Shown here piece after piece: positions 1 through 64,000 of a DNA stretch of 64,000 bases. Numbering within the stretch: the first letter of the stretch is position 1; each line of letters starts with the position of its first letter. The stretch is taken from NCBI GenBank assembly GCA_022819805.1, contig JAJEGO010000014.1, positions 6,521 through 70,520 on the forward strand, written 5' to 3'. The DNA is from Candidatus Dadabacteria bacterium. GTDB taxonomy: Bacteria > Desulfobacterota_D > UBA1144 > Nemesobacterales > Nemesobacteraceae. The notes below the pieces were generated by a model that saw only the letters and a program-made list of their open reading frames with translations, had not been told where the DNA came from and ran no database searches. A program made the position numbers and the translations under genes.

Positions 1-134
1 AAACGACATCGTGGAGGAAGACCGGCAGAGAATAAGGAAACATGGTTCAGGAATTTTCTGGATTTCTTTACTCCTTGCGGCATGGTAAAGAACATGCTAT
101 CTTTACTGTTATCAATTTTGTAAAGAGGTGCAGA

Positions 135-353
135 ATGCCGAAAGTCAGCAGTAAAAGACAAATCACGCTCCCGGCCAGCCAGTGCGATCAGCTTGGTATT
201 AAGCCTGGTGATAATATTGAAACTTTTGTCGCTGATGGCCGCTTAACCATCGTCAGGAAGGTAGAAGGGGCCGCCCAGAGCCTGCTGCAGCACGTTAAGG
301 GCGATCCTTCAGTGACGGATCAGGAATCCCTGGAAGATGCGCTGGCTCCATGA
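135..353 (+). CDS. AbrB/MazE(SpoVT)-fold antitoxin, VapB-like
   Basis: Small ORF. RBS agaggtg precedes ATG at 135. The start MPKVSSKRQITLPASQCDQLGIKPGDNIE is typical of the swapped-hairpin AbrB/MazE antitoxin fold. Its 4-bp ATGA overlap with the downstream PIN gene is the classic VapBC layout. Confidence 0.6.
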   Translation: MPKVSSKRQITLPASQCDQLGIKPGDNIETFVADGRLTIVRKVEGAAQSLLQHVKGDPSVTDQESLEDALAP

Positions 354-757
354 TTGCGGTCGACACCAACGTGCTGTTGCGTTATCTGCTGAATGACGAT
401 GCGGTGCAGGCCGGTATAGCGGCCAGTCTGATCAAAGGTGGCGATACGGTTCTGATAACTGATGTGGTGCTGGTAGAAACCCTCTGGACGTTAAGCGGGA
501 AGAAGTACCGACTCAACAGAGATCAAATGGCCGCGGTGGTTCACGCATTATTTGAGGAACCGAACATACGCTTTGAAGACGGGCCGGCCGTGTGGATGGC
601 TTTAAATGACTATCTGGAATCTGACGGGGCTGATTTTGCCGATGCTCTGATCATAAACAAGGCCCGCGCGGTAGCCAAAGCGCAGGGCGGGACATTTTCC
701 GGCTCCTACACATTTGATAAAGCCGCCCAGAAGCTGCGAGGAGCCAGAATACCATAG
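350..757 (+). CDS. PIN-domain ribonuclease toxin VapC
   Basis: MIAVDTNVLLRYL...D N-terminus with conserved acidic residues (DTNV, LITD, D...DAL). About 135 aa. Translationally coupled to the upstream antitoxin. Confidence 0.7.
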   Translation: MIAVDTNVLLRYLLNDDAVQAGIAASLIKGGDTVLITDVVLVETLWTLSGKKYRLNRDQMAAVVHALFEEPNIRFEDGPAVWMALNDYLESDGADFADALIINKARAVAKAQGGTFSGSYTFDKAAQKLRGARIP

Positions 758-983
758 AACTCCGATCTTAATGCGCCAGAATCCTTGAATAAAAAAAGCA
801 AAGACAAAAACGTTGAGAGACTGCCCGACATTTCTTTGCGTTTCGCAAGGCGGCGCTGGGTATGAATTAGGTTTTTTCCGGTTTTCTCAGTAAATTTTTA
901 CCCCACATCCGGAGAGGATGATGAAGGGTCCGGGCCGGGGCCCGAAACGCCGGGGGCCGGTTCCAACGCAACGGAGCATCTCG

Positions 984-2546
984 ATGTCAAAACGCTTTAA
1001 TATCTTTCTGGTTTTTGCCGCGTGTTTTCTTTTCGCCCCGGTCGGGGCTGATGCCCTTACGCTTACGCAGGCAAAGATAATGGCCCTTGAGAAAAACCAC
1101 GACATAAGGGTCTGGATGCTCGGCGTCGACGCCGCCCGCGGGGAGCACAAGAGCAGGAAGGGACTCTACGATCCCGAGATAAGCTTCATGGCTTCCTACG
1201 CCGACACAAAAACCCCCGTTTCCAGTTCCTTCATAGAGGACGGAATAACAAACGCGGAGGTCTTCTCCTTCGGAAGCGAACTCTCGGGCAGGCTTCCCAC
1301 AGGAACCTTCTACAAGCTCTACGATCTTGAGGTGTCGAGGACCGAGACCGATTCCCCGATCGATAGCCTCAGCCCTTCGTGGGCCGCGAGCCTCGGTTTC
1401 AGCGTGGGACAGGAGCTTCTCCGCGGCTTCGATATAGCCTCCCACAGGGTGTCCGTGGTGCTCTCGAGAAAAGACAAGAACATATCCGTTTATGAGTTCG
1501 AGCGCGTGGTGGCTAAGACGCTTTTTGATCTTGAGAGAAGCTACTGGGGAGTCGTGGCCGCGGCCCGCGACCGAGACCTTGAGAAAAAAGCCTATGATTT
1601 GGCGCTTGATCTTGAGAGGAGAACCGGAATACAGGTGGAGGTCGGGGTTCTGCCGAGGGTGGCCCTCACCCAAGCGCGCTCAGAGAGCGCCGCCAGGAAG
1701 GTGAGGATGATAAACTCAGAGAACGCCTACGAGGCGTCTATGGACGCACTTAAAAACCTCCTTGTTATCCCCTTGGAGGAAACCGTAGAGCTGCTTGAGA
1801 TAACCGATTCCATGCCGGTTGCGTATGACCCGGTCTCAGAGCTTGAGGCGGTGCTCCAGGCCTTTGAGAAACGTCCCGAGATGCGCCGGGCGGAGCAGGA
1901 GATGGAAAAGGCCCAAGCGCTTAAGACTTTTTACTCCCGCCAGAGGTTGCCGCGTCTCACGGTCGAGGGCCGTCTCGAGTATCTGGGCCTCGGGGGCTCC
2001 GAGAACCCCGACAGGCTCGTCTTCGGGGGGCTTGACAGCGTGTCCCCGCCCTTTGCCGACTCCTCGCATGCCTACGACAGCATCATTGACCGGGATTTTC
2101 CAAGCTGGAGTGTGACGGGGAAACTCAGCTTTCCCGTCTTCGGAAGAAAGGCCGGGGGAGACTACGCGAAGGCCCGCGCCGACTATGACCGTAGCGTCAT
2201 AAGTTACCAGAAGCAGAAAGACGTCGTGCGCCTTGACGTGAGAAACGCCATAAGAGAGATTGCAAGCAGCCGGAAGAAAATGGAGGCCGCCCAGCTTTCC
2301 ACCAACCTCGCCAGGGAAGTGCTCGGAAACGAGGAAGAAAAGTTCAAGGCGGGGCTTTCCACCACCAGAGAGATCCTCGAGGCGCAGAGGGACCTAATAA
2401 GCGCAGAGGCCGGCTACATAAGCGCCTTCGCAAGCTACCGGATTGCCCTGGCCGATCTTGAACGTGCAAGGGGAACCATGATAGAGAGCAACTCCTTTCT
2501 CATAGAGAACCACTCGGACATCGCGCCTTATCTTGAAGTTGACTGA
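984..2546 (+). CDS. TolC-like outer membrane efflux protein (OMF/OEP family)
   Basis: Signal peptide MSKRFNIFLVFAACFLFAPVGADA. Two OEP-like repeats with coiled-coil stretches (LTLTQAKIMALEKNHDIR ... LEAQRDLISAEAGYISAFASYRIALADLERARG). About 520 aa. No adjacent MFP, RND or ABC partner genes. Confidence 0.65.
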   Translation: MSKRFNIFLVFAACFLFAPVGADALTLTQAKIMALEKNHDIRVWMLGVDAARGEHKSRKGLYDPEISFMASYADTKTPVSSSFIEDGITNAEVFSFGSELSGRLPTGTFYKLYDLEVSRTETDSPIDSLSPSWAASLGFSVGQELLRGFDIASHRVSVVLSRKDKNISVYEFERVVAKTLFDLERSYWGVVAAARDRDLEKKAYDLALDLERRTGIQVEVGVLPRVALTQARSESAARKVRMINSENAYEASMDALKNLLVIPLEETVELLEITDSMPVAYDPVSELEAVLQAFEKRPEMRRAEQEMEKAQALKTFYSRQRLPRLTVEGRLEYLGLGGSENPDRLVFGGLDSVSPPFADSSHAYDSIIDRDFPSWSVTGKLSFPVFGRKAGGDYAKARADYDRSVISYQKQKDVVRLDVRNAIREIASSRKKMEAAQLSTNLAREVLGNEEEKFKAGLSTTREILEAQRDLISAEAGYISAFASYRIALADLERARGTMIESNSFLIENHSDIAPYLEVD

Positions 2547-2650
2547 TTCGCCCAGACGGTCGGGCCTGTGTCCTTTCGCTCTGTGGGCTCTTCGTACATT
2601 CTTGATAATCAGATTCTCCGGTATACACTGTTTCGTAAGGGGAAAGCGCC

Positions 2651-2875
2651 ATGGCGGACAAACTAATTGACAGAAATCCCGATATTTTGGGTGGGACTCC
2701 GGTGTTCTCTGGAACCAGAGTTCCCGTACGAATACTGATGGAACACTTGGAAGCGGGAGACAGACTCGACGAGTTCTTGGAAGATTACCCTACGGTAACG
2801 CGCGATCAGGCGGTTGCTGTGCTTGAACGCGCAAAGGCAATGCTCGTGGATAAAGTGGATGAAGCTACTGCTTGA
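2651..2875 (+). CDS. DUF433-family small protein, putative antitoxin
   Basis: 74 aa. The motif IDRNPDILGGTPVFSGTRVPVRILMEHLEAGDRLDEFLEDYPTVTRDQAVAVLERA matches the DUF433 pattern. It overlaps the downstream DUF5615 gene. Confidence 0.6.
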   Translation: MADKLIDRNPDILGGTPVFSGTRVPVRILMEHLEAGDRLDEFLEDYPTVTRDQAVAVLERAKAMLVDKVDEATA

Positions 2876-3185
2876 CGAATCCGTTCCAAAGAGACTTGGT
2901 TCGTTTTTTCCCGATGAGTTTGAAGTGCGCACGGTCCAGCAGATGGGATGGACTGGCAGCAGCAACGGCGATCTGCTGCGCCTCGCCTCCGCCCATGGAT
3001 TTTATGTCCTGATCACGGTAGACCGGGGTATTGAGTATCAGCAGAACTTGGCTTACCTGACAATCCCTGTCATCATCATGATTGCGCATCAAAACCGTTT
3101 ACAGGAATTAAGGCCGCTTATCCCCGAAGTTGTTGCTACTGTTTCCGGTAATCTGCAAAAGCGGATTTATCTTATTTCAGGTTAA
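2859..3185 (+). CDS. DUF5615-family (PIN-like) protein, putative toxin partner of DUF433
   Basis: MKLLLDESVPKRL... N-terminus and about 108 aa match the DUF5615 pattern. The gene overlaps the 3' end of the DUF433 ORF by 17 bp. Confidence 0.55.
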   Translation: MKLLLDESVPKRLGSFFPDEFEVRTVQQMGWTGSSNGDLLRLASAHGFYVLITVDRGIEYQQNLAYLTIPVIIMIAHQNRLQELRPLIPEVVATVSGNLQKRIYLISG

Positions 3186-3217
3186 GTCAGTGTGGATTGT
3201 ATTTATAGGAGATTGCC

Positions 3218-3484
3218 ATGACTGAAAATCTTGATCGATTTGAACCGAAATGGCTGTTGCCGCCGCCTGGAGATACGATTCTTGACATCTTGGAAGAGAA
3301 GAACTGGACTCAGTCTGAATTCGCTGTCCGCATGGACTACACGACGAAACACGTAAGCCAGCTTGTACAAGGCGAGGCGGTGATTGCGGAGGATACAGCG
3401 CTTCGACTGGAACAGGTGCTGGGTGGCGGTGCGGAGTTCTGGCTGTCAAGAGAGGCGAGATATCGCGAGGCTATTAAACGCTAA
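3218..3484 (+). CDS. HigA-family XRE-type HTH antitoxin-like protein
   Basis: 88 aa. PGDTILDILEEKNWTQSEFAVRMDYTTKHVSQLVQGEAVIAEDTALRLEQVLGGGAEFWLSREARY matches the HigA addiction-module antidote architecture. RBS ggagattgccATG. No HigB/RelE-like ORF lies upstream. Confidence 0.6.
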   Translation: MTENLDRFEPKWLLPPPGDTILDILEEKNWTQSEFAVRMDYTTKHVSQLVQGEAVIAEDTALRLEQVLGGGAEFWLSREARYREAIKR

Positions 3485-3526
3485 ATGCCTTCCGTTGTTT
3501 ATCTCTCGGAAGCATGCTTTCCCTGG

Positions 3527-3640
3527 AAATTTCCTTAAGAAAGAAAACCCTGAAAACCTTTCTTTAGCCGAGTTTTAAGGAAAGCTTCTTTAATTTAGAG
3601 TTTCCTTAAAGAAAGGATACCCCCAAATCTTTTCCTTAGC
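3527..3640. repeat. Array of about 4-5 degenerate copies of a 14-bp palindromic motif (TTTCCTTAAGAAAG / CTTTCTTAAGGAAA) between convergent genes
   Basis: tttccttaagaaag at 3530-3543. ttaaggaaa at 3575-3583 is inverted relative to tttccttaa at 3601-3609, a perfect 9-bp inverted repeat with a 17-nt loop. Partial copies ctttctttag at 3559-3568 and ttttccttag at 3630-3639. Confidence 0.4.
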
Positions 3641-3650
3641 TGGGTGGCGT

Positions 3651-5216
3651 TTAGTGCTTAAAGTGTCTTTTGCCGGTAAAGACCATCGCCATCGAGTGTT
3701 CGTCCGCGGCGGCGATGATTTCCTCGTCCCTTACCGATCCCCCGGGCTGCGCTATTGCCGTGATTCCCGCCCGCGCCGCTTCGTCAACGCCGTCTCTGAA
3801 AGGAAAAAACGCGTCTGAGGCGAGAACCGAACCGTCTGTCGGTGTACGGGCCTTCATCCCCGCGATCCTTACGGAATCGACCCTGCTCATCTGCCCCGCT
3901 CCTATGCCCACCGTCCGCAGGTCCCTCGCGTAGACAATGGCGTTTGACTTGGTGTGCCGGCAGACTTTCCAGGCAAACCGGAGATCCGCCATCTCCTCGG
4001 GGGTGGGTTTTCTTTCGGTCGGGATCTTTATCTCTGAAAAATCATCCCCCCATCCCCTGTCGCTTTGCTGTATAAGCGCCCCGCCCGTCACTTTCTTTAT
4101 GTCGAAGGCGCCCGCCCCGCCGATGTCCATGCCCCCCGAGAGAAGCACCCGGAGGTTTTTCCTTGCCGATAGCAGCATAAGCGCCTTCTCCGAGAAACCC
4201 GGAGCTATCAGGACCTCGGCGAACATCTCCGCTATTTCCTCGGCCGCGGTCTCGTCAACTTCCCTGTTAAAGGCGATTATCCCGCCGAAAGCGCTTTCCG
4301 GGTCGCATTCCCTCGCCCGGGAGAATGCCTCTGCGGGAGTGGCACCGAGCGCCGCGCCGCAGGGGTTGTTGTGCTTCACTATCACGCAGGCGGTATCCCC
4401 AAACTCCCTCACTAGCTCGAAGGCGGAGTCGGTGTCGTATATGTTGTTAAGCGAAAGCTCCTTTCCCTGAAGCTGCCTTGCGTTCGCCACGCAGTGCGCC
4501 CCGGCGATATTGCTTTCCGCGTAGAAGGCGCCAAGCTGGTGAGGATTTTCCCCGTAGCGGAGATCAAGCTTTTTCTCAAGATACAGGGTGTAGGTTGCCG
4601 GGAGGGGATTTCTCGCCCCTCCGGGTTCCACGGACGATAGGTAGTTCGATATGGCCGCGTCGTATCTCGAAACGTAGGAAAAGGCCTTTGCCGAGAGGCG
4701 GAAATTGGTCTCGGGGGAGATTCTCCCCTTGTTTTTCCGAAGCTCCCTGAGTACTGTCCCGTAGTCGGCCGGATCCGTGAGCACGGTCACCGACGCGTGG
4801 TTTTTGGCGGCGGCCCGAAGCATAGCGGGCCCACCTATGTCTATGTTCTCTATCGCTTCGGAAAACGTGGTTTTCTCTTTTGCGACCACTTCCTCAAACG
4901 GATAGAAGTTGACCACGAGCATGTCTATGGGCTCTATGGAGTTCGCCGCCATTTCCTCTGCGTGGCGCTTATCGTCCCTTATTCCGAGAAGGCCCCCGTG
5001 GATCCTCGGATGAAGTGTTTTCACCCTTCCGCCGAGTATTTCCGGGAAGCCCGTGTAATCCGAGATTTCCGTTACCTTCGCTCCGCCGTCGCGAAGCCTC
5101 TTGGCGGTTCCCCCGGTTGAGAGCATCTCGACGCCCAGCTCCCCGAGACCCTTCGCGAGCTTGGCTATCCCCTTTTTATCGTAAACGCTTATTACCGCTC
5201 TTCTTATCTTTGTCAT
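3651..5216 (-). CDS. purH: Bifunctional AICAR transformylase / IMP cyclohydrolase PurH
   Basis: 521 aa. N-terminal MGS-like domain (RRAVISVYDKKGIAKLAKGL..LSTGGTAK) and a C-terminal AICARFT domain. Confidence 0.9.
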   Translation of the reverse strand: MTKIRRAVISVYDKKGIAKLAKGLGELGVEMLSTGGTAKRLRDGGAKVTEISDYTGFPEILGGRVKTLHPRIHGGLLGIRDDKRHAEEMAANSIEPIDMLVVNFYPFEEVVAKEKTTFSEAIENIDIGGPAMLRAAAKNHASVTVLTDPADYGTVLRELRKNKGRISPETNFRLSAKAFSYVSRYDAAISNYLSSVEPGGARNPLPATYTLYLEKKLDLRYGENPHQLGAFYAESNIAGAHCVANARQLQGKELSLNNIYDTDSAFELVREFGDTACVIVKHNNPCGAALGATPAEAFSRARECDPESAFGGIIAFNREVDETAAEEIAEMFAEVLIAPGFSEKALMLLSARKNLRVLLSGGMDIGGAGAFDIKKVTGGALIQQSDRGWGDDFSEIKIPTERKPTPEEMADLRFAWKVCRHTKSNAIVYARDLRTVGIGAGQMSRVDSVRIAGMKARTPTDGSVLASDAFFPFRDGVDEAARAGITAIAQPGGSVRDEEIIAAADEHSMAMVFTGKRHFKH

Positions 5217-5376
5217 GAATGAAATCTCCTTTTCGGAATCGGGGCGCGCCTCAGGTGGAATCGGATAATTGAGATTATCACAGCCGCCCGGATTTTCAAT
5301 TCCCGGCTTACATATAATCCGGTTTTTCGGTACAATATCAGAGATAAAGCGCAGCAGTTGCGCCGGAGAAGCGCAG

Positions 5377-6153
5377 ATGGGAAAAGAGAGATCCGCTCAG
5401 CTAAAAGTAGGGATTTTCGTTCTGGTGTCAATCGCTATTTTCGTTTACGGAGTTTTCACGATAAGCGGCCAGGAGGAACTCTTTGAGAAGGAGTACACGG
5501 TAAAGACTTACTTTGATAACACCGCGGGGCTCCTTGAAGGTGCCTACGTGCGCCTCTCGGGCGTTGGAGTGGGGTCGGTTTCCTCCATCCGCTTTTCTGA
5601 TGACCCCTCCCTGGGGAAAGTTCAGGTAGTGATGGAGATAAACAAGCGGGCACTTGCCAGGGTCTCGACTGACTCTCACGCCACGATCAAGACAGAAGGG
5701 CTTTTGGGAGCGAAATTCGTCGAGATAGTTCCCGGCCGGGGAGAGAGCATAGGGAAAGCTCGCGACGGAATCGTTATAAGGGGCTACACGTCGCCCGAGA
5801 TGCAGGAGATAATAAGCCAGTCAGAGGAGTTCGTCACGAACCTTACGGCTATCTCGAGGAACCTGGACAAGATAGTGGCGGCGTTTGCGGATGAGAATCA
5901 GGAGGGTTTCCTGCACACCCTGATCTACGATGAGCAGTTCGCTACGGACATGAAAAGCTTCTCCTCCAACCTGGCCGAGGTTTCACGGATGATCAGGGAA
6001 GGGGAGGGCTCGATCGGGGGGCTTGTAGTCGATCCGTCGGTTCACGATGCGCTTAAAGGAGTGCTCGGGGAGGCCGAGAGAAACAGGTTCGTGCGTTCCG
6101 CCGTGAGGTATATGATAGAAGAAAAGGAGAAAAGGGCGTCGGAAGAGCATTAG
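5377..6153 (+). CDS. MCE/MlaD-domain protein (periplasmic substrate-binding component of an Mla-like system)
   Basis: N-terminal TM helix (LKVGIFVLVSIAIFVYGVF) followed by an MCE domain (YTVKTYFDNTAGLLEGAYVRLSGVGVGSV...). No mlaE/mlaF neighbours. Confidence 0.6.
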   Translation: MGKERSAQLKVGIFVLVSIAIFVYGVFTISGQEELFEKEYTVKTYFDNTAGLLEGAYVRLSGVGVGSVSSIRFSDDPSLGKVQVVMEINKRALARVSTDSHATIKTEGLLGAKFVEIVPGRGESIGKARDGIVIRGYTSPEMQEIISQSEEFVTNLTAISRNLDKIVAAFADENQEGFLHTLIYDEQFATDMKSFSSNLAEVSRMIREGEGSIGGLVVDPSVHDALKGVLGEAERNRFVRSAVRYMIEEKEKRASEEH

Positions 6154-6229
6154 AATTTCCGCGAAAAGCGGGCTTTGCTCCTGGCGGCGCTTTAATATCA
6201 AGTCAGAGAATTTTAAGGAGGTAATAGAA

Positions 6230-7009
6230 ATGTTAACTAGAAGATTTTTGGTTTTTTTAATTGCACTTGTTTTCTGCGCCGTCCCGCTCACGGCGACGCA
6301 CGCGGATCAGTGCTCGACCAAGGCGGCGGGCAGCTCCACTTCGCTTCCGGGTCCCCAGCTCGTAACCGGCGCGTGGATGTTCATCGCGGCCTACAAGGCC
6401 GATCCGGAAGTATTGAAATCGATGCTTCCGGCGGGCCTAAAGCCGCATCCGAACAATCACATAGTCATCAACATGTACACGGTTCCCGACAAGAACCAGA
6501 CCTCGGGATTCGGGGCGTACACGCTCACCTATCTCACGGTCGAGCTTGACGGAAACGACTCGTACGTTATGGATTCGGACATAACCTACCCGGGAAGGTA
6601 TTTCGTCCAGTACTACAACAGCTCTCCCAGGATGAGGGAATTCACGAAGGCTGTCGGCATTCCCGCACAGGAGGGAATGACTACCACGGTGGTAAAGGAC
6701 GGCGTGCTTACGGCAAAGCTTGAAGTCGGCGGCAAGACGATGATCAAGGCAACGGCCGAGGTCGGGAGCGAGCTCGGAGGTTTCGGCGGAGGGCACCTCA
6801 ACTACTTCGGCTATCTGAAGGAGAAGGGGAAAGTGGTCAAGTACCCGATTCCGTGGAACGGGGGAACGGTGTCCATGGCCAACCCGAAAATAATGATCAA
6901 GGCCCCCAAGGACCATACGCTCAGCAAGCTCAAGCCGCTTGGAGACCCCACCTGGGCCATCTGGACCAAGGGAAGCTTCGTCTACCCCCAGTACCAGGTA
7001 ATGAACTGA
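6230..7009 (+). CDS. Secreted hypothetical protein (signal peptide, about 235-aa mature domain)
   Basis: Strong RBS aaggaggtaatagaaATG. Signal peptide MLTRRFLVFLIALVFCAVPLTATHA. No motif recognised with confidence. Confidence 0.4.
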   Translation: MLTRRFLVFLIALVFCAVPLTATHADQCSTKAAGSSTSLPGPQLVTGAWMFIAAYKADPEVLKSMLPAGLKPHPNNHIVINMYTVPDKNQTSGFGAYTLTYLTVELDGNDSYVMDSDITYPGRYFVQYYNSSPRMREFTKAVGIPAQEGMTTTVVKDGVLTAKLEVGGKTMIKATAEVGSELGGFGGGHLNYFGYLKEKGKVVKYPIPWNGGTVSMANPKIMIKAPKDHTLSKLKPLGDPTWAIWTKGSFVYPQYQVMN

Positions 7010-7039
7010 ACTTAAAGTAACCATAATTTTCAGGGGTTG

Positions 7040-7080
7040 CGCTCCGAAGCCTCCCGCTTCGGGGGGCGCCCCTTTTTTTC
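7040..7080 (+). terminator. Rho-independent terminator after the 6230-7009 gene
   Basis: GC-rich hairpin ctccgaagc-ctcc-gcttcgggg followed by the run cccctttttttc. Confidence 0.6.
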
Positions 7081-7090
7081 TCTTGCCGAC

Positions 7091-7705
7091 ATGACCAGAT
7101 CGGATTACCCCGTTTTATTTGTAATAAGCGAGATAAACGCGTTTTTCGTGCTGCTTCTCTTCTTCACGCTCCGCGCGGAGATGCCCGGCGTGTACTCCAC
7201 GCTTGCGGGGGTGCAGTGGGGGCTTTTCATACTGAGTCCCGTGATCCACTTTCTTTTTCTCCGGTTTTTCTCCCAGTGGTCCTCGCTTGTCCAGTTCGCG
7301 AAGTTCTGTATGATAAGCTTTTCAAACCTCGTGATCGACTTCGGGATACTCAACCTGCTCATCTATTACTCCGGGGTGGCCGAGGGGATTCTCTACTCGG
7401 TTTTCAAGGCGGCTTCCTTTATCCTGGCGAACGTTAATGGGTATGCGTGGAACAAGTTCTGGACGTTTCAAAGCAATGGGGCCGAGGGGTGGATGAACCA
7501 GCTAATAAAATTCTTCGCCGTAGTGGGCGTGGGGCTTGTGATAAACGTTGCGGTCGCTTCCTACGTGGTCGCCGAGTTCGGCGGTTCGGGAGGGTCCATC
7601 TCCTCCACGGTGTGGGCGAACATAGGAGCCGCGGTGTCTTTGATATTCACGCTTTTCTGGAATTTTTTCGGCCTTAAGTATCTGGTTTTCGAGAAAAAGT
7701 CGTGA
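7091..7705 (+). CDS. GtrA-family integral membrane protein
   Basis: Four predicted TM helices. GtrA-like motifs FAKFCMISFSNLVIDFGILNLL and NVNGYAWNKFWTFQ. Confidence 0.55.
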   Translation: MTRSDYPVLFVISEINAFFVLLLFFTLRAEMPGVYSTLAGVQWGLFILSPVIHFLFLRFFSQWSSLVQFAKFCMISFSNLVIDFGILNLLIYYSGVAEGILYSVFKAASFILANVNGYAWNKFWTFQSNGAEGWMNQLIKFFAVVGVGLVINVAVASYVVAEFGGSGGSISSTVWANIGAAVSLIFTLFWNFFGLKYLVFEKKS

Positions 7706-7907
7706 AGAAATAACGTCAAGCACTTTGCCGAGACACGACAATTAACCTGGTTGGGAGTTATATATAATCCTAACCAAGAGAGAATAGATGGAGACGTTTA
7801 AATCTCTTAATCGTCAAAGTCTCTTATAATTTTTTCGGGATACCATTTTACGCCGTCAAACGTTATCAGGTAATATCCACTATCCGAAAAGCCCGAGGGG
7901 TGTTCAA

Positions 7908-8144
7908 TTGAGCATGGACTCGAAAAAACTAGCAAAGACAGGAACCGAAAACCTCAATGTCGCAATCTTGAGTGTCCTGCGTACAAACGGCTGGCTTACA
8001 GTTAGAGAAATTTCAGAAAAACTCGCTATACCTTATAGGTGTGGTTGTAGAAACTTGATTAGACCCTTTTTGTGGGAATTACGCAGAGAGGGTCGGGTCG
8101 TCAAAGAGAAAAAACACGGTTGGAAATGGGGTTTGCCTGTCTGA
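7908..8144 (+). CDS. Small hypothetical protein, possibly winged-helix DNA-binding, in the AT-rich islet
   Basis: 78-aa ORF in a region of about 33-40% GC. The stretch ILSVLRTNGWLTVREISEKL resembles a recognition helix. Weak call. Confidence 0.3.
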   Translation: MSMDSKKLAKTGTENLNVAILSVLRTNGWLTVREISEKLAIPYRCGCRNLIRPFLWELRREGRVVKEKKHGWKWGLPV

Positions 8145-8217
8145 GTCTCGGGGATGTCCAGTCAAGAATGTAATTGAACCGATTGATGCAACGCCGGAAC
8201 AGATATAGAAGGTTGCT

Positions 8218-8493
8218 ATGAAAAGAGCAATTTTCTTGTTGTTAGTTTGTTGCATCCTGTTTTTACCAGTTGATGTAAAAGCCGGTTGCAACGATACAGA
8301 ACTCGCTCTATACAGAGAGTGCATGATTGTATCTGAACTGGCAGAAAATATACTAACTTCGCCAGGGTCGTATGAATGGGAAGAGATGGAACGGATAGCA
8401 GACTATATGGAAATATGTGCCAAATTTTTTAGTAGCGACATAGGCAGAATCAACGATTGTAAGAGGCGAGCGTTAGGGAAGCCAAACCCATAA
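8218..8493 (+). CDS. Small secreted Cys-containing hypothetical protein in the AT-rich islet
   Basis: Signal-peptide-like N-terminus MKRAIFLLLVCCILFLPVDVKA. Four further Cys. About 30% GC. Confidence 0.3.
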   Translation: MKRAIFLLLVCCILFLPVDVKAGCNDTELALYRECMIVSELAENILTSPGSYEWEEMERIADYMEICAKFFSSDIGRINDCKRRALGKPNP

Positions 8494-8672
8494 CTACTTA
8501 TTGCGGATTAAAGAACATTGGGAAAAGCAAGAATTTTCCAATGGAAAGCTCAAATATTGCCGAAGAGAGGGTGAATTTATCAATAAAACGGTGGCGGATT
8601 TGTCAATAGGAATCGGGCACATTTGATATTAGCGTGACAACCAGAATTCAAATACGGCCTGTGGAGAGTGAG

Positions 8673-8746
8673 AGCGGGCGACGGGATTCGAACCCGCGAC
8701 CCTTGGCTTGGGAAGCCAATGCTCTGGCCAGCTGAGCTACACCCGC
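8673..8746 (-). tRNA. tRNA-Gly (anticodon CCC)
   Basis: Manual fold of the reverse complement GCGGGTG-TA-GCTC-AGCTGGCCA-GAGC-A-TTGGC-TTCCCAA-GCCAA-GGGTC-GCGGG-TTCGAAT-CCCGT-CGCCCGC-T. The 7-bp acceptor stem includes one G-U pair. The T-loop is TTCGAAT. The anticodon loop TTCCCAA gives anticodon CCC. CCA is not encoded. Confidence 0.8.
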
Positions 8747-8838
8747 AATACCCAGAGGACTTTATACGGATATCGCCTACAAATCAAACCCGTGATTGGG
8801 GATGGTTCTCCAGATAACCGACCCGCGTTTCAGATATA

Positions 8839-9771
8839 ATGTTCTCCGTGGATAAGACTCGCCGGACAGGACACCTGCTCACAGAAAAAGTAAACCCGAG
8901 AACGGTCAATATTGACGAACTTTCGTGTTCGGAAATCATCGATCTTATAGGTGGTGAGGACCGGGAGGCTTTTGAGGCCGTCTCCAGAGAAAAGGGCTCC
9001 ATTTCACGGGCGGCGGAAATGGTTTTCCGCTCACTTGAATGCGGCGGCAGAATTTTTCTCGTCGGGGCGGGAACAAGCGGGCGCCTCGGGGTGATGGAAG
9101 CCGCCGAATGTCCGCCGACTTTCGGGACGGATCCCGAAAGGGTGCAGGCGGTTATGGCGGGAGGGCGAGACGCGGTATGGAATTCGGTTGAGGGTGCTGA
9201 GGATTCCGCAACGGCTTCGGTGGAGACTCTTCGGGGCAAAAAACTCTCAGAGGACGACGTGACTTTGGGAATCGCGGCAAGCTCCGGGACGCCGTTTGTG
9301 ATATCGGCCCTTGAATACGCGCGGACAGTCGGCTGCGCTACCATACTTATAAGCTGCAGCGAGCCGGAGAACGCCCCGGCCGACCTGGTCATACCCCTTC
9401 TCGTCGGTCCGGAAGTGATAGTGGGCTCAACGAGGCTCAAGGCCGCGACCGCGACCAAGATGGCACTTAACATGATTACGACGGCCGCCATGGTGCTCCT
9501 CGGAAAAACTTACGGGAACCTGATGGTTGACCTTAAACCCACGTCCTCAAAACTTGCCGACAGGGCAAGGAGAATCATAATGGAGATATGCGGTGTGGGG
9601 GAAGAAGAAGCCGCCTCGCTTTTCAGGGAAGCAGGCGGGAACCTCAAAGTTGCCGTGGTAATGAAACTCGGGGGTCTCTCGCCTGAAGAATCTGTCAGTT
9701 TGCTAAGAGAGAACGGCGAATCCTTAAAGAAAACCCTTGCAACCATATCCCCCAGAATGGGAAATCCGTAA
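8839..9771 (+). CDS. murQ: N-acetylmuramic acid 6-phosphate etherase MurQ (SIS domain)
   Basis: The N-terminus LTEKVNPRTVNIDEL and the SIS motif IFLVGAGTSGRLG are typical of MurQ. About 300 aa. Confidence 0.85.
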   Translation: MFSVDKTRRTGHLLTEKVNPRTVNIDELSCSEIIDLIGGEDREAFEAVSREKGSISRAAEMVFRSLECGGRIFLVGAGTSGRLGVMEAAECPPTFGTDPERVQAVMAGGRDAVWNSVEGAEDSATASVETLRGKKLSEDDVTLGIAASSGTPFVISALEYARTVGCATILISCSEPENAPADLVIPLLVGPEVIVGSTRLKAATATKMALNMITTAAMVLLGKTYGNLMVDLKPTSSKLADRARRIIMEICGVGEEEAASLFREAGGNLKVAVVMKLGGLSPEESVSLLRENGESLKKTLATISPRMGNP

Positions 9772-9887
9772 TCTGGACGCTTGTCAAACCGCAAATCGAC
9801 CGCTAAGACGATTCCCCATGGTTTCCGTACAATCATTCATTCCAAGGTTGCTGGCTCCAACTATCCAGGCTGCGTTAGAGGATACAG

Positions 9888-9990
9888 AAGTGCAGATCGA
9901 GGACTTTATCTGAGTTTGTGCTTTTTCGGTTGCGGCGTTGAAAGAGACCTCGGTCAGCGGGTCTCGGGAGCGACCCTTTCCCTTTGCTAC
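9888..9990 (+). pseudogene. Chimeric remnant: a roughly 25-37 bp anmK-like fragment fused to a roughly 65-bp nagZ-like fragment
   Basis: The core 9891-9912 (gatacagaagtgcagatcgaggactttatctg) matches anmK 10155-10186 (gataccgaagtgcggatcgaagactttatctg); including flanking bases the match extends to about 9885-9912. 9923-9990 (ttttcggttgcggcgttgaaagagacctcggtcagcgggtctcgggagcgaccctttccctttgc) matches nagZ 11445-11510. Both matches have only a few mismatches. Confidence 0.5.
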
Positions 9991-10036
9991 GGAATGTTCC
10001 TGCCCAAGACCAGTTTCATCAGGTAGCTTTCTCTCC

Positions 10037-11224
10037 GTGAACTGGCTTCGTCCGATAATTTCAAAAAAGGAAAAACTCATCATCGGACTCATTTCCGGGA
10101 CTTCAATGGACGGTATTGACGCGGCGCTGGTGAGAATTCGCGGCTCGGGAGAAGATACCGAAGTGCGGATCGAAGACTTTATCTGCCGGGAGTATTCCGA
10201 TGCCGCGAGGAGGCTTCTTCTCTCAATCGGTTCCCTAAACGCCGGTTCCCTTTCCGACCTCAATTTCCTCCTCGGCCGGGAGTTTGCCGCCGCAGTCTTT
10301 GATCTTCTCAGCAAAGCATCCCTGAAAACGACCGACGTGGATCTTGTGGGCACCCACGGCCAGACGGTTTTTCACAATCCGCCCTCTCTCGGGGGGGATA
10401 TTTCTTCAACTCTTCAGCTCGGCGAAGCTGACGTTATATGCGAGGCAACGGGAATTACCACCGTGGGAGATTTCAGGACGAGGGACATGGCGGCTGGCGG
10501 AGAAGGTGCTCCCCTTATGCCCTACGTGGATTACCTGCTGTTCTCTGGAACCGGGAAGAACATAATCGCCCAGAACATAGGGGGTATTTCCAACTGCACT
10601 TTGGTTGCGGGGAAACCCAGGGAGCTTCTGGCGTTCGATACGGGCCCCGGCAATTCCCTGATCGATTCGGTGGCGCGCCTTGCATCGGGAGGCGAGAAGA
10701 GCTTTGACGAGGACGGTGCGATGGCAAAGCAAGGTTCGGTTAAAGAAGATCTCCTGCGCAGCCTCATGAAAAATCCTTACTTCGACATAGAGCCCCCTAA
10801 ATCGACCGGCAAGGAGCTTTTTGGAGAGGAAATGGTCACAAGGCTTTTTCTGCTTGTAGAAAAAAAGGACATCTCCCTGCCCGATCTTCTGCGCACGCTT
10901 GTCGAATTTACCGTCTGTTCCATAGTCTCGGCCTACGAAAGATTCATCTATCCTCGCGCGGATGTGGAGGAAGTGATACTGAGCGGAGGTGGTGCCCGAA
11001 ACCCTCTCATGGTTTCCAGGCTTCGCGAAAAACTCGCTCCGACGCGGCTTCGGCTTTCGGATGAATACGGTATTCCCGCGGATGCCAAGGAAGCCGTGGG
11101 ATTCGCGGTACTCGCGAATGAGACCGTGTGCGGGAACCGGGCCAACGTGCCGGAAGTCACGGGAGCCCGAGACTCCACGGTTCTGGGGAAAATCTCAATC
11201 GGGAAGAATATAGTAAATGTATGA
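10037..11224 (+). CDS. anmK: Anhydro-N-acetylmuramic acid kinase AnmK
   Basis: GLISGTSMDGIDAALV N-terminal signature. The start is probably GTG at 10037 (VNWLRPIISKKEKLIIG), because no ATG lies in frame upstream of the signature. About 395 aa. Confidence 0.85.
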   Translation: MNWLRPIISKKEKLIIGLISGTSMDGIDAALVRIRGSGEDTEVRIEDFICREYSDAARRLLLSIGSLNAGSLSDLNFLLGREFAAAVFDLLSKASLKTTDVDLVGTHGQTVFHNPPSLGGDISSTLQLGEADVICEATGITTVGDFRTRDMAAGGEGAPLMPYVDYLLFSGTGKNIIAQNIGGISNCTLVAGKPRELLAFDTGPGNSLIDSVARLASGGEKSFDEDGAMAKQGSVKEDLLRSLMKNPYFDIEPPKSTGKELFGEEMVTRLFLLVEKKDISLPDLLRTLVEFTVCSIVSAYERFIYPRADVEEVILSGGGARNPLMVSRLREKLAPTRLRLSDEYGIPADAKEAVGFAVLANETVCGNRANVPEVTGARDSTVLGKISIGKNIVNV

Positions 11225-11285
11225 GAATCCGGCAGTTTTCTCGTCAAAAGATCTCACCGCGCCCCGTCGCTCGGCGCAGTTTATT

Positions 11286-12734
11286 ATGCCGAGGATCGAT
11301 TTTCGAGATCCCGATTCCGTCAGGAGGGCGGAACTCCTCGTGCGGGATTTCTGCGTCTGCGGTTTCATAGTATTCAACGGGGAAGTTGAGCAGGTGAGGG
11401 AAACCACCGGTAGGCTTGCGTCCTTGTCCGAGTTCCCGCTTCTCTTCGGTTGCGACGTTGAAAGGGGCCTCGGTCAGCGGGTCTCGGGAGCGACCCTTTT
11501 TCCCTTCGCGATGGCCCAGGGGGCGATGGACGACGAGGAGGCCCTGAGACGCCAGGCCGTTATAACCGCCCGGGAGATGAAGTACTGCGGCCTTAACCTT
11601 GGTTTTGCCCCCGTTCTTGACATAAATACCGAGCCCAAAAACCCGATAATAAACGTGAGGGCGTTCTCAGATGACCCCGCGGTCGTTTCAAGACTGGGAA
11701 GCGTCTTCGCGGAGACCCTGCAGAAAGAGGGAGTGCTTGCCTGCGCAAAGCATTTTCCCGGCCACGGCGCCGCCCTGGAGGATTCCCATGCCCGGCTCCC
11801 AAGCGTCGAAAGATCCTTAGAGCGTCTTATGGAATCGGATATTGCGCCTTTTAGAGAAGCGATTGCGAAAAGGCTTCACTGCGTGATGCCGGCTCATGTC
11901 TGTTTTCCCTCTCTTGACCCGCTCGGTGCCCCGGCCACCCTGTCAAAGCCGGTCCTGCACGGCCTCCTGCGGGAAAAACTGGGATTCAGCGGCTTGGTTG
12001 TTTCTGACTCCTTCAGGATGGACGCCTTGGGGGGAGAGGAGCGGGAAGAGGAAAACATTCTGGCCGCCATTGCAAGCGGGGTTGATATTGTTTTGGATCC
12101 CAGAGATCCCGAGGGCTTCCTTAAAAGATGCGCGGAGGAGGATTTTTTTCAGGATCCCGCCCGGGCAGAGTCTCTTTCCAGGATATTCTACGCGAAAAAG
12201 CTTTTCGCCTCGGGCGGCGAAGAAGAGAGCACGCCCGATTTTGAGAGAAACGCCGGAGAGGCAAGGGAAATTACCCGCCGCTCGGTCTGCGTTTTGCGAG
12301 GAGAAGCTCTTCGCGGCAGGAAAGTCTCAGTTTTGCATTTCGGTACGGAAGACACAGAAGAGCTTCTCGGCGGACTTTGCGGGGGGCTCTCCGAGGGGGG
12401 AGTGGCGGTGGAGAAGAGTTTTTCCTGGTCCGAGGCACCGGAGCTTCGCGACGATCGCCCGCTTGTATGCGTTTTATCAACCGCTCCGGCGGGCTGGACG
12501 GAAAACAGCGTTGTTCCCCGGGCTGTAATGGATCGCATAAAGGATTTCTCCTCTTTCTCGGGTGAAAAAGTCCTGATTACCTTCGGTTCCCCGTATCCTG
12601 CCGCCGGGTTTCCTTTTTTCGATACTGTTGTCTCGCTTTTTGATTCCTCGCCCACGGCGGGCCGGGCGGCTGCGGAGGTTCTCACGGGAGAGAGGTCTTC
12701 TGCGGCAAGGCTTCCGGTGAAAATAACGCTATGA
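11286..12734 (+). CDS. nagZ: Beta-N-acetylhexosaminidase NagZ (GH3) with a C-terminal extension
   Basis: GH3 motifs KHFPGHG, VMPAHVCFP and GLVVSDSFRMDALGG. The alternative in-frame start at 11217 overlaps the anmK stop. Confidence 0.85.
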   Translation: MPRIDFRDPDSVRRAELLVRDFCVCGFIVFNGEVEQVRETTGRLASLSEFPLLFGCDVERGLGQRVSGATLFPFAMAQGAMDDEEALRRQAVITAREMKYCGLNLGFAPVLDINTEPKNPIINVRAFSDDPAVVSRLGSVFAETLQKEGVLACAKHFPGHGAALEDSHARLPSVERSLERLMESDIAPFREAIAKRLHCVMPAHVCFPSLDPLGAPATLSKPVLHGLLREKLGFSGLVVSDSFRMDALGGEEREEENILAAIASGVDIVLDPRDPEGFLKRCAEEDFFQDPARAESLSRIFYAKKLFASGGEEESTPDFERNAGEAREITRRSVCVLRGEALRGRKVSVLHFGTEDTEELLGGLCGGLSEGGVAVEKSFSWSEAPELRDDRPLVCVLSTAPAGWTENSVVPRAVMDRIKDFSSFSGEKVLITFGSPYPAAGFPFFDTVVSLFDSSPTAGRAAAEVLTGERSSAARLPVKITL

Positions 12735-14473
12735 AGCTCTACGCCATAGACTGGATGCTTGTTGGTCTCTATCTGGTTTTTTCCCTGGGCGTGGGCTTTT
12801 ATTTTTCAAGAAGGGCGTCGGGGAGTCTTTCTGACTATTTCGTTTCGGGACGCGGGCTTCCCTGGTGGCTTCTTGGAACCTCCATGGTCGCCACCACTTT
12901 CGCCGCCGACACTCCCCTTGCCATAACGGGGTGGATAAGAACCGAGGGAATATGGAAGAACTGGTTCTGGTGGAACTACATCTTCAGCCACGCGCTCGTG
13001 ATAGTGGTTTTCTCAAGGCTCTGGAGAAGGGCGGAGGTGATAACCGACAACGAGCTCATAGAGCTTCGCTACGGGGGCCGCCCCGCGGCGTTTCTCCGCG
13101 GCTTCAAGGCGTTTTATTTCTCGACGATTTTCAATTTCATAGTCATGGGGTGGGTGATCACCGCCATGACCAAGGTGTTTGAGGTCTTTTTCGGAGTCGG
13201 GCAGATATACGCCGTTTCGCTCTGCGTCGGAATCGTGCTCGTCTACACGGTTTTCTCCGGGCTCTGGGGAGTCGTGATAACGGATTTCGTGCAGTACGCA
13301 ATAGCGCTGGGCGGCACGATCATACTCGCCGTTGTGGTCATAAATTCTGACGCGGTCGGAGGGTACAGTCAGTTCGTAAGCAAAATAGCGGAACTTCCCC
13401 CGGAGCAGACTTCCATGTTCATCACGCAGCCCACAGGCGGCGAAGAGTTTTTCTCTTCTGATTTTTTCACCTTCCTTGTCTTCATGACCGTCGTCTGGTG
13501 GTCTTCCCACAACGCGGACGGGGGAGGCTATTTCATACAGCGCCTGTGCTCCGCGAAGAACGAGAGACACGCGCTTGCGGGCACCGCCTGGTTCGCGGTT
13601 AACCATTACGTGCTCCGCCTCTGGCCCTGGGTCCTGGTCGCCTTGGCCTCGGTCGTGATCTTTCCCGAAGCGGCGGGGGTGACGGGCGGGGACGACGAGT
13701 CGATGTACCTTGTGATGATAAGGGATTTTCTCCCTCCGGGCCTTCGGGGCCTTCTGCTGGTTTCCTTTCTCGCGGCGTTTATGTCCACGGTCTCCACCCA
13801 CCTTAACTGGGGCGCGTCGTACCTCGTGAACGACCTCTACAGAAGATTCGTGCGCCAAAGCGCCCCGCAGGGTCATTACGTGCGGGTCTCAAGGATCGCG
13901 ACCGTCGTGCTTGCCGTCATCGCGGGCGTGGTGGCGCTTCAGATAAAGAACATAGGGGACGCATGGATATTTCTCTGGGCAATGAGTTCGGGAATCGGCC
14001 TCGTGCTGATACTGAGGTGGTTCTGGTGGAGGATAAACGCCTGGAGCGAGATAGTGGCGCTTGCCTCGTCGCTTGCGACCATACTGGTTTTGATTCTCTA
14101 CACAGAAGCGAAGGGAGTTCCGCTGGAACTGCGCCACCAGATACTTGTTGTTCCCGTCTCGATAACCTGCTGGGTTGTGGCTACTTTCGTTACCTCTCCC
14201 GAGTCCTGGGAAAAACTCTCGGCATTCTACTCGAGGGTAAGGCCCCCGGGCCTCTGGTCGCCTGTCCGGAAGAGGGCGGGGGTTGCGCCGCAGCGGGGAG
14301 TTTTTTCTTCGGTTTTTCTTAACTGGTCGCTTGTGGTGTCTTTCCTCCTCTGTTTCATGATAGGCGCGGGCAAGCTCGTTCTTGGAGACGGCGAAAGCGC
14401 GCTCTGGCTTCTTTCGGTCTCGGCGGTTGCGTTTCTCCTCATCCTGCGCCGTCGCCACAGTTTTTTCCGCTAA
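12731..14473 (+). CDS. Sodium:solute symporter (SSS/SSF) family permease
   Basis: 580 aa with about 13 TM helices. Start overlaps the nagZ stop (ATGA coupling). Confidence 0.8.
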   Translation: MKLYAIDWMLVGLYLVFSLGVGFYFSRRASGSLSDYFVSGRGLPWWLLGTSMVATTFAADTPLAITGWIRTEGIWKNWFWWNYIFSHALVIVVFSRLWRRAEVITDNELIELRYGGRPAAFLRGFKAFYFSTIFNFIVMGWVITAMTKVFEVFFGVGQIYAVSLCVGIVLVYTVFSGLWGVVITDFVQYAIALGGTIILAVVVINSDAVGGYSQFVSKIAELPPEQTSMFITQPTGGEEFFSSDFFTFLVFMTVVWWSSHNADGGGYFIQRLCSAKNERHALAGTAWFAVNHYVLRLWPWVLVALASVVIFPEAAGVTGGDDESMYLVMIRDFLPPGLRGLLLVSFLAAFMSTVSTHLNWGASYLVNDLYRRFVRQSAPQGHYVRVSRIATVVLAVIAGVVALQIKNIGDAWIFLWAMSSGIGLVLILRWFWWRINAWSEIVALASSLATILVLILYTEAKGVPLELRHQILVVPVSITCWVVATFVTSPESWEKLSAFYSRVRPPGLWSPVRKRAGVAPQRGVFSSVFLNWSLVVSFLLCFMIGAGKLVLGDGESALWLLSVSAVAFLLILRRRHSFFR

Positions 14474-14507
14474 GGGGTTCAGTATTTTCCTTTTCTGTGG
14501 TATATAG

Positions 14508-15128
14508 ATGGTTGCTATGGCGATTAACGTAAAAGTGCTCAAGCGGCCGCAACTCTCCTTCTGGGAAAAACTCTATATTCCCCAGGTGCTGAGGGGTCTT
14601 ATGATCACCATAAGGCATATAACGCATTTTCAGCCGATAACCGTAAAGTACCCCGAGGAAGTAAAGGCTCTTCCCGAGAACTACCGGGGACTTCACGTGA
14701 TGCCGGGCGATGACGAGGGGGAGATAAGATGCGTTGCGTGCAAGCTCTGCGAAATCGCCTGCCCCACCCAGGCCATCTCCATAGTCTCTGAACCTGCCGA
14801 CGACTACGGCATCGAGAGAAGGCCCAAGGTCTACAACATAGATTTCATGCGCTGCGTTTTCTGCGGCTTCTGCGTCGAGGCCTGCCCGTGCGACGCGCTT
14901 AGGATGGGTATGAAATACGAGCTTTCCTCCTACAACCGCGCGGGGCTCGTTCACACAAAAGAGGTTTTCTTCGACCCCAACATAAAAAGCGAGGCCCCTA
15001 GGGACAACGCGAACTTCCTTTACAAGATGCACAAGGGGGAGATACTCGATTCTCCAGAGGAAATCTCAAGAATAATGGGGCTAGACGGCACCTACTCAGA
15101 GAAACCCGACCCGCCTGCAGCCACCTGA
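14508..15128 (+). CDS. NuoI-like 2x[4Fe-4S] ferredoxin subunit (complex I subunit I family), stand-alone
   Basis: The N-terminus FWEKLYIPQVLRGLMITIRHI...PITVKYPEE and two CxxCxxCxxxCP motifs (CVACKLCEIACP; CVFCGFCVEACP) match NuoI. No other nuo genes are nearby. Confidence 0.7.
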   Translation: MVAMAINVKVLKRPQLSFWEKLYIPQVLRGLMITIRHITHFQPITVKYPEEVKALPENYRGLHVMPGDDEGEIRCVACKLCEIACPTQAISIVSEPADDYGIERRPKVYNIDFMRCVFCGFCVEACPCDALRMGMKYELSSYNRAGLVHTKEVFFDPNIKSEAPRDNANFLYKMHKGEILDSPEEISRIMGLDGTYSEKPDPPAAT

Positions 15129-15258
15129 TCAACTGTATTTTCTGCCGTTTTCTCACATGTCCCTTTAAGCGAGCCTTCCATCGTATGCGGAAATTGTGTC
15201 TTTGGGCCCCGTTTTTTGCCCGGTTCGTGACGTAAATATTCGAATTTACATGAATATA

Positions 15259-15287
15259 TTGACATTACCCCCTCATTAAACTACAAT
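15259..15287 (+). promoter_or_regulatory. Near-consensus sigma70-type promoter
   Basis: TTGACA at 15259-15264, 17-nt spacer, TACAAT at 15282-15287. It sits in an AT-rich stretch about 170 nt upstream of the giant autotransporter ORF. Confidence 0.5.
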
Positions 15288-15459
15288 ATGTTGTGTATGG
15301 AGGGGCGATTCAACCGGAGTTTCCCCTTAACGGATTAAATCGGAAGGGTTCTTTTCGTCTCAGGCATGCGTGTGTGTGCCGCGAGACCTAAATTATTGAA
15401 GAAAAGTCGGGTCGTCTTTTTTCGGATCCCCCGCATTCTTCATATAAAGACCGGCTAAC

Positions 15460-18400
15460 ATGGTGGAACATAAGCGGCTTGTCTCTCGGGTAGAGTGCCA
15501 GCGAAAACCCCTCTTGTCCCCGCATCCAGGCAAGGAAAGGGCCAAGCCAGTCCCGAACCGGGCGGATTTTGGGTTACTTGAAACCTTACTGACGCTCTTT
15601 TGCCTAAAGGCCCTGCGTTCCTCATCTTTTATTAGAAAAACAGCAATCCTGAAAAGCAGGATCTGCCTCCTGCTGGCGGTGCTTTTGCCGCTAGCGGTTC
15701 TTTCCGTAACCGCACACGCTGCCAACGGGGATCTTCGATTGTGCGATACCACGGTCACGAACAGCTGTACGGTTACGACTGACATAGGCAGGCTCGAAGT
15801 TGAGTATAACGGGATGTGGAAGGGGGTGTGCGATGACTATTTCACGAGTCACGAGGCAAGAGTCGCGTGCGGGCAATTAAATTACCCCAATTCACGATAC
15901 GCTAAGACTCTGTTGAGGCTGGACGGACCGACGAGAGCGCATCGTCATAACGGCGAATTCTGGCTTGATGATCTGCTCTGTGGCCAAGGTGATAATACTG
16001 TGGACAACAAGCTGATGGATTGTGCTAGGGCTGGTTCTGGTGCAGGTAATGAAATTGAACCCGGAGAGTCTGGTTATTGGGGGGAGCATAACTGCAAAAG
16101 CAATGAATATGCGGGGGTTGTATGCGTTATCACCGCTCCGGCTAAGCCTACGAACCTGGAAGCGGAAGCTAAGGGGCAGAGCATGATAGTGCTTAATTGG
16201 CGTGCTCCCAACTCCTATGTGGAAGGCTACAAAATCGAGGTCTCAGAGAATGGTGGCAACGACTGGGATGATCTTGAGTCCGACACTGGCAATGCGGACA
16301 CGACATATACCCATAGCGGCCTCCCTCCCAGCGCCACGCGACACTACCAGGTTTCGGCTATTAACTCAGAGGGCACAAGCGATCCTTCAAACATAGCAAG
16401 CGCCACGACAGAAGGCGTACCTCCTCCTTCGGATCAACCTGGAACGGTGGCCCTGTCTTTTTCGCAGCTCGAGATCGGGACGGCGTTAACTGCGACTTTA
16501 ACTGATCCTGACGGTTCTATAGCGAATGTCGAGTGGACATGGTACAGGTCAGCTGACAAAAGCAACTGGAATCCGATCTCCGGCGCCACGAGCAGCGGTT
16601 CTGCGACCGCGACCTACACGCCGGTTGCCGACGGCGATCCGAATGTTGAAGATGACGAGGATAAATACCTGCGGGCGGTGGCCTCTTATGACGATGGCCA
16701 CGGTCCCAATAAAAGCGCGGAGGCGGAATCCGCCAGCAAGGTTCCTGCAGTAAACTGGGCGCCCTCCTTTGATCCTGATCCGCCACCGAGCACCTTTTCT
16801 GTTGACGAGAACACGGGGACTGGAGTAAACATCGGGACGCCGATCGGGGTTACGGATCCGGAAGGTGAACCGCTCACCTACTCGCTTGACGATGGGGACG
16901 GCGATTCGTTCGCCATTGATTCCTCCGGGCAGATAAAGACCAAGTCGGCGCTTGACTACGAAGTCAAAAGTTCTTACACGGTCGAAGTTAAAGTCACGGA
17001 CGGAACCACGGAGATTACGACCACCGTGACCATTAACGTAACCAATGTTGAGGAAGATGGGACCGTGACCCTGTCTAGTTATTCTCCGAATGTGGGAATA
17101 GAGCTGACCGCTGAATTGGAGGATCCTGACGACGGTGTAACGGGTATCACATGGCAGTGGCAGCGCAAGTCATCCGGCGGGACTTTCACGAATATCCCCG
17201 GCGCCACGAGCAGCGGTTCTGCGACCGCAACCTACACGCCGTCCACAGGAGATCTGAATCATCTTCTGCGGGCAAAGGCATCCTACACGGACGGGCACGG
17301 TTCCAACACCGACATGGCGTATGCGGATTCAAACGAAGCGGTAACGGACACATGCCCTCCAAACCACCAAAACGAGGCGCCCGAGTTCAAAATCTCACCA
17401 CCCACGTTTTCTGTGGCTGAGAACACGAGGTCCGGAGTAAATGTCGGGACGCCGGTTACGGCTGAGGATGGAGACGCCGGTCAGCAAATCAGGCTCACCT
17501 ACTCGCTTGACGATGGGGACGGCGATTCGTTTTCCATTGAGAATGACAATTCTCCCGGGCAGATAAAGACCAAGTCGGCGCTTGACTACGATACGCAAGA
17601 TTCTTATACGGTCACGGTTTCCGTAACGGATCCGTGCGGCGAGGAAGATACCATCGACGTAACAATCAACGTTACCGAGCCCGCACCTCCGTCTTCAAAC
17701 ACGAGGGCACCCAACTCCGAGGTGACGAAGTCCGCCCCGGCTCCAACGGCAAAGGTTCCGCAGGCTCCCGCGAATTTAACTGCGGGGCGCGGTGACGGCG
17801 AGGTAACGCTTAGCTGGAGGGTCCCGAATGACGGCGGAAGCGTTATTAAGTACTACGAATACATGATTGATGATGGCCCGTGGATCTCGACCAAGGGAAA
17901 ATCCACTACCCACACTGTCGCCGGGCTTACCAACGGAGAGACCTATAAATTCAAGGTGCACGCGGTGAACGTCATCGGTCCCGGTCCCGGGTCAAGACCG
18001 GTGAAAGCCACGCCTGCCACCGTGCCCGGCCCCCCGCGCAATCTGACGGTGGCTCCGGGCGATCAGCGCGCGACGCTTATGTGGGAGCGGCCTGCGGATA
18101 ACGGCGGTCTTCCGATCACCAGTTACGAGTACGTCCAGAAGGAGGGAAGCGGCTCGTTCGGCAGCTGGATATCCATAGATAACAGCGGTCCCATGGAGAC
18201 AAATGAAACGAGCTATGTGGTCACGGGACTTAAAGACGGCACCGTTTATTCTTTCAAGGTGCGCGCGGTGAACGCCGTGGGTCCGGGAGACGCCTCGGCC
18301 GAGGCCACGGCCGAGACGAGCACTTCCGCCTCCCGGCGCCTGAGGCGCGTCAGCCTCAGCATTCTTCCCGAGTTCGGGAGGACCCTGGCGAGGAATTCCC

Positions 18401-19887
18401 TTGACGCGCTTGCCTGGCGTCTTGACAGCGTCCTTTCGGGATCCTTTGAGCGTACGGGGATGTTCAGGCTTATGGATCAGCACGCGGGGCTCCACGATGT
18501 CATCGGAATTGATATATGGGATGATCCGGAACTGTCGGAAGAGCTCAGCCTCGAGGAGTTGCTCTACGGGTCTTCATTCATAATCGAGGCCGGAGGGATG
18601 CCTAGGAAACCAAAGCAATATCCAACAAAACAGCGGCCTAAGGAAGCTCCCAAGAAGCATGCCGGGGAACATTCGAAAGAATTACCGGAAGAATTACGGA
18701 GGGAATATCCTCAGGATGAGGATATGTGGATTGACGAGGGCGGAAAACCGAATCTCATCGAGAGGCGGGGCGATATGGCGTTTTGGGGCAAGGCGGACTA
18801 CAGCGCCCTCTCGGTCGGCAGAAGCGGCGAAAACCTGAGCTGGGATGGCGGCATAACAAGCGGTTATCTCGGGGTCGACAGACGGTTAACCGAGAATGTG
18901 CTGACGGGAATTTCCGTCGCTTTGACGAAGGGAGATTTCGATTACACGGACTCCACCCCGGGGGAGGGAGGAAGCGGAGATTACCATGTGAAGATGCTCA
19001 GCGTGTCTCCGTACATCGCGTGGCTTATGTCCGAGGATGCTTACCTCTGGGGCGCAATCGGCTATGGACGCGGGGAAATAGACATAGACGACGAAGAAGT
19101 CCAGAGCGTCGCTTCAGGCGACCTCAGCTACAAGTCGGTGGCCGCGGGAGGAAGTGGCAGAGTGTTTGACTTGGGAGACACTACCTTCTCGCTTAAAGGT
19201 GAAGCGTTTAAGGTATGGATGGACGTGGAGGGCGAAGATTACCTGATTGATGACTCATCCGTGGGTGTACACCAGCTGCGCCTCGGCATGGAGGGAAGCT
19301 ACGAGTACCGCTTCGCGTCCGGAGCCTGGTTCAATCCCCTTGTGGAGGTCGCTCTTCGCCACGACGGGGGAGACGGGGAGACGGGCACCGGGGTTGAAAT
19401 CGGAGGCGGTTTCCTCTTCGAAGACCCGGATATGGGTCTTAGCATTGCGGGCAGGGGGCGCTGGCTGGCGGTGCACAGTTCCGATGAGTTCAGTCAATGG
19501 GGAGTTGGAGGAACCGTGATCTTCGATACGGGAGCGGACAAAGAAGGCGCGCTGTTCAGCGTGGCTCCCGGATGGGGAGACACTTCAAGCGGGATTGAGA
19601 ATCTCTGGGAGCGCGGAGCGGAAGGGGTGTCGTCAGAATACGGCAGAGACAACAGTCTGCATCTTGACGCGGAGTTCGGATACGGACTCCCGGCTCTCGG
19701 CGGGGACGGGATTCTCACTCCCTACAGCGGACTCAGGATGAGAGCAGACGGGTGGCGACAGTACCGCCTCGGCAGTCGTCTGGATCTCGGGCGTTCTACG
19801 AGTCTGAGCCTTGAAACCGAGCGAAGGCAGAGCGATGCGAAGAAGCCTGAGCACGGAATCATGCTGAGAGGAAAGCTTAATTTCTGA
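15460..19887 (+). CDS. Giant surface protein, predicted type V autotransporter adhesin with SRCR-like, FN3 (x3), cadherin (x2) and unclassified repeat (x2) passenger modules
   Basis: 1475-aa ORF. A signal-peptide-like segment (ILKSRICLLLAVLLPLAVLSVTAHA) follows a roughly 60-aa N-terminal extension. The SRCR-like domain spans residues about 91-223 (EVEYNGMWKGVCDD, ARVACGQL, FWLDDLLC, WGEHNC, AGVVCV). Two cadherin repeats carry F-S-V-D/A-E-N, LTYSLDDGDGDSF, QIKTKSALDYE/D and TVTINVT motifs. FN3 modules have W..P..GG..I..Y.Y and Y.F.V.AVN motifs. A helical linker precedes a roughly 370-aa C-terminal beta-domain ending ...GIMLRGKLNF, i.e. a terminal Phe. Confidence 0.8.
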   Translation: MVEHKRLVSRVECQRKPLLSPHPGKERAKPVPNRADFGLLETLLTLFCLKALRSSSFIRKTAILKSRICLLLAVLLPLAVLSVTAHAANGDLRLCDTTVTNSCTVTTDIGRLEVEYNGMWKGVCDDYFTSHEARVACGQLNYPNSRYAKTLLRLDGPTRAHRHNGEFWLDDLLCGQGDNTVDNKLMDCARAGSGAGNEIEPGESGYWGEHNCKSNEYAGVVCVITAPAKPTNLEAEAKGQSMIVLNWRAPNSYVEGYKIEVSENGGNDWDDLESDTGNADTTYTHSGLPPSATRHYQVSAINSEGTSDPSNIASATTEGVPPPSDQPGTVALSFSQLEIGTALTATLTDPDGSIANVEWTWYRSADKSNWNPISGATSSGSATATYTPVADGDPNVEDDEDKYLRAVASYDDGHGPNKSAEAESASKVPAVNWAPSFDPDPPPSTFSVDENTGTGVNIGTPIGVTDPEGEPLTYSLDDGDGDSFAIDSSGQIKTKSALDYEVKSSYTVEVKVTDGTTEITTTVTINVTNVEEDGTVTLSSYSPNVGIELTAELEDPDDGVTGITWQWQRKSSGGTFTNIPGATSSGSATATYTPSTGDLNHLLRAKASYTDGHGSNTDMAYADSNEAVTDTCPPNHQNEAPEFKISPPTFSVAENTRSGVNVGTPVTAEDGDAGQQIRLTYSLDDGDGDSFSIENDNSPGQIKTKSALDYDTQDSYTVTVSVTDPCGEEDTIDVTINVTEPAPPSSNTRAPNSEVTKSAPAPTAKVPQAPANLTAGRGDGEVTLSWRVPNDGGSVIKYYEYMIDDGPWISTKGKSTTHTVAGLTNGETYKFKVHAVNVIGPGPGSRPVKATPATVPGPPRNLTVAPGDQRATLMWERPADNGGLPITSYEYVQKEGSGSFGSWISIDNSGPMETNETSYVVTGLKDGTVYSFKVRAVNAVGPGDASAEATAETSTSASRRLRRVSLSILPEFGRTLARNSLDALAWRLDSVLSGSFERTGMFRLMDQHAGLHDVIGIDIWDDPELSEELSLEELLYGSSFIIEAGGMPRKPKQYPTKQRPKEAPKKHAGEHSKELPEELRREYPQDEDMWIDEGGKPNLIERRGDMAFWGKADYSALSVGRSGENLSWDGGITSGYLGVDRRLTENVLTGISVALTKGDFDYTDSTPGEGGSGDYHVKMLSVSPYIAWLMSEDAYLWGAIGYGRGEIDIDDEEVQSVASGDLSYKSVAAGGSGRVFDLGDTTFSLKGEAFKVWMDVEGEDYLIDDSSVGVHQLRLGMEGSYEYRFASGAWFNPLVEVALRHDGGDGETGTGVEIGGGFLFEDPDMGLSIAGRGRWLAVHSSDEFSQWGVGGTVIFDTGADKEGALFSVAPGWGDTSSGIENLWERGAEGVSSEYGRDNSLHLDAEFGYGLPALGGDGILTPYSGLRMRADGWRQYRLGSRLDLGRSTSLSLETERRQSDAKKPEHGIMLRGKLNF

Positions 19888-19902
19888 TCGGTTTCCCTGG
19901 TT

Positions 19903-19919
19903 CCGAAAAAGGTTTTCGG
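19903..19919. terminator. Short inverted repeat between convergent genes, a possible bidirectional terminator hairpin
   Basis: ccgaaaa-agg-ttttcgg forms a perfect 7-bp stem. Confidence 0.35.
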
Positions 19920-19944
19920 GCAAGCGTCCGCTCTTTTGCGGCGG

Positions 19945-21792
19945 CTAAAGCCAGTCGTCCTCAAACGTGTCGTTCGGGCGCTGGTGAAAAGCTCCCGTGT
20001 CCAAGCTGTTTTTAAACCCGCGGAACTTAAGCAGGCCCGAAATCGCGGGTTTTATCTGGCTTCTTTCAACCACCAGGTGAACTCCTCCGTGTTCCTCGTA
20101 GAATTCAGAGGACATTATTTTCGGGTCGACCCCTCGGCCGCCGCTTGTGAGTTTCACGACGCGGTCTCCCGCAAAAGCTATGGTCGCTTTTTTCTCTGCT
20201 ATCAGGAAGTCTCCCTGAACTGCGTAGCTCGCGAGAGCCCCTCCCGTTGTCGGGTGGCCGAGTATGGAGATGTTCGGAAGCCCGTGCTCCTTGAGCCTCA
20301 TTATCGCGGATATGGTCTTCGCCATCTGGTAGAGCGCCACGGTTCCTTCCTGCATCCGCGCGCCTCCGCTTACCGTCACGGTTACCAAGGGAAGCCTGTT
20401 CTCTATGGCGTAGCTTACGACTCTGTTCATTTTCTCGCCGAAGACTGAACTCATTGACCCTCCCATGAACCGGAAATCGCAAGTAGCCACCGCAACGGGT
20501 ATGCCGAACATGGTTCCGTAACCGGTTACCAGGGAATCTTTCGAGTCGGTTTTCCCGGCAAGCTTCTGCCTGGAAGACGAATAGTTAAAGAACTTGTAGA
20601 CGGAATCCACGTCTTCAAGAGAGAGCGCGGGTTCTATTTCGTGGAAGGACGCCTCGTCGAGAAGAAAGTCCAGATAGTCATCGGAACTAAGTGCTTCGGG
20701 GCGGCCGCAGTAAGGACACGAAGAATTGTTCGCGTGCAGTTCCTTTTTCGTAAGCTGTTTCTTGCAGCCGGGGCGTATGATTTTGCCCTGGCCGTCCTTC
20801 TCGTCGTTGCAGAAATGGGGTTCCGCCCCGTAGATGGCTATCTGCATTTCCGAAATGTCGGGATTCTCCTTTTTTCCGCTGAAGTAGTTGGGAAGCCAGG
20901 CCTTTATTTTCTTTGAGATTCCCTCGTAGATTTTCTGCTGCTTTTTTATCCGTCCGCAGCGCTCGATCTTCCTTCGCAGTTCCTCTCGCAGGTGCCTCAC
21001 GTCGTAGCGGTCAAGTTCCTTCGAGGCGGCGGTGAGGGAGGCCTGCAGGTTCTTTAGGGTCGCGGCGATATAATTGTTTTTTCCAAGAGGGGGTTCTTTA
21101 ACTACCTCGTCTATTATTCCGTATTTCTTCATGTGATTTGCCGTGGGCTGCAGCACTTCTAGGGCTTCCGCCACCTTGTCCGCGCTTCTGAAAAGAATGG
21201 CGGAGCAGCCTTCGGCGGTTATCACGGAATATTCGGCTCGGGAGAGCATCAGTCTCTTGTGTCCAAGCTGTATTGCGATCGCGCCCCCGCTCCCCCCGAG
21301 CCCGAGCACGGTGGTTATCGTTTTCGTTCTTAAGGAAATCATTTTCGACTGGCAGTAGGAAATGAGCCAGGACTGGAGTTTTTCGGCTGAGTACTCGTAG
21401 GGGTCTCCGCCGACGGTGTCGATGAAGGTGAAGAGCTTGAGACGGTTCTGCTCGGCGTATTCCATCATGCAAAACGAGAGCCCGTAACCGTCGGCCTTTA
21501 CCATTCCGAAGTTAAGCTTCGTTCTTTCCTTTTCGCTTGAAGGGGTCTGCTGGGCTATTACGGCCACTTCCTCTCCGGTGGCCTTGAACACGGCGGTGCC
21601 TACTATTACGGCCGGGTCGTTAGCGAATTCAACCTTCTTGCCCGAGGGGGCGTGGAGAAAGTTCCTGAACCCCGAGAGCTTGTTCCAGGGAGTAAAGTCG
21701 GTAAAGAGGGTTCCGATCAGGTGCTTTGACTTTATCCTGTCAAAGCTCTTTGCTTCCTCGTGGGCCTGAAGTGTTTTTGCCGTCGATGCCAT
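19945..21792 (-). CDS. Acetyl-CoA carboxylase carboxyltransferase, fused alpha (AccA-like, N-terminal) and beta (AccD-like, C-terminal) subunits
   Basis: The N-terminal half carries AccA motifs (NFGMVKADGYG, FIDTVGGDPY, GLGGSGGAIAIQLGHKRLMLSRAEYSVITAEGCSAIL). The C-terminal half begins with a 4-Cys zinc-ribbon region (FCNDE...GC...SCPYCGRPE). It then carries AccD motifs (FRFMGGSMSSVFGEK, SGGARMQEG, GHPTTGGALASYA, IAFAGDRVV). Confidence 0.8.
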   Translation of the reverse strand: MASTAKTLQAHEEAKSFDRIKSKHLIGTLFTDFTPWNKLSGFRNFLHAPSGKKVEFANDPAVIVGTAVFKATGEEVAVIAQQTPSSEKERTKLNFGMVKADGYGLSFCMMEYAEQNRLKLFTFIDTVGGDPYEYSAEKLQSWLISYCQSKMISLRTKTITTVLGLGGSGGAIAIQLGHKRLMLSRAEYSVITAEGCSAILFRSADKVAEALEVLQPTANHMKKYGIIDEVVKEPPLGKNNYIAATLKNLQASLTAASKELDRYDVRHLREELRRKIERCGRIKKQQKIYEGISKKIKAWLPNYFSGKKENPDISEMQIAIYGAEPHFCNDEKDGQGKIIRPGCKKQLTKKELHANNSSCPYCGRPEALSSDDYLDFLLDEASFHEIEPALSLEDVDSVYKFFNYSSSRQKLAGKTDSKDSLVTGYGTMFGIPVAVATCDFRFMGGSMSSVFGEKMNRVVSYAIENRLPLVTVTVSGGARMQEGTVALYQMAKTISAIMRLKEHGLPNISILGHPTTGGALASYAVQGDFLIAEKKATIAFAGDRVVKLTSGGRGVDPKIMSSEFYEEHGGVHLVVERSQIKPAISGLLKFRGFKNSLDTGAFHQRPNDTFEDDWL

Positions 21793-21813
21793 GGTATGTT
21801 CTGTAGGTAACCG

Positions 21814-21831
21814 TTTAGCGAATCCGCTAAA
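21814..21831. promoter_or_regulatory. Perfect palindrome TTTAGCG-AATC-CGCTAAA in the accAD leader
   Basis: 7-bp inverted repeat with a 4-nt spacer, 22-39 nt upstream of the accAD start codon on the minus strand. An AT-rich -10-like sequence lies just upstream of it. Confidence 0.35.
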
Positions 21832-22004
21832 TATAATTATATAATCAAATTCGTTTTCCCGAAAACCATGACTTGTTACCCGTAAACTGGCTAAGAAGTC
21901 CGTTTTTCCGGCCTGCCAGCCCTAAATGAATCCTCCGCGCGAAGATTCCCTACGGTACTTGGCAAGGGTTTTGTGGGGGAAAGTCTGAATATTGTGGATT
22001 TTTT

Positions 22005-22328
22005 CTATGCGGTGAAAGACTGTCCGCAGCCGCAGGAACCGGTCGCGTGCGGGTTTTCGATCGCAAAGCCCGTTCCGTTGAGACCATCCTTGAAGTCCAG
22101 AACCGCTCCGTCGAGATAGGTATAGCTGATCTCGTCAATGGCGACTTTTATGCCTCCGGATTCAATCATGTTGTCTCCTTCATCGGTCTCGTCATCAAAT
22201 CCCATCTCGTAAGAAAACCCGGAACATCCGCCGGGCACTATCCTCACCCGAAGAAACGCGTTCTCAATATCATCTTCGGCAAGAAGCCTTTTTATTTCAT
22301 CTACGGCTTTGGGAGTTACGGAAAACAT
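22005..22328 (-). CDS. Fe-S cluster insertion protein, IscA/ErpA (HesB) family
   Basis: 107 aa. C-terminal SCGCGQSF motif and a conserved Cys in the stretch GGCSGFSY. Confidence 0.85.
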   Translation of the reverse strand: MFSVTPKAVDEIKRLLAEDDIENAFLRVRIVPGGCSGFSYEMGFDDETDEGDNMIESGGIKVAIDEISYTYLDGAVLDFKDGLNGTGFAIENPHATGSCGCGQSFTA

Positions 22329-22483
22329 ATTTCCTCTGCCTCCTCGCAGTGTAAATTTCTTTTACCACTCCACCTAACAAAATACATCCGCGGGCAACAA
22401 TTGTCAAAGCGGGACCGCTTGTGCGGCCACGGACATTCATCTCGGTTTGCCCGCCCGCCCGGGTTTGCTGTATAGTTTTCGGC

Positions 22484-23614
22484 GTGAGCAGAACAGCCTA
22501 CCTGATAATCGATTCGAGCGAGCGCAACTCGGACCTTTTCCACCGAACCGGTTTTTTCGTTCCGGATCCCGTTATCTTTTTCGAGCACGACGGAGAGGGA
22601 ACCCTGGTTCTTAGCGATCTTGAACTTGAACGGGGAAAAAAAGAGGCAAAGGTGGAACGGGTTGTTTCCCTGAGGGAATGCGTCGGCAGGATTAGCGGCG
22701 GGAGAAGGAAAAGTCCCGGCATCGTGGAGGTGGCCGCGGCTCTTCTTAAGGAAAGGGGAATAAGGAGCCTGATTGTTCAGAGGCGCTTTCCGGTTTTCTA
22801 TGCCGACGCGCTGCGGAGAGCCGGTTTTTTCGTCAAGACCGCGAAGACAGATTTTCTTTTTCCTGAGCGTCTCAGAAAATCCCCGGCGGAAGTCCTACTC
22901 ATAAGGAAGGCGCTTTCCGCTACGGCATGGGCCATGAGGATTGCTGTTTCAATTATATCGGGTTCAGTGGTGAAGGGTTCCGTGCTTTACCATGACGGCA
23001 AGCCCCTTACCTCCGAGATAGTGCGCTCCGCCGTAAGCTCCTATCTTGCCGCACGGGGGTATCTGGCTTCGAACACCATAGTGGCCGGAGGGGTTCAGGG
23101 CTCTATGCCCCACGAGAAGGGTTCGGGCCCTCTTAAGGCCGGGTGGCCTGTGGTGATCGATATTTTCCCGAGATCCCAGGAGAACGGCTACTTTGGCGAT
23201 ATGACGAGAACGGTTGTTAAGGGTGAGCCTTCGGCGGAACTTTTAAGGATGTACGATACCGTTTTGCGCGGCCAGAAAATCGCACTTTCCATGATAAAAG
23301 ATGGCGTGAGATCAAAAGATGTGCACAACGCGGTAGTGGATTTTTTCACCGAACGCGGATTTGCGACCACGGCTTCGGGTTCTGGAAGCCCCGAGGGCTT
23401 CATACATTCCACGGGACACGGCCTCGGGCTTGACATACATGAGCCGCCGCGGATCGGATTCGGGAAGGAGATTTTAAGGGAGGGAAACGTTGTTACGGTC
23501 GAGCCTGGTCTTTACTACGAGCATCTCGGTGGAGTCAGGATAGAGGATGTGGTTCTGGTGACGCGCGACGGAAACGAAAACCTGACTCGATGCTCCAAGA
23601 GGTTTCGGGTCTAG
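22484..23614 (+). CDS. M24-family Xaa-Pro aminopeptidase/dipeptidase
   Basis: Creatinase-like N-terminal domain plus an M24 metal-binding domain (DIFP...DMTRT, HSTGHGLGLDIHEPP, VVTVEPGLY, EDVVLVT). Probable GTG start at 22484. Confidence 0.8.
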   Translation: MSRTAYLIIDSSERNSDLFHRTGFFVPDPVIFFEHDGEGTLVLSDLELERGKKEAKVERVVSLRECVGRISGGRRKSPGIVEVAAALLKERGIRSLIVQRRFPVFYADALRRAGFFVKTAKTDFLFPERLRKSPAEVLLIRKALSATAWAMRIAVSIISGSVVKGSVLYHDGKPLTSEIVRSAVSSYLAARGYLASNTIVAGGVQGSMPHEKGSGPLKAGWPVVIDIFPRSQENGYFGDMTRTVVKGEPSAELLRMYDTVLRGQKIALSMIKDGVRSKDVHNAVVDFFTERGFATTASGSGSPEGFIHSTGHGLGLDIHEPPRIGFGKEILREGNVVTVEPGLYYEHLGGVRIEDVVLVTRDGNENLTRCSKRFRV

Positions 23615-23628
23615 TTGCTCCAGGAACT

Positions 23629-24399
23629 ATGGAAGAGAAAAAGACTTTCGAGGATATAGTTTCACTTGCGAGGCGTCTTCGCGCTCCGGGAGGCTGCCCA
23701 TGGGACAGAGAGCAGACGCTCGAGTCGCTTCGGGCGTACGTTCTTGAAGAGGCCTACGAGGTGATACAGGCAATAGAACTTCAGGACACGGACGGACTCA
23801 TGGAGGAGCTAGGAGATTTTCTCTTCCAGGTTGTTTTTATTTCCCAGATAGCGAACGAGGAGGGGAGGTTCGACATAGGCGACGTCACCCAGAGGCTCCA
23901 TGACAAACTTATAAGAAGGCACCCTCACGTGTTCGGGGCGAAAAAGGCCAAGGACGCTGAAGAGGCCTTAAGGACCTGGAACGCCGAGAAACTCAAGGAG
24001 AAAAAAGGGAAACCCGATCTGGAGGAAATACCGAGAGCCATGCCCTCTTTGATGAGGGCGCAGAGAGTCGGCGAGAAGGCGGCCCGCTCTGGATTTGACT
24101 GGAGCGATGTTTCCTCGGCTCTTGCGAAGGTAAAAGAGGAGTTGGCCGAGCTTGAGCGTGAGATTGAGGCCGGCGAGAAAGACAGGTGCCGGGAGGAGTG
24201 GGGGGACCTCGTTTTCTCCGTCGTGAACATCGCAAGACACCTCGACATCGACGCCGAGACCGCGTCTCACGGGGCCACTGAGAAGTTCATAGAGAGATTC
24301 TCCCGGTTCGAGGAGAAAGCACAGACCGCAGAGAAAGAGATAACCGCTCTTTCCGCAGAGCAAATGGACGAGATCTGGGAAGAGGTAAAAAAGAGATAG
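23629..24399 (+). CDS. mazG: Nucleoside triphosphate pyrophosphohydrolase MazG (tandem MazG domains)
   Basis: CPWDREQTLESLRAYVLEEAYEV plus a second EEWGDLVFSVVNIARHL repeat. Confidence 0.85.
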   Translation: MEEKKTFEDIVSLARRLRAPGGCPWDREQTLESLRAYVLEEAYEVIQAIELQDTDGLMEELGDFLFQVVFISQIANEEGRFDIGDVTQRLHDKLIRRHPHVFGAKKAKDAEEALRTWNAEKLKEKKGKPDLEEIPRAMPSLMRAQRVGEKAARSGFDWSDVSSALAKVKEELAELEREIEAGEKDRCREEWGDLVFSVVNIARHLDIDAETASHGATEKFIERFSRFEEKAQTAEKEITALSAEQMDEIWEEVKKR

Positions 24400-24457
24400 T
24401 TTTTTGGGTATTGTTTAGCGGGTTTGAAAAGGATTAACAGGCAAAGGAGAAGATAAC

Positions 24458-25363
24458 ATGAGATACACAGCGGCAAATGCGAGTTTTTGGCTTGTGGCGA
24501 TACTTTTGATTCTTGGTTCATCGCAGGCTTCGGCCGAGGATAAGTTCTATATCGGGCTTGAGGGGGGATTTTCAAAGTCGGGAGATCTGGGCATTTCCCA
24601 TTCTTTTGTAAATCACCCAACCCGGTGCGATTCGCTTCTTTATCCCTCGGGCGCGACTCCGCCGACTGACGCGGAATGTGTGGCCGATAAAACATCGACC
24701 GTCGCGAATGTGTTTAGCCCCGGCACGGGGTTTGTGGCCGGTGCGACTTTTGGTTATGCGCTCGGCAACGGGCTGCGCTTTGAAGCGGAGTACCTTAACC
24801 GCCGTCAGTCCTCCGAGAGAAGGCTCGTGCGTCTCGGTTCGGCGAGCGATGATCCGCTTGATCAGAAGAGCAGTGAATGGGATGAGAACGATCCTCCCTC
24901 AGAACGCGTGTATGACATCGGTGCACATCATCTCTTCCTGAACGCTTACTATGACTTGCGCAATGACTCGCCTATTACGCCTTATGTCGGAGCCGGTGTA
25001 GGCATGGGGTCGGTGGAAATGCGCTACTCGGCGAGATTCCTGCGCAGGAGCGATCTGGGAACGGAGCCATGGCAGGATGCCGCGGAAGGCACAACCAGCT
25101 CCATTAATCCTGCGCTTAAAAAAATCAGGTTCGGTTTTCAGGTGATAGGCGGAGTTGATTACGCGCTTGGCGACGATTTCTCAGTTGGCGCCAAGGTCCG
25201 CTGGACACGCCTCAGCGGTTTTGACCGCGACGACGTGCCCTGGACCGAAATCCGGGACCACGCACCTGTACGGGCCGACGGGGTTACGCCGCTTACTTCA
25301 GATTTTGAAGTGGATGACATGGATAACTGGACCGTTACGGTAGGGCTCAAGTATTATCTCTGA
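24458..25363 (+). CDS. Outer membrane beta-barrel protein (OmpA-like TM barrel family), paralog 1
   Basis: Signal peptide MRYTAANASFWLVAILLILGSSQASA. Amphipathic beta-strand pattern. Ends GLKYYL. RBS aaggaga. Confidence 0.7.
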   Translation: MRYTAANASFWLVAILLILGSSQASAEDKFYIGLEGGFSKSGDLGISHSFVNHPTRCDSLLYPSGATPPTDAECVADKTSTVANVFSPGTGFVAGATFGYALGNGLRFEAEYLNRRQSSERRLVRLGSASDDPLDQKSSEWDENDPPSERVYDIGAHHLFLNAYYDLRNDSPITPYVGAGVGMGSVEMRYSARFLRRSDLGTEPWQDAAEGTTSSINPALKKIRFGFQVIGGVDYALGDDFSVGAKVRWTRLSGFDRDDVPWTEIRDHAPVRADGVTPLTSDFEVDDMDNWTVTVGLKYYL

Positions 25364-25510
25364 ACGCTCTACTTTCCGACAAGCGTTCCCATGAGTTTCC
25401 AGTCTTCTTCCACTAAGGTTCCACTTGCGGCGGCGCAGTCCTTTTTCGTTTCGGCTGGTATTGTTTGACCGTGAACGGTTCTTGAGTTGAGAGATACAAG
25501 GAGAAAATAC

Positions 25511-26419
25511 ATGAGACATTTTGCTGGCAACGGGTGTTATTGGTTTGTGGCAGTTCTTTTGGCGTCCGCCTTGTCGGTGACGGATTCCGCGGCGGAAGGT
25601 TTCTATATCGGGCTTGAAGGGGGATTTTCAAAGTCGGGAGACTTGAACGTTTCCCAGTCTTTCATTGATCATCCGACCCGGTGCGATTCGTTTCTCTATC
25701 CTTCCGGCACGACTCCGCCGACCGACCCGGAATGCACCACCGATAGAATATCTACCATTGCAAACGTTTTTGTCCCCGGCGCGGGGTTTATGGGTGGCGC
25801 AACTCTTGGATACGCGCTCGGCAACGGGCTGCGTTTTGAGGCGGAGTATCTAAACCGCCGCCAGGGTTCGCAGAGAAAGCTCGTGCGCCTCGGTTCCGGC
25901 GGCGGCGAAACGTTCGATCAAAAGCAGAGCGAATGGGACGAGAACGATCCTCCCTCAGAACACGTGTATGACTTAAGGGCCCATCATTTCTTCCTGAATG
26001 TCTACTACGACCTGCGCAACGACTCGCCCTTTACGCCCTATATCGGAGGAGGCGCGGGTTTGGGTTCGACGGAAATGCGCTACTCGGCCAGATTCCTGCG
26101 CGGGAGCGCCCTGGGTACGGAACCGTGGCAGGTGGCCGTGGCGGGCACGCTCAGCGACATAGACACGGAACTGGGAAAAACCAGGTTCGGTTTTCAGGTG
26201 ATAGGCGGAGTTGATTACGCGCTTGGCGACGATTTCTCAGTTGGCGCCAAGGTCCGCTGGACACGCCTCAGCGGTTTTGACCGCGACGAGGTGTCCTGGA
26301 CGCGGGTCAGAGGCCACGAATCCATACGCGTCGACGGCGTTACGCCGCTTACGGCCGATTTCGAGGTGGATGACACAGACATCTGGACCTTTACGGTCGG
26401 GCTTAAGTATTATCTCTGA
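25511..26419 (+). CDS. Outer membrane beta-barrel protein, paralog 2 (tandem duplicate)
   Basis: About 75-80% identical to paralog 1, with the same Cys pair (RCDS...PPTD.EC) and the same ...GLKYYL terminus. Start at ATG 25511 after aaggagaaaatac. Confidence 0.7.
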   Translation: MRHFAGNGCYWFVAVLLASALSVTDSAAEGFYIGLEGGFSKSGDLNVSQSFIDHPTRCDSFLYPSGTTPPTDPECTTDRISTIANVFVPGAGFMGGATLGYALGNGLRFEAEYLNRRQGSQRKLVRLGSGGGETFDQKQSEWDENDPPSEHVYDLRAHHFFLNVYYDLRNDSPFTPYIGGGAGLGSTEMRYSARFLRGSALGTEPWQVAVAGTLSDIDTELGKTRFGFQVIGGVDYALGDDFSVGAKVRWTRLSGFDRDEVSWTRVRGHESIRVDGVTPLTADFEVDDTDIWTFTVGLKYYL

Positions 26420-26425
26420 ACGCCT

Positions 26426-27631
26426 CTACTTCCGGACAAGAGTTCCCATGAGCTTCCAGCCTTGCTCGACGAAGATTCCGCTTGAGGCGGCGCTGTCCTC
26501 GGTGTAGACAAGCGAGGCATTTTTTACCAAGCGGTTCGCGGAATCAAGTATGGCGAAGGGAACGGGCTCGTTCGAGTGGGTTCTGAGGTCTATGGGGGTG
26601 GGGTGGTCCGAGAGCACAAGCACCCTGTATTCGCCGAACTGCTCCATCCCCGCAAGCGCAGGCCCCACTACCTTCTGGTCGAAATCCTCGATCGCCCGTA
26701 TCTTGAGGCGGGCGTCTCCCACATGCCCCGTTTCGTCAGGCGCCTCTATGTGGATCATCGCGAGGTCGACCCGGCGCAGCGAGTCAAGAGCGCCGCTTAC
26801 CTTTCCCGCGTAGTTCGTGTCAAGGTACCCGGTCGCTCCCGGAACCTCGATCACTTCCATCGCGGCGAATACGCCTATTCCCTTTACGAGATCGACCGCC
26901 GATATAACGGATCCGGTGATTCCGTAAAGCTCCTGAAGGGACGGCATGTCGGGTCTTGTTCCCTCGCCCCAGAGCCATATGGAGTCGGCGGTGTTTTCCC
27001 CCTCGGCCCTTCTTTTTGCGTTCACGGGGTGATCCTTCAGTATCCCGCGGGATTTCTCCATGAGGCCGAGGAGTTTTTCCGCCCCGTCTCCTGAGGGAAA
27101 CCAGGGGGCGATTTCCTTTCCGGAAATGTCATGAGGCGGAGTTGTTCGGATACCGCTGTTTCCTCCGCGCCAGAGGAGAAGATGCCTGTAGCTTACCCCC
27201 TGGCTCAGCGAAAACTCCTCCCCGTCGAACTCTTTTTTCAGGTCCTCGATTATCCCGGCGGCGTCTTCGTCCGTTATGTGCCCGGCGCTGTAGTCCTCCA
27301 TGACCGTCCGTCCGTCTCTCTCCGCGAGGGTTACGAGGTTGCAGCGGACCGTGACGTCCCTGTCCCCGAGCGAAACCCCGATGCTCGCGGCTTCAAGGGG
27401 GGATCTTCCCGTGTAGTATTTCGTCGGGTTGTAGCCCAGCACCGCCAGGTTTCCCACGTCGCTTCCCGGGGGGAGAGGATCTGGAATGGTCTTCGCGGTC
27501 CCGAAAATCTCCGCCCGCTTCGCTATCGCATCAAGATTCGGGGTGTCGGCCACTTCAAGCGGAGTCCTGCCATCGAGCTCGGAAAGCTTGTGGTCGGGCA
27601 TGCCGTCGCCTTGGAGGATGAGGTATTTCAC
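26426..27631 (-). CDS. 2,3-bisphosphoglycerate-independent phosphoglycerate mutase, archaeal-type (ApgM family; alkaline phosphatase superfamily)
   Basis: 401 aa. N-terminus MKYLILQGDGMPD...TPLEVADTPNLDAIA and metal-binding His/Asp motifs typical of the apgM family. Family-level call only. Confidence 0.7.
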   Translation of the reverse strand: MKYLILQGDGMPDHKLSELDGRTPLEVADTPNLDAIAKRAEIFGTAKTIPDPLPPGSDVGNLAVLGYNPTKYYTGRSPLEAASIGVSLGDRDVTVRCNLVTLAERDGRTVMEDYSAGHITDEDAAGIIEDLKKEFDGEEFSLSQGVSYRHLLLWRGGNSGIRTTPPHDISGKEIAPWFPSGDGAEKLLGLMEKSRGILKDHPVNAKRRAEGENTADSIWLWGEGTRPDMPSLQELYGITGSVISAVDLVKGIGVFAAMEVIEVPGATGYLDTNYAGKVSGALDSLRRVDLAMIHIEAPDETGHVGDARLKIRAIEDFDQKVVGPALAGMEQFGEYRVLVLSDHPTPIDLRTHSNEPVPFAILDSANRLVKNASLVYTEDSAASSGIFVEQGWKLMGTLVRK

Positions 27632-27671
27632 GGTGAGAAGAGGGTATATGTAAATTCAGGGGAATCAAGGC

Positions 27672-28046
27672 TCAGGATATGTCGACCGCGTGCTTTTTAA
27701 GATCGGAGAGATTTATGATCTTGAGTACAGCTTCATGGGTTGACTGAAGAAAAACCGGCGGAGCCACGCCGCTGTCAAGCGCCTCTTTCCAGCGAAGCGC
27801 GCAAAGACACCACCTGTCTCCGGGCTTTAGCCCCTCGAAACCAAACTCGGGGCGGGGGGTTACAAGATCGTTCCCCTTGGATTTCGAAAACGCCAGGAAC
27901 TCCTCGGTCATCTCCGCGCAAACCAGATGAAGCCCCACGTCCTCAACCGCAGCCCTGCAGCAGCCGTCTCTGAAAAATCCGGTCATCGGATCCGTGCTGC
28001 ATTCTTTTAACTCTTCGCCGAATATATTTTTTTCTTCAGTTTTCAT
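27672..28046 (-). CDS. DUF2237-family protein
   Basis: Conserved pattern GFFRDGCC...DVGLHLVCAEMTEEFLAFSKSKGNDLVTP...GLKPGDRWCLCALRWKEA. Confidence 0.5.
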   Translation of the reverse strand: MKTEEKNIFGEELKECSTDPMTGFFRDGCCRAAVEDVGLHLVCAEMTEEFLAFSKSKGNDLVTPRPEFGFEGLKPGDRWCLCALRWKEALDSGVAPPVFLQSTHEAVLKIINLSDLKKHAVDIS

Positions 28047-28141
28047 CCCGTGCGTAGGCAAGATAGGCTCCGGCAGGTCTTCCTTGCTTGAGTATTATAT
28101 ATTGTTTTGCCGAGTATAAGTATATAATTTTCACTCTGAAG

Positions 28142-29431
28142 ATGGCCGATTTCATACTTAAGGGAAAATCCAGAACGTTCAGAGGAGAGATAACCCCTCC
28201 GGGAGATAAATCCATTTCCCACAGGGCTGTTATCCTTGGTTCGCTCGCGCGGGGAAAAACCAGGGCAAGCGGGTTTCTCGTCTCCCGGGACACCCTCGCT
28301 ACGGCAAACGCCTTCAGAAGCATGGGGATCGGGGTGGAAGTAAACGCTGGAGAAGTGGAAATTTCGGGCAATGGGCTTTTCGGCCTCGAAGCGCCCCGGG
28401 AGATAATAGACGCGGAAAATTCGGGAACAACGGCCAGGCTGCTCGCGGGTTTGCTGAGCGCCCAGAGCTTCCCCTCCACAATTACCGGGGACTCCTCGCT
28501 TCGCAGCCGCCCCATGTCGAGAGTGACCGTTCCGCTTCGCATGATGGGGGCCGTGATCTCGGGAGAGGGAGACACCCTCCCGCTTCGCATAACGGGCTCG
28601 GAACTTCGGGGAATTGATTACGGGACTCCCGTGGCGAGCGCGCAGGTGAAATCTGCGCTTCTGCTCGCGGGGCTCTACGCCGCGGGGAGGACCAGCGTAA
28701 CGGAACCTGAAAGAACCCGGGATCACACTGAAAGAATGCTCCGCTACTTCGGAGTTCCGGTTGAAGCGATCGGGAACTGCGTTTCGGTAGGCCCGGGCGT
28801 TGAGTTTTCCGGAAACGAGCTTGAAATCCCCTCGGATATCTCCTCGGCGGCTTTTTTCATTGTTGCTGCGCTTGTAAACCCGGGATCCGAGATCATTGCG
28901 AGAAACGTGGGGCTTAACCCTCTTAGAACTGGAGCGCTTGATATCCTGCGGGAGATGGGTGCCGATATCTCGGTTGAGAACCGCCGCGAGTGCTGCGGAG
29001 AACCGGTCGGAGACATAGTTGCCCGCCACTGCCCGCTGCGCGCCGTGCGGATAGAGGGAGAGTCCGTGTCCCGGGCCATAGACGAGCTTCCCGTTATTTC
29101 CGTGGCTGCGTGTTTTGCCGAGGGTGAGACAGTGATAAGCGGGGCCGGGGAACTTCGGGTAAAGGAAACTGACAGAATAAGCGCCATGGCCGGGGAACTT
29201 TCAAAACTCGGCGCGGACATACGGGAAACACGGGACGGGATGGTTATAAACGGCACAGAGGAGCTTCGTGGCGCGCGCTGCGAGAGCCGCGGGGACCACC
29301 GCGTCGCAATGTCTCTCGCCGTTGCGGCCACGCGGGCCCAGGGGGAGACGGTGATCGGGGACGCCGGATGCGTTTCCATATCGTTTCCCGAGTTCTTCTC
29401 GCTTTTCGAGGCGCTTGGGGACGGGAAATGA
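28142..29431 (+). CDS. aroA: 3-phosphoshikimate 1-carboxyvinyltransferase (EPSP synthase) AroA
   Basis: PGDKSISHRA, NSGTTARLL and LRVKETDRI motifs. About 430 aa. Confidence 0.9.
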   Translation: MADFILKGKSRTFRGEITPPGDKSISHRAVILGSLARGKTRASGFLVSRDTLATANAFRSMGIGVEVNAGEVEISGNGLFGLEAPREIIDAENSGTTARLLAGLLSAQSFPSTITGDSSLRSRPMSRVTVPLRMMGAVISGEGDTLPLRITGSELRGIDYGTPVASAQVKSALLLAGLYAAGRTSVTEPERTRDHTERMLRYFGVPVEAIGNCVSVGPGVEFSGNELEIPSDISSAAFFIVAALVNPGSEIIARNVGLNPLRTGALDILREMGADISVENRRECCGEPVGDIVARHCPLRAVRIEGESVSRAIDELPVISVAACFAEGETVISGAGELRVKETDRISAMAGELSKLGADIRETRDGMVINGTEELRGARCESRGDHRVAMSLAVAATRAQGETVIGDAGCVSISFPEFFSLFEALGDGK

Positions 29432-30102
29432 AGCGAAACAGCGATAATATCGTTACCATAGACGGACCTTCCGGAGTCGGCAAGAGCACCGTCGCGAGAC
29501 GGGTTGCCGAGCTGCTCGGTTTTTCGTTTCTCGAAACGGGGGCGATGTACAGGGCCGTTGCGCTTAAGGTGGAAGAGGCGGGAGTGGACCCGTCCGACAC
29601 CGCTTCGCTCACCCGGCTGCTTTCCGAAACGACCGTGGGGTTTGACGCGGCGGGTCGCGTTCTTCTTGACGGGCGCAATGCTTCAGAACTTATAAGGACG
29701 GAGCAAATATCCTCTCTTTCATCCGAGCTTGCGGAACTAGGCGAAGTAAGGGAGTTTCTCATTGCGATCCAGAGAAAGATCGGGGAGGGCGGAAACATAG
29801 TGGCTGAGGGAAGGGACATGGGAACTTATGTTTTCCCCCGGGCGAAGCACAAGTTCTACCTTGACGCCACGGTTGCCGAGAGAGCGAAAAGAAGATTTCA
29901 TCAGAGCGGGCAAGAGGACACCTCTCTTCTGGATGTTGAAAGCGAGCTTCAAAGAAGGGATCGCCGCGACACGCTTCGCGCGGAGAACCCCCTTCACCCC
30001 GCTTCTGACGCCGTGATAATGGATACGACCCACATGAGCGCAGAAGAGGTGGTTTCAGCAATAGCGCTTCGCGCAAAGGATATTTCCCTTATACCAAACT
30101 GA
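29428..30102 (+). CDS. cmk: Cytidylate kinase Cmk
   Basis: P-loop IVTIDGPSGVGKST. The ATGA overlap with aroA matches the conserved aroA-cmk-rpsA order. Confidence 0.9.
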   Translation: MKRNSDNIVTIDGPSGVGKSTVARRVAELLGFSFLETGAMYRAVALKVEEAGVDPSDTASLTRLLSETTVGFDAAGRVLLDGRNASELIRTEQISSLSSELAELGEVREFLIAIQRKIGEGGNIVAEGRDMGTYVFPRAKHKFYLDATVAERAKRRFHQSGQEDTSLLDVESELQRRDRRDTLRAENPLHPASDAVIMDTTHMSAEEVVSAIALRAKDISLIPN

Positions 30103-30201
30103 AAATAAATTCTCCTCACAACCACTCTTTCCATTTTAGACAGTTTTCGTGTAATCTTGCCTTTATTAGTAAAAGACTGACGGCTAAGGCGGCTAAACAA
30201 A

Positions 30202-31911
30202 ATGACTCAGGATAATGATATTACGGATTCAAATGAAAAAAGCTTTGAGGAGTTGCTTGATGAAAGCATGGAATCGCGCTTGAGCGAACCCGAGAACGGG
30301 GAAATAGCGAAGGGGAGGGTCATAAGGGTTGACTCTGACGCTGTTTTCATAGACCTTGGGTTCAAGTTCGAGTGCATAGTTCCCATAAACCAGTTTCAAA
30401 CCAAGGACGGCGAATATGAAGTCTCGGTAGGCTCGGAGATAGAGGTGATGGTTGAAAGGCCGAACCCGAACACAGTGAGGGCCTCCAAGCAGAAAGCGGA
30501 TCAGATCAGGGAAAAAAAGGCGATTGAGGAGAAGTTCAGAAACAAGGAACCCGTTTCCACAAGAATTCTAAACAGAGTGAAGGGCGGCTTTAACTGCGAT
30601 ATAGGGCAGGGCAGCCCCTTTAAGGTTTTTCTTCCCGGTTCCCAGGTTGCCTTGCGGCCGGTTGCGGATTTTGACGAAATGGTTGGCCAGACGATCGAAA
30701 CCCGCATTATCCAGAACAACGATAACGGCATAGTCGTGTCGAGAAGGGTGATTCTGGAAGAGGAAAGAGAGGAGAAGAAAAAAGAAACGCTCGCAAACAT
30801 CTCGGAAGGTCAGATCATTTCGGGAAACGTCGTGAAGATAATCGATGCCGGCGCCTTCGTGGACATAGGAGGCATAGAGGGCTTTGTTCCGATAGAGGAA
30901 CTTTCCTGGGGAAGGGTAAGGCACCCGGGGGACGTTCTCAAGGAGGGCGAGGACGTGCAGGTCAAGATTCTTCGCCTTGAGATCGAAAACGGAAAAATAA
31001 CCCTGGGAGTGAAGCAGACCACGGAGGATCCGTGGGAGACCATACAGCAGAGATACGAGGTAGGGGGCAGGATCAAGGGGAGAGTGGTTTTCGCCGCGGA
31101 GTTCGGCGTGTTTGTCGAGCTTGAACCCGGGATAGAGGGGCTTGTGCACGTGAGCGAGCTTTCGTGGGTTAAGAATTTCCGCCACCCCAACGAAGTTGTC
31201 TCCGTAGGAAGCGAGATAGAGGTTGCCGTTCTGGGGGTAAAGCCCAAGGAAAGAAGAATTTCGCTTAGCCTCAAGCAGGTACAGGAGAATCCGTGGGATG
31301 AGTTCAAGCGGAACAACCCTCCGAATACCAGGCTGACGGGAACCATAAGAAACGTCACGGAACTCGGAGTCTTCGTCGAGGTCGCCCCTGACATGGTCGG
31401 GCTCGTGCGTCCCGAAAACCTCAGGTGGGAGGGAGAGGCAAGCCCCCTTGAGGTTTTCTCAAGCGAGGATGTCGGGAAGGAAATAGATCTCGTGGTGCTC
31501 AACGTCATCCCGAGGCAGAGGAAAATCGGGCTTGGAGTAAAGCAGCTTACCCCGGACCCCTGGAACAAGGTGCTTCGGGACTACAAGGTGAACGAGACTG
31601 TGGTCACTTCCAATATAGAAGAGATCCTTGATAACGGAGTCACCGTGGCGCTTGCCGACAACGTGAGTGGTTTTTACGCGATCCGCGAATTTCAGGATGA
31701 TGAGCTAAGCCGTGAATCGATTAAGGTTGGAGACGAGATAAGCGGCCTTGTTACGGGTTTTAACAAACCCAAGCACCAGGTGAACCTCAGCCGCAAAAGA
31801 CTTGAGAAAAAGCAGGAGAAAGACACGATGAGAGACTTCGTGTCGTCCCAGCAGGAAGGCTCCTCGAAGCTGGGTGACATCCTGAATGAAAAACTCAAGG
31901 CCCTTGACTGA
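30202..31911 (+). CDS. rpsA: 30S ribosomal protein S1 (six S1 domains)
   Basis: 569 aa with repeated S1-domain motifs (G.V.G.V..I...GAFVDIGG). Confidence 0.9.
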   Translation: MTQDNDITDSNEKSFEELLDESMESRLSEPENGEIAKGRVIRVDSDAVFIDLGFKFECIVPINQFQTKDGEYEVSVGSEIEVMVERPNPNTVRASKQKADQIREKKAIEEKFRNKEPVSTRILNRVKGGFNCDIGQGSPFKVFLPGSQVALRPVADFDEMVGQTIETRIIQNNDNGIVVSRRVILEEEREEKKKETLANISEGQIISGNVVKIIDAGAFVDIGGIEGFVPIEELSWGRVRHPGDVLKEGEDVQVKILRLEIENGKITLGVKQTTEDPWETIQQRYEVGGRIKGRVVFAAEFGVFVELEPGIEGLVHVSELSWVKNFRHPNEVVSVGSEIEVAVLGVKPKERRISLSLKQVQENPWDEFKRNNPPNTRLTGTIRNVTELGVFVEVAPDMVGLVRPENLRWEGEASPLEVFSSEDVGKEIDLVVLNVIPRQRKIGLGVKQLTPDPWNKVLRDYKVNETVVTSNIEEILDNGVTVALADNVSGFYAIREFQDDELSRESIKVGDEISGLVTGFNKPKHQVNLSRKRLEKKQEKDTMRDFVSSQQEGSSKLGDILNEKLKALD

Positions 31912-31922
31912 CGGGTGGTAAA

Positions 31923-32822
31923 GTGAAAGTCCCCGATTTGAATTTCTTTCTTAAGACTTTCCTCTCCCTTCTGGTCATCTTTATTATCTGTTTCGTGGGG
32001 ATCCTTATAGGAGTGCTGATCTCCGATCAGTCCCGGAGCCCCGGCGGGGACGGCGTCGCGGTAATAAACGTAGACGGCGTAATAATCGATTCTGATCCTT
32101 ACATTAAAAGCATAAGGAAAATACGCGAGACCGATTCCGTAAAGGCCGTTGTGGTGAGGATAAATTCCCCCGGAGGGGCCGTTGCCACTTCCCAGGAAGT
32201 GTACGAGGAACTGAAAAGTCTCGGCGAAGCGATGCCGGTTATAGCAAGCATGGGAACGGTTGCCGCCTCTGGTGGCTACTATATCGCCTGCGCGGCCGCC
32301 ACGATTTACGCGAATCCCGGCACCATAACCGGGAGCATCGGCGTGATAGCGCAGTTTGCAAGTTACGAGCAGTTGCTTAAGTGGGCAAAGGTTGAAGTCG
32401 AGGTGATAAAGAGCGGGGAATTCAAGGATCTTGGCTCGCCGCTTCGCAAGATGCCCGAGACGGAGAAGGCCTACCTGCAGACGCTGATAGACAGCGTCCA
32501 CTCCCAGTTCGAGGCCACGGTTTCTGAAAGAAGAAATCTTTCCGCTGAGAAAGTCACCTTGCTTTCCGACGGAAAGATATTCACCGGGAGTCGCGCCAAG
32601 GAACTTGGCTTGGTTGACAGAATCGGGACTCTTGAAACTGCAATTGCGGAGGCGAGAAAACTGGGTGGCCTGGATGAGGATTCGTGGATCAGTGAATATC
32701 CCGTGAAGAGAAAGACGCTGGTTGATTTTGTTTTCCCTGAGACTTTGGCTGAGCGTGCGATTTTTGCCTCTCCCGTAAAAACCGGGTTCGGTCTTTACTA
32801 CATAGCTGACGTGATTTACTAA
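31923..32822 (+). CDS. sppA: Signal peptide peptidase SppA (36K type)
   Basis: N-terminal TM helix, VVRINSPGGAVATSQE and MGTVAASGGYYIACAA motifs. Confidence 0.8.
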   Translation: MKVPDLNFFLKTFLSLLVIFIICFVGILIGVLISDQSRSPGGDGVAVINVDGVIIDSDPYIKSIRKIRETDSVKAVVVRINSPGGAVATSQEVYEELKSLGEAMPVIASMGTVAASGGYYIACAAATIYANPGTITGSIGVIAQFASYEQLLKWAKVEVEVIKSGEFKDLGSPLRKMPETEKAYLQTLIDSVHSQFEATVSERRNLSAEKVTLLSDGKIFTGSRAKELGLVDRIGTLETAIAEARKLGGLDEDSWISEYPVKRKTLVDFVFPETLAERAIFASPVKTGFGLYYIADVIY

Positions 32823-32934
32823 CGCAGCATCGTGCAATGCAACTGGTATTTTCTCAAAAAACCGATATTCTAAGCATTGTTGTCGCTGGATGGGTTGCAC
32901 AGGTGTAGCGAAACCGTTTTTCAAACAACTGATG

Positions 32935-33297
32935 AAACACGTAAAAAGATTTCTTCTCCTGGTCATATGCTGTTTCGTAGCCCTTTTCTTCATCCAGAAC
33001 CTCGAAATAGCCACGCATGTGTTCAGGATCGAGCTTGGCTTTTTCTCCTATAAGTACACCTGGGCAGTCTACAGCGCCGGGATAATGGGGATCTCGTTTA
33101 TTCTGGGCGCGTTTATTTTTTTCCTGCTCAGTCTTTCCAGGGGGTATTCCAGAAAATCTGAATTGAAACGGAGCAGGGAAACCGTAAAGAGCCTGGAGGA
33201 AAAAGTCGGAAAACTAGAGGTGGAGCTTCTCCAGAACAAGTCTGCCGGCTATCGGGAGCAATCTTCCCCCCATGAGATTTTCAGGACGCCGAAATGA
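32935..33297 (+). CDS. Small inner-membrane protein, LapA-like (DUF1049): two TM helices plus a C-terminal coiled coil
   Basis: Hydrophobic segments LLLVICCFVALFFI and AGIMGISFILGAFIFFLL. Coiled coil EEKVGKLEVELLQNK. Confidence 0.4.
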   Translation, partial: KHVKRFLLLVICCFVALFFIQNLEIATHVFRIELGFFSYKYTWAVYSAGIMGISFILGAFIFFLLSLSRGYSRKSELKRSRETVKSLEEKVGKLEVELLQNKSAGYREQSSPHEIFRTPK

Positions 33298-34268
33298 GAT
33301 CTGTCATCACTGAAAGCCGGACGCCTGCCCAAATGGGCATTCGCAAGAAACCCGGATGGATAAAGGCCAAAATCCCGAGCGGTCAGAATTACACCAGACT
33401 CAGGGGCCTTGTGCGCGAACTTGGTCTTCACACAGTGTGCGAGGAGGCGAAGTGTCCCAACATAGGCGAGTGCTGGGGAGCCGGCACTCTTACCTTCATG
33501 ATTCTGGGGGACGTCTGCACGAGAAGCTGCGGTTTCTGCCATGTCAAGACTGGAAAGGGCGGCGAGCTTGACTGGGATGAACCTGCCAGAGTGGCAAAGG
33601 CGGTTGGAGAGCTTCAGAAAAACAACGCGCAGGTGACTCACGTAGTCATAACTTCTGTGAACAGGGATGACAGGAATTATGAAAGCGCATGTATATTCGC
33701 GCAGACCGTTAATGAAGTGAGAACCAGGGTTCCGGGCATAAAGATTGAAGTTCTTATCCCTGATTTTAAAGGGGAGGAAGAAGCGATTGAAAAAGTGATA
33801 GAATCGTCTCCCGACGTTCTGAATCACAATATTGAAACCGTCCCGAGACTTTACTCCCTGCCGCAGAAAACCCAGTCGGGAAGAACAAGGTCCGTAAGGC
33901 CCCAGGCGGTTTACCGAAGGTCTCTTGAGCTTCTTTCGATGTCCTCAAGCGGGGGAAATCCCGCAATGCTTACCAAATCGGGCATCATGGTCGGTCTTGG
34001 AGAGAGCTACGAGGAGATTGTCGAAACGCTCGGCGACCTCAAGCGTGCAGGATGCGACATAGTCACCATAGGCCAGTACCTTCAGCCCACGGTTGACCAT
34101 ATACCCGTATCAAGGTTCTATCATCCCGTTGAGTTCGAATCTCTTAAAAGCTACGGGGAAAAGATAGTCGGCATCCCGCATGTGGAGGCCGGGCCTCTTG
34201 TGAGAAGTTCCTATCACGCGGAAAAGCAGGTTTTCGAACTTTCCCGCAATATTATGACTGGAACTTGA
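33294..34268 (+). CDS. lipA: Lipoyl synthase LipA (radical SAM)
   Basis: CPNIGECW auxiliary cluster motif and the CTRSCGFC radical-SAM motif. Confidence 0.9.
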   Translation: MRSVITESRTPAQMGIRKKPGWIKAKIPSGQNYTRLRGLVRELGLHTVCEEAKCPNIGECWGAGTLTFMILGDVCTRSCGFCHVKTGKGGELDWDEPARVAKAVGELQKNNAQVTHVVITSVNRDDRNYESACIFAQTVNEVRTRVPGIKIEVLIPDFKGEEEAIEKVIESSPDVLNHNIETVPRLYSLPQKTQSGRTRSVRPQAVYRRSLELLSMSSSGGNPAMLTKSGIMVGLGESYEEIVETLGDLKRAGCDIVTIGQYLQPTVDHIPVSRFYHPVEFESLKSYGEKIVGIPHVEAGPLVRSSYHAEKQVFELSRNIMTGT

Positions 34269-34334
34269 AAATATATTTCCGCTTCCTGTCATAAAACCGG
34301 AGTCTGGGCTTGCTCCCAGTGGGGGATTCGCCGT

Positions 34335-35456
34335 TTAGTTGACGAGCTTTCTGAACTCTTCTGCGATCGCTTCCAGTTTTTCCTCGGAAATCCCGTAGTC
34401 CTCGGAAATCCTCTTTATTTCCTTGGAGGATATCTGCGGTTTTGTGGTTTTTTCCGTTACGGGTTCCCTTTTTTCCCTGTCAATGAGTAGCTTCGCCACG
34501 TCCCACCTTGAGTAGTGGCCCAGAGAATCAAAAACCGCTTTTACCGCCTTTATCTGGTTAGCGTAACAGTCGGCGTAGAGTATGGCGTCTTTTTCGAAAT
34601 GGGGAGGGAACAGATACCTGCCGGCGGGATTGACAATTGAGCTTCCTCCCCGGGCCCAGTCGTAGTTCATGTGGTTGCCGTCGCGCACGTAATGCCATCT
34701 TTCGGGAAAATCGTCATCGTCGAGGTAGCCGCATGCGCTCAGCACGAACGCCCCTGATTCAAACGCGTGAACCCTTATGAGCGGCTGCACGGTACATCCC
34801 GCTCCTGGATCCTCCGTTTCGGCGGCTAGCAGTTTCTCGTCCCCTCTCCTCCAGTTCCCCGGCCACACCGCCACGTGGAAATCCTGCCCGCTGTAAACCA
34901 TGGCTGCTCTCACGAGCACCATGTGGTTCTCCCAGCAGACCAGCCCCCCTATTCTTCCTATGTCTGTGTCGTAGGTGGCTATGTCGCTTCCATCCCCCTG
35001 GCCCCAGTAGGTCCTCTCGGTGTAGGTTGGCATGAGCTTTCTGTGTTTGCCTAGTATCTTGCCTTCGCGCGATATGAAAAGAAGAGAGTTGTAAACGGTG
35101 CGGCTTCCCTTGCGGTCGTCAAGCTCATTGCAGCCTATCACCACGTGGGCGTCGGCCGCGCGTGCGGCTTCCGCGAGCATCTCGGTGTCGTCTCCGGGAA
35201 TAACTATTGAGTTATCCTGGAGGGCGATCATGAAGTCCGTCCAGTCATGCGGCGGAGTTTCGTAACCGACCGTGTAGTAGGCAGGGTAGCCGGGTATGAA
35301 GGCTTCGGGAAAAGCGATGAGCTCTGCCCCGTTGTCCCCCGCTTCCTTTATAACGCGACAGGCTTTCTCAAGGGTCCGCTCCTTGTCCATGAATACGGGA
35401 GCCGTCTGAGCGACCGCGATTTTTACTTTTTCCCTACCGCCTAGAACTTTTCTCAT
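34335..35456 (-). CDS. Nitrilase-superfamily enzyme (nitrilase/cyanide hydratase branch) with a roughly 90-aa C-terminal extension
   Basis: Catalytic triad context AFPEAF (Glu), HRKL (Lys), GGLVCWENHM (Cys). The tail PQISSKEIKRISEDYGISEEKLEAIAEEFRKLVN is not found in canonical nitrilases. Confidence 0.7.
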   Translation of the reverse strand: MRKVLGGREKVKIAVAQTAPVFMDKERTLEKACRVIKEAGDNGAELIAFPEAFIPGYPAYYTVGYETPPHDWTDFMIALQDNSIVIPGDDTEMLAEAARAADAHVVIGCNELDDRKGSRTVYNSLLFISREGKILGKHRKLMPTYTERTYWGQGDGSDIATYDTDIGRIGGLVCWENHMVLVRAAMVYSGQDFHVAVWPGNWRRGDEKLLAAETEDPGAGCTVQPLIRVHAFESGAFVLSACGYLDDDDFPERWHYVRDGNHMNYDWARGGSSIVNPAGRYLFPPHFEKDAILYADCYANQIKAVKAVFDSLGHYSRWDVAKLLIDREKREPVTEKTTKPQISSKEIKRISEDYGISEEKLEAIAEEFRKLVN

Positions 35457-35478
35457 GAGTCTTGGGCTGCGGGTGGGC

Positions 35479-35883
35479 TCAGGTTATTATCCTGCTTCCG
35501 CCCGGGGATTCTCCCCCTTCGGCTTGCCTCTGCTGGTTCTCCCTGGCCCTCGCGTAGATGAGATCGAACAGTCTCTGCTTGAAATCGTTATCGAAAGCGC
35601 ACACTCCTGGGATTATGTATCCCATAAGGGCTATCTGGAGAAAATATTCAGTGTTTGCCTTGAGAAAGGACTCGTTTATCTCGCCGCCGTATGCCTGTGC
35701 GAAATTCTGGTATATCTGGTTGCCGAGTTCGGTCGCTATCTCGACGACGCTTTTTGACTGACCTGACGACTGATGGGCCGCTACTCCAAGGTTAAAAGCC
35801 ATGTTTATGGAGTTCATGAAGTTGTCCGCGACCGATTCTTCCGGGTTTGTCTCCTCTTGCGGCTTTGTTTCTTCTTCTGACAT
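35479..35883 (-). CDS. Hypothetical protein (acidic N-terminus), directly upstream of and co-oriented with the nitrilase gene
   Basis: 134-aa ORF with normal codon usage. No motif recognised. Confidence 0.3.
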   Translation of the reverse strand: MSEEETKPQEETNPEESVADNFMNSINMAFNLGVAAHQSSGQSKSVVEIATELGNQIYQNFAQAYGGEINESFLKANTEYFLQIALMGYIIPGVCAFDNDFKQRLFDLIYARARENQQRQAEGGESPGGSRIIT

Positions 35884-35975
35884 TTGTACTCTCCCGTTAT
35901 TTGTATGGTTAAATCATCCTGCCGTATTATACTATATTGCTGCTTTGATTTTAACAATCTTGCTGGAGGAAAATT

Positions 35976-36449
35976 ATGAAAGCTGACCACCTTATACAGA
36001 GACTCGGGCTGAAAAAGCTTCCTGGGGAAGGGGGATACTACAAGGAGACTTACAGAAGCGACGAGATGGCAGGAGACGACCGCGATCTCTCAACCGCTAT
36101 CTACTACCTCATAACTTCCGAGGAGAATTCCAAGATGCACAGGGTGAGTTCGGACGAGATTTTCCATTTTTACTTCGGCGACCCGGTCCAGATACTGCTT
36201 CTCTATCCTACGGGAGAGTCAAGAGTATTGGTTATGGGTGACAATCTCCCCTCGGGGCAGAAACCCCAGCTTGTCGTCCCTAAGGGAACCTGGCGGGGCG
36301 CCATGGTGGTTGAGGGAGATTGCGGATACGCTTTTATGGGAACTACAATGGCTCCGGGGTTTGAGTTCGAGGACTTTGAACTCGGCGCGCAGGAGAGCCT
36401 CCTGCTGCGGTTTCCCCAGCATGAAATCCTGATACGGGAGCTTACCTAA
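35976..36449 (+). CDS. Cupin-fold protein, DUF985 family
   Basis: LPGEGGYYKETYRS...TAIYYLITS...HRVSSDEIFHFYFGDP...PGFEFEDFEL pattern. Confidence 0.55.
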   Translation: MKADHLIQRLGLKKLPGEGGYYKETYRSDEMAGDDRDLSTAIYYLITSEENSKMHRVSSDEIFHFYFGDPVQILLLYPTGESRVLVMGDNLPSGQKPQLVVPKGTWRGAMVVEGDCGYAFMGTTMAPGFEFEDFELGAQESLLLRFPQHEILIRELT

Positions 36450-36483
36450 ACGGGGGAGAGAGATTTCAGGGTCGGAAAAACCG

Positions 36484-36867
36484 GTCATTTTTTTTGACGG
36501 CGTGTGCGGAGGCTGCAACAGGTTCGTCGATTTCGTCATGTGGGCGGATAGTCATGCGGAAATATTTTTTTCCCCGCTGCAGGGCGAGACCGCCGCTGAG
36601 TTTTCCCTGTATCGAAACGAGTCTCCACGCGAGTGGATGATTGCCTACGTTGACGAAAAGGGGATTTACGAGGGCGCCGATGCCGTTTTGCTCATCCTCA
36701 GAAGGCTTGGGGGGCTCTGGATGCTTCCCGCGCTCCTCCTGTATATCCCCCGGCCGGTAAAGGATTATTTTTACGGAATCGTATCGAGGAACCGCTATAG
36801 GATTTTCGGCAAGAGGGAGACCTGCCGCGTGCCCTCTCCCGAGGAGAGGGACAGATTTCTGCCCTAG
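36484..36867 (+). CDS. DCC1-like thiol-disulfide oxidoreductase family protein (DUF393)
   Basis: (V)IFFDGVCGGCNRFVDFV CxxC N-terminus. C-terminus P..VKDYFYGIVSRNRYRIFGKRETCRVPSPEERDRFL. The start codon is uncertain; ATT/GTC lie in frame at 36484-36489 and GTG at 36502. Confidence 0.5.
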   Translation, partial: VIFFDGVCGGCNRFVDFVMWADSHAEIFFSPLQGETAAEFSLYRNESPREWMIAYVDEKGIYEGADAVLLILRRLGGLWMLPALLLYIPRPVKDYFYGIVSRNRYRIFGKRETCRVPSPEERDRFLP

Positions 36868-36930
36868 AGAGGTTTTTTGATAAATTTTTCCGTATATGTA
36901 TATTGAAGCGGAGGAGGATTTTCATCCGAG

Positions 36931-37563
36931 ATGCCTTCACTTGAAGAACTTGTTTCAGCCGACGAAACCGCAAGCGAGATAGCCCGCGCGAGCGAAATCG
37001 CCCGTGAGGAGTGGGAGAAAATACGGGTTTCCCTGGCCCTCTGCGGCGATACGGGAGATTTCCGCGGGGATGATTTCATGCTCGGGACAATTTCGGGGGA
37101 AACCATAGCGCGCGAGCCGCTTGGAAGTCCCACAAAATCCGTTTCGCTTTACTCTCCCACCTACTATCCGATGTATCTGGTGGAGAACCTGCGCGAGTTC
37201 CGGGAGAAGTTCCCGGAGAAAAACTACCGGACGACGGAGGCCCTGTACGTTTACGTCGAGCTTGTGAACGCGGCCGCCCTGAGGCTCGGCCTTGAGGGAA
37301 CCCTGGCGATGGGGTTTGCCAGTGGCTACGCGAACGTCAGAACGGGATGGATAGCGGAGAAGGGGCTTGCGGAGGAAAGCGCCGTATTCTCCGAAATGTT
37401 TTTTTCCGACAGGCCGAAGAAATACGACTGGGATTTTCACTGGACCTCGGTCAGGCAGAGATTCGGGGAAATATACGAAAAATTCATTGCATGGCAGGAC
37501 TCCCCAGCCCTCTACCTCAGCGAGTCGAAGTCCAAGGCGGTCGTAAAGCCCTTCATCGTCTAG
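36931..37563 (+). CDS. Hypothetical protein
   Basis: 210-aa ORF, no recognised motif. It converges on dnaB with a 4-bp overlap. Confidence 0.3.
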   Translation: MPSLEELVSADETASEIARASEIAREEWEKIRVSLALCGDTGDFRGDDFMLGTISGETIAREPLGSPTKSVSLYSPTYYPMYLVENLREFREKFPEKNYRTTEALYVYVELVNAAALRLGLEGTLAMGFASGYANVRTGWIAEKGLAEESAVFSEMFFSDRPKKYDWDFHWTSVRQRFGEIYEKFIAWQDSPALYLSESKSKAVVKPFIV

Positions 37564-38915
37564 ACGAATCCCTCTTCGAATTCGTCGGAGGGGTTCTCGA
37601 AGCTCGGAACCCCGTTTTGCTCCAGAAACACAAGTTTCACGGTGCCCGTGGGGCCGTTTCTCTGTTTTCCGATTATGAGTTCCGCCATGCCGTCTTTTTC
37701 CTCGGGGTTTTTCCTGTATATGTCCTGGCGGTGAATGAAAAGCACGACATCTGCGTCCTGCTCTATGGCGCCGCTTTCCCTCAGGTCCGAGAGCTGGGGG
37801 CGGCGGTCGGTTCTCGCCTCGGTCTGGCGGCTTAGCTGCGAGATTCCTATTACCGGAACTTCTAGCTCCTTGGCGAGCGCCTTAAGCGCGCCCGAGATCT
37901 CGGCTATCTCTCTTTCCCGGGTTTCATTTCTCGAACTGCCCTTCATGAGCTGCAGGTAGTCGACCACGATCAGGTCGAGACGGTTGTCTTTTTTGAGCCG
38001 CCTGGCCTTAGCCCTTATCTCAAGCACCGTGAGCGCCGGGGTGTCGTCTATGAATATGTTCGCGCTTGCGTACCTTTCGGCCGAATCAAACAGCCTCTGA
38101 AGGTCGTCGTCCCTTATGTACCCGCTTCTCATCGCCGAAAAGCTGACTTTCGAGTTTATGGAGAGAAGCCTGAGCATGAGCTGTTCCTTGGTCATCTCAA
38201 GGGAGAACATGGCGACTGAGAGCTCCTCGTTCACTGCGGCGTTGCTTATTATATTGAGGCAAAGCGAAGTTTTTCCGGCGCCGGGACGGGCGGCAATTAT
38301 GACGAGATCTGATTTCTGAAGGCCCGACGTGAGGTGGTCGAGTCTCTCAAAGCCGGTTCTTATGCCGGTAATGAGCTCTTTTTTCTCGTGGAGCCGCTCG
38401 ATGTTCTCCAGCGCCACCGGCGCAAGGTCCCTTGAATGCCAGAAGCTCGGCTTTATCTTGTTCTGGGCGATATCGAGGATTGACTGCTCCGCCCTGTCGA
38501 TAAACTCGTCGACCTCTATGTCGGGTCCGTACCCGCGGTGTGCTATGTCGGTTGCGGTGAGTACCAGCCTTCTCAGGACCGACTTGTCTTTGACTATCCT
38601 GGCGTAATGGGCGACGTTCTCCGCCGTGGGAACGGTCGAGGTGAGGTAGGTGAGGTAGGCGGCTCCCCCGATTTCCTCTATGATTCCCTTCGAGCTCATC
38701 CACTCATACAGGGTAAGAACGTCGATGGCGTTGCCTTCCCTGTCGAGGTCTATCATGCAGCTCATTATCTTGGAGTGGTTCTCGTTGTAGAAGTCCTCGG
38801 CTATCAGGATTTCAAGAACCTGGTTTATCGAGCTGTTTTCAATGAGAATGGAACCCAGTACCGCGCGTTCCGCTTCCTCGTTGCTTGGAAGAGGGGATTT
38901 CGTTAAATTCTCCAT
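37560..38915 (-). CDS. dnaB: Replicative DNA helicase DnaB
   Basis: N-terminal EAERAVLGSIL. Walker A GARPGAGKTS. RecA-like C-terminal domain. Confidence 0.9.
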   Translation of the reverse strand: MENLTKSPLPSNEEAERAVLGSILIENSSINQVLEILIAEDFYNENHSKIMSCMIDLDREGNAIDVLTLYEWMSSKGIIEEIGGAAYLTYLTSTVPTAENVAHYARIVKDKSVLRRLVLTATDIAHRGYGPDIEVDEFIDRAEQSILDIAQNKIKPSFWHSRDLAPVALENIERLHEKKELITGIRTGFERLDHLTSGLQKSDLVIIAARPGAGKTSLCLNIISNAAVNEELSVAMFSLEMTKEQLMLRLLSINSKVSFSAMRSGYIRDDDLQRLFDSAERYASANIFIDDTPALTVLEIRAKARRLKKDNRLDLIVVDYLQLMKGSSRNETREREIAEISGALKALAKELEVPVIGISQLSRQTEARTDRRPQLSDLRESGAIEQDADVVLFIHRQDIYRKNPEEKDGMAELIIGKQRNGPTGTVKLVFLEQNGVPSFENPSDEFEEGFV

Positions 38916-38956
38916 CGTTTGAGGTTACCTTATGTTCCGCCTGTCCGATGGTTTTT

Positions 38957-40285
38957 TCATTCCTCTATCAGAACCACTCCCACGTCCATTACGTTTGTTC
39001 CGGTGCTCCCGGTTTTTATAAGATCTCCAAGGGTTTCAAAAAAAGAGTACGAATCATTGTCGGCGAGGTGGTCTCTCGCGCTTATGCCCATCGATCTCGC
39101 TATCAGGCGCGACTGTCCGTCGCATATCGCCCCGGCGGCGTCGGTGGGACCGTCTATTCCGTCGGTTCCGGCGAAAAGCCCCACGATTCCCTTGCTTCCT
39201 ATTATCTCAAAGCAGAAGGAGAGAGCGGTTTCGGTGTTGCGTCCGCCCCGTCCCCTTCCCGTCACGTTCACGGTTGTCTCTCCCCCGAAAAGTATGCAGG
39301 CGGGTTTTTTGACTGGCCTGCCGAACCTCTTTACGTCAAAGGAGATTCCCGCAAGCACCTTGGCCACCTCCCTAGCCTCTCCCGATATCTGGGAGGAAAG
39401 GAAAAGCGTGTTGTACCCCATTTCCTTCGCCTTCTTCTCCATGGAGGCTATGGCCTTGTGATTGTTTCCGACGACAACCGTGGTGGCTCCGCTGTGCTCG
39501 TACTGCTCGCGGTCCATGGTTGGGGGGACGGTATTGCTTCTTCCCTTCTCAAGCTGCACCACCACCCTCGGGGGGATTCTGTGCTCAAGTTCAAGCGCTT
39601 CTATGACTCGCCACGCGTCTTCATGGGTCGTGGTGTCGGGAACCGTGGGTCCCGAGGCTATGAATTCGAGCCGGTCGCCCACGACATCCGAGAGAATCAG
39701 GGTGATGACCTGCGATGGAAGGGCTTTTTTAAGAAGTCCTCCTCCTTTTATCTGCGACATCTTCTTTCTCACGGTGTTAAGGCCGTAGGTGTCGACCCCG
39801 CTTAGCATCAGTCTCTGGGTCACCGCCCTTTTATCCTCTATGGTGAGTCCTTCGCTCGGCATAGCGAGTATCGAGCTTCCGCCTCCCGATATAAGGAAGA
39901 TAACGAGATCCCGCTCCCCCGATCTCTCGAGAAGCGAAACCACCTCTTTTGCCGCCTCGACGCTTTTTTCATCCGGCACCGGGTGAGAGGAGAGATGAAA
40001 ATTCATTTTCTGAAATACCTGCTCCGAGCGGACGTTCGATACCACTATCCCTTCGGTTATCCGGTCGCCGAGAAGCCCCTCAAGCGCCGCGGCCATCGAA
40101 GACGCGGCCTTTCCGAAGGCCACTAGGTAGAGCGATTCGAAACCGGAGAGATCGAAGCTCTTCCCTCCGACCCTGAGCCGCTTCCCTCTGAGCTTAATGT
40201 GCTCCAGGACGCATTTCCCCGGGTCGGCCTCCCTGAGCGCCTGATCAAAAAGCTCCCTTGCGTCTTTTCTCAGTTTTTCACTCAT
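38957..40285 (-). CDS. Glycerate 2-kinase, MOFRL family (GckA/TtuD-like)
   Basis: 442 aa. The N-terminus RELFDQALREADPGKCVLEHI and a C-terminal MOFRL-like domain are typical of the hydroxypyruvate reductase/glycerate kinase family. Confidence 0.7.
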   Translation of the reverse strand: MSEKLRKDARELFDQALREADPGKCVLEHIKLRGKRLRVGGKSFDLSGFESLYLVAFGKAASSMAAALEGLLGDRITEGIVVSNVRSEQVFQKMNFHLSSHPVPDEKSVEAAKEVVSLLERSGERDLVIFLISGGGSSILAMPSEGLTIEDKRAVTQRLMLSGVDTYGLNTVRKKMSQIKGGGLLKKALPSQVITLILSDVVGDRLEFIASGPTVPDTTTHEDAWRVIEALELEHRIPPRVVVQLEKGRSNTVPPTMDREQYEHSGATTVVVGNNHKAIASMEKKAKEMGYNTLFLSSQISGEAREVAKVLAGISFDVKRFGRPVKKPACILFGGETTVNVTGRGRGGRNTETALSFCFEIIGSKGIVGLFAGTDGIDGPTDAAGAICDGQSRLIARSMGISARDHLADNDSYSFFETLGDLIKTGSTGTNVMDVGVVLIEE

Positions 40286-40758
40286 CCGCTTCTCTTGATT
40301 TTATCGACTATTCTGTCAACTTCTGTTTCCGTAAGATTCTCGTAAAGGGTGTCGTCCACAAGCATGGCGGGAGCCGTTCCGCAGGAGGCAAGACACTCCG
40401 CCTCGAGAAGGGTTATTTTTCCGTCTGCGGTCGTTTCCCCGGTTTTTACCCCGAGGCGCCTGCAGAGGTGATGCTCCAGGCCCTCGGCTCCGCGAAGGGC
40501 GCAGGAAAGTGTTCTGCAAAGCCACATTACGTGGGTTCCGACCGGCTCCGTGAAGAACATGGTGTAAAACGACGCTACGTTCTGAACCGAGGAGGGGGGG
40601 ATATCAAGCGCCTCGGCGACCTCCTCCATGGATTCGTTGGAGAGCCAGCCGAATTCGTTCTGCACTTCCCGCAGGACGGGAATAAGCGCTGAGAGCCTGG
40701 TTTCGTGGTCATCAGCTATCTCTTGTATCTTATCTCTGAGTCTGGGGGGAAAGGGCAC
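40282..40758 (-). CDS. NuoE-like [2Fe-2S] thioredoxin-fold ferredoxin (complex I 24-kDa subunit family), stand-alone
   Basis: Four Cys in NuoE spacing (WLCRTLSC...EAECLASCGTAP). It overlaps the downstream glycerate kinase start by 4 bp. Confidence 0.65.
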   Translation of the reverse strand: MPFPPRLRDKIQEIADDHETRLSALIPVLREVQNEFGWLSNESMEEVAEALDIPPSSVQNVASFYTMFFTEPVGTHVMWLCRTLSCALRGAEGLEHHLCRRLGVKTGETTADGKITLLEAECLASCGTAPAMLVDDTLYENLTETEVDRIVDKIKRSG

Positions 40759-40891
40759 TCCGAACCTCCTTGCGACTTAAAGCCGGGAATTAAAAATTAA
40801 CATGATTTGCCATGACGGGCAAGGCGCGCGCCGGCGGGTTGAAGTTTAAATCGCAATTGAAGCTCGCAGGGGGGCGGTTAAAATTTCTCAC

Positions 40892-41467
40892 GTGTCGAAA
40901 AAAAGGATAACCAGCGTTTACACCGGCCTTGGAGATGACGGGAAAACTTCGCTTCTCGGCGGAAAGAGGGTAAGAAAATCCTCCCTGAGAGTGGAGGCGT
41001 ACGGCGAGGTGGATGAGCTTAACTCGGTCATTGGAGTTGCCTGCGGCAAAGCGGCCGATCCCAGGGTGAGGGATCTTCTGCGGGGAATACAGAACGCCCT
41101 TTTCACCGTGGGAAGCGATCTCGCAACCCCGCAGGATTCAACTTTTTCTCCGCCGAGAGTCACCGCTCAAATGGCGGAAAAACTTGAGGAGCAGATAGAC
41201 GCATTTCTGCCCGAGGTCGGGGAACTTCGGGAGTTTGTTTTGCCCGGAGGGGCTGAGGGCGCCGCTTACCTTCATCTCGCCCGCGCGGTCTGCAGGAGGG
41301 CCGAGAGAAGAGTTGAGGCGCTTTTTGAGGGATCAGAGGAGGGAAGGGAGACTCTGGTTTACCTTAACCGCCTCTCGGATCTTCTTTTCGTTCTTGCAAG
41401 GGTTGAGAACAAAGCCGCGGGGACGGGGGAGATCTTCGTCGATTTCGGGCGGGACGAGGATGGATGA
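40892..41467 (+). CDS. ATP:cob(I)alamin adenosyltransferase, PduO-type
   Basis: Family signatures TGLGDDGKTSL and RVEAYGEVDELNSVIGVA. Confidence 0.8.
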   Translation: MSKKRITSVYTGLGDDGKTSLLGGKRVRKSSLRVEAYGEVDELNSVIGVACGKAADPRVRDLLRGIQNALFTVGSDLATPQDSTFSPPRVTAQMAEKLEEQIDAFLPEVGELREFVLPGGAEGAAYLHLARAVCRRAERRVEALFEGSEEGRETLVYLNRLSDLLFVLARVENKAAGTGEIFVDFGRDEDG

Positions 41468-42105
41468 TGGACGAAGGCGCAGCCATAACAAACCCTGAAA
41501 TTGAGAACTACATCCGCTCTCTTTACCCCCGAGTCCACGAGGTTTTCTATGAAATGGAGAAACGGGCTGAGGGAAGCGACGTGAAAATAGTGGGTCCCAT
41601 TGTGGGAAGGTTCCTCTCCCAGATATGCCTTCTGCAAAAGCCGCGGAGCGTTTTCGAGATGGGTTCGGGGTTCGGGTACTCGGCCCTCTGGTTCTCCCTT
41701 TTCTTGGGCGACGAAGACCAGGTAATCTGCACGGACTGGCTTGAGGAAAACGGGGAGGCGGCGCGCGATTACTTCACGCGGGCCGGGCAGATTCACAAAC
41801 TCCGCTTTGTCTGCGGAGATGCTCTCGATATACTGGCGAATTCGGACCGTAAATTTGATATGATATTCAATGATATAGATAAGGAGAGCTACCCGCAGGT
41901 TATAGAACTTGCGCGGGAGAAGCTTAATCCCGGGGGAATGCTCATTACCGATAACGTGCTCTGGGGAGGAAGGGTCCTGGAGGGCGCAGGTTCTGAGAGC
42001 ACCGAGGGGGTTTTGGAATTTAACCGGCTTTTGTTCTCGGACCCGGAGTTTTTCTCCACGGTGGTTCCCCTTCGCGACGGGGTGGCGCTAAGCGTCAGGA
42101 TTTAA
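41464..42105 (+). CDS. Class I SAM-dependent O-methyltransferase (family 3, caffeoyl-CoA OMT-like)
   Basis: SAM motif VFEMGSGFGYSALW and acidic DMIFNDIDKESY. Confidence 0.7.
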   Translation: MMDEGAAITNPEIENYIRSLYPRVHEVFYEMEKRAEGSDVKIVGPIVGRFLSQICLLQKPRSVFEMGSGFGYSALWFSLFLGDEDQVICTDWLEENGEAARDYFTRAGQIHKLRFVCGDALDILANSDRKFDMIFNDIDKESYPQVIELAREKLNPGGMLITDNVLWGGRVLEGAGSESTEGVLEFNRLLFSDPEFFSTVVPLRDGVALSVRI

Positions 42106-42123
42106 CGGATATTTTGTTTCCCA

Positions 42124-44739
42124 GTGAGAAAGCTTGAAACCACAGAAAATGATCTTCTGAGTTTTTTTACCGATTCCTACGAGCATATACGCAGGCGCCA
42201 TTACGCGAGGACCAGGAAAAACAAGGCCCTCATAGGCTATGAGCTTGCCCGCGAGAGGACTGAGGTTGTGGACAGCCTCATCAAGCGGGCCCTTCTGCAG
42301 TACGGTTATCCGGAGCTTAAAGGTGTCTCCATAGTGGCTCTCGGGGGCTACGGCAGGGAGGAGCTTTCTCCGTATTCCGACATAGACCTTCTTTTTCTTC
42401 ATAAAAAAGGCTCAAAGGGCCTTGCCGAGGAGATAATAGAGCAGCTTCTTTACCTTCTTTGGGACACGAAGATGGATATAGGAAACTGCACGAGAAGCGT
42501 TGAGGAATGCAGGGAACTCTCAATGGACAGAAACGACGTCACCATCCTGAGCTCGCTTCTCGATTCGAGGTTTATCTGCGGGGACAGGGCTCTTTACGAC
42601 GAGCTTGAGAACGAAATTTACGGCGAGGTGCTCCCCAAGATTTCACATGATTTCATAAAGAGAAAGATAGACGAAAGAGACGCCAGGGGCGAGAGATACG
42701 GAAAGACCCTGTACATCCTCGAGCCTAACGTTAAGGAGGGAAGGGGAGGGCTGAGGGAATTCCAGACGGCGATGTGGATAGCCCAGGCGAGCTACAAGGC
42801 CAAAAGCTTCGAGGAAGTGCTCCAGAGAGGCTTCGTTTCGGAAAAGGAATACAGGGTGATGCGAAAATGCCTCAACTTCCTTCTGCTTGTGCGCGCGCAG
42901 CTGCATTACCAGGCGAAAAGAAGAGAGGACAACCTGAGCTTCGAGTTCCAGTCCCAGGCGGCTAAATCCTTCGGCTACAGGGACGGGAAGCTCCGCGATG
43001 TGGAGAAGTTCATGAGGATCTACTACCTGCGCGCTGCGGTGGTGGTGCAGCAGTCCCGCAGGCTGACGGAAAAGTGCACGAGGGCCTACACGCGCAGAAG
43101 GCTCACCAGAAAGGCCGTTCATCTTGACCACGGGTTTACGATACAGGGCAAGTATCTCTCTGTGACGAGCAGAAATGTTTTCAGCGAGGATTTCTGCAAC
43201 TTCCTGCGCGCGTTTGAGTACGCTGACCGCTACTCGGTCGAATTCAGCGAATACCTTGAAATTCTCATGAGCGAACAGGTCTTCCGCGTAGACGAAAAAG
43301 TGAGAAACGACCCGGAGTTCAACAGGATATTCATGAGGCTTCTGCGTTTCGGAAAGGATGTTTCGAAGATGCTGCTGAAGATGAACGAGATACGCCTTCT
43401 GGGTCGCCTCATACCGGAGTTCGGAAAGATAGTCTGTATGGTGCAGTTCGATTCCTATCACGTCTATACAGTCGACATACACTCCATATTCATGGTCAGG
43501 GAAATCGAAAGGCTTATAAATTACGAGTACGAAGAGAAATTCCGCTTTCTCACCAAGGTTGCCGAGACTCTGGTGAAAAAGCATGTTCTTTTCCTTGCGT
43601 GCCTTTTCCACGACATGGGGAAGGGTCAGGGGGGGAGCCATGCCCAGAAGGGGGCCGCCATGATCCCGAAGGTGGCCAAGAGGCTGGGTCTTAACGCTTC
43701 TGATACGGAACAACTTGAATTCTTGGTGAGACATCATCTGGCCATGGTTCATTTCTCCCAGAGAAGGGATCTTGACGACCCGGTGGTGCTCAATCGGCTG
43801 GCCAAATCCATCCCGGACGAAGAAACCCTCTCACTTCTCTACCTGCTGACTTTTGCGGACATAAGATCGGTCGGTCCTGACGTATGGAAGGACTGGACGG
43901 GGATGCTGCTTCAGGAACTCTACGTTAAGACGCTTCGGCAGATGTCTTCGGGTACGTACCGGCGCAAAACCGATGAGGAATGGATGGAGAAGATGACCTC
44001 GGACATAGTGCGCGACGCGGAGGGGGAGATTCCCAAGCAGAAGGTGAGAAAGATGCTGAAGAAAATGCCCGTCTCCTACTTCGGCCAGTTCTCGAGGCAG
44101 AATATCTTCCGCCACGTTAAGTTCCTGAACTCCATGGAGGGAAAGTTCGCGACGGAGGTGATCCGCTACGAGGAATACGACGAGTTTACGGTCTGCGCCC
44201 CTGACAAAAAAGGGATATTTTCCGTGTTCTGCGGGGTCCTGAGCGCGAACGGGCTCAATATCTTGGGGGCGAGAATCGTGACCACGCTCGACAAGAAGGC
44301 GTTTGATGTCTTCTATGTGGACAGGACCGACCACCTGACCGAAGAGGAGTATGGAGAGGTGTGGAAAAAGGTCGAGAAAAACCTCGGGGGGGTGCTTGAC
44401 GGAGATATTGAGGTTGACGAGTTGGTTGAGAGGAGGAAGAGAAATTATTCCTCCTACGGAAGAAAGGTTCCCGAGTATCCTCCGGAAATCGTGTTTGACA
44501 ACGAGTCTTCGGACAAGGCGACCGTGATAGAGGTTTACGCCCACGACCGGGAAGGGCTTCTCTACAGCATCACCAAAGCGATCGCCGAGCTGGGTCTCTC
44601 GGTTGACTACGCGAAAATCTCGACCAGGGCGGATCAGGGTGCGGATACGTTTTACGTGCGTGATTCTAGGGGACGCAAGATAAGCAGCGCAAAAAGACTC
44701 AAGAAGATAGAGGATTCTCTTATATCCGCAGTGAGTTAG
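42124..44739 (+). CDS. glnD: [Protein-PII] uridylyltransferase/uridylyl-removing enzyme GlnD
   Basis: 871 aa. Nucleotidyltransferase domain GGYGREELSPYSDIDLLFL, HD domain (HDMGKG) and two C-terminal ACT domains. Confidence 0.85.
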   Translation: MRKLETTENDLLSFFTDSYEHIRRRHYARTRKNKALIGYELARERTEVVDSLIKRALLQYGYPELKGVSIVALGGYGREELSPYSDIDLLFLHKKGSKGLAEEIIEQLLYLLWDTKMDIGNCTRSVEECRELSMDRNDVTILSSLLDSRFICGDRALYDELENEIYGEVLPKISHDFIKRKIDERDARGERYGKTLYILEPNVKEGRGGLREFQTAMWIAQASYKAKSFEEVLQRGFVSEKEYRVMRKCLNFLLLVRAQLHYQAKRREDNLSFEFQSQAAKSFGYRDGKLRDVEKFMRIYYLRAAVVVQQSRRLTEKCTRAYTRRRLTRKAVHLDHGFTIQGKYLSVTSRNVFSEDFCNFLRAFEYADRYSVEFSEYLEILMSEQVFRVDEKVRNDPEFNRIFMRLLRFGKDVSKMLLKMNEIRLLGRLIPEFGKIVCMVQFDSYHVYTVDIHSIFMVREIERLINYEYEEKFRFLTKVAETLVKKHVLFLACLFHDMGKGQGGSHAQKGAAMIPKVAKRLGLNASDTEQLEFLVRHHLAMVHFSQRRDLDDPVVLNRLAKSIPDEETLSLLYLLTFADIRSVGPDVWKDWTGMLLQELYVKTLRQMSSGTYRRKTDEEWMEKMTSDIVRDAEGEIPKQKVRKMLKKMPVSYFGQFSRQNIFRHVKFLNSMEGKFATEVIRYEEYDEFTVCAPDKKGIFSVFCGVLSANGLNILGARIVTTLDKKAFDVFYVDRTDHLTEEEYGEVWKKVEKNLGGVLDGDIEVDELVERRKRNYSSYGRKVPEYPPEIVFDNESSDKATVIEVYAHDREGLLYSITKAIAELGLSVDYAKISTRADQGADTFYVRDSRGRKISSAKRLKKIEDSLISAVS

Positions 44740-44757
44740 AGAGAGAAGGCGGTTTTA

Positions 44758-46338
44758 ATGAGCGGAAAAATTATTGACGTCGAGTGCGATTTTCTCGTTG
44801 TGGGCGGAGGGCTTGCGGGTCTTTACGCCGCCGTGTGCGCGTCGTCTCTTGGCCGGTGTGTGGTAGTGACCAAGCAGACCCTTGTGCAGAGCAACTCGTA
44901 CTGGGCCCAGGGGGGAATAGCGGCCGCTGTGGATCCCGAGGATTCTCCAGTTTTTCACAAAGAGGACACTGTTACCGCCGGAAGAGGGCTTTGTGACTCC
45001 CGCGCCGTGCAGATTCTTGTTGAGGAGGGAAGGGAGAGGGTTACGGACCTTATAAACCTCGGCATGAAATTCGATTCCGACGACAGCGGTCTCCTGCTCG
45101 GTCTTGAAGGCGGTCACTCGAAAAGAAGGGTTCTTCACGCGGGAGGGGATTCCACGGGAAAGGAGATGATCGATTTTCTGATCTCCTATGTGAGCTCAAG
45201 CGAATCGGTAACCATTCTGGAACTTGTAACGGTCACCGACATAATCTCGGACGGGGAAAGATGCTACGGCGTCTGGGGTTACGACGAGGGGAGGGAAAGC
45301 TACGTGAGTATAGCCTCTCCTTCCACCATACTCGCCACCGGCGGCGCAAGCGCTCTTTACAGAAGGACCACCAATCCGGAAGGAGCCTCGGGAGAGGGCA
45401 TATCGCTTGCCTGGAGGGCGGGAGCCGAGATCTCCGACATGGAGTTCGTGCAGTTCCATCCCACGGTTTTCAGCGGCAAAAAAGGCGACGCTTTTCTCCT
45501 GACCGAGGCTATAAGAGGAGAGGGCGCCTACCTGCTGAACGCCTGGGGAACGAGATTCATGGAACGCTACAGCCCCCTCCTTGAGCTTGCCCCGAGAGAC
45601 GTGGTTTCAAAGGCGATTCACAGCGAGATGAGATCCTGCGGGGAGGATTATGTCTACCTCGACCTCTCCCATATGGATCCTGAATTCGTCAGAAAAAGGT
45701 TCTCCACCATAGAGAGACTCTGCAGGGACTCGGGTTTTGACCTCACAAGAGACCACATCCCGGTGGCTCCCGCCGCCCATTACACCATAGGGGGAGTGAG
45801 AACCGGTCTCATGGGGGAAACCAGCATAGAAGGGCTTTACGCCTGCGGCGAGGTTTCAAACACCGGCGTGCACGGGGCCAACCGCCTTGCGAGCAACTCG
45901 CTTCTTGAGTGCATGGTGTTTGCCAAAAGATGCGTCGACGGCGCGGCGGGCGGGCGGAATCCGGGCGGCGCCGGCGGAGATTTCGGGGGTTTCATGCTTG
46001 CCGACACAAGGGAAGCTGACGCTGAGTTCTTCAACGAGGCCCGCGACGCGATAATCAGGGGAATGAGCGCTTATCTCGGTATAGTCAGGGAGCGGAAGGG
46101 AGTGGAGCGATTCATCACGCAGCTTGAGGAAATTTCCTCGGCGAGCGAGGGTGTTACCGGGTGGTTCGGCTTTAAGCTCGGGACGATGCTTGATGTTTGC
46201 CTGCTCGTCGCGCGGGCCGCTCTTTTGAGAAAGGAGTCGCGGGGAGCCCATATGAGATCCGATTATCCGGAAGAGGACTCAGGTTATGAGAAGCATCTGG
46301 TTTTCAGGAAAGGCGTAGAAGCCTACGGAGACAACTGA
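44758..46338 (+). CDS. nadB: L-aspartate oxidase NadB
   Basis: FAD-binding DFLVVGGGLAGL and RLASNSLLE motifs. Confidence 0.9.
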   Translation: MSGKIIDVECDFLVVGGGLAGLYAAVCASSLGRCVVVTKQTLVQSNSYWAQGGIAAAVDPEDSPVFHKEDTVTAGRGLCDSRAVQILVEEGRERVTDLINLGMKFDSDDSGLLLGLEGGHSKRRVLHAGGDSTGKEMIDFLISYVSSSESVTILELVTVTDIISDGERCYGVWGYDEGRESYVSIASPSTILATGGASALYRRTTNPEGASGEGISLAWRAGAEISDMEFVQFHPTVFSGKKGDAFLLTEAIRGEGAYLLNAWGTRFMERYSPLLELAPRDVVSKAIHSEMRSCGEDYVYLDLSHMDPEFVRKRFSTIERLCRDSGFDLTRDHIPVAPAAHYTIGGVRTGLMGETSIEGLYACGEVSNTGVHGANRLASNSLLECMVFAKRCVDGAAGGRNPGGAGGDFGGFMLADTREADAEFFNEARDAIIRGMSAYLGIVRERKGVERFITQLEEISSASEGVTGWFGFKLGTMLDVCLLVARAALLRKESRGAHMRSDYPEEDSGYEKHLVFRKGVEAYGDN

Positions 46339-47186
46339 TGAAAGTCTGCGAAAATTACCCCCCGGAAGTGGATACCGTTTTGGAACTTGCCCTTCGGGAA
46401 GATATAGGAAGCGGGGACGTTACGACAGAGAGCATAGTTCCCGAAGATGCCGTTTTAACAGGAGAGATACTCGCGAAGGGGGCCGGGGTGGTTTCGGGGA
46501 TCGGGCTTTGCGGCGCGGTTTTTCGTAAACTTGACCCTGACTGCGAGTGGGAGGAGACGGTTTGCGACGGAGACAAGGTTTCGCCTGGAGACACCCTCGC
46601 TCGCGTTAAGGGCAGGAGCAGGGCGATTCTTTCGGCTGAGCGGACAGCCCTTAACATCCTTCAGAAGATGAGCGGCATCTCGACTCTCACTTCTGCTTTC
46701 ATCGAAGCTGCGGGCGGATCTGAAGTCAAGATAAAGGATACGAGAAAGACGCTTCCGGGACTCAGGTGGATCAGCAAGTACTCCGTGGCCGCGGGCGGGG
46801 GGCACAATCACCGCGCCGGACTTTACGACGGAGTGCTCATAAAGGACAATCACATAAAGGCCGCGGGGGGTATAGCGGCAGCCGTCGGGAGGGCAAGAGA
46901 AGGTGTCGGAGAAGATTTCTCGGTAGAGGTCGAGGCTAAAACCCTGAAGCAGGTAAAAGAGGCGGTTTCCTGCGGCGCCGACGTCATAATGCTTGACAAC
47001 ATGGACATTGCGGAAATCAGGGAAGCCGTGCGTTTCATAGACCGCCGCGCCCTTGTGGAGGCGTCCGGCGGAGTCGCCCTTGAGAACGTAGGAGAGATAG
47101 CCCGAAGCGGTGTCGATTTCATATCGGTCGGCGCCCTCACGCACTCGGCTCCGTGTTTAGATATTTCCTTTGATGTGTTAGACTGA
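46338..47186 (+). CDS. nadC: Nicotinate-nucleotide pyrophosphorylase [carboxylating] NadC
   Basis: QPRTase fold motifs (TRKT.PGLR, HR.GLYD, IMLDNM). Start overlaps the nadB stop. Confidence 0.9.
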   Translation: MKVCENYPPEVDTVLELALREDIGSGDVTTESIVPEDAVLTGEILAKGAGVVSGIGLCGAVFRKLDPDCEWEETVCDGDKVSPGDTLARVKGRSRAILSAERTALNILQKMSGISTLTSAFIEAAGGSEVKIKDTRKTLPGLRWISKYSVAAGGGHNHRAGLYDGVLIKDNHIKAAGGIAAAVGRAREGVGEDFSVEVEAKTLKQVKEAVSCGADVIMLDNMDIAEIREAVRFIDRRALVEASGGVALENVGEIARSGVDFISVGALTHSAPCLDISFDVLD

Positions 47187-47223
47187 AAGTTGCGGGACAT
47201 ATGATGGATGTCCGGCTGTTACG

Positions 47224-48177
47224 ATGGACAGTTTACGTGACGTTTCAGAAGAAATAGACAGGCTGAGGAAGGAAAAAAACGCGGTAATTCTGGCCCACAA
47301 CTACCAGATACCCGAAATCCAGGATCTTGCGGACTATACGGGAGACTCCCTAGGTCTCTCGCAGAAGGCTTCTGAAACCGACGCGGAAATCATTGTCTTC
47401 TGCGGAGTCCACTTCATGGCCGAAACCGCGTCCATTATCTCTCCCGAAAAAAAGGTGCTTATTCCGGACCCCGGGGCGGGCTGCTCCCTTGACGAGACCA
47501 TAAACCTCGATCAGCTTAAGGAATGGAAATCGGAGCATCCAGACGCACTTGTGGTTTCCTACGTCAACACCTCGGCTGCCGTTAAGTCGGAGACCGACTA
47601 CTGCGTTACTTCCTCAAACGCAGTCAAGATAGTGGAGTCCATTCCCAAGGACAGGGAGATACTTTTTCTGCCGGACCTGTTTCTGGGCGCATTCGTCTCC
47701 AAGGTTACGGGCAGAAAGATTCACATCTGGCCCGGGGAATGCCACGTGCACGCGGGAATAAGGCCCAGGGACATAAGGAAGATAAAGGAATCCTATCCGA
47801 ATGCGGAAATGGTAGTTCACCCCGAATGCGGCTGCACCACATCTTTTCTTCATTCCGCAGCCGGGGATGATGAGCTTGCAAAGGAGATAAAGTTTTTCTC
47901 TACAGGAAAGATGATTGACTACACGCGCAATTCCGACACTCCGGAGTTCGTGGTAGCGACTGAAACCGGCATACTCCACACGCTCAGGAAGCAAAGCCCT
48001 GAAAAAAAATTCTACCCCGCCAAGGATGACGCGATCTGCGAGTACATGAAGATGATAACGGTCGATAAGGTGCTGAATTCGCTAAGGGAAGAGGTGTATG
48101 AGGTCAGGGTTCCGGAGGATATTGCCCGCAAGGCCAAAAAATCGATAGACAGGATGCTTTACATCTCGGCTCAATAA
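47224..48177 (+). CDS. nadA: Quinolinate synthase NadA
   Basis: AVILAHNYQ N-terminus and three conserved Cys ligands. Confidence 0.9.
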   Translation: MDSLRDVSEEIDRLRKEKNAVILAHNYQIPEIQDLADYTGDSLGLSQKASETDAEIIVFCGVHFMAETASIISPEKKVLIPDPGAGCSLDETINLDQLKEWKSEHPDALVVSYVNTSAAVKSETDYCVTSSNAVKIVESIPKDREILFLPDLFLGAFVSKVTGRKIHIWPGECHVHAGIRPRDIRKIKESYPNAEMVVHPECGCTTSFLHSAAGDDELAKEIKFFSTGKMIDYTRNSDTPEFVVATETGILHTLRKQSPEKKFYPAKDDAICEYMKMITVDKVLNSLREEVYEVRVPEDIARKAKKSIDRMLYISAQ

Positions 48178-48234
48178 CTGCCTGCGGGTTGCGTTTCGAA
48201 TTGTCGCCTGCTTGCAGGCTGAGGTCCCCTCTTT

Positions 48235-50124
48235 CTAGAATGTAATGCGTGCTCCGAGACTGAACTCGTGATTGAGTTTAGGGCCGTTGCCGAAGCGCCC
48301 CGAGTAACCGATGAAAGTTTTTATCCGGCTGCTGATGTCGGCGGTAAGACCGCCGCCGGCGTTTACCCATTGGCTCGGCGGTTCGAAACCCGAGAGAGTA
48401 AAGCGGCCGGACATGGTGTTCGATCCCGCGGTGACTGAAACTGGATCGTCGTTAAGCTCTCTCTCATAAGAGAAGCGGACATATGGGAGCAGCCTTTCGC
48501 TTAGACCCAGATTTCCTTTGAACTGATACCCCGCCCTGGCGATCAGGGAGTCGCGTTCAAAGTCCGAGAAGTTCATTGAGGTGGACGTGCTGCCGTTTTC
48601 CCTGTAGCCGTCGATTTTCTGATTTAACCACCCGAGCCCAAAAAACAGATTGTGTCTGTAACTCTCGGATGCGCCCAGAACCCAGCCCGCTTCAACATCG
48701 GTTCCGAACTGGTAAGAGCTTGTGGAACCCTGCTCCGTGCGCAACGCTGATCCAAGCCGGATCGAACGGTCGATGTCAATGGATGCTCCGCCCGCGTTAA
48801 AGGCGCCGCTTAGGTAAAAAACGTCGTAAATAAGGGTGCCGTGCAACGAGCCTGTAACAACAATGCTGTCGATGCTTGCGCCCGAGACATCATTGTCGTG
48901 GTTCCCGAGACTCAGTGCCGCGCCCAGATAGAACGCATCCCCGATGCGGTAGTCGGTACCCAAAGTGAGTACCCGCGTTTCGGCCTTCATTTCACCCAGA
49001 TGTGACAGGGATTCGAGTTCATATTTGCCCAGGTGCCCCCTCGCGTAGCTATGCCATTTTCCGGCCGGGCGATTAGACCCGAGATCAAGCATCCGCTCCG
49101 TAAATACGGCGTCGCGGTGCACCCTGGCAACTTCTACTGCCCCCTCCCCTCCAAGCGATACCTGAACCGGGGCCGTGAGGGTGGAAATTACTGTATTTGC
49201 GACCGCCGCGTGAACCGCTCCGCTGGGATGGGAACCATCCGCAAAAAGATAAGTCTCATCGGTTTTGGGAGGCGAGAGATAGCCTGAGTCGGTCGGGCCG
49301 CACACAAGCGACTCTATTCCCCCACCGGGGCGCAGGGGATTGGAACCGGGAGTACAAGCTATTTCATCAGTGTTGGTGAATCCGTAGTTCGCAGGATCTT
49401 CAAATATCTCGTTCATCAGGGCGAAGGCATTTACGGGAATGATTCCGTGTTCAAGAGAACCGAGACCCGTGTCCAGTGCTTCATTGTAGGCGCTGGCTAG
49501 AGCGGAGAGCCCGGCCGCGGCTGTAGCTCCGGCGTGCTGGGCGTTTAAGGTTTTGCCGGCATCGGGCAAGTTGAGCACCACGACGTAACGCGCGCCGGCG
49601 TCTTGAAGACCTCGGATCTGATCTACGTACGCTCCCGCCGCATTCAGGGTGCCTTCAAGAGCGCCTTGGGGATCAGACTGATTTTCCCCGACTACGGCGC
49701 TTATATCGTTTACTCCGCCCCAGATCATATAAAGCGTGTCCGGGTCTGCGCTTGCGCCCGAGAGATGCTGGTCAATCTGCTGCTGCGTTGTGGGCACCGT
49801 GTTCTCACAGGTGACGTTTGGGTCTACGCAGGCTCCGCCCCAGGAATAGTTTGTTCCGCCAGCGAGCGAATTGATTGCCGACGCTCCAAAGGCTTCGGCC
49901 ACGATTTCCGCCCAGATCGGGTCGGGATTCGTTGTGAAGCTCGTGCCGTCTGGAACTGTTAATCCGAGAGGCTGGACCAGAGGTTTATAGGACTCGGCGG
50001 TATTTCCAGAGTCAGTCAAGCTGTCGCCGAACACGACGACCGAGCTAAACGTTTGAGATCGAACATTGCCGGCAAGTGCGAACAGGATTGCAATCGCAAG
50101 GAAAAAACGCAGATGTCTGAACAT
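48235..50124 (-). CDS. GDSL-family lipase/esterase autotransporter (EstA-like)
   Basis: Signal peptide. SGNH block I VVFGDSLTDSGN. C-terminal roughly 300-aa beta-domain ending ...SLGARITF. Confidence 0.8.
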   Translation of the reverse strand: MFRHLRFFLAIAILFALAGNVRSQTFSSVVVFGDSLTDSGNTAESYKPLVQPLGLTVPDGTSFTTNPDPIWAEIVAEAFGASAINSLAGGTNYSWGGACVDPNVTCENTVPTTQQQIDQHLSGASADPDTLYMIWGGVNDISAVVGENQSDPQGALEGTLNAAGAYVDQIRGLQDAGARYVVVLNLPDAGKTLNAQHAGATAAAGLSALASAYNEALDTGLGSLEHGIIPVNAFALMNEIFEDPANYGFTNTDEIACTPGSNPLRPGGGIESLVCGPTDSGYLSPPKTDETYLFADGSHPSGAVHAAVANTVISTLTAPVQVSLGGEGAVEVARVHRDAVFTERMLDLGSNRPAGKWHSYARGHLGKYELESLSHLGEMKAETRVLTLGTDYRIGDAFYLGAALSLGNHDNDVSGASIDSIVVTGSLHGTLIYDVFYLSGAFNAGGASIDIDRSIRLGSALRTEQGSTSSYQFGTDVEAGWVLGASESYRHNLFFGLGWLNQKIDGYRENGSTSTSMNFSDFERDSLIARAGYQFKGNLGLSERLLPYVRFSYERELNDDPVSVTAGSNTMSGRFTLSGFEPPSQWVNAGGGLTADISSRIKTFIGYSGRFGNGPKLNHEFSLGARITF

Positions 50125-50410
50125 TAAAAAGGCAACTACTCCTATAACTGGCCACTTACCCCATCATATTCTTAAGGAATTATTCTCTCAGGTTGACATA
50201 TTACCGACGTCAACCGAACATCACAGGCTGTGAAAGCTCCATACGGTCTAGTAGGAATTTTATTCTCCTGCTCAACTGCTTGTTAAGTAAAGATTAAGTT
50301 ATCTTAGGGTGATACGGAACCCTTAGTCCTAACGAGCCACCCCTTGCTCCACTCGGATGAATAGAATTCTCAAACCTCTCCCACATGAATTCGCGGCAAT
50401 TTGCCTTCCT

Positions 50411-52138
50411 TCAGTACCCATGTGCCAATCCTCCCGGATGCCTGGGATCAGCCGCTCCGTGAAAGAACCCACGGACCCTGGTTACGCTCTGCGTGCTTCC
50501 CATCGAGCCGGTTTTCTTTACTTCGTATCCTTTTTTCCGCAGTTTGATTTCAAGATCTTCTCCCGCATTTTTCTCCACGTACAAGATGTCGGGGAGCCAC
50601 TGGTGATGTATCCTCGGTGCCCCCACGGCTTCGCGGATGCTCATTTTGTGGTCGATCACGTTCAGGATGACCTGGAGCACGGACGTTATTATTCTGCTTC
50701 CCCCGGGGCTTCCCGTCGCCAGGAGAAATTCCTCGTCCTTCAGCACTATGGTCGGGGTCATGGAGCTTAGCATCCTCTTGCCGGGGGCGATGGAGTTTTT
50801 TTCGCCGCCGATAAGGCCGTAAGCGTTAGGCGCTCCGGGTTTTGCCGAAAAATCGTCCATTTCGTTATTTAGCAGTATCCCGGTTCCTGCCACGGCCAGC
50901 CCCGAGCCGTAGGAGAAATTAAGCGTGTACGTGTTTGAAACCACGTTCCCGAACCTGTCGGCCACGGTGAAGTGGGTGGTGTCGGTGCCTTGTGCGGGGA
51001 CAGGCAAGCCGGGCTTTACGTATCTGCTCGGAGTTGGTTTCTGGGGATTGATCCGGTTTGCGAGGCGTTTTGCGTACTGCTTTGAGATCAACTGTTCTGT
51101 GGGAATCGGGGAGAAATCCGGGTCGCCCAGGTATTTTGACCTGTCGGCGTAGGCAAGCTTCATGGTCTCCGAGAGAATGTGCACGTATTGGGCGGAATTA
51201 TGCCCGTATCTCCCTAGCGGATAGCGCTCAAGGATGTTGAGCATCTCGATGAGATGAACCCCTCCCGAGCTTGGAGGCGGCATTGAATGGACCTCGTAGC
51301 CTCTGTAGCTTCCGCTCGCGGGTTCCCTAATAAGGGCTTCGTAGGACGCAAGGTCCCGTTCGGTTATAAGACCCCCTTCCTGTTTCATGTAGGCAGCGAT
51401 TTTCTTCGCTACGGCTCCCCTGTAAAACGCTCGGGGCCCAGTTCTGCTTATCTGCCTAAGGCTCCACGCCAGGTTCTTCTGCTTCAGGATTTCTCCTTCC
51501 CTGGGCGGCTCTCCGTTGTTTCTGAAAAAAACGTCCATGCTCTCGGCCGATTTTTTCATCCGGTCTTCCGCACGCAGAAGCGATTCTCTGAGGTCCGCCG
51601 AAACCGAAAATCCCTCTTCCGCAAGCTTTATCGCGGGCGCAATAACTTTTTCAAGCGGCATGGTTCCGTATTTCTCAAGCGCAAGCGATAGCCCCGCGAC
51701 CGTTCCCGGGATCCCAGAGGAATAGATGCTGTGCCGCGCGCGCTCCACGTCTACCTCTCCTTTTTTATCGAGAAACATGTTGCGCGTGGCTTTAAGCGGA
51801 GCTTTTTCTCTGTAATCTATGGCGACGGTCCGTCCCGTTTTGCCCAGATGAACCAGCATGAATCCGCCGCCCCCGAGATTTCCGGCCCTCGGGTAAGTGA
51901 CCGCAAGCGCGAATCCCATGGCGACCGCGGCATCAACCGCGTTTCCGCCCTCCTTGAGCACTGAGAGGCCGACAAGAGTCGCAATCCGGTCGTCGGATAC
52001 AACCATGCCGTTTCGAGAGGATGCGGGTTCAGTTGTGCTTTCGCTTAAGGATCCGGGTTCTGCGCGAGCGGACGTGACCAAGATAGATAAAACCAGTAAG
52101 AGTGTGACGGTGTGTTTAAGGATTGAATCCGCGGGCAT
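50411..52138 (-). CDS. ggt: Gamma-glutamyltranspeptidase Ggt
   Basis: 575 aa. Signal peptide. Autoprocessing Thr context (TTHFTVAD). GGNAVDAAVA N-terminal motif. Confidence 0.85.
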   Translation of the reverse strand: MPADSILKHTVTLLLVLSILVTSARAEPGSLSESTTEPASSRNGMVVSDDRIATLVGLSVLKEGGNAVDAAVAMGFALAVTYPRAGNLGGGGFMLVHLGKTGRTVAIDYREKAPLKATRNMFLDKKGEVDVERARHSIYSSGIPGTVAGLSLALEKYGTMPLEKVIAPAIKLAEEGFSVSADLRESLLRAEDRMKKSAESMDVFFRNNGEPPREGEILKQKNLAWSLRQISRTGPRAFYRGAVAKKIAAYMKQEGGLITERDLASYEALIREPASGSYRGYEVHSMPPPSSGGVHLIEMLNILERYPLGRYGHNSAQYVHILSETMKLAYADRSKYLGDPDFSPIPTEQLISKQYAKRLANRINPQKPTPSRYVKPGLPVPAQGTDTTHFTVADRFGNVVSNTYTLNFSYGSGLAVAGTGILLNNEMDDFSAKPGAPNAYGLIGGEKNSIAPGKRMLSSMTPTIVLKDEEFLLATGSPGGSRIITSVLQVILNVIDHKMSIREAVGAPRIHHQWLPDILYVEKNAGEDLEIKLRKKGYEVKKTGSMGSTQSVTRVRGFFHGAADPRHPGGLAHGY

Positions 52139-52158
52139 CTGGGGCGGCCGTGGAGCGT

Positions 52159-53463
52159 TCAGAAGGAAACTCCATATCTGTAGCGCTTCGACATGTTCAT
52201 TCTGTCTTCGCAGATCTTTATCTTTTTGGAATAGAACGCTTTTTCGAAGGTTCCTTCGGTAAGACCGATTGCGCGGTTGAAGTTCGATATAGCGTCTTCG
52301 TACCTGTGAAGCTGGAAATTAAGATTTCCAAGAGTCGAATAAAGAAGGTCGTGCGATGAAATCTCCTCGACTTTTCGTATCCCTTTTATCGCCTCAAGAC
52401 CTTCCTGCGGTCCCTGGGTCTTGGAAATGGCTATTGCCTTTTGAAGCTCTACGAGCGGACAGTAATTGCACGCCAGATACTTGTCGTAAAGGGAGATGAT
52501 CCGGTCCCAGTTTGTGTCCCCGTATTTTTTCGCCAGGGAATGCACGGCGTCGACGCCGGCCTTTAAGTGAATCTCCGTGACCTCTCCCCCTTCCTCAGTT
52601 GAAAGGGCAAGGTGCTCGAAGCCCTTTTTGATCATGTTTCTGTCCCAGAGTTCCCTGTTCTGCTCCTTTATCCCGAGCGGTTTTCCGGCACCGTCGTTCA
52701 TGGTGCGAAGCCTTGAGGCGTTTAGCAGCATGAAGGATACAAGGGCGTGAACCCCGGGTTTTTTCGTCGCCGGGAAATCAAGCAGCATTTCGCCCAGTCT
52801 TATAGCGGAAAAGCACAAAGAGGCAATGGGAGGTGTTCCTTTTCGCAGGCCGTTTTGGCCGAGACTGAAAATCTCGTATATGTTTCTGGTCACCGACCCG
52901 AGATTTTTCTCCATTTCGGCCCGTGTCAGCCGGACGGCTTCTTCGGTTATCTTCTTTTTCTCAGAAGCGAGATGCTCTTCGAGGGCTTTTTCGTTTTTCT
53001 CAAGTATCCTCGCAAGGGATGAACTCGAAAACCCGCAGAGCACGTTCAGTACGAGGTATTTCTGAAAGGAGCTTTCAATCCGGGGGGCGCACAGAGCGAA
53101 AAGCAGTTCGACCTGATTTTTCGCCACTTCCTCTTTTTCCGGGAAGTGAAGGTGAAATCCCGATACGTCAATTCTTTCCTCTCCCTCGTTTGCCTTGGAG
53201 AGGTAGTTTATTTTCCTACAGAAAAGCTTGTTTGAGTTCTCCGTTACGTCAGCCCACACCGCGCCCTGGGGATCCTGGGGAATTCCGTCTTTTCCCCATC
53301 TGGTTTTCATCTTCTCAAAAGAGTTGGCGCACACCCTCTGCACATGCTCAAGGCTCTCGTAGCCGAAAACCTTCGCGAGAGTTGAAACGATCGCTCCGTA
53401 GTCGTTTATAAGCTGTTTTGTAATCTGCCTGTTTACTTCAGGCCGGCTGTATTTTATTCCCAA
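52159..53463 (-). CDS. ECF-type sigma factor with a long C-terminal DUF6596/TPR-like extension
   Basis: Degenerate sigma-2 and sigma-4 regions (LALCAPRI...VLNVLCGFSSSSLARIL). C-terminal ...RELWDRNMIKKG...DTNWDRIISLYDKY pattern typical of ECF sigmas that carry DUF6596. Confidence 0.55.
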   Translation of the reverse strand: MGIKYSRPEVNRQITKQLINDYGAIVSTLAKVFGYESLEHVQRVCANSFEKMKTRWGKDGIPQDPQGAVWADVTENSNKLFCRKINYLSKANEGEERIDVSGFHLHFPEKEEVAKNQVELLFALCAPRIESSFQKYLVLNVLCGFSSSSLARILEKNEKALEEHLASEKKKITEEAVRLTRAEMEKNLGSVTRNIYEIFSLGQNGLRKGTPPIASLCFSAIRLGEMLLDFPATKKPGVHALVSFMLLNASRLRTMNDGAGKPLGIKEQNRELWDRNMIKKGFEHLALSTEEGGEVTEIHLKAGVDAVHSLAKKYGDTNWDRIISLYDKYLACNYCPLVELQKAIAISKTQGPQEGLEAIKGIRKVEEISSHDLLYSTLGNLNFQLHRYEDAISNFNRAIGLTEGTFEKAFYSKKIKICEDRMNMSKRYRYGVSF

Positions 53464-53564
53464 CTGTCTGTTTCCTTTTTCCTGAATGCGGAGAACAGCT
53501 TTAATCTGAAACCGAAATAAAATACATATCGGAGCCTGAAAGTAAAGATTTCAGGAGTTTTTGC

Positions 53565-54059
53565 TTATTCGCCTTCTCTGGAGGCAAGTTCCCTGTCAAG
53601 AATCAGAAGCGCTGCCGGGCTGTCCTCGGCGAGTTTTATCTGCTCAACTACCTCCTCGGCGCTTTTTTCCTCCTCGACCTGCTCTTCTATGAACCAGTGG
53701 AGCATTACCAGAGTAGCCTGATCGTTTTTCGAGGTGGCGAGATCGTAAATATTGTTTATCATCCCCGTTACCTCCCTTTCGTGCTCAAGAACCTCCTCGA
53801 ACATTTCAAGGAACGCTCCGAACTCCGAAGCGGGCTGCTCTATCGAGTCGAGAACTACCCTGCCGCCCCTGTCGATCAGGTAATCGAAAAACTTCATCGC
53901 GTGCACAAGCTCCTCTTCGCTCTGCTTGCGGAGCCAGCTGGCGAAACCGGAAAAGTTTTTGGATTCACAGTAGGCGGACATTGAAAGATAGAGATAGGAT
54001 GAATAGTATTCGTTTCTTATCTGCGTGTTTATCGCGTCTTGTATGTCGCTGTCAATCAT
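53565..54059 (-). CDS. Ferritin-like protein (bacterial non-haem ferritin family)
   Basis: 164 aa. Di-iron ligand pattern (E..Y....E..H). Confidence 0.8.
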   Translation of the reverse strand: MIDSDIQDAINTQIRNEYYSSYLYLSMSAYCESKNFSGFASWLRKQSEEELVHAMKFFDYLIDRGGRVVLDSIEQPASEFGAFLEMFEEVLEHEREVTGMINNIYDLATSKNDQATLVMLHWFIEEQVEEEKSAEEVVEQIKLAEDSPAALLILDRELASREGE

Positions 54060-54260
54060 TTTGATTCCTCCTTGGTGTCCTGTTTTGCATTATTAATGAT
54101 AACCTGCTTGTTAAAAATTACTACTAAATGGTAATAATTTCCAACAAGAGTTTCTGCTCCGGATTATGCCTGACCCGATGCATGCTGTATAATAACGGGT
54201 TGTAAATATTCGGATCTGTATTATATACTCTAAATAGGCTTGTGTATCGAGGAGGAGAAA

Positions 54261-56672
54261 ATGTCAGATTCCGTGAACGCTAATGAGAAAGTCCTTCCGC
54301 TCCTTCCGCTTCGCGACGTAGTAATTTACCCCTACATGCTGGCTCCGCTTTTCGTGGGCAGGGAAAAATCCATAAAGGCACTTGAAGAAGCGGCGAAGGG
54401 GAACAAGGAAATATTTCTTTCTGCGCAGAAAGACGCCAAGGTAAACGAACCCGGAAACGAGGACATGTACAGAATCGGGACCATCGGGACCATAGTTCAG
54501 ATGCTCAGGCTTCCCGACGGCACGGTGAAGGTTCTTGTCGAGGGCAAAAAAAGGGCGTCCATATCGGGCTTCGTTCCCCACAAGGACATGTTTGTCGTGG
54601 AGGTAAAGGAGATAGAGGAGCCTTCGGGAGAGAGCGTGGAGGTTGAGGCGCTCATGCGCTCGGCCACCAAGCTTTTCGAGGATTACGTCAAGCTGAACAC
54701 CAAGATCCCCTCGGAGACTCTCGTCACTTTCATGTCCATTGAAGAGCCGGGCAAGCTCGGCGACACGGTCGCTTCGCATCTTAACATGAAACTTCCGGAC
54801 AAGCAGGAGATTCTGGAGGTGATACATCCGCTTGAGAGGCTTGAGAAGCTCTGCGAGAAGATGCAGTCGGAGCTTGAGATACTCCAGATGGAGAAGCGGA
54901 TAGGGAAAAGGGTCAAAAAGCAGATGGAAAAGGCCCAGAGGGAGTACTACCTGAACGAGCAGATGAAGGCCATCCAGAAGGAGCTCGGCACGAGCGACGA
55001 CCTTAAAAGCGAAATAGACGAGTTTGAAGAGAAACTGAAAGAAAAGGAGCTTCCCGAGGACGTGGAGCAGCGGGTTAAGAGGGAGATAGGCAAGCTTCGC
55101 ATGATGTCCTCCATGTCGGCCGAGGCGACAGTTGTGAGAAACTACATCGACTGGCTTCTGGATCTGCCGTGGATAGAGGAGAAAACCGAAGACCGCCTCG
55201 ATCTTGTGGAAGCCGCGACGATCCTCGATGAGGATCACTACGGCCTTGAAAAGCCCAAGGAGAGGATACTTGAGTATCTGGCGGTGCGCGTTCTCACGGA
55301 GAAGCTCAAGGGACCGATACTCTGCTTCGTCGGACCTCCGGGGGTCGGAAAGACCTCTTTGGCCAAGTCCATAGCCCGCGCCATGGGCCGCAAGTTCGTA
55401 AGGACGTCTCTAGGCGGGGTGCGCGACGAGGCCGAGATAAGGGGACACCGCAGAACCTACATAGGAGCTCTCCCTGGGAAGATCATACAGGGAATGAAAA
55501 AGGCCGGAACAGTGAACCCGGTTTTTCTCCTTGACGAGATTGACAAGCTGGGAATGGATTTCAGGGGAGACCCTGCTTCGGCGCTTCTCGAGGCCCTTGA
55601 TCCCGAGCAGAACTCGAGCTTCAACGATCATTACATTGAGGCCGACTATGACCTGTCAAGTGTAATGTTCATAATGACGGCCAACGTTCTGCACACGATT
55701 CCCTGGGCGCTTCAGGACCGCATGGAAATAATCCGTCTTCCGGGCTACACAGAGCAGGAGAAGCTCCAGATAGCCAGAAAGTTTCTTATAGGGAAGCAGC
55801 AGGAAAACCACGGTCTCAAGGAACACAAGGTGTCCATAAAGAACGAGGCTCTTCTGCAGATTATAAGAAGGTACACGAAGGAAAGCGGCGTGAGGAACCT
55901 TGAGAGGGAGATAGCGGCGCTTTGCAGGAAAGTGGCGAGGGAGATCGTCGAGAAGAAGAAAACCAAGGGGGTCAACATTACCGCCAAGAGCGTTAACAAG
56001 TATCTCGGCACTCCCAAGTACGAGTACGGAGAGATCGAGCAGACCGATCAGGTGGGAGCTGCTACGGGGCTCGCGTGGACGGAGCTCGGAGGAGAGCTTC
56101 TTACCATAGAAGTCTCGATCGTCCCCGGCAAGGGGAATTTCACCGTCACCGGCAAGCTCGGGGAGGTAATGCAGGAATCCGCGCGCGCGGCGATGAGCTA
56201 CGTAAGGAGCAGGGCGCAGCGCCTGGGGCTTGAAAGGCTCTTCTATCAGAACGTGGACATACACATTCACGTTCCCGAGGGGGCTACTCCGAAGGACGGA
56301 CCGAGTGCCGGCATAGCGATAGCGAGCGCCATAGCGAGCGCCATTACGAGAAAGCCCATAAACAGGGAAATCGCCATGACGGGAGAGATCACGCTTCGGG
56401 GAAGGGTGCTTACGATTGGAGGGCTCAAGGAAAAAATACTGGCGGCCCACAGGGGCAGGGTAAAGGAAGTCCTGATTCCGATGGACAACAAAAAGGACAT
56501 TGAGGACATACCGGAGAACGTGAGGAAAGAGGTGAAGGTAACCACCGTGGAGCATATGGACGAGGTGATCGACAAGGTAATCCTCTCCGATGAGCCGGTG
56601 CTTAAAAACTTTGTTGTTCCCAAGGCCGGTTATCCTCTTGAGGCCGACCCGGTGCCGAAGAACATAAACTGA
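54261..56672 (+). CDS. lon: ATP-dependent protease Lon
   Basis: LON N-domain ([15 protein letters not shown]). AAA+ Walker [11 protein letters not shown]-terminal Ser-Lys dyad (PKDGPSAG). Confidence 0.9.
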
Positions 56673-56698
56673 GAGTAGAGGTTATTCAGTGTTTTAAG

Positions 56699-56733
56699 AG
56701 CCCCGAGGCGGCCGCTGCCGCTTTGGGGCTTTT
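56699..56733 (+). terminator. Rho-independent terminator downstream of lon
   Basis: 13-bp stem gccccgaggcggc / gccgctttggggc (with G-U pairs) followed by ttttt. Confidence 0.6.
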
Positions 56734-56754
56734 TAGTTTAGGGAGACTCAAGAA

Positions 56755-57801
56755 GTGAAACCCGCAATAAAAGGAAGAGGATCCCCGGAGAACCCTGCGG
56801 GAAGGTTCGAGCGGATCGATTTTGTCGCGGATGAGGATGCGCCTGTCGCTGACGGCGCCCCCAAGACCGTCTACTACAGTGACCGGACAAAGACGATAAT
56901 CTCTTACAACCAGAGCCCCGACGTTTCATTTGACGCGAGCATCAATCCCTACAGGGGCTGCGAGCACGGATGCGTTTACTGCTATGCGAGGCCCACTCAT
57001 GAATACCTGGGGCTTTCCGCGGGGCTTGATTTCGAAACGAAAATATTCGTCAAGCAAAACGCTCCGGAGCTTCTGAGAAGGGAGCTTCAGTCGGTGAAAT
57101 GGGTTCCGAAGCCAATAGCGATGAGCGGGGTCACGGACTGCTACCAGCCGGCGGAAAAGCATTTCCGGATAACGAGAAAATGCCTTGAAGTTCTGCGCGA
57201 ATTCCAAAACCCGGTCGGGATAGTGACCAAAAATTATCTCGTGACCCGCGATATTGATATCCTCTCCGACATGGCTCGAATCGGCTGCGCGGGCGCGGTC
57301 ATCTCCGTTACGACCCTTGACGGCGAACTCTCAAGGAAAATGGAGCCCAGGGCTTCGCAGCCCGAGTACAGGCTCAAGGCCATAGCCAGGCTTGCAGATG
57401 CCGGCATTCCCGTGACGGTGCTCATAGCCCCGGTGATTCCGGGGCTGACGGACCATGAGGTTCCGGCCATAATGAAAGAGGCTTCTGCCCGAGGGGCGGT
57501 TGACGCCGGTTACGTTATGCTCAGGCTTCCCTACGGCGTGGGCGACATATTTTCCGATTGGCTCAAGCGCCACTACCCCGACAGAAGGAAAAAGATCTTG
57601 GGGAGAATCGAGTCGATGAGGGACGGGACCCTCAACTCTTCTGAGTACCGCGTCCGGATGAAGGGAAAGGGAATTTTTGCGGAGCAGATAGAAAGAATCT
57701 TTCGCGTGGCTTACGGGAAATTCGGCTTTTCGGGGAGGAAGGCGCCCCTTGATGCTTCCCGTTTCAAAAGAAGCGGGGCTGCCCAGCTTGAGCTTTTCTG
57801 A
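56755..57801 (+). CDS. Radical SAM protein, PA0069/SplB-like family
   Basis: CEHGCVYCYAR radical-SAM motif. About 348 aa. GTG start at 56755. Confidence 0.7.
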   Translation: MKPAIKGRGSPENPAGRFERIDFVADEDAPVADGAPKTVYYSDRTKTIISYNQSPDVSFDASINPYRGCEHGCVYCYARPTHEYLGLSAGLDFETKIFVKQNAPELLRRELQSVKWVPKPIAMSGVTDCYQPAEKHFRITRKCLEVLREFQNPVGIVTKNYLVTRDIDILSDMARIGCAGAVISVTTLDGELSRKMEPRASQPEYRLKAIARLADAGIPVTVLIAPVIPGLTDHEVPAIMKEASARGAVDAGYVMLRLPYGVGDIFSDWLKRHYPDRRKKILGRIESMRDGTLNSSEYRVRMKGKGIFAEQIERIFRVAYGKFGFSGRKAPLDASRFKRSGAAQLELF

Positions 57802-57816
57802 TTCAAAAAAGGCGGT

Positions 57817-58470
57817 CTATCTCGCCTCTTCAAGCCTTACAAGCAGTTCCTTTATTTCCTTTGACTTTATTTTCATGCTCACCTTGTTGACTACGAACTT
57901 AGCGCTTATTTCCGCTACCACTTCCACTATCTCAAGATCGTTTTTCTTGAGGGTCTCTCCAGTTGCCGTGAGATCCACTATGGCGTCGCAAAGGCCTATT
58001 ATGGGCGCCAGCTCAACCGAGCCGTAGAGTTTTATGACTTCCGTGCTTATGCCTTTTTTGTTGTAGAAATCACTTGCTATCTTCGGATACTTGCTCGCGA
58101 TCCGCAAAGAGGACTTGCCCGATTTCTCAAACCCTTTCGGGGCGGCGACCACCATCTTGCATTCTCCTATTCCGAGGTCAAGAGGCTCGTAAAGATTGCA
58201 CTCCTGCTCCATAAGGGTGTCCTTGCCGACTATCCCGCAGTCCGCAGCTCCGTACTCAACGTAGGAGGCGACATCCGTAGGTCTCACTATAAGCAGTTTG
58301 ATCCTAGTCTCTTCAAACTCGAATATGAGCCTTCTCGAATCCTCGATTATCTCCGTTATGTCTATCGAGGCTCTTTTGAAAAGCTCGACGGTTTCCTTAA
58401 GAAGTCTCCCCCTGGGCGTCGCTATCGTTATCACTCTTTTTCCCTCCAGATGCTGGCTCCGACGGAGCAA
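57817..58470 (-). CDS. hisG: ATP phosphoribosyltransferase HisG (short form)
   Basis: ITIATPRGRLLKE N-terminus and PRPP-binding region. The annotated start overlaps the murA 3' end by 40 nt, so the true start may be internal. Confidence 0.8.
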   Translation of the reverse strand: MLRRSQHLEGKRVITIATPRGRLLKETVELFKRASIDITEIIEDSRRLIFEFEETRIKLLIVRPTDVASYVEYGAADCGIVGKDTLMEQECNLYEPLDLGIGECKMVVAAPKGFEKSGKSSLRIASKYPKIASDFYNKKGISTEVIKLYGSVELAPIIGLCDAIVDLTATGETLKKNDLEIVEVVAEISAKFVVNKVSMKIKSKEIKELLVRLEEAR

Positions 58471-59687
58471 AGCTTTTCATCAAGTTTCTCATATCCGCGG
58501 TCAAGATGATAGATTCTCGACACTTCCGTTCTCCCCGTGCCGCAAAGCCCGGCCAGTACGAGCGAGGCGCTTGCACGAAGATCACTTGCCATGATTGGAG
58601 CTCCCCTAATCTCGGTTACTCCCCTTACAACGGCGCTGTTTCCCACAAGTTTGATGTCCGCGCCCATCCTCCGCAGTTCGGCGGTGTGCATGAACCTCTG
58701 CGGAAATATGTTCTCCGTTATCACGCTCATTCCGTCGGCAACGCACATGAGTATCATCATCTGGGCCTGCATGTCGGTCGGGAATCCGGGGTAGGGAAGG
58801 GTGGAGAAATCTATGCTTCTTACCTCCCCTGAGCCCCGCACCCTGATGGAGTTTCCGTTTTTCTCTATTTCAGTTCCCGTCTGAAGCAGTTTTCCCGTAA
58901 GCGCTCCCAAGTGCTCGAACCTGCAGTTCCTTATCACGAGATCGCTCTCGTTAAGGGCGCCGGCTATCATCAGGGTTCCCGCCTCTATCCTGTCGGGCAT
59001 CACCCTGTAATCTCTGAGCGGACCGAGCGAGCTTACCCCTGTTATCGTTATTATGTCCGTCCCGGCCCCTTCTATCTTGGCTCCCATGAGATTGAGCGCG
59101 TTTGCGAGATCCACCACTTCGGGTTCGCAGGCGGCGTTTAGTATAACGGTTTCTCCTTCAGAGAGGCTTGCCAGCAGCATTATGTTTTCAGTTCCCGTGA
59201 CGGTCGAGAGATCAAAAGGCACTGTGGTCCCTTCAAGTTTTTTCGCGGCGGCGCTTACGTAGCCGTCTTCAAGCTGCACTGAAGCCCCAAGAATGCGGAG
59301 TCCCTTTATGTGCTGATCTATGGGTCTCTCCCCTATCGCGCATCCTCCGGGAAGCGAGACCTCCGCTTTTTTGAACCTGGCCACAAGCGGTCCCAGGACC
59401 AGAACCGAAGCTCTCATCGTCTTCACCAGCTCGTAGGGGGCCTTGTAGCGGTCAATTGTCTTTGAGTTGACACGCAGTTCTCCATCTGCGTATTCGCATT
59501 TCGCGCCCAGAGTTTCAAGGAGCTCCATCATCGTCCGGACATCCGCCAGATCCGGAACGTTCGAGATGGTGTTCTCCCCGTCGTTCAGTATGCAGGCGGC
59601 TATTATCGGGAGCACGGCGTTTTTCGCTCCGCCGACCGCCACTTCTCCCGAAAGCCTCTTTTTTCCTTCTATTACTATTTTTTCCAA
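58431..59687 (-). CDS. murA: UDP-N-acetylglucosamine 1-carboxyvinyltransferase MurA
   Basis: 418 aa. GGAKNAVLP N-terminus and active-site Cys region. Confidence 0.9.
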   Translation of the reverse strand: MEKIVIEGKKRLSGEVAVGGAKNAVLPIIAACILNDGENTISNVPDLADVRTMMELLETLGAKCEYADGELRVNSKTIDRYKAPYELVKTMRASVLVLGPLVARFKKAEVSLPGGCAIGERPIDQHIKGLRILGASVQLEDGYVSAAAKKLEGTTVPFDLSTVTGTENIMLLASLSEGETVILNAACEPEVVDLANALNLMGAKIEGAGTDIITITGVSSLGPLRDYRVMPDRIEAGTLMIAGALNESDLVIRNCRFEHLGALTGKLLQTGTEIEKNGNSIRVRGSGEVRSIDFSTLPYPGFPTDMQAQMMILMCVADGMSVITENIFPQRFMHTAELRRMGADIKLVGNSAVVRGVTEIRGAPIMASDLRASASLVLAGLCGTGRTEVSRIYHLDRGYEKLDEKLCSVGASIWREKE

Positions 59688-60517
59688 GTCGCTTTCACTA
59701 CCCTTTTTACGCCGCCGATATCGGTTTTGAGGCGTATATCTGAAAAACCGTTTCCGCGGATTATCCTCTCCGCGCTTTCCGCCTGCCCGGCTCCGATTTC
59801 AAGGAGCAGAAAGCCTCCTTCCCGGAGCACCCTCCCTGCCGCAGCAGCTATTTTCCTTATGTACTCAAGTCCGTCCTCTCCGCCGAGAAGCGCTGCGTGG
59901 GGCTCATGGTGCCTTATCTGCGCGGAAAGCTCCGCGTATTGCGCTTCCGAGACGTAAGGCGGATTGGAAATTATCATGTCAAATGAAGATTTTGCAAAGC
60001 AGCCGAGAAGATCCGAGCTTACAAACCGCACGCAAGCACCGTTTGCCCGGGCGTTTCCCTCCGCCACCGAAAGCGCCGCGGCGGATACGTCCGAGGCAAA
60101 AACCTCGCAGTCGCGTACCTCAAGAAAGAGGGTTACGGCGAGGCATCCGCTTCCCGTCCCGAGATCCAGGATGCGGGGATTTTTCATCCGCCCCACGGTT
60201 TCTATCCCGAGTTCCACAAGCGTTTCGGTTTCCGGTCTCGGTATCAGAACGTCCGGGGTCACGACAAAGGGCCTTGAGTAGAATTCCCGTTTGCCGACCA
60301 CATACGCGAGAGGTTCTCCCCCGAGACGTCGGCTAAGGAGCTTTTCAAACGCCGCCGTGCGCTCCGGACCCACGCGTCTTTCCGGATGCGCGTAGAGTTC
60401 AAGCGGGTCCGTGTCGAGGCTTTTTGCGAGTATTGCCCTGGTTTCGATTCCCGGACACTCGAAACTGTTTTCCTCGAAGCTTTTTCTGCCTTTCAGGTAA
60501 AGTTGTTTAAGTTCCAT
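59675..60517 (-). CDS. prmC: Release factor glutamine N5-methyltransferase PrmC (HemK)
   Basis: ILDLGTGSGC SAM motif and NPPY motif (IISNPPYV). Confidence 0.8.
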   Translation of the reverse strand: MELKQLYLKGRKSFEENSFECPGIETRAILAKSLDTDPLELYAHPERRVGPERTAAFEKLLSRRLGGEPLAYVVGKREFYSRPFVVTPDVLIPRPETETLVELGIETVGRMKNPRILDLGTGSGCLAVTLFLEVRDCEVFASDVSAAALSVAEGNARANGACVRFVSSDLLGCFAKSSFDMIISNPPYVSEAQYAELSAQIRHHEPHAALLGGEDGLEYIRKIAAAAGRVLREGGFLLLEIGAGQAESAERIIRGNGFSDIRLKTDIGGVKRVVKATWKK

Positions 60518-60597
60518 CTGAGCTTGAAAAGATGAAGTGTATACGCGGAAGACGCGTTTTCAAGTTCCGGATCCTTGCCCGGAGGGTTTTTCCCCGA

Positions 60598-61188
60598 ATG
60601 CTTAAAAGCAGAAGTTTCATACTTGCGTCCTCTTCCCCGAGAAGAAGGGAACTGCTCGCGAATGTGGGCCTTGATTTCGAAGTGATTGAGCCCCGGGTGC
60701 GCGAGAGCGCCCGGGAGGGAGAAGCGCCGCTTGATTTCGCAAAGCGCATGGCCAGGGAGAAAGCGCTCAGCGTCTCGGGGAATGTGCCGCGGGGGCGAAT
60801 CGTCGTGGGCGGCGACACGATAGTATCTGTTTCCGGAGAGATTCTCGGCAAGCCGAGAGATGAGGAAGACGCGTTTTCGATGCTGCGGAAACTCTCCGGG
60901 AAAACCCATGAAGTCATAACCGGCTTCTGCGTTGCGAGATCCCCCGGAGAGGTTCTTCACCTTGGGGCCACCAGCACTGAGGTGCGGATCAGGTCCCTTG
61001 ATAGCGAAGGGATGCGTCGGTACATTAAAACCGGGGAGCCTATGGATAAGGCCGGCGCTTATGCCATTCAGGGTGCCGGGTCGTGTCTTGTCGAGTGGAT
61101 AAGGGGTTCCTACACGGGTGTCGTCGGACTTCCGCTTTCCGAACTCGTTTCCGTACTCTCGGATATAGGTGTCGTGGAATCCGGATGA
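60598..61188 (+). CDS. maf: Maf-family nucleotide pyrophosphatase
   Basis: ILASSSPRRRELL N-terminus. About 196 aa. Confidence 0.8.
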   Translation: MLKSRSFILASSSPRRRELLANVGLDFEVIEPRVRESAREGEAPLDFAKRMAREKALSVSGNVPRGRIVVGGDTIVSVSGEILGKPRDEEDAFSMLRKLSGKTHEVITGFCVARSPGEVLHLGATSTEVRIRSLDSEGMRRYIKTGEPMDKAGAYAIQGAGSCLVEWIRGSYTGVVGLPLSELVSVLSDIGVVESG

Positions 61189-61874
61189 ACTTGAAGGACA
61201 GAATAGACGGGGTAGAACGGAGAATCGAGGAGGCGTGCCGAAAATCCGGGAGAGGCAGGGACGAAGTGCGGCTGGTTGCGGTCTCTAAGAAGTTTGCTCT
61301 TCCCGTGATTCTCGAGGCCAACCGGCTGGGGCTCCAGGATTTCGGGGAGAACTACGCCCAGGAGCTTCGCGACAAGCAGAGAGAGGCTGGAGAGGGCACT
61401 GCCGGCACGCTTCGCTGGCACTTTATCGGGGCCCTGCAGAGAAACAAGGTTAAGTACGTGGTGGGCAAGGCGGATCTTGTACACGCGGTTGACAACATGG
61501 CCCTCGTTACGGAACTTGATAAGAGGGCTGCGGCTTCCGGAACCCGTGTCCGGGCGCTTGTGGAGATAAACGGCGGGGAGCAGAGCAAAAACGGGATTCG
61601 AGGGGATGACCTTCGAGAGTTTCTCGAGGGCTCTTCCCGGTTCCAAAACGTTTTACTTGAGGGGCTAATGATAATGCCTCCTTACTTCGAGGACCCCGAG
61701 ATGAGCAGGCCGTGGTTCTCAGGACTCAGAGAGATGAGGGACAAGATGGTGGGGGAGTTTCCCGGGATGCGGGAGCTTTCAATGGGCATGAGCAATGATT
61801 TTGAGGTGGCGATTGAAGAGGGGGCCACGATTCTCAGGGTAGGTTCGGCGCTTTTCGGTCCGAGGCCCGAGTGA
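61185..61874 (+). CDS. yggS: YggS-family PLP-binding protein (PLP homeostasis)
   Basis: VRLVAVSKKF with the PLP-binding Lys. ATGA overlap with maf. Confidence 0.85.
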   Translation: MNLKDRIDGVERRIEEACRKSGRGRDEVRLVAVSKKFALPVILEANRLGLQDFGENYAQELRDKQREAGEGTAGTLRWHFIGALQRNKVKYVVGKADLVHAVDNMALVTELDKRAAASGTRVRALVEINGGEQSKNGIRGDDLREFLEGSSRFQNVLLEGLMIMPPYFEDPEMSRPWFSGLREMRDKMVGEFPGMRELSMGMSNDFEVAIEEGATILRVGSALFGPRPE

Positions 61875-61882
61875 GTTTGAAA

Positions 61883-62698
61883 ATGAAAAAAGCAGGTTTC
61901 ATAGGAGCGGGAAACATGGCCGAGGCGATGGTAAGGGGACTTCTCGCTTCTGGAAGCTTTAAGAAAAAAGACATAACGCTTTCGGACATAGAGCCCGCCA
62001 GGCTCTCTTACCTGTCGTCGCAGTACGGAGTTACGACCACCTCTGACAACAAGGAGGCGGTAAAGACATCCGACATGGTGATTTTTTCCGTTAAGCCCCA
62101 GGTGATCCCCTCGGTCTGCGAAGAAGTGCGAAATGTTGCCACCAGAGACAAGCTCTACGTGTCAATCGCGGCCGGGGTTAAGCACTCTTTTATAAAAAGG
62201 CTTATCGGCAGGGAGATAAAGCTCGCGCGGGTTATGCCAAACACCCCGAGTCTCGTGCTTGAGGGAGCATCCTGCGTTTATTTCGGCGAGGGGTTCTCCG
62301 GGGAAGAGGAAGACCTGATTCTCGAGATTCTCGGGTCTTTGGGAAAGGCCTTTCGGGTTGAGAGCGAGAACCTTATGGACGCCGTTACGGCCCTTTCCGG
62401 AAGCGGTCCGGCTTTTGTGTCGATTTTCATTGAGGCGCTTTGCGACGGGGCGGTTAAAATGGGGCTTTCAAGGAAGCTTGCCACGGAACTTGCCGCACAG
62501 ACCGTCCTGGGCACCTCGAAAATGATTCAGGAGGGCGCCGGGCACCCTGCCGAAATAAAAGATATGGTTACATCGCCCGGGGGAACCACGGCAAGCGGGA
62601 TTCACTCGCTTGAGCAGGGCGGTTTTAGGGCCGCGGTGATATCCGCCATCGAAGCTGCGGCAAGACGTTCCGCGGAACTTTCAGGAGAGGAGGACTGA
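61883..62698 (+). CDS. proC: Pyrroline-5-carboxylate reductase ProC
   Basis: Rossmann motif GFIGAGNMAEAM and a ProC C-terminal dimerisation domain. Confidence 0.85.
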   Translation: MKKAGFIGAGNMAEAMVRGLLASGSFKKKDITLSDIEPARLSYLSSQYGVTTTSDNKEAVKTSDMVIFSVKPQVIPSVCEEVRNVATRDKLYVSIAAGVKHSFIKRLIGREIKLARVMPNTPSLVLEGASCVYFGEGFSGEEEDLILEILGSLGKAFRVESENLMDAVTALSGSGPAFVSIFIEALCDGAVKMGLSRKLATELAAQTVLGTSKMIQEGAGHPAEIKDMVTSPGGTTASGIHSLEQGGFRAAVISAIEAAARRSAELSGEED

Positions 62699-62699
62699 C

Positions 62700-62999
62700 A
62701 TGGAAATATTAGGAGGCAATTTCTTAAGAGCCATAGCGGAAGTTGTGGACATACTTCTTAGCGTATACATATGGCTCATAGTGGGACGGGCTATACTCTC
62801 GTGGGTGAACCCCGACCCTTATAATCCGATAGTGAGATTTCTTTACTCGGCCACGGAACCGGTTCTGGGTTTTGCCAGGAGATACATTCCTCCCATCGGG
62901 GGCTCAATAGACCTAAGTCCCATAGTGGTTCTGCTTCTGATAGTTTTCATAAAGCGCGCCGTTGTTAACTCTCTTTTCCAGATGGCGGTCGGCTTGTGA
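62700..62999 (+). CDS. yggT: YggT-family membrane protein
   Basis: 99 aa with two TM helices. Part of the conserved yggS-proC-yggT gene order. Confidence 0.7.
   Translation: MEILGGNFLRAIAEVVDILLSVYIWLIVGRAILSWVNPDPYNPIVRFLYSATEPVLGFARRYIPPIGGSIDLSPIVVLLLIVFIKRAVVNSLFQMAVGL

Positions 63000-64000: not shown

What the first reader, a model, noticed from the sequence alone, without database searches (positions are those of the whole stretch)
15730..16126. SRCR (scavenger receptor cysteine-rich)-like domain in a bacterial protein
Residues about 91-223 read GDLRLCDTTVTNSCTVTTDIGRLEVEYNGMWKGVCDDYFTSHEARVACGQLNYP ... GEFWLDDLLCGQGDNT ... LMDCARAG ... GYWGEHNCKSNEYAGVVCV. They line up with the canonical SRCR consensus motif by motif. 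G-R-[VL]-E-[VI]-Y-x-N-G-x-W-G-T-V-C-D-D is matched by RLEVEYNGMWKGVCDD. A-x-V-V-C-R-Q-L-G-C-G is matched by ARVACGQLNYP. G-P-I-W-L-D-D-V-x-C-x-G-x-E is matched by EFWLDDLLCGQGDN. W-x-x-H-N-C-x-H-x-E-D-A-G-V-x-C is matched by WGEHNCKSNEYAGVVC. Eight Cys are present, with one insertion before the final motif. A bacterial SRCR domain is rare and is usually read as eukaryote-to-bacterium transfer, or as convergent use in host mimicry.
Basis: partly seen in the sequence, partly recalled or inferred. Interest (0 to 1): 0.85.

Follow-up and report, generated by a model that had tools for sequence, protein, structure and literature searches.

The report
SRCR-tipped bacterial autotransporter adhesin

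Summary
Residues 89-223 of a 1475-aa ORF (15460-19887, +) are a real SRCR domain. Pfam PF00530 scores 46.5-55 bits against a cut-off of 26.1. The closest solved proteins are CD163, DMBT1, MARCO and neurotrypsin. The AlphaFold model matches only SRCR structures. The six canonical cysteines and all side chains of the dual cation site are present. It is group-A-like: the two extra cysteines are an N-terminal pair, not the group-B pair.

The protein is a classical autotransporter: long leader, SRCR, FN3, two (unassigned repeat + cadherin) units, two FN3, linker, PF03797 barrel ending in F. The gene lies in core chromosome DNA of a Candidatus Dadabacteria lineage (phylum Thermodesulfobacteriota). 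At least seven related species-level genomes carry it at the same locus. The SRCR tip is the most divergent part (35-54% identity; barrel 76-81%; neighbouring genes 92-96%) but is under purifying selection.

SRCR domains also occur in several other bacterial lineages, including a second autotransporter, so they are uncommon but not unique. The origin is unresolved, and no close eukaryotic donor was found.

Best reading: a surface adhesin presenting a Ca2+-dependent SRCR binding head, probably for contact with a sponge host. The ligand is unknown.

The parts
15259..15287 (+). Promoter-like site TTGACA-17-TACAAT (11 of 12), about 170 nt upstream of the ATG
   Evidence: Consensus scan. Two such sites were found in the scanned region against 2.3 expected, so this is only a candidate.
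15460..19887 (+). Whole gene: 1475-aa SRCR-FN3-cadherin autotransporter, stop codon included
   Evidence: ORF list. Pfam architecture. The exact protein is present in the public collection, unnamed.
15460..15723 (+). 88-aa leader: conserved N-terminal extension (MVEHKRLVS...) followed by a Sec-type signal peptide (KSRICLLLAVLLPLAVLSVTAHA|A)
   Evidence: Alignment of 8 orthologues. The first 6 residues are invariant and the first 9 nearly so, and the reading frame is kept through 3n indels. No Pfam family, so not ESPR. The signal peptide and cleavage site are read by eye, not predicted by a tool.
15724..16128 (+). SRCR domain (aa 89-223; Pfam match aa 109-222). Canonical Cys: C124, C137, C174, C188, C212, C222. 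Extra pair: C95/C103. Cation-site residues: D125, D126, D170, D171, N211, E216
   Evidence: Site residues were mapped on SALSA SRCR8 as described in PMC7043408.
16129..16425 (+). Fibronectin type III domain 1 (about aa 224-322), directly after the SRCR domain
   Evidence: Pfam fn3, 3 stretches, 116.7 bits. Boundaries are approximate.
16426..16770 (+). Unassigned beta-rich repeat 'repA' copy 1 (about aa 323-437)
   Evidence: Internal repeat found with an HMM built from the two copies. No Pfam family.
16771..17073 (+). Cadherin domain 1 (about aa 438-538)
   Evidence: Pfam Cadherin, 2 stretches, 92.3 bits. PKD-like match at aa 451-527.
17074..17394 (+). repA copy 2 (about aa 539-645)
17395..17694 (+). 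Cadherin domain 2 (Pfam best stretch aa 649-739)
17722..18315 (+). Fibronectin type III domains 2 and 3 (about aa 755-852 and 853-952)
   Evidence: Pfam fn3 best stretch aa 858-950. DUF4959/fn3-like match at aa 764-839.
18316..18759 (+). Linker between passenger and barrel (about aa 953-1100). No family assigned.
   Evidence: No Pfam match. 63-68% identical among orthologues.
18760..19884 (+). Autotransporter beta-barrel translocator (about aa 1101-1475), ending ...LRGKLNF
   Evidence: PF03797: 46.5 bits in the whole protein and 50.8 bits on the isolated C-terminus, cut-off 26. 76-81% identical among orthologues. No PDB relative by sequence.
19917..19930 (+). Terminator-like hairpin followed by a T-run, 30 nt after the stop codon
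   Evidence: Consensus scan, (7 sites found against 4.7 expected). Candidate only.

Best explanation
The gene encodes a classical (type Va) autotransporter adhesin of a Candidatus Dadabacteria-type bacterium. After Sec export through a long leader, the C-terminal beta-barrel inserts into the outer membrane. It displays a passenger built as a stalk of beta-sandwich modules: FN3, two (repA + cadherin) units, then two FN3. The stalk holds one SRCR domain at its membrane-distal tip. The SRCR domain is the binding head. It keeps the acidic dual cation site through which animal SRCR domains (SALSA/DMBT1, MARCO, CD163, CD6) bind their mostly anionic ligands in a Ca2+-dependent way. The most likely role is attachment to, or recognition by, an animal (sponge) host, either its cells or its matrix. 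The fast divergence of the tip reflects adaptation to different hosts or ligands. Shown here: domain identities, their order, conservation of the cation-site residues, synteny, the divergence gradient and purifying selection. Inferred: secretion and surface display, Ca2+-dependent binding, the nature of the ligand and the host association of this particular genome.
For: SRCR identity: Pfam 46.5-55 bits against a 26.1 cut-off. All PDB sequence hits are SRCR proteins. The AF2 model has pLDDT 78 and pTM 0.76, and all 47 Foldseek PDB hits with E <= 1e-3 are SRCR structures; MARCO and M2BP, both classed as group A from general knowledge, give the highest target-normalised TM-scores, 0.75-0.77. Binding site: D125, D126 and E216 correspond to site 2, and D126, D170, D171 and N211 to site 3 of SALSA SRCR8. 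Mutating the site-2 aspartates abolishes all tested ligand binding in SALSA (PMC7043408; mapping). D125, D126, D170 and E216 are invariant in 16 bacterial SRCR domains. Autotransporter: PF03797 at 46.5-50.8 bits against a cut-off of 26, a C-terminal Phe, and an N-terminal signal-peptide-like segment conserved in 8 genomes. The SRCR domain sits at the N-terminal, hence distal, end of the passenger. Conservation: the same gene lies between the Fer4 gene and accA-accD in seven species-level MAG chromosomes. Identity gradient: SRCR 35-54%, barrel 76-81%, neighbouring genes 78-96% (mostly 91-96%). dN/dS of the SRCR segment against the closest strain is 0.24, so it is functional. Lineage: the window's Lon protease is 97% identical to one named 'Candidatus Dadabacteria bacterium', and NCBI places that class in Thermodesulfobacteriota. 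One orthologue comes from a Langseth Ridge MAG, and that site's metagenomes are from Geodia-type sponges (PMC8826442). Dadabacteria are regular sponge associates, and cadherin and FN3 genes are enriched in sponge MAGs and read as attachment factors (PMC8163846).
Against: No experiment exists on any bacterial SRCR protein. The ligand is unknown. The barrel has no detectable relative among solved structures, and its Pfam match covers only profile positions 1-209 of 255. The passenger is not the beta-helix typical of classical autotransporters. The signal peptide was judged by eye. In one high-coverage relative (L001, 137x) the SRCR-coding part carries a 28-nt deletion and a TGG->TGA change, so the tip can be lost. 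The AF2 model was built on an alignment made of SRCR sequences, so the fold match is not independent of the sequence match.
Confidence: 0.6

Rival explanations
1. The SRCR head binds other microbes rather than an animal host. As in DMBT1, MARCO or CD6, the domain recognises bacterial surface polymers. The autotransporter would then mediate co-aggregation or biofilm formation, or attachment of a small-genome bacterium to another cell as an epibiont or predator.
For: Animal SRCR domains bind bacteria and bacterial surface proteins (PMC7043408; titles and abstracts). Most non-Dadabacteria bacterial SRCR proteins found here are from lineages I know as predatory: Bradymonadia, Oligoflexales, Halobacteriovoraceae, Polyangiaceae, Sandaracinaceae. 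The genomes of this clade are small, 1.5-2.3 Mb.
Against: The motif-restricted scan biases which lineages were found. I know of no report that Dadabacteria are predators or epibionts. The cadherin/FN3 stalk is the pattern described for attachment in sponge symbionts, although that paper also allows bacterium-bacterium attachment.
Confidence: 0.2
2. Host mimicry or decoy. The passenger, and the small secreted two-SRCR paralogues in related genomes, imitate the sponge's own abundant SRCR receptors. They would compete for the receptors' ligands or mark the bacterium as 'self', so that it is not phagocytosed. Adhesion would be secondary.
For: Related MAGs encode 400-430-aa proteins with a signal-peptide-like N-terminus and two SRCR domains (L014, L020, L021). 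Sponges have very large SRCR repertoires thought to mediate microbe recognition (PMC4850255; PMC10855680, abstract). In the NJ tree, Geodia SRCR domains fall next to the clade, but with 1% bootstrap support.
Against: No close host-like sequence was found; the best eukaryotic identity is about 40%, and bacterial SRCRs score equally well. There is no evidence that the passenger is released. The tree signal is unsupported.
Confidence: 0.12
3. The SRCR module is a decaying or merely structural remnant of an old acquisition, with no binding role of its own.
For: L001 (137x coverage) has a frameshifting 28-nt deletion and a stop codon inside the domain, while the remaining 1234-aa ORF is intact. The domain is the least conserved part of the protein. 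GC3 is lower than in the rest of the gene in all seven genomes.
Against: dN/dS is 0.24. The six cysteines and the cation-site residues are kept in every intact orthologue despite 35-54% identity. The domain is retained at the same position in at least seven species.
Confidence: 0.05
4. Artefact: a eukaryotic (host) fragment mis-assembled into a bacterial contig.
For: The related contigs have names in the style of long-read metagenome assemblies, and several low-coverage relatives (2x-5x) contain frameshifts.
Against: It is one uninterrupted ORF from the leader to the barrel. The same architecture sits at the same locus in seven chromosome-scale MAGs and four further contigs. Bacterial housekeeping genes lie on both sides. 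The exact protein was seen on two contigs.
Confidence: 0.01

Closest known systems
Group A SRCR domains of animal scavenger receptors (MARCO, M2BP/LGALS3BP, SCARA1, SCARA5)
   Same: Six-cysteine pattern. Best structural matches are MARCO 2oy3/2oya (TM 0.77 on the target) and M2BP 1by2 (0.75), with SCARA5 7c00 at 0.75. The acidic cluster equivalent to the MARCO/SALSA site 2 is present.
   Different: About 28-30% identity. Three loop insertions, 135 aa against about 100-110. An extra N-terminal Cys pair, C95/C103. A bacterial gene, attached to an autotransporter instead of a collagenous or transmembrane stalk.
Group B SRCR domains of DMBT1/SALSA and CD163
   Same: Highest sequence scores against PDB chains (CD163, 132 bits summed over its domains). 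The motifs GRLEV, W.xVCDD, WLDD..C and HNC...E.AGV.C are shared. All site 2 and site 3 cation-coordinating side chains are conserved.
   Different: Lacks the group-B C1-C4 pair: no Cys before GRLEV at the canonical spacing and none in 'QLGCG'. A single copy rather than a tandem array.
Classical (type Va) autotransporters, Pfam PF03797
   Same: N-terminal leader, passenger, then a C-terminal PF03797 barrel ending in an aromatic residue. The same window holds a second, more typical one with a GDSL-lipase passenger.
   Different: The passenger is a chain of FN3, cadherin and repA beta-sandwich modules with an SRCR tip, not a beta-helix. The barrel region is long (about 375 aa) and has no PDB relative by sequence. 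The leader is not the Pfam ESPR type. A search for papers containing both 'SRCR' and 'autotransporter' gave one unrelated paper.
Eukaryotic-like attachment proteins of sponge symbionts (cadherin and FN3 domain proteins)
   Same: Cadherin and FN3 domains in a surface protein of a lineage common in sponges. Such genes are enriched in sponge MAGs and interpreted as attachment factors (PMC8163846).
   Different: That paper mentions neither SRCR nor autotransporters, and a broader search found no paper that links SRCR domains to symbiont genomes. Here the export route is explicit: an autotransporter barrel.
Other bacterial SRCR-domain proteins (database annotations only)
   Same: PF00530 domains with the same six cysteines and acidic residues occur in MAGs of Bradymonadia, Oligoflexales, Sandaracinaceae, Polyangiaceae, Pseudomonadales, Verrucomicrobia, Alphaproteobacteria and Halobacteriovoraceae. 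The 2720-aa alphaproteobacterial protein (L019) is also an autotransporter, with a colinear SRCR-FN3 junction.
   Different: 28-42% identity to the window's domain. Most carry the SRCR domain at the C-terminus of unrelated proteins. None is characterised.
Intimin/invasin-type adhesins (inverse autotransporters); functional analogy only, from general knowledge
   Same: An outer-membrane barrel plus a rod of Ig-like modules that presents a eukaryote-type binding domain at the tip.
   Different: Opposite topology (barrel at the N-terminus). The tip is C-type-lectin-like, not SRCR. No sequence relationship was tested or claimed.

Membership tests
SRCR domain superfamily (Pfam PF00530) | Profile score above the curated gathering threshold | tested here: met
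   46.5 bits (whole protein) and 55 bits (segment) against 26.1; profile positions 8-99 of 100.
SRCR domain superfamily (Pfam PF00530) | Six conserved cysteines at the canonical positions (C2, C3, C5, C6, C7, C8 in group-B numbering) | tested here: met
   C124, C137, C174, C188, C212 and C222 are the only invariant columns in a 58-sequence alignment with bacterial and metazoan-type SRCR domains. They are also invariant in 16 bacterial domains and align to the CD163 cysteines.
SRCR domain superfamily (Pfam PF00530) | SRCR alpha/beta fold | tested here: met
   AF2 model with pLDDT 78 and pTM 0.76; low confidence only in the two larger insertions. All 47 Foldseek PDB hits with E <= 1e-3 are SRCR domains. 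Caveat: the input alignment consisted of SRCR sequences.
SRCR domain superfamily (Pfam PF00530) | Disulfide connectivity C2-C7, C3-C8, C5-C6 | not testable with these tools
   Model coordinates are not returned, so only positional homology of the cysteines could be shown.
SRCR domain superfamily (Pfam PF00530) | Acidic dual cation-binding site (SALSA SRCR8: D1019, D1020, E1086 / D1020, D1058, D1059, N1081) | tested here: met
   D125, D126, E216 / D126, D170, D171, N211. Actual metal binding was not tested.
SRCR group B | Additional C1-C4 disulfide (Cys two residues before GRVEV and Cys in QLGCG) | tested here: not met
   The sequence reads QLNYP. The two extra Cys (C95, C103) lie 7 and 15 residues before G111 of GRLEV, and L008, L010 and L011 lack them. 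The domain is therefore group-A-like.
Classical (type Va) autotransporter | C-terminal autotransporter beta-domain (PF03797) above threshold | tested here: met
   46.5 bits in the whole protein and 50.8 bits on the isolated C-terminus against 26. Four of the five aligned barrels match on their own.
Classical (type Va) autotransporter | N-terminal Sec signal peptide | tested here: inconclusive
   A basic n-region, a hydrophobic core and AHA|A are read by eye and conserved in 8 genomes. No signal-peptide predictor was available.
Classical (type Va) autotransporter | C-terminal aromatic residue (outer-membrane insertion signal) | tested here: met
   The protein ends ...GIMLRGKLNF, and the orthologues end in F.
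Classical (type Va) autotransporter | Sequence relationship to a structurally solved translocator | tested here: not met
   phmmer and a 5-sequence profile found no autotransporter in the PDB.
Classical (type Va) autotransporter | Beta-helical passenger (typical, not strictly defining) | tested here: not met
   The passenger consists of SRCR, FN3, cadherin and repA modules.
Extended signal peptide region of type V proteins (Pfam ESPR) | Profile match in the N-terminal extension | tested here: not met
   No Pfam family at E <= 10 for aa 1-88.
Eukaryotic-like proteins of sponge symbionts | The organism is sponge-associated | tested here: inconclusive
   Dadabacteria-type lineage. One orthologue comes from a Langseth Ridge MAG. 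The sample metadata for the window and for the OZ-series MAGs could not be read.
Eukaryotic-like proteins of sponge symbionts | Enrichment in host-associated relatives over free-living ones | not tested
Free-living Dadabacteria were not surveyed.

The most novel reading that the evidence does not exclude
The SRCR tip, together with the secreted two-SRCR paralogues in sister genomes, is a symbiont-side counterpart of the sponge's own SRCR recognition system. It would be a mimic or matching partner that decides whether the bacterium is tolerated or eaten, and its rapid divergence between species would track host species. More broadly, the spread of SRCR domains among predatory bacteria and two autotransporter lineages would mean that the SRCR fold is a cell-surface-recognition module shared and exchanged between bacteria and early animals, rather than an animal invention borrowed once.
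Probability: 0.15. Interest if true: 0.8.

Novelty: new variant of a known kind. Interest (0 to 1): 0.55.

Why it matters
How sponges tell resident symbionts from food bacteria is an open question. SRCR receptors are a leading host-side candidate, while ankyrin, FN3 and cadherin proteins are the usual symbiont-side candidates. This locus offers a bacterial surface protein that carries the host-type recognition domain itself. It has a defined export route, an intact cation-binding site, orthologues in many related genomes and a clear gradient of divergence. That makes it a concrete candidate for binding and uptake assays. It also shows that SRCR domains are more widely scattered in bacteria than usually assumed. 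These bacterial proteins include a second autotransporter and several from lineages I know as predatory, which bears on the origin and ancestral function of the fold.

Tried and rejected
(1) A word-indexed homologue search with the single domain gave only 4 close hits. A profile of 16 bacterial domains was needed to reach the wider family.

(2) The exhaustive phmmer search of 1.84 billion representatives was dominated by multi-SRCR animal proteins, because scores sum over domains. Apart from one further orthologue (P0242), it did not identify a nearest single-domain relative.

(3) An NJ tree of 201 domains with 100 bootstraps and reciprocal phmmer ranking were used to look for a donor. Outside the orthologue clade (99% support) nothing is resolved, and the Geodia grouping has 1% support, so it was dropped as evidence.

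(4) Looking up the contig of the Geodia protein P0060, to check whether it is really eukaryotic, found no record.

(5) PDB sequence searches for the barrel, single sequence and profile, gave no relevant hits.

A single-sequence run was judged not worth the job.

(7) Pfam at E <= 10 on the repA copies, the linker and the leader gave nothing usable.

(8) NCBIfam on the whole protein gave no meaningful match.

(9) The Rfam and tRNA scans of the window show only one tRNA-Gly, which is unrelated.

(10) The key paper on sponge-specific Dadabacteria (Gavriilidou et al. 2023) is not held in the library. Only its title could be cited, via PMC11008079.

(11) The low GC3 of the SRCR segment was considered as evidence of foreign origin. 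It was rejected as decisive, because fast evolution or amino-acid composition explain it equally well.
Full report
**Observation.** The finding's coordinates fall inside one long ORF, 15460..19887 on the + strand, 1475 aa. The quoted peptide is there: G91 starts at nt 15730 and V223 at nt 16126. Pfam-A places PF00530 (SRCR) on aa 109-222, covering profile positions 8-99 of 100. The score is 46.5 bits (E = 4.9e-12) in the whole protein and 55 bits (E = 1.1e-14) for the excised segment, against a gathering cut-off of 26.1. A phmmer search of all PDB chain sequences returns only SRCR proteins: CD163, PIT54, CD5L, neurotrypsin, DMBT1, MARCO, M2BP, SCARA1/5, CD6, LOXL2.

**Anatomy of the domain.** An alignment of the window's domain with 57 other SRCR domains, bacterial and metazoan-type, has exactly six invariant columns. 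These are the cysteines C124, C137, C174, C188, C212 and C222 (numbering). The same six are invariant in an alignment of 16 bacterial SRCR domains, together with D125, D126, A133, D170, G208 and E216.

Three of the orthologues lack them. There is no cysteine at the group-B 'QLGCG' position, where the window reads QLNYP. The domain is therefore group-A-like: six Cys, plus a lineage-specific pair. In the AF2 model this pair flanks the turn of the first beta-hairpin (strands at segment residues 5-14 and 19-29). I infer that the pair staples the hairpin.

Compared with CD163 domains there are three insertions, of about 6, 4 and 14 residues. The AF2 model has low confidence at the two larger ones (segment residues 70-75 and 107-118). 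The model (pLDDT 78, pTM 0.76) was searched against the PDB with Foldseek. All 47 hits with E <= 1e-3 are SRCR domains. MARCO (2oy3/2oya) and M2BP (1by2), which I class as group A from general knowledge, give the highest target-normalised TM-scores, 0.75-0.77. The model was built on an SRCR alignment, so this agrees with the sequence result but is not independent of it. Model coordinates are not returned, so the disulfide connectivity could not be checked.

**Functional residues.** Reichhardt et al. (PMC7043408) showed that SALSA/DMBT1 SRCR8 binds ligands through a dual cation site. Site 2 uses D1019, D1020 and E1086. Site 3 uses D1020, D1058, D1059 and N1081. The D1019A and D1020A mutants lose binding to hydroxyapatite, heparin and a streptococcal protein. 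The same surface is used by MARCO, CD6 and CD163. These residues sit in the motifs VCDD, (L)DD(V) and HNC...SED. Through the CD163 alignments they map to D125, D126 and E216, and to D126, D170, D171 and N211 in the window's protein. Every coordinating side chain is present. Four of them are invariant across the 16 bacterial domains.

**The whole protein.** Pfam also finds three FN3 stretches (116.7 bits), two cadherin stretches (92.3 bits) and an autotransporter beta-domain, PF03797 (46.5 bits; 50.8 bits on the isolated C-terminus; cut-off 26). The protein ends in ...LRGKLNF. Between the FN3 and cadherin domains lie two copies of a roughly 110-aa repeat that has no Pfam family. I call it repA.

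The first 88 residues are a leader. Its first six residues (MVEHKR) are invariant in eight genomes and the next three (LVS) nearly so. Its reading frame survives indels only in multiples of three. It ends in a typical signal-peptide-like segment, KSRICLLLAVLLPLAVLSVTAHA|A. It does not match Pfam's ESPR.

The order of parts is: leader, SRCR, FN3, repA-cadherin, repA-cadherin, FN3, FN3, linker, barrel. This is a classical autotransporter whose passenger is a rod of beta-sandwich modules with the SRCR domain at the far end. A near-consensus promoter-like site (15259-15287) and a terminator-like hairpin (19917-19930) flank the gene. Both are candidates only. The barrel has no detectable relative among solved structures.

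**Genomic and taxonomic context.** The window is ordinary chromosome. It encodes PurH, phosphoglycerate mutase, AroA, ribosomal protein S1, GlnD, NadB-like, GGT, Lon, AnmK, a GH3 enzyme, an SSF transporter and an accA-accD fusion. It also carries a second autotransporter with a GDSL-lipase passenger.

The Lon protease is 97% identical to an NCBI protein named 'Candidatus Dadabacteria bacterium'. It is 94-96% identical to about 40 clusters on contigs of up to 2.1 Mb. NCBI taxonomy now places Candidatus Dadabacteria as a class of Thermodesulfobacteriota, which explains the label on the related MAGs.

A scan of GTDB species representatives with SRCR motifs found seven 'Thermodesulfobacteriota bacterium' MAGs (chromosomes 1.5-1.9 Mb, plus the Langseth_MAG_00013 contig). 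Each has the same gene, and where the flank is available it lies between the Fer4 gene and accA-accD. Four ENA metagenome contigs show the same synteny.

The Langseth Ridge metagenomes come from Arctic Geodia-type sponge grounds (PMC8826442). Dadabacteria are regular sponge associates. Cadherin and FN3 genes are enriched in sponge MAGs and are read as attachment factors (PMC8163846). A sponge-specific order, Ca. Nemesobacterales, has been described, but I could cite only its title through PMC11008079, because the paper is not held. Whether the window's own genome comes from a sponge could not be checked.

**Evolutionary pattern.** Against seven orthologues, identity to the window's protein is 35-54% in the SRCR domain. 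It is 35-83% in the stalk modules, 63-68% in the linker and 76-81% in the barrel. The flanking housekeeping proteins are 78-96% identical, mostly 91-96%. The number of repA-cadherin units varies between orthologues, with one to four repA copies detected.

Against the closest strain (L002, 95.9% nucleotide identity), the SRCR segment has dN/dS = 0.24, from 9.5 synonymous and 8.5 non-synonymous differences. The SSF gene gives 0.05. The tip therefore evolves fast but is constrained.

In one high-coverage relative (L001, 137x) the SRCR-coding part has a 28-nt deletion and a TGG->TGA change, while the following 1234-aa ORF is intact. GC3 of the SRCR segment is lower than in the rest of the gene in all seven genomes: 0.48-0.57 against 0.59-0.645.

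**Other bacterial SRCR domains and origin.** The same scan found PF00530 domains in MAGs of Bradymonadia, Oligoflexales, Sandaracinaceae, Polyangiaceae, Pseudomonadales, Verrucomicrobia and Alphaproteobacteria. It also found small two-SRCR proteins in the Dadabacteria-type MAGs themselves. NCBI already names a Halobacteriovoraceae protein as SRCR domain-containing.

The alphaproteobacterial protein (L019, 2720 aa) has a C-terminus homologous to the window's barrel (29% identity over 409 aa, E = 9e-19). Its SRCR-FN3 junction is colinear with the window's. It is a second autotransporter that carries SRCR domains.

In an NJ tree of 201 domains the autotransporter SRCRs form a clade with 99% bootstrap support. 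Everything deeper is unsupported: 15% for the link to the two-SRCR paralogues and 1% for the link to Geodia and alphaproteobacterial domains. Ranking by phmmer score shows bacterial domains (Bradymonadia, Halobacteriovoraceae, Pseudomonadales) and animal domains (Geodia, Porites, Mytilus) equally close, at 50-78 bits. The exhaustive search found 3173 cluster representatives at E <= 1e-3. Its top hits are multi-SRCR animal proteins.

The domain was thus already present in the common ancestor of this group of species. No recent donor is visible, and the direction of transfer is open.

**Mechanism and rivals.** I read the protein as a surface adhesin. Sec export is followed by barrel insertion and display of a modular stalk with a Ca2+-dependent SRCR binding head. 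The most probable target is a sponge host surface or matrix component (confidence 0.6 for the adhesin model as a whole). The rivals are:
- binding to other microbes, 0.2. Animal SRCRs bind bacteria, and the other bacterial SRCR carriers are mostly lineages I know as predatory;
- host-receptor mimicry or a decoy, 0.12;
- a decaying remnant, 0.05. This is argued against by dN/dS and by the conserved site residues;
- an assembly artefact, 0.01. This is excluded by the synteny.

**Novelty.** The domain is a clear member of a known family, and so is the barrel. New here are the combination (an SRCR-tipped autotransporter), its conservation and tip-focused divergence in a Dadabacteria lineage, and the companion two-SRCR proteins. 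Full-text searches found no paper that links SRCR with autotransporters or with symbiont eukaryotic-like proteins. I rate it a new variant of a known kind, of moderate interest, with a concrete and testable hypothesis for sponge-symbiont recognition.

Noticed in passing
window 48235-50124 (-): A second, more conventional autotransporter: GDSL lipase/esterase passenger plus PF03797 barrel (123.7 bits), 629 aa.
   Followed up: partly
window 16426-16770 and 17074-17394 (+): Two copies of a roughly 110-aa repeat ('repA'; motif LTATLTDPDG..W.W.RS...W..I.GATS..YTP...D..YLRA.A.YTD..G) with no Pfam family. They alternate with cadherin domains. Orthologues hold one to four copies. A similar module sits between the two SRCR domains of the small proteins in L014, L020 and L021.
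   Followed up: partly
window 15460-15723 (+): Unusually long (88 aa) leader. Its first six residues (MVEHKR) are invariant in eight genomes and the next three (LVS) nearly so. It has a second hydrophobic patch (LLxLFCL) before the signal peptide proper. It does not match Pfam ESPR.
   Followed up: partly
L001 10200-10340 (137x contig, 1.66 Mb): The orthologue's SRCR-coding part has a 28-nt deletion and a TGG->TGA change, while the downstream 1234-aa ORF is intact. In the same locus, a transposase-like HTH_28/29 gene lies between the Fer4 gene and the autotransporter gene, and an AbiEi/AbiEii pair lies downstream.
   Followed up: partly
L014 5044-6363; L020 5665-7107; L021 4966-6303: The related Dadabacteria-type MAGs also encode small (about 400-430 aa) proteins with a signal-peptide-like N-terminus and two SRCR domains (PF00530, 103 bits in L014). 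These are possible secreted paralogues of the autotransporter tip.
   Followed up: partly
L012, L013, L015, L017, L018; P0008: SRCR domains at the C-terminus of otherwise unrelated proteins in MAGs of Bradymonadia, Oligoflexales, Sandaracinaceae, Polyangiaceae, Verrucomicrobia and Halobacteriovoraceae. Most of these are lineages I know as predatory. In L013, L017 and L018 a long Ala/Gln-rich, coiled-coil-like region precedes the domain. The scan was motif-restricted, so the taxon list is biased.
   Followed up: no
L019 3307-11496: A 2720-aa alphaproteobacterial MAG protein with two SRCR domains, six cadherin-like domains, Calx-beta, FN3 and a C-terminus homologous to the window's barrel. Its SRCR-FN3 junction is colinear with the window's (27% identity over 225 aa).
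   Followed up: partly
window 15724-16128 and the same segment in L005-L011: GC3 of the SRCR-coding segment is consistently lower than in the rest of the gene: 0.48-0.57 against 0.59-0.645 in all seven genomes. The cause is undetermined.
   Followed up: partly
window 19945-21792 (-): A single 615-aa gene that fuses ACCA and Carboxyl_trans domains (the two acetyl-CoA carboxylase carboxyltransferase subunits). It is conserved at 91-94% identity in the related MAGs.
   Followed up: no
window 24458-25363 and 25487-26419 (+): Two adjacent small outer-membrane beta-barrel genes of the Opacity/OMP_b-brl type, also present in the syntenic contigs L002 and L004.
   Followed up: no
window 9938-14473 (+): AnmK, a GH3 (NagZ-like) enzyme and an SSF transporter lie in a row just upstream, which looks like a cell-wall sugar recycling or uptake cluster. 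It is conserved in all related loci.
   Followed up: no

Follow-up and report, generated by a model that had tools for sequence, protein, structure and literature searches.

Bacterial tandem duplications form by illegitimate or unequal recombination and collapse by homologous recombination, as is known from duplication studies in Salmonella and E. coli. Families of outer membrane protein (OMP) paralogs such as opa of Neisseria, babA/babB of Helicobacter and msp2 of Anaplasma exchange sequence by gene conversion. Homology-facilitated illegitimate recombination also builds arrays, among them the T6SS orphan immunity genes of Vibrio cholerae and orphan Rhs/CDI 3' modules, in which the incoming variant has a homologous anchor at one end and an illegitimate join at the other, and the resident module and a remnant of the neighbour gene are pushed aside (PMC5361080).

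The pair of OMP genes found between mazG and apgM in the Dadabacteria window (the whole 64-kb stretch of DNA that was analysed) resembles each of these systems in part. As in classical tandem duplications, its units lie head to tail, a novel join places the far end of a unit beside its start, recombination between the repeats would give single or hybrid genes, and copy number is polymorphic among close relatives; unlike classical duplications, which are recent, identical and unstable, the window units are 21% diverged in DNA and belong to lineages older than the species, and several independent join points occur at the one locus. As in the T6SS and Rhs arrays, repeated events would have produced arrays that differ among close strains; unlike those arrays, the locus contains OMP genes rather than toxin/immunity pairs, apgM is reconstituted and no displaced gene loses function, and a one-sided anchor can only be presumed for the window, the third copy of the related locus L173 fitting best. 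Like opa, babA/babB and msp2, the genes encode small beta-barrel proteins, presumably surface paralogs, with short conversion tracts and matches to the Pfam Opacity and Surface_Ag_2 models; unlike them, they have no phase-variable repeats, hypervariable loops or omega above 1, and the copies are adjacent rather than dispersed, without silent donor cassettes. The eight-stranded OmpA-like barrels (OmpA N-domain, OmpX, Ail, NspA) share with the window proteins an OMP_b-brl match, eight predicted long strands and short periplasmic turns, but are ~150-170 aa in length, whereas the window OMPs are ~275 aa when mature, with longer strands and loops, a predicted disulfide-bonded loop 1 and no periplasmic OmpA_C domain. 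Comparison with related loci shows the window array to be one state of a recombination-prone locus, which is probably a recombination-driven array that illegitimate joins build, homologous deletion collapses and gene conversion patches.

Organization of the locus

Two adjacent OMP genes had been reported in an earlier note on this DNA, and both open reading frames, which are co-oriented, were recovered among the following features:

23590..24399, plus strand: mazG, left boundary gene of the array locus (Pfam MazG, E=7e-37)
24400..24457, plus strand: type-A region 5' of OMP1, read from the sequence, with an AAGGAG ribosome-binding site at 24444-24449
24458..25363, plus strand: OMP1 (type 1), open reading frame of 301 aa (PF13505, E=4.5e-11)
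25126..25233, plus strand: gene conversion tract, copy 1 side, 108 nt (exact match to 26182-26289)
25364..25442, minus strand: junction scar left by the 3' end of apgM, still in frame (82.5% identity to 26420-26499)
25443..25510, plus strand: type-B region 5' of OMP2, aligning with intergenic DNA of relatives, with AAGGAG at 25498-25503
25511..26419, plus strand: OMP2 (type 2), open reading frame of 302 aa (PF13505, E=5e-14)
26182..26289, plus strand: gene conversion tract, copy 2 side (type-2 copy with type-1-like bases here)
26426..27631, minus strand: apgM, cofactor-independent phosphoglycerate mutase family, convergent right boundary (Pfam PhosphMutase and Metalloenzyme)

The repeat units (24444-25442 and 25498-26499, ~79% identical in DNA, with a spacing of 1056-1057 nt) lie head to tail on the same strand without an intervening gene. 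The start of OMP2 was set at the ATG at 25511, which has an AAGGAG ribosome-binding site; the mechanical list of open reading frames begins the gene at TTG 25487. The two products are paralogs, as proposed, at an identity slightly lower than the 75-80% first estimated (73%, BLASTP 220/302, E=7e-170). mazG is the left neighbour of the OMP gene or genes in all related loci examined. The apgM product, which ends in ...WKLMGTLVRK*, scored above the cut-offs of NCBIfam apgM (TIGR00306) and PRK04200, and an exact-protein lookup with it gave no match. A scan of JGI metagenomes found no Dadabacteria locus, the matches being distant relatives at <=31% identity apart from a few short fragments.

The regions 5' of OMP1 and OMP2 belong to different types. 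The type-A sequence aligns with the upstream regions of L081, L083, L088, L001, L003, L090 and copy 2 of L087, and the type-B sequence aligns with the complete mazG-to-OMP intergenic region of L002, L084 and copy 1 of L087, beginning 1-3 nt past the mazG stop codon of these three loci. Promoter and terminator scans of the locus gave counts near the shuffled expectation; three weak promoter-like sites were seen, two within the 3' ends of genes and one antisense over the boundary of the OMP1 3' end and the scar, and the junction creates a weak 5-bp hairpin with a T-run at 25425-25447.

Outer membrane proteins

Both OMPs match Pfam OMP_b-brl (PF13505; 43.6 bits for OMP1 and 53.3 for OMP2, cut-off 28.7) and Opacity (33.9 and 31.9 bits, cut-off 21). 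Putative signal peptides with ASA/E and SAA/E cleavage-type motifs were read from the sequences, and OMP1 is predicted to consist of a signal peptide followed by an 8-stranded beta-barrel. In the AlphaFold2 model of OMP2 (pLDDT 85), residues 2-20 form an N-terminal helix, which is followed by eight long strands (read by eye from the DSSP string). Two shared features that had been pointed out were verified, namely the Cys pair (C58/C75 by the numbering of OMP2), invariant across 34 aligned sequences, and the terminus ...GLKYYL (...KYYP in relatives), in which the aromatic residues are penultimate rather than terminal. Foldseek gave a probability of 1.0 for OmpA, NspA, Ail and OmpX, yet TM-scores of 0.27-0.49 at 7-19% identity; since the search of PDB folds returned generic small barrels only (TM-score <=0.49), no specific function can be transferred. 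The products are presumably surface-exposed barrels of structural or adhesin-like character, as judged from these models. 'Porin family protein' is a mere database label. A general diffusion porin (a trimer of 16-18-stranded barrels) was ruled out by the ~8-strand model and by best structural matches to 8-10-strand barrels, and a phase- or antigen-variable protein of the Neisserial Opa type by the lack of tandem repeats (Tandem Repeats Finder found no phase-variation repeats at the locus), by loops that are not hypervariable and by omega below 0.5 in all regions.

OMP1 and OMP2 are both intact and kept by purifying selection (omega 0.18-0.26), which supports the suggestion that the duplicate has been retained under selection; the surface-antigen or porin diversification suggested along with it as an example was not borne out, no omega exceeding 1. 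When the proteins were partitioned by predicted topology, omega was 0.21-0.28 in extracellular and 0.11-0.16 in membrane/periplasmic regions, and the comparison of loops with strands gave no diversifying signal, with omega below 1 in each region; this partition was used instead of a split of identity by DSSP class (strand 75%, coil 79%), which failed to part loops from strands. Loop L1, the carrier of the Cys pair, is well conserved.

Two types of OMP gene

In a nucleotide neighbour-joining tree from which the conversion tract was excluded, type 1 and type 2 genes form sister clades with bootstrap values of 99% and 100%, respectively. The dS between copies is 0.62-0.93, versus 0.30-0.54 for genes of the same type across species and ~0.4-0.6 for flanking genes; the split between the types is deeper than the divergence of related species (dS ~0.3-0.6). 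Each window copy resembles the single-copy genes of other species more closely than it does the adjacent copy, the nearest relatives of OMP1 being the single-copy genes of L088 and L083 (86% amino acid identity). Because the 3' end, the spacer and the C-terminus of the window OMP2 look type-1-like, the units are mosaics rather than clean cassettes.

The earlier note had read the pair as a tandem segmental duplication. The head-to-tail pair of paralogs with an apgM relic stands, but a single in-place duplication followed by divergence is not the best explanation of two old clades. An older event of this kind, a single in-place tandem duplication in the ancestor of the whole clade, is a possible though less probable source of the locus; the present variety would then have come from differential loss, erosion of junctions by small deletions and secondary rearrangement (for example, removal of the first copy of a three-copy array to give [2][1]). 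The sister-clade relationship of the types speaks for such an event, as do the outgroup genes, which are single-copy and type-1-like at diagnostic positions.

Recent gene conversion has taken place between neighbouring OMP copies. The longest exact match between OMP1 and OMP2 is the 108-nt tract listed above, and an identical run of this length has a chance of 1e-5 even at 90% local identity. In L173, a locus of the same species, the longest identical run between copies 1 and 2 in the whole gene is 33 nt, with identities of 97/97/92% across the tract region, and type-2 genes elsewhere have 5-10 differing sites in that region. An independent tract of 98 nt is present in L087 and absent from its relative L171.

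The apgM scar

The segment at 25364-25442 aligns with 26420-26499 (82.5% over 80 nt, E=1e-14), as the earlier note had held, and 26426-26499 is its functional counterpart, the true 3' end of apgM. This is the sole significant match of the scar in the 64-kb window (next best E=0.8). The scar comprises the last 25 codons and the stop codon of apgM on the minus strand, in frame (...DCAAASGTLVEEDWKLMGTLVGK*). The 79-nt relic adjoins the OMP upstream region at 25443, bringing the distal end of a unit beside a proximal end, and an illegitimate join lies at 25442/25443. The proposal that the duplicated unit ran from upstream of the OMP gene into apgM was upheld at its apgM end, where the relic marks the junction, but upstream similarity begins merely ~14 nt before the ATG. 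Since the OMP and apgM stop codons are 6-14 nt apart, the addition of a second complete OMP unit must break inside apgM.

Between the scar and the resident apgM end, 13 of 76 sites differ, as against ~24-32 expected if the scar were coeval with the split of the copies (P ~0.001-0.003 using the window's own dS, and lower with the larger dS of other arrays, on the presumption of neutral decay and no conversion of the scar). About half of these differences are not decay but variants common to the functional apgM ends of genomes that contain type 1 only, leaving ~6 scar-specific substitutions, five of which are shared with L173 (manual count on the alignment). Thus, the scar looks younger than the OMP1/OMP2 split, and its divergence is smaller than the clade-ancestor duplication predicts. 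The copies, the scar and the upstream regions do not appear to be of equal age: the scar has its 13 differences in 76 sites, the upstream types differ, and the copies are closer to genes of other species.

Array states in related genomes

Comparison with relatives, which the earlier note had proposed, revealed single copies, pairs in both orders and a triplet at the mazG/apgM site among about 10 sparsely sampled lineages, all represented by metagenome assemblies:

Type 2 alone: L001, L002, L003, L172
Type 1 alone: L081, L083, L088
1/2 hybrid, type-1 N-terminal residues with type-2 body: P0023 in L175/L176; also P0015, P0018, P0022
[1][2]: window, L174, L090
[2][1]: L087, L171
[1][2][1']: L173

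The single-copy state occurs at this same site in L001-L003, L172, L081, L083, L088, L084 and L175. Copy number varies even within species: L090 is [1][2] and L001 is [2] between flanks that are 99.3-99.6% identical, the endpoint of the deletion falling in the repeated upstream segment, and the window (two copies) and L173 (three copies) have flanks 98.5-99% identical. An apgM relic is present in every junction, and four junction classes were seen:

Window and L173 junction 1: type-B upstream region placed after an apgM relic of 79 nt
L090: relic of apgM (~45 nt) followed by ~40 nt from the 3' end of mazG and by the type-A upstream region
L087 and L171: relic of ~95 nt that meets the final 5 nt of mazG at AAGC-type microhomology
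L173 junction 2: ~105-nt relic and ~190 nt of unmatched DNA

Separate internal deletions could in principle have produced the different junctions from a single ancestral one.

The window is a metagenome-type assembly and co-occurring strains of the species differ in copy number, which might suggest that an assembler stitched two strain alleles of one OMP gene in tandem. Such an artefact is scarcely credible and is largely refuted: an assembler would not confuse copies that are merely 79% identical, the junction has sequence of its own, with private substitutions in a scar adjoining type-B upstream DNA, and L173, assembled separately from the metagenome of a different sample, contains the junction at 98-99% identity. 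L174 contains an essentially identical two-copy locus, and analogous arrays are found in other assemblies (L087, L090, L171).

The recurrence of units at one site in variable number and order would also be expected of mobile cassettes that an integron- or island-like, site-specific system inserts into the mazG/apgM interval. This is very improbable, as the flanks of the units contain neither an integrase nor attachment-site or inverted repeats, the position of the junction is different in each class with microhomology of just 1-5 nt, and no tRNA, RNA-family or tandem-repeat signal was found at the locus (the sole Rfam match in 24000-27000 was to a snoRNA, at the chance level of E=0.47).

Several of the array states accord with one ancient duplication. 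Loss is the simplest within-species reading of L090 and L001, the hybrid single genes imply collapse of [1][2] in further lineages, a three-copy array exists in L173, and the [2][1] junction common to L087 and L171 despite 7.6% divergence indicates that arrays can persist. Other states are against it: the four junctions are non-identical, differing in relic length and upstream type, and [2][1] is not obtainable from [1][2] through unequal crossing-over alone, which was rejected as its source because the repeat geometry yields just [1][1/2 hybrid][2]-type products.

The third copy of L173 has a dS of 0.51 to copy 1, the distance of another species' gene, and is followed by ~330 nt of divergent apgM 3' end (81-87% identity), after which identity returns to 99%; its left side is joined to an apgM relic and unmatched DNA. 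Because the third copy and the adjoining apgM end are as diverged as those of another species, they are not local duplicates, which again counts against a single in-place event. At the window's own junction the illegitimate join alone is visible. A simple derivation of the window from the three-copy L173 array by deletion was rejected, because the last 330 nt of the window apgM match neither the L173 relic (90%) nor its functional end (81-87%). The flanking genes are mosaic (for example, dS between the apgM genes of the window and L003 is an unusually low 0.16), and a species tree reliable enough to polarize gains against losses was not obtained.

Proposed formation of the array

A recombination-driven array, the reading preferred here, would be built as follows. 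Units may be added via an illegitimate, microhomology-type join that links the 3' end of apgM to the end of mazG or its vicinity; the probable occasion is unequal recombination, or the one-sided homologous integration of DNA originating in a lineage of the other type. The new OMP unit would displace the apgM 3' end as a junction relic, with a complete apgM kept at the right end, and arrays would collapse through homologous recombination between repeats into single or hybrid genes. The two genes of the window pair had most likely diverged before they came together, which would have happened after the split from the other sampled species and before the window and L173 strains diverged.

Conclusions

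Rather than a one-off duplication, the locus is an ordinary gene array under active reshuffling. For annotation, the 79-nt relic is not to be called a gene, and OMP1 and OMP2 are distinct genes, both intact and constrained. Strain-variable copy number at this locus matters for the binning and comparison of these metagenome-assembled genomes. The locus is a compact example, from an uncultured lineage, of how tight gene packing makes duplications leave scars of neighbouring genes, and of how illegitimate joins, homologous collapse and gene conversion may jointly maintain the variability of a surface-protein locus, both inside a species and from one species to another. More speculatively, and with considerable doubt, the two OMP types could represent a balanced polymorphism, trans-species and long-lived, in a surface protein of Dadabacteria that are probably associated with sponges; phage adsorption or host recognition, for instance, could exert the negative frequency-dependent pressure maintaining it, and arrays of 1-3 copies in either order could be 'allele stacking' that arises repeatedly by one-sided homologous and illegitimate capture of DNA of the other type. 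If balancing selection does act on the two types, the locus would offer a means of studying the pressure that phages or hosts exert on these symbionts, and a balanced polymorphism would make it a natural recorder of gene flow between lineages of an uncultured symbiont.

Tandem OMP genes and the apgM relic

The gene order pepP, mazG, outer-membrane beta-barrel (OMP) gene or genes, apgM (convergent), DUF2237, aroA and cmk is kept in all close relatives. The central features in the window are:

24458-25363, OMP1 (copy 1), ORF of 301 amino acids, same strand as OMP2
25511-26419, OMP2 (copy 2), ORF of 302 amino acids, same strand as OMP1
26426-27631, minus strand, apgM, convergent with the OMP genes, above NCBIfam cut-offs for cofactor-independent phosphoglycerate mutase/apgM

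The tandem OMP pair described in the earlier note was confirmed: the co-oriented genes encode proteins with 73% identity (E=7e-170), and the DNA units 24444-25442 and 25498-26499, spaced 1056-1057 nt apart, are about 79% identical. The start of OMP2 was taken as the ATG with AAGGAG ahead of it, giving a length that agrees with database homologues, of which those named are labelled Candidatus Dadabacteria. Both proteins exceed the Pfam threshold for OMP_b-brl (with weaker matches to Opacity and Surface_Ag_2), and an alignment of 34 homologues shows no variation in the Cys pair or at many barrel residues.

The scar between the genes is indeed derived from an apgM 3' end, as the same note had claimed: 25364-25442, directly after OMP1, is 82.5% identical over 80 nt (E=1e-14) to 26420-26499, which is its sole significant match within the whole window and the genuine 3' end of apgM, and on the minus strand the scar keeps both the frame and the stop codon (...DCAAASGTLVEEDWKLMGTLVGK*). 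The OMP and apgM stop codons are only 6-14 nt apart, so that the addition of a complete OMP unit must break inside apgM, and an apgM relic is therefore found in every array junction. An assembly artefact, raised previously as a possible source of the pair, is ruled out by the same two-gene array in metagenome scaffold L174 (99.99% identity with the window across 6.9 kb) and by recurrence of the junction at 98-99% identity in L173, which belongs to the same species but to another sample and has flanks 98.5-99% identical to those of the window.

A weak hairpin with a T-run (25425-25447, TTGCGGCGGCGCAG TCCTTTTTCG), created where the apgM relic meets the T-rich start of the following upstream region, might serve as a weak terminator downstream of OMP1, its score being marginal and near the shuffled expectation. 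The functional apgM also passes the model TIGR02535, "proposed homoserine kinase", with 516.9 bits against a cut-off of 446.3; judged by database labels, it is therefore ambiguous which reaction the enzyme carries out. The body of the gene (26513-27500) is 93-99% identical in nucleotides to that of the relative L003 (dS 0.16, versus 0.46-0.62 for neighbouring genes), a closeness that suggests a separate recombination import spanning most of the gene. In another relative, L083, apgM (5897-7086) is called as two ORFs of 115 and 277 amino acids, the split being due to a frameshift/pseudogene or else to an error in long-read assembly.

Two OMP types and the states of the locus

The OMP genes form two clades, with OMP1 in type 1 and OMP2 in type 2. 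The types are split in a protein neighbour-joining tree of about 60 homologues, and in a nucleotide neighbour-joining tree, built without the conversion tract or the signal-peptide region, with support of 99% (type 1) and 100% (type 2). Copy number among relatives, a comparison the earlier note had proposed, proved to be one, two (in either order) or three, and the window is one of at least six states.

States of the mazG/apgM site (brackets give the order of units)
Type 2 alone: L001, L002, L003, L172
Type 1 alone: L081/L082, L083, L088/L089
Single hybrid gene, type 1 at positions 23-30 and type 2 after that: P0023 (L175/L176); also P0015, P0018, P0022
[1][2]: window, L174, L090
[2][1]: L087, L171
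[1][2][1']: L173
One gene, type-1-like at diagnostic positions: outgroup lineages L084, L004, L005

More distant homologues (30-43% identity) were found in MAGs from several further phyla or groups (L006-L016: Nitrospirales, Acidobacteriota, Opitutia, Candidatus Palauibacter, Binatia, Gammaproteobacteria), some also in tandem (two copies in L012, three in L014, two in L016). A transposase/integrase-like gene (HTH and rve domains; L084 7595-8563) lies between DUF2237 and aroA in that outgroup lineage only. Elsewhere in the window, 15460-19887 (plus strand) encodes a predicted surface protein of 1475 amino acids with eukaryote-like domains (SRCR, cadherin, fibronectin-III, PKD) and a C-terminal autotransporter beta-domain; similar giant proteins occupy the same relative position in L081, L084 and L172.

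Age of the pair, the scar and the mosaic

The dS between OMP1 and OMP2 is 0.62 (0.69-0.93 between copies inside other arrays), which exceeds that of same-type genes (0.30-0.54) or flanking genes (about 0.4-0.6) between species; the two types must therefore have separated before these species radiated. The in-place segmental duplication previously put forward as the origin of the pair is not its best explanation. Between the window and L173, dS is 0.01-0.05, except for apgM (0.14).

The scar differs from the functional apgM end at 13 of 76 sites, with about 24-32 differences expected if it were as old as the type split (P about 0.001-0.003 when calculated with the window's own dS, and lower with the larger values of other arrays). 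Of the 13, several also occur as variants in functional apgM ends of type-1-only genomes (...VGK*, short spacer, DCAAASG); about six, by our own count on the alignment, are private to the scar, five of them common to L173. Assuming that the scar is neutral and unconverted, we infer that the present junction joined two already-diverged genes, and that it is younger than the split of this species from the other sampled species and older than the divergence of the window from L173.

The units are mosaic, the C-terminus and spacer of OMP2 looking type-1-like. A gene-conversion tract joins the two copies: OMP1 25126-25233 and OMP2 26182-26289 are exactly identical over 108 nt (probability 1e-5 even with 90% local identity). 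Within this tract, type-2 genes elsewhere have 5-10 differences from type 1, and at these sites OMP2 of the window has type-1 bases. In L173 the longest run identical between copies 1 and 2 is 33 nt in the whole gene (97/97/92% identity across the tract region), and in L087 the copies are independently identical over 98 nt, a tract lacking in its relative L171.

Junction classes and copy number

Four junction classes were found across five lineages, with left breakpoints between about 45 nt upstream and 3 nt downstream of the mazG stop codon and right breakpoints 45-105 nt inside apgM.

Array junctions (type-A and type-B, the upstream regions of OMP1 and OMP2)
Window and L173 junction 1, [1][2]: 79-nt apgM relic directly abutting the type-B region
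L090, [1][2]: about 45 nt of apgM, about 40 nt of the mazG 3' end, then the type-A region
L087 and L171, [2][1]: about 95 nt of apgM, AAGC-type microhomology join, last 5 nt of mazG
L173 junction 2, [2][1']: about 105 nt of apgM, then about 190 nt (4813-5000) with no match in any other locus compared

In L002, L084 and copy 1 of L087, the type-B region comes after the mazG stop codon. Arrays can also persist, since L087 and L171, 92.4% identical to each other, nevertheless have the same junction.

Copy number varies within species. L090 has both types and L001 type 2 alone, with flanks 99.3-99.6% identical; L001 tracks the first upstream region of L090 as far as ...ggtaccgtttaaag and then equals its second copy, as expected for deletion by recombination between repeated upstream segments. 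The window, with two copies, and L173, with three, also differ in number. The third gene of L173 has a dS of 0.51 from copy 1, the distance of another species' type-1 gene, and the first 330 nt or so of the L173 apgM 3' end are 81-87% identical to the window, returning to 99% beyond. This fits import of a diverged unit by homologous crossing-over within apgM at one end and a non-homologous join at the other, a geometry shared with the homology-facilitated illegitimate recombination that has been put forward to explain arrays of orphan immunity genes in Vibrio (PMC5361080). L173 would have gained the unit, or the window would have undergone a replacement.

Set beside the low divergence of the scar and the four junction classes, the rival account, one ancient duplication with later differential loss and erosion of the junction, is possible but less likely.

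Fold and selection

The AlphaFold2 model of OMP2 (pLDDT 85, pTM 0.78) has an N-terminal signal helix and, on our reading of the DSSP string, eight predicted long strands, with short turns at residues 103-106, 168-173 and 238-241 and long loops at 54-78 (holding C58 and C75), 125-148, 198-213 and 263-280. Foldseek matches include OmpA, NspA, Ail, OmpX and OmpT/Pla, the best being the Legionella Dot/Icm-associated "porin III"; because TM-scores are at most 0.49 and identities 7-19%, only a general fold class is assignable. The label "porin" is generic, and a predicted eight-stranded barrel is not of the general diffusion porin class.

Pairwise omega between the copies is 0.18-0.26; in the loop-versus-strand comparison that had been proposed, made with positions partitioned by topology, it is higher in extracellular (0.21-0.28) than in membrane/periplasmic positions (0.11-0.16), but nowhere near 1, and loop 1 is conserved. 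Both genes are therefore kept by purifying selection. Thus the suggested retention under selection stands, but its attribution to surface-antigen or porin diversification gains no support: pairwise omega, a low-powered method for detecting diversifying selection, gave no signal of it by region or overall, and a search for phase-variation repeats found none.

The structure first described, a tandem pair with an apgM-derived scar, thus stands, but its evolutionary account has to be revised: the locus is best read as an array of two old OMP types that is driven by recombination. All the processes seen here are mechanistically already known; at the mazG/apgM site they would have repeatedly built, collapsed and patched the array.
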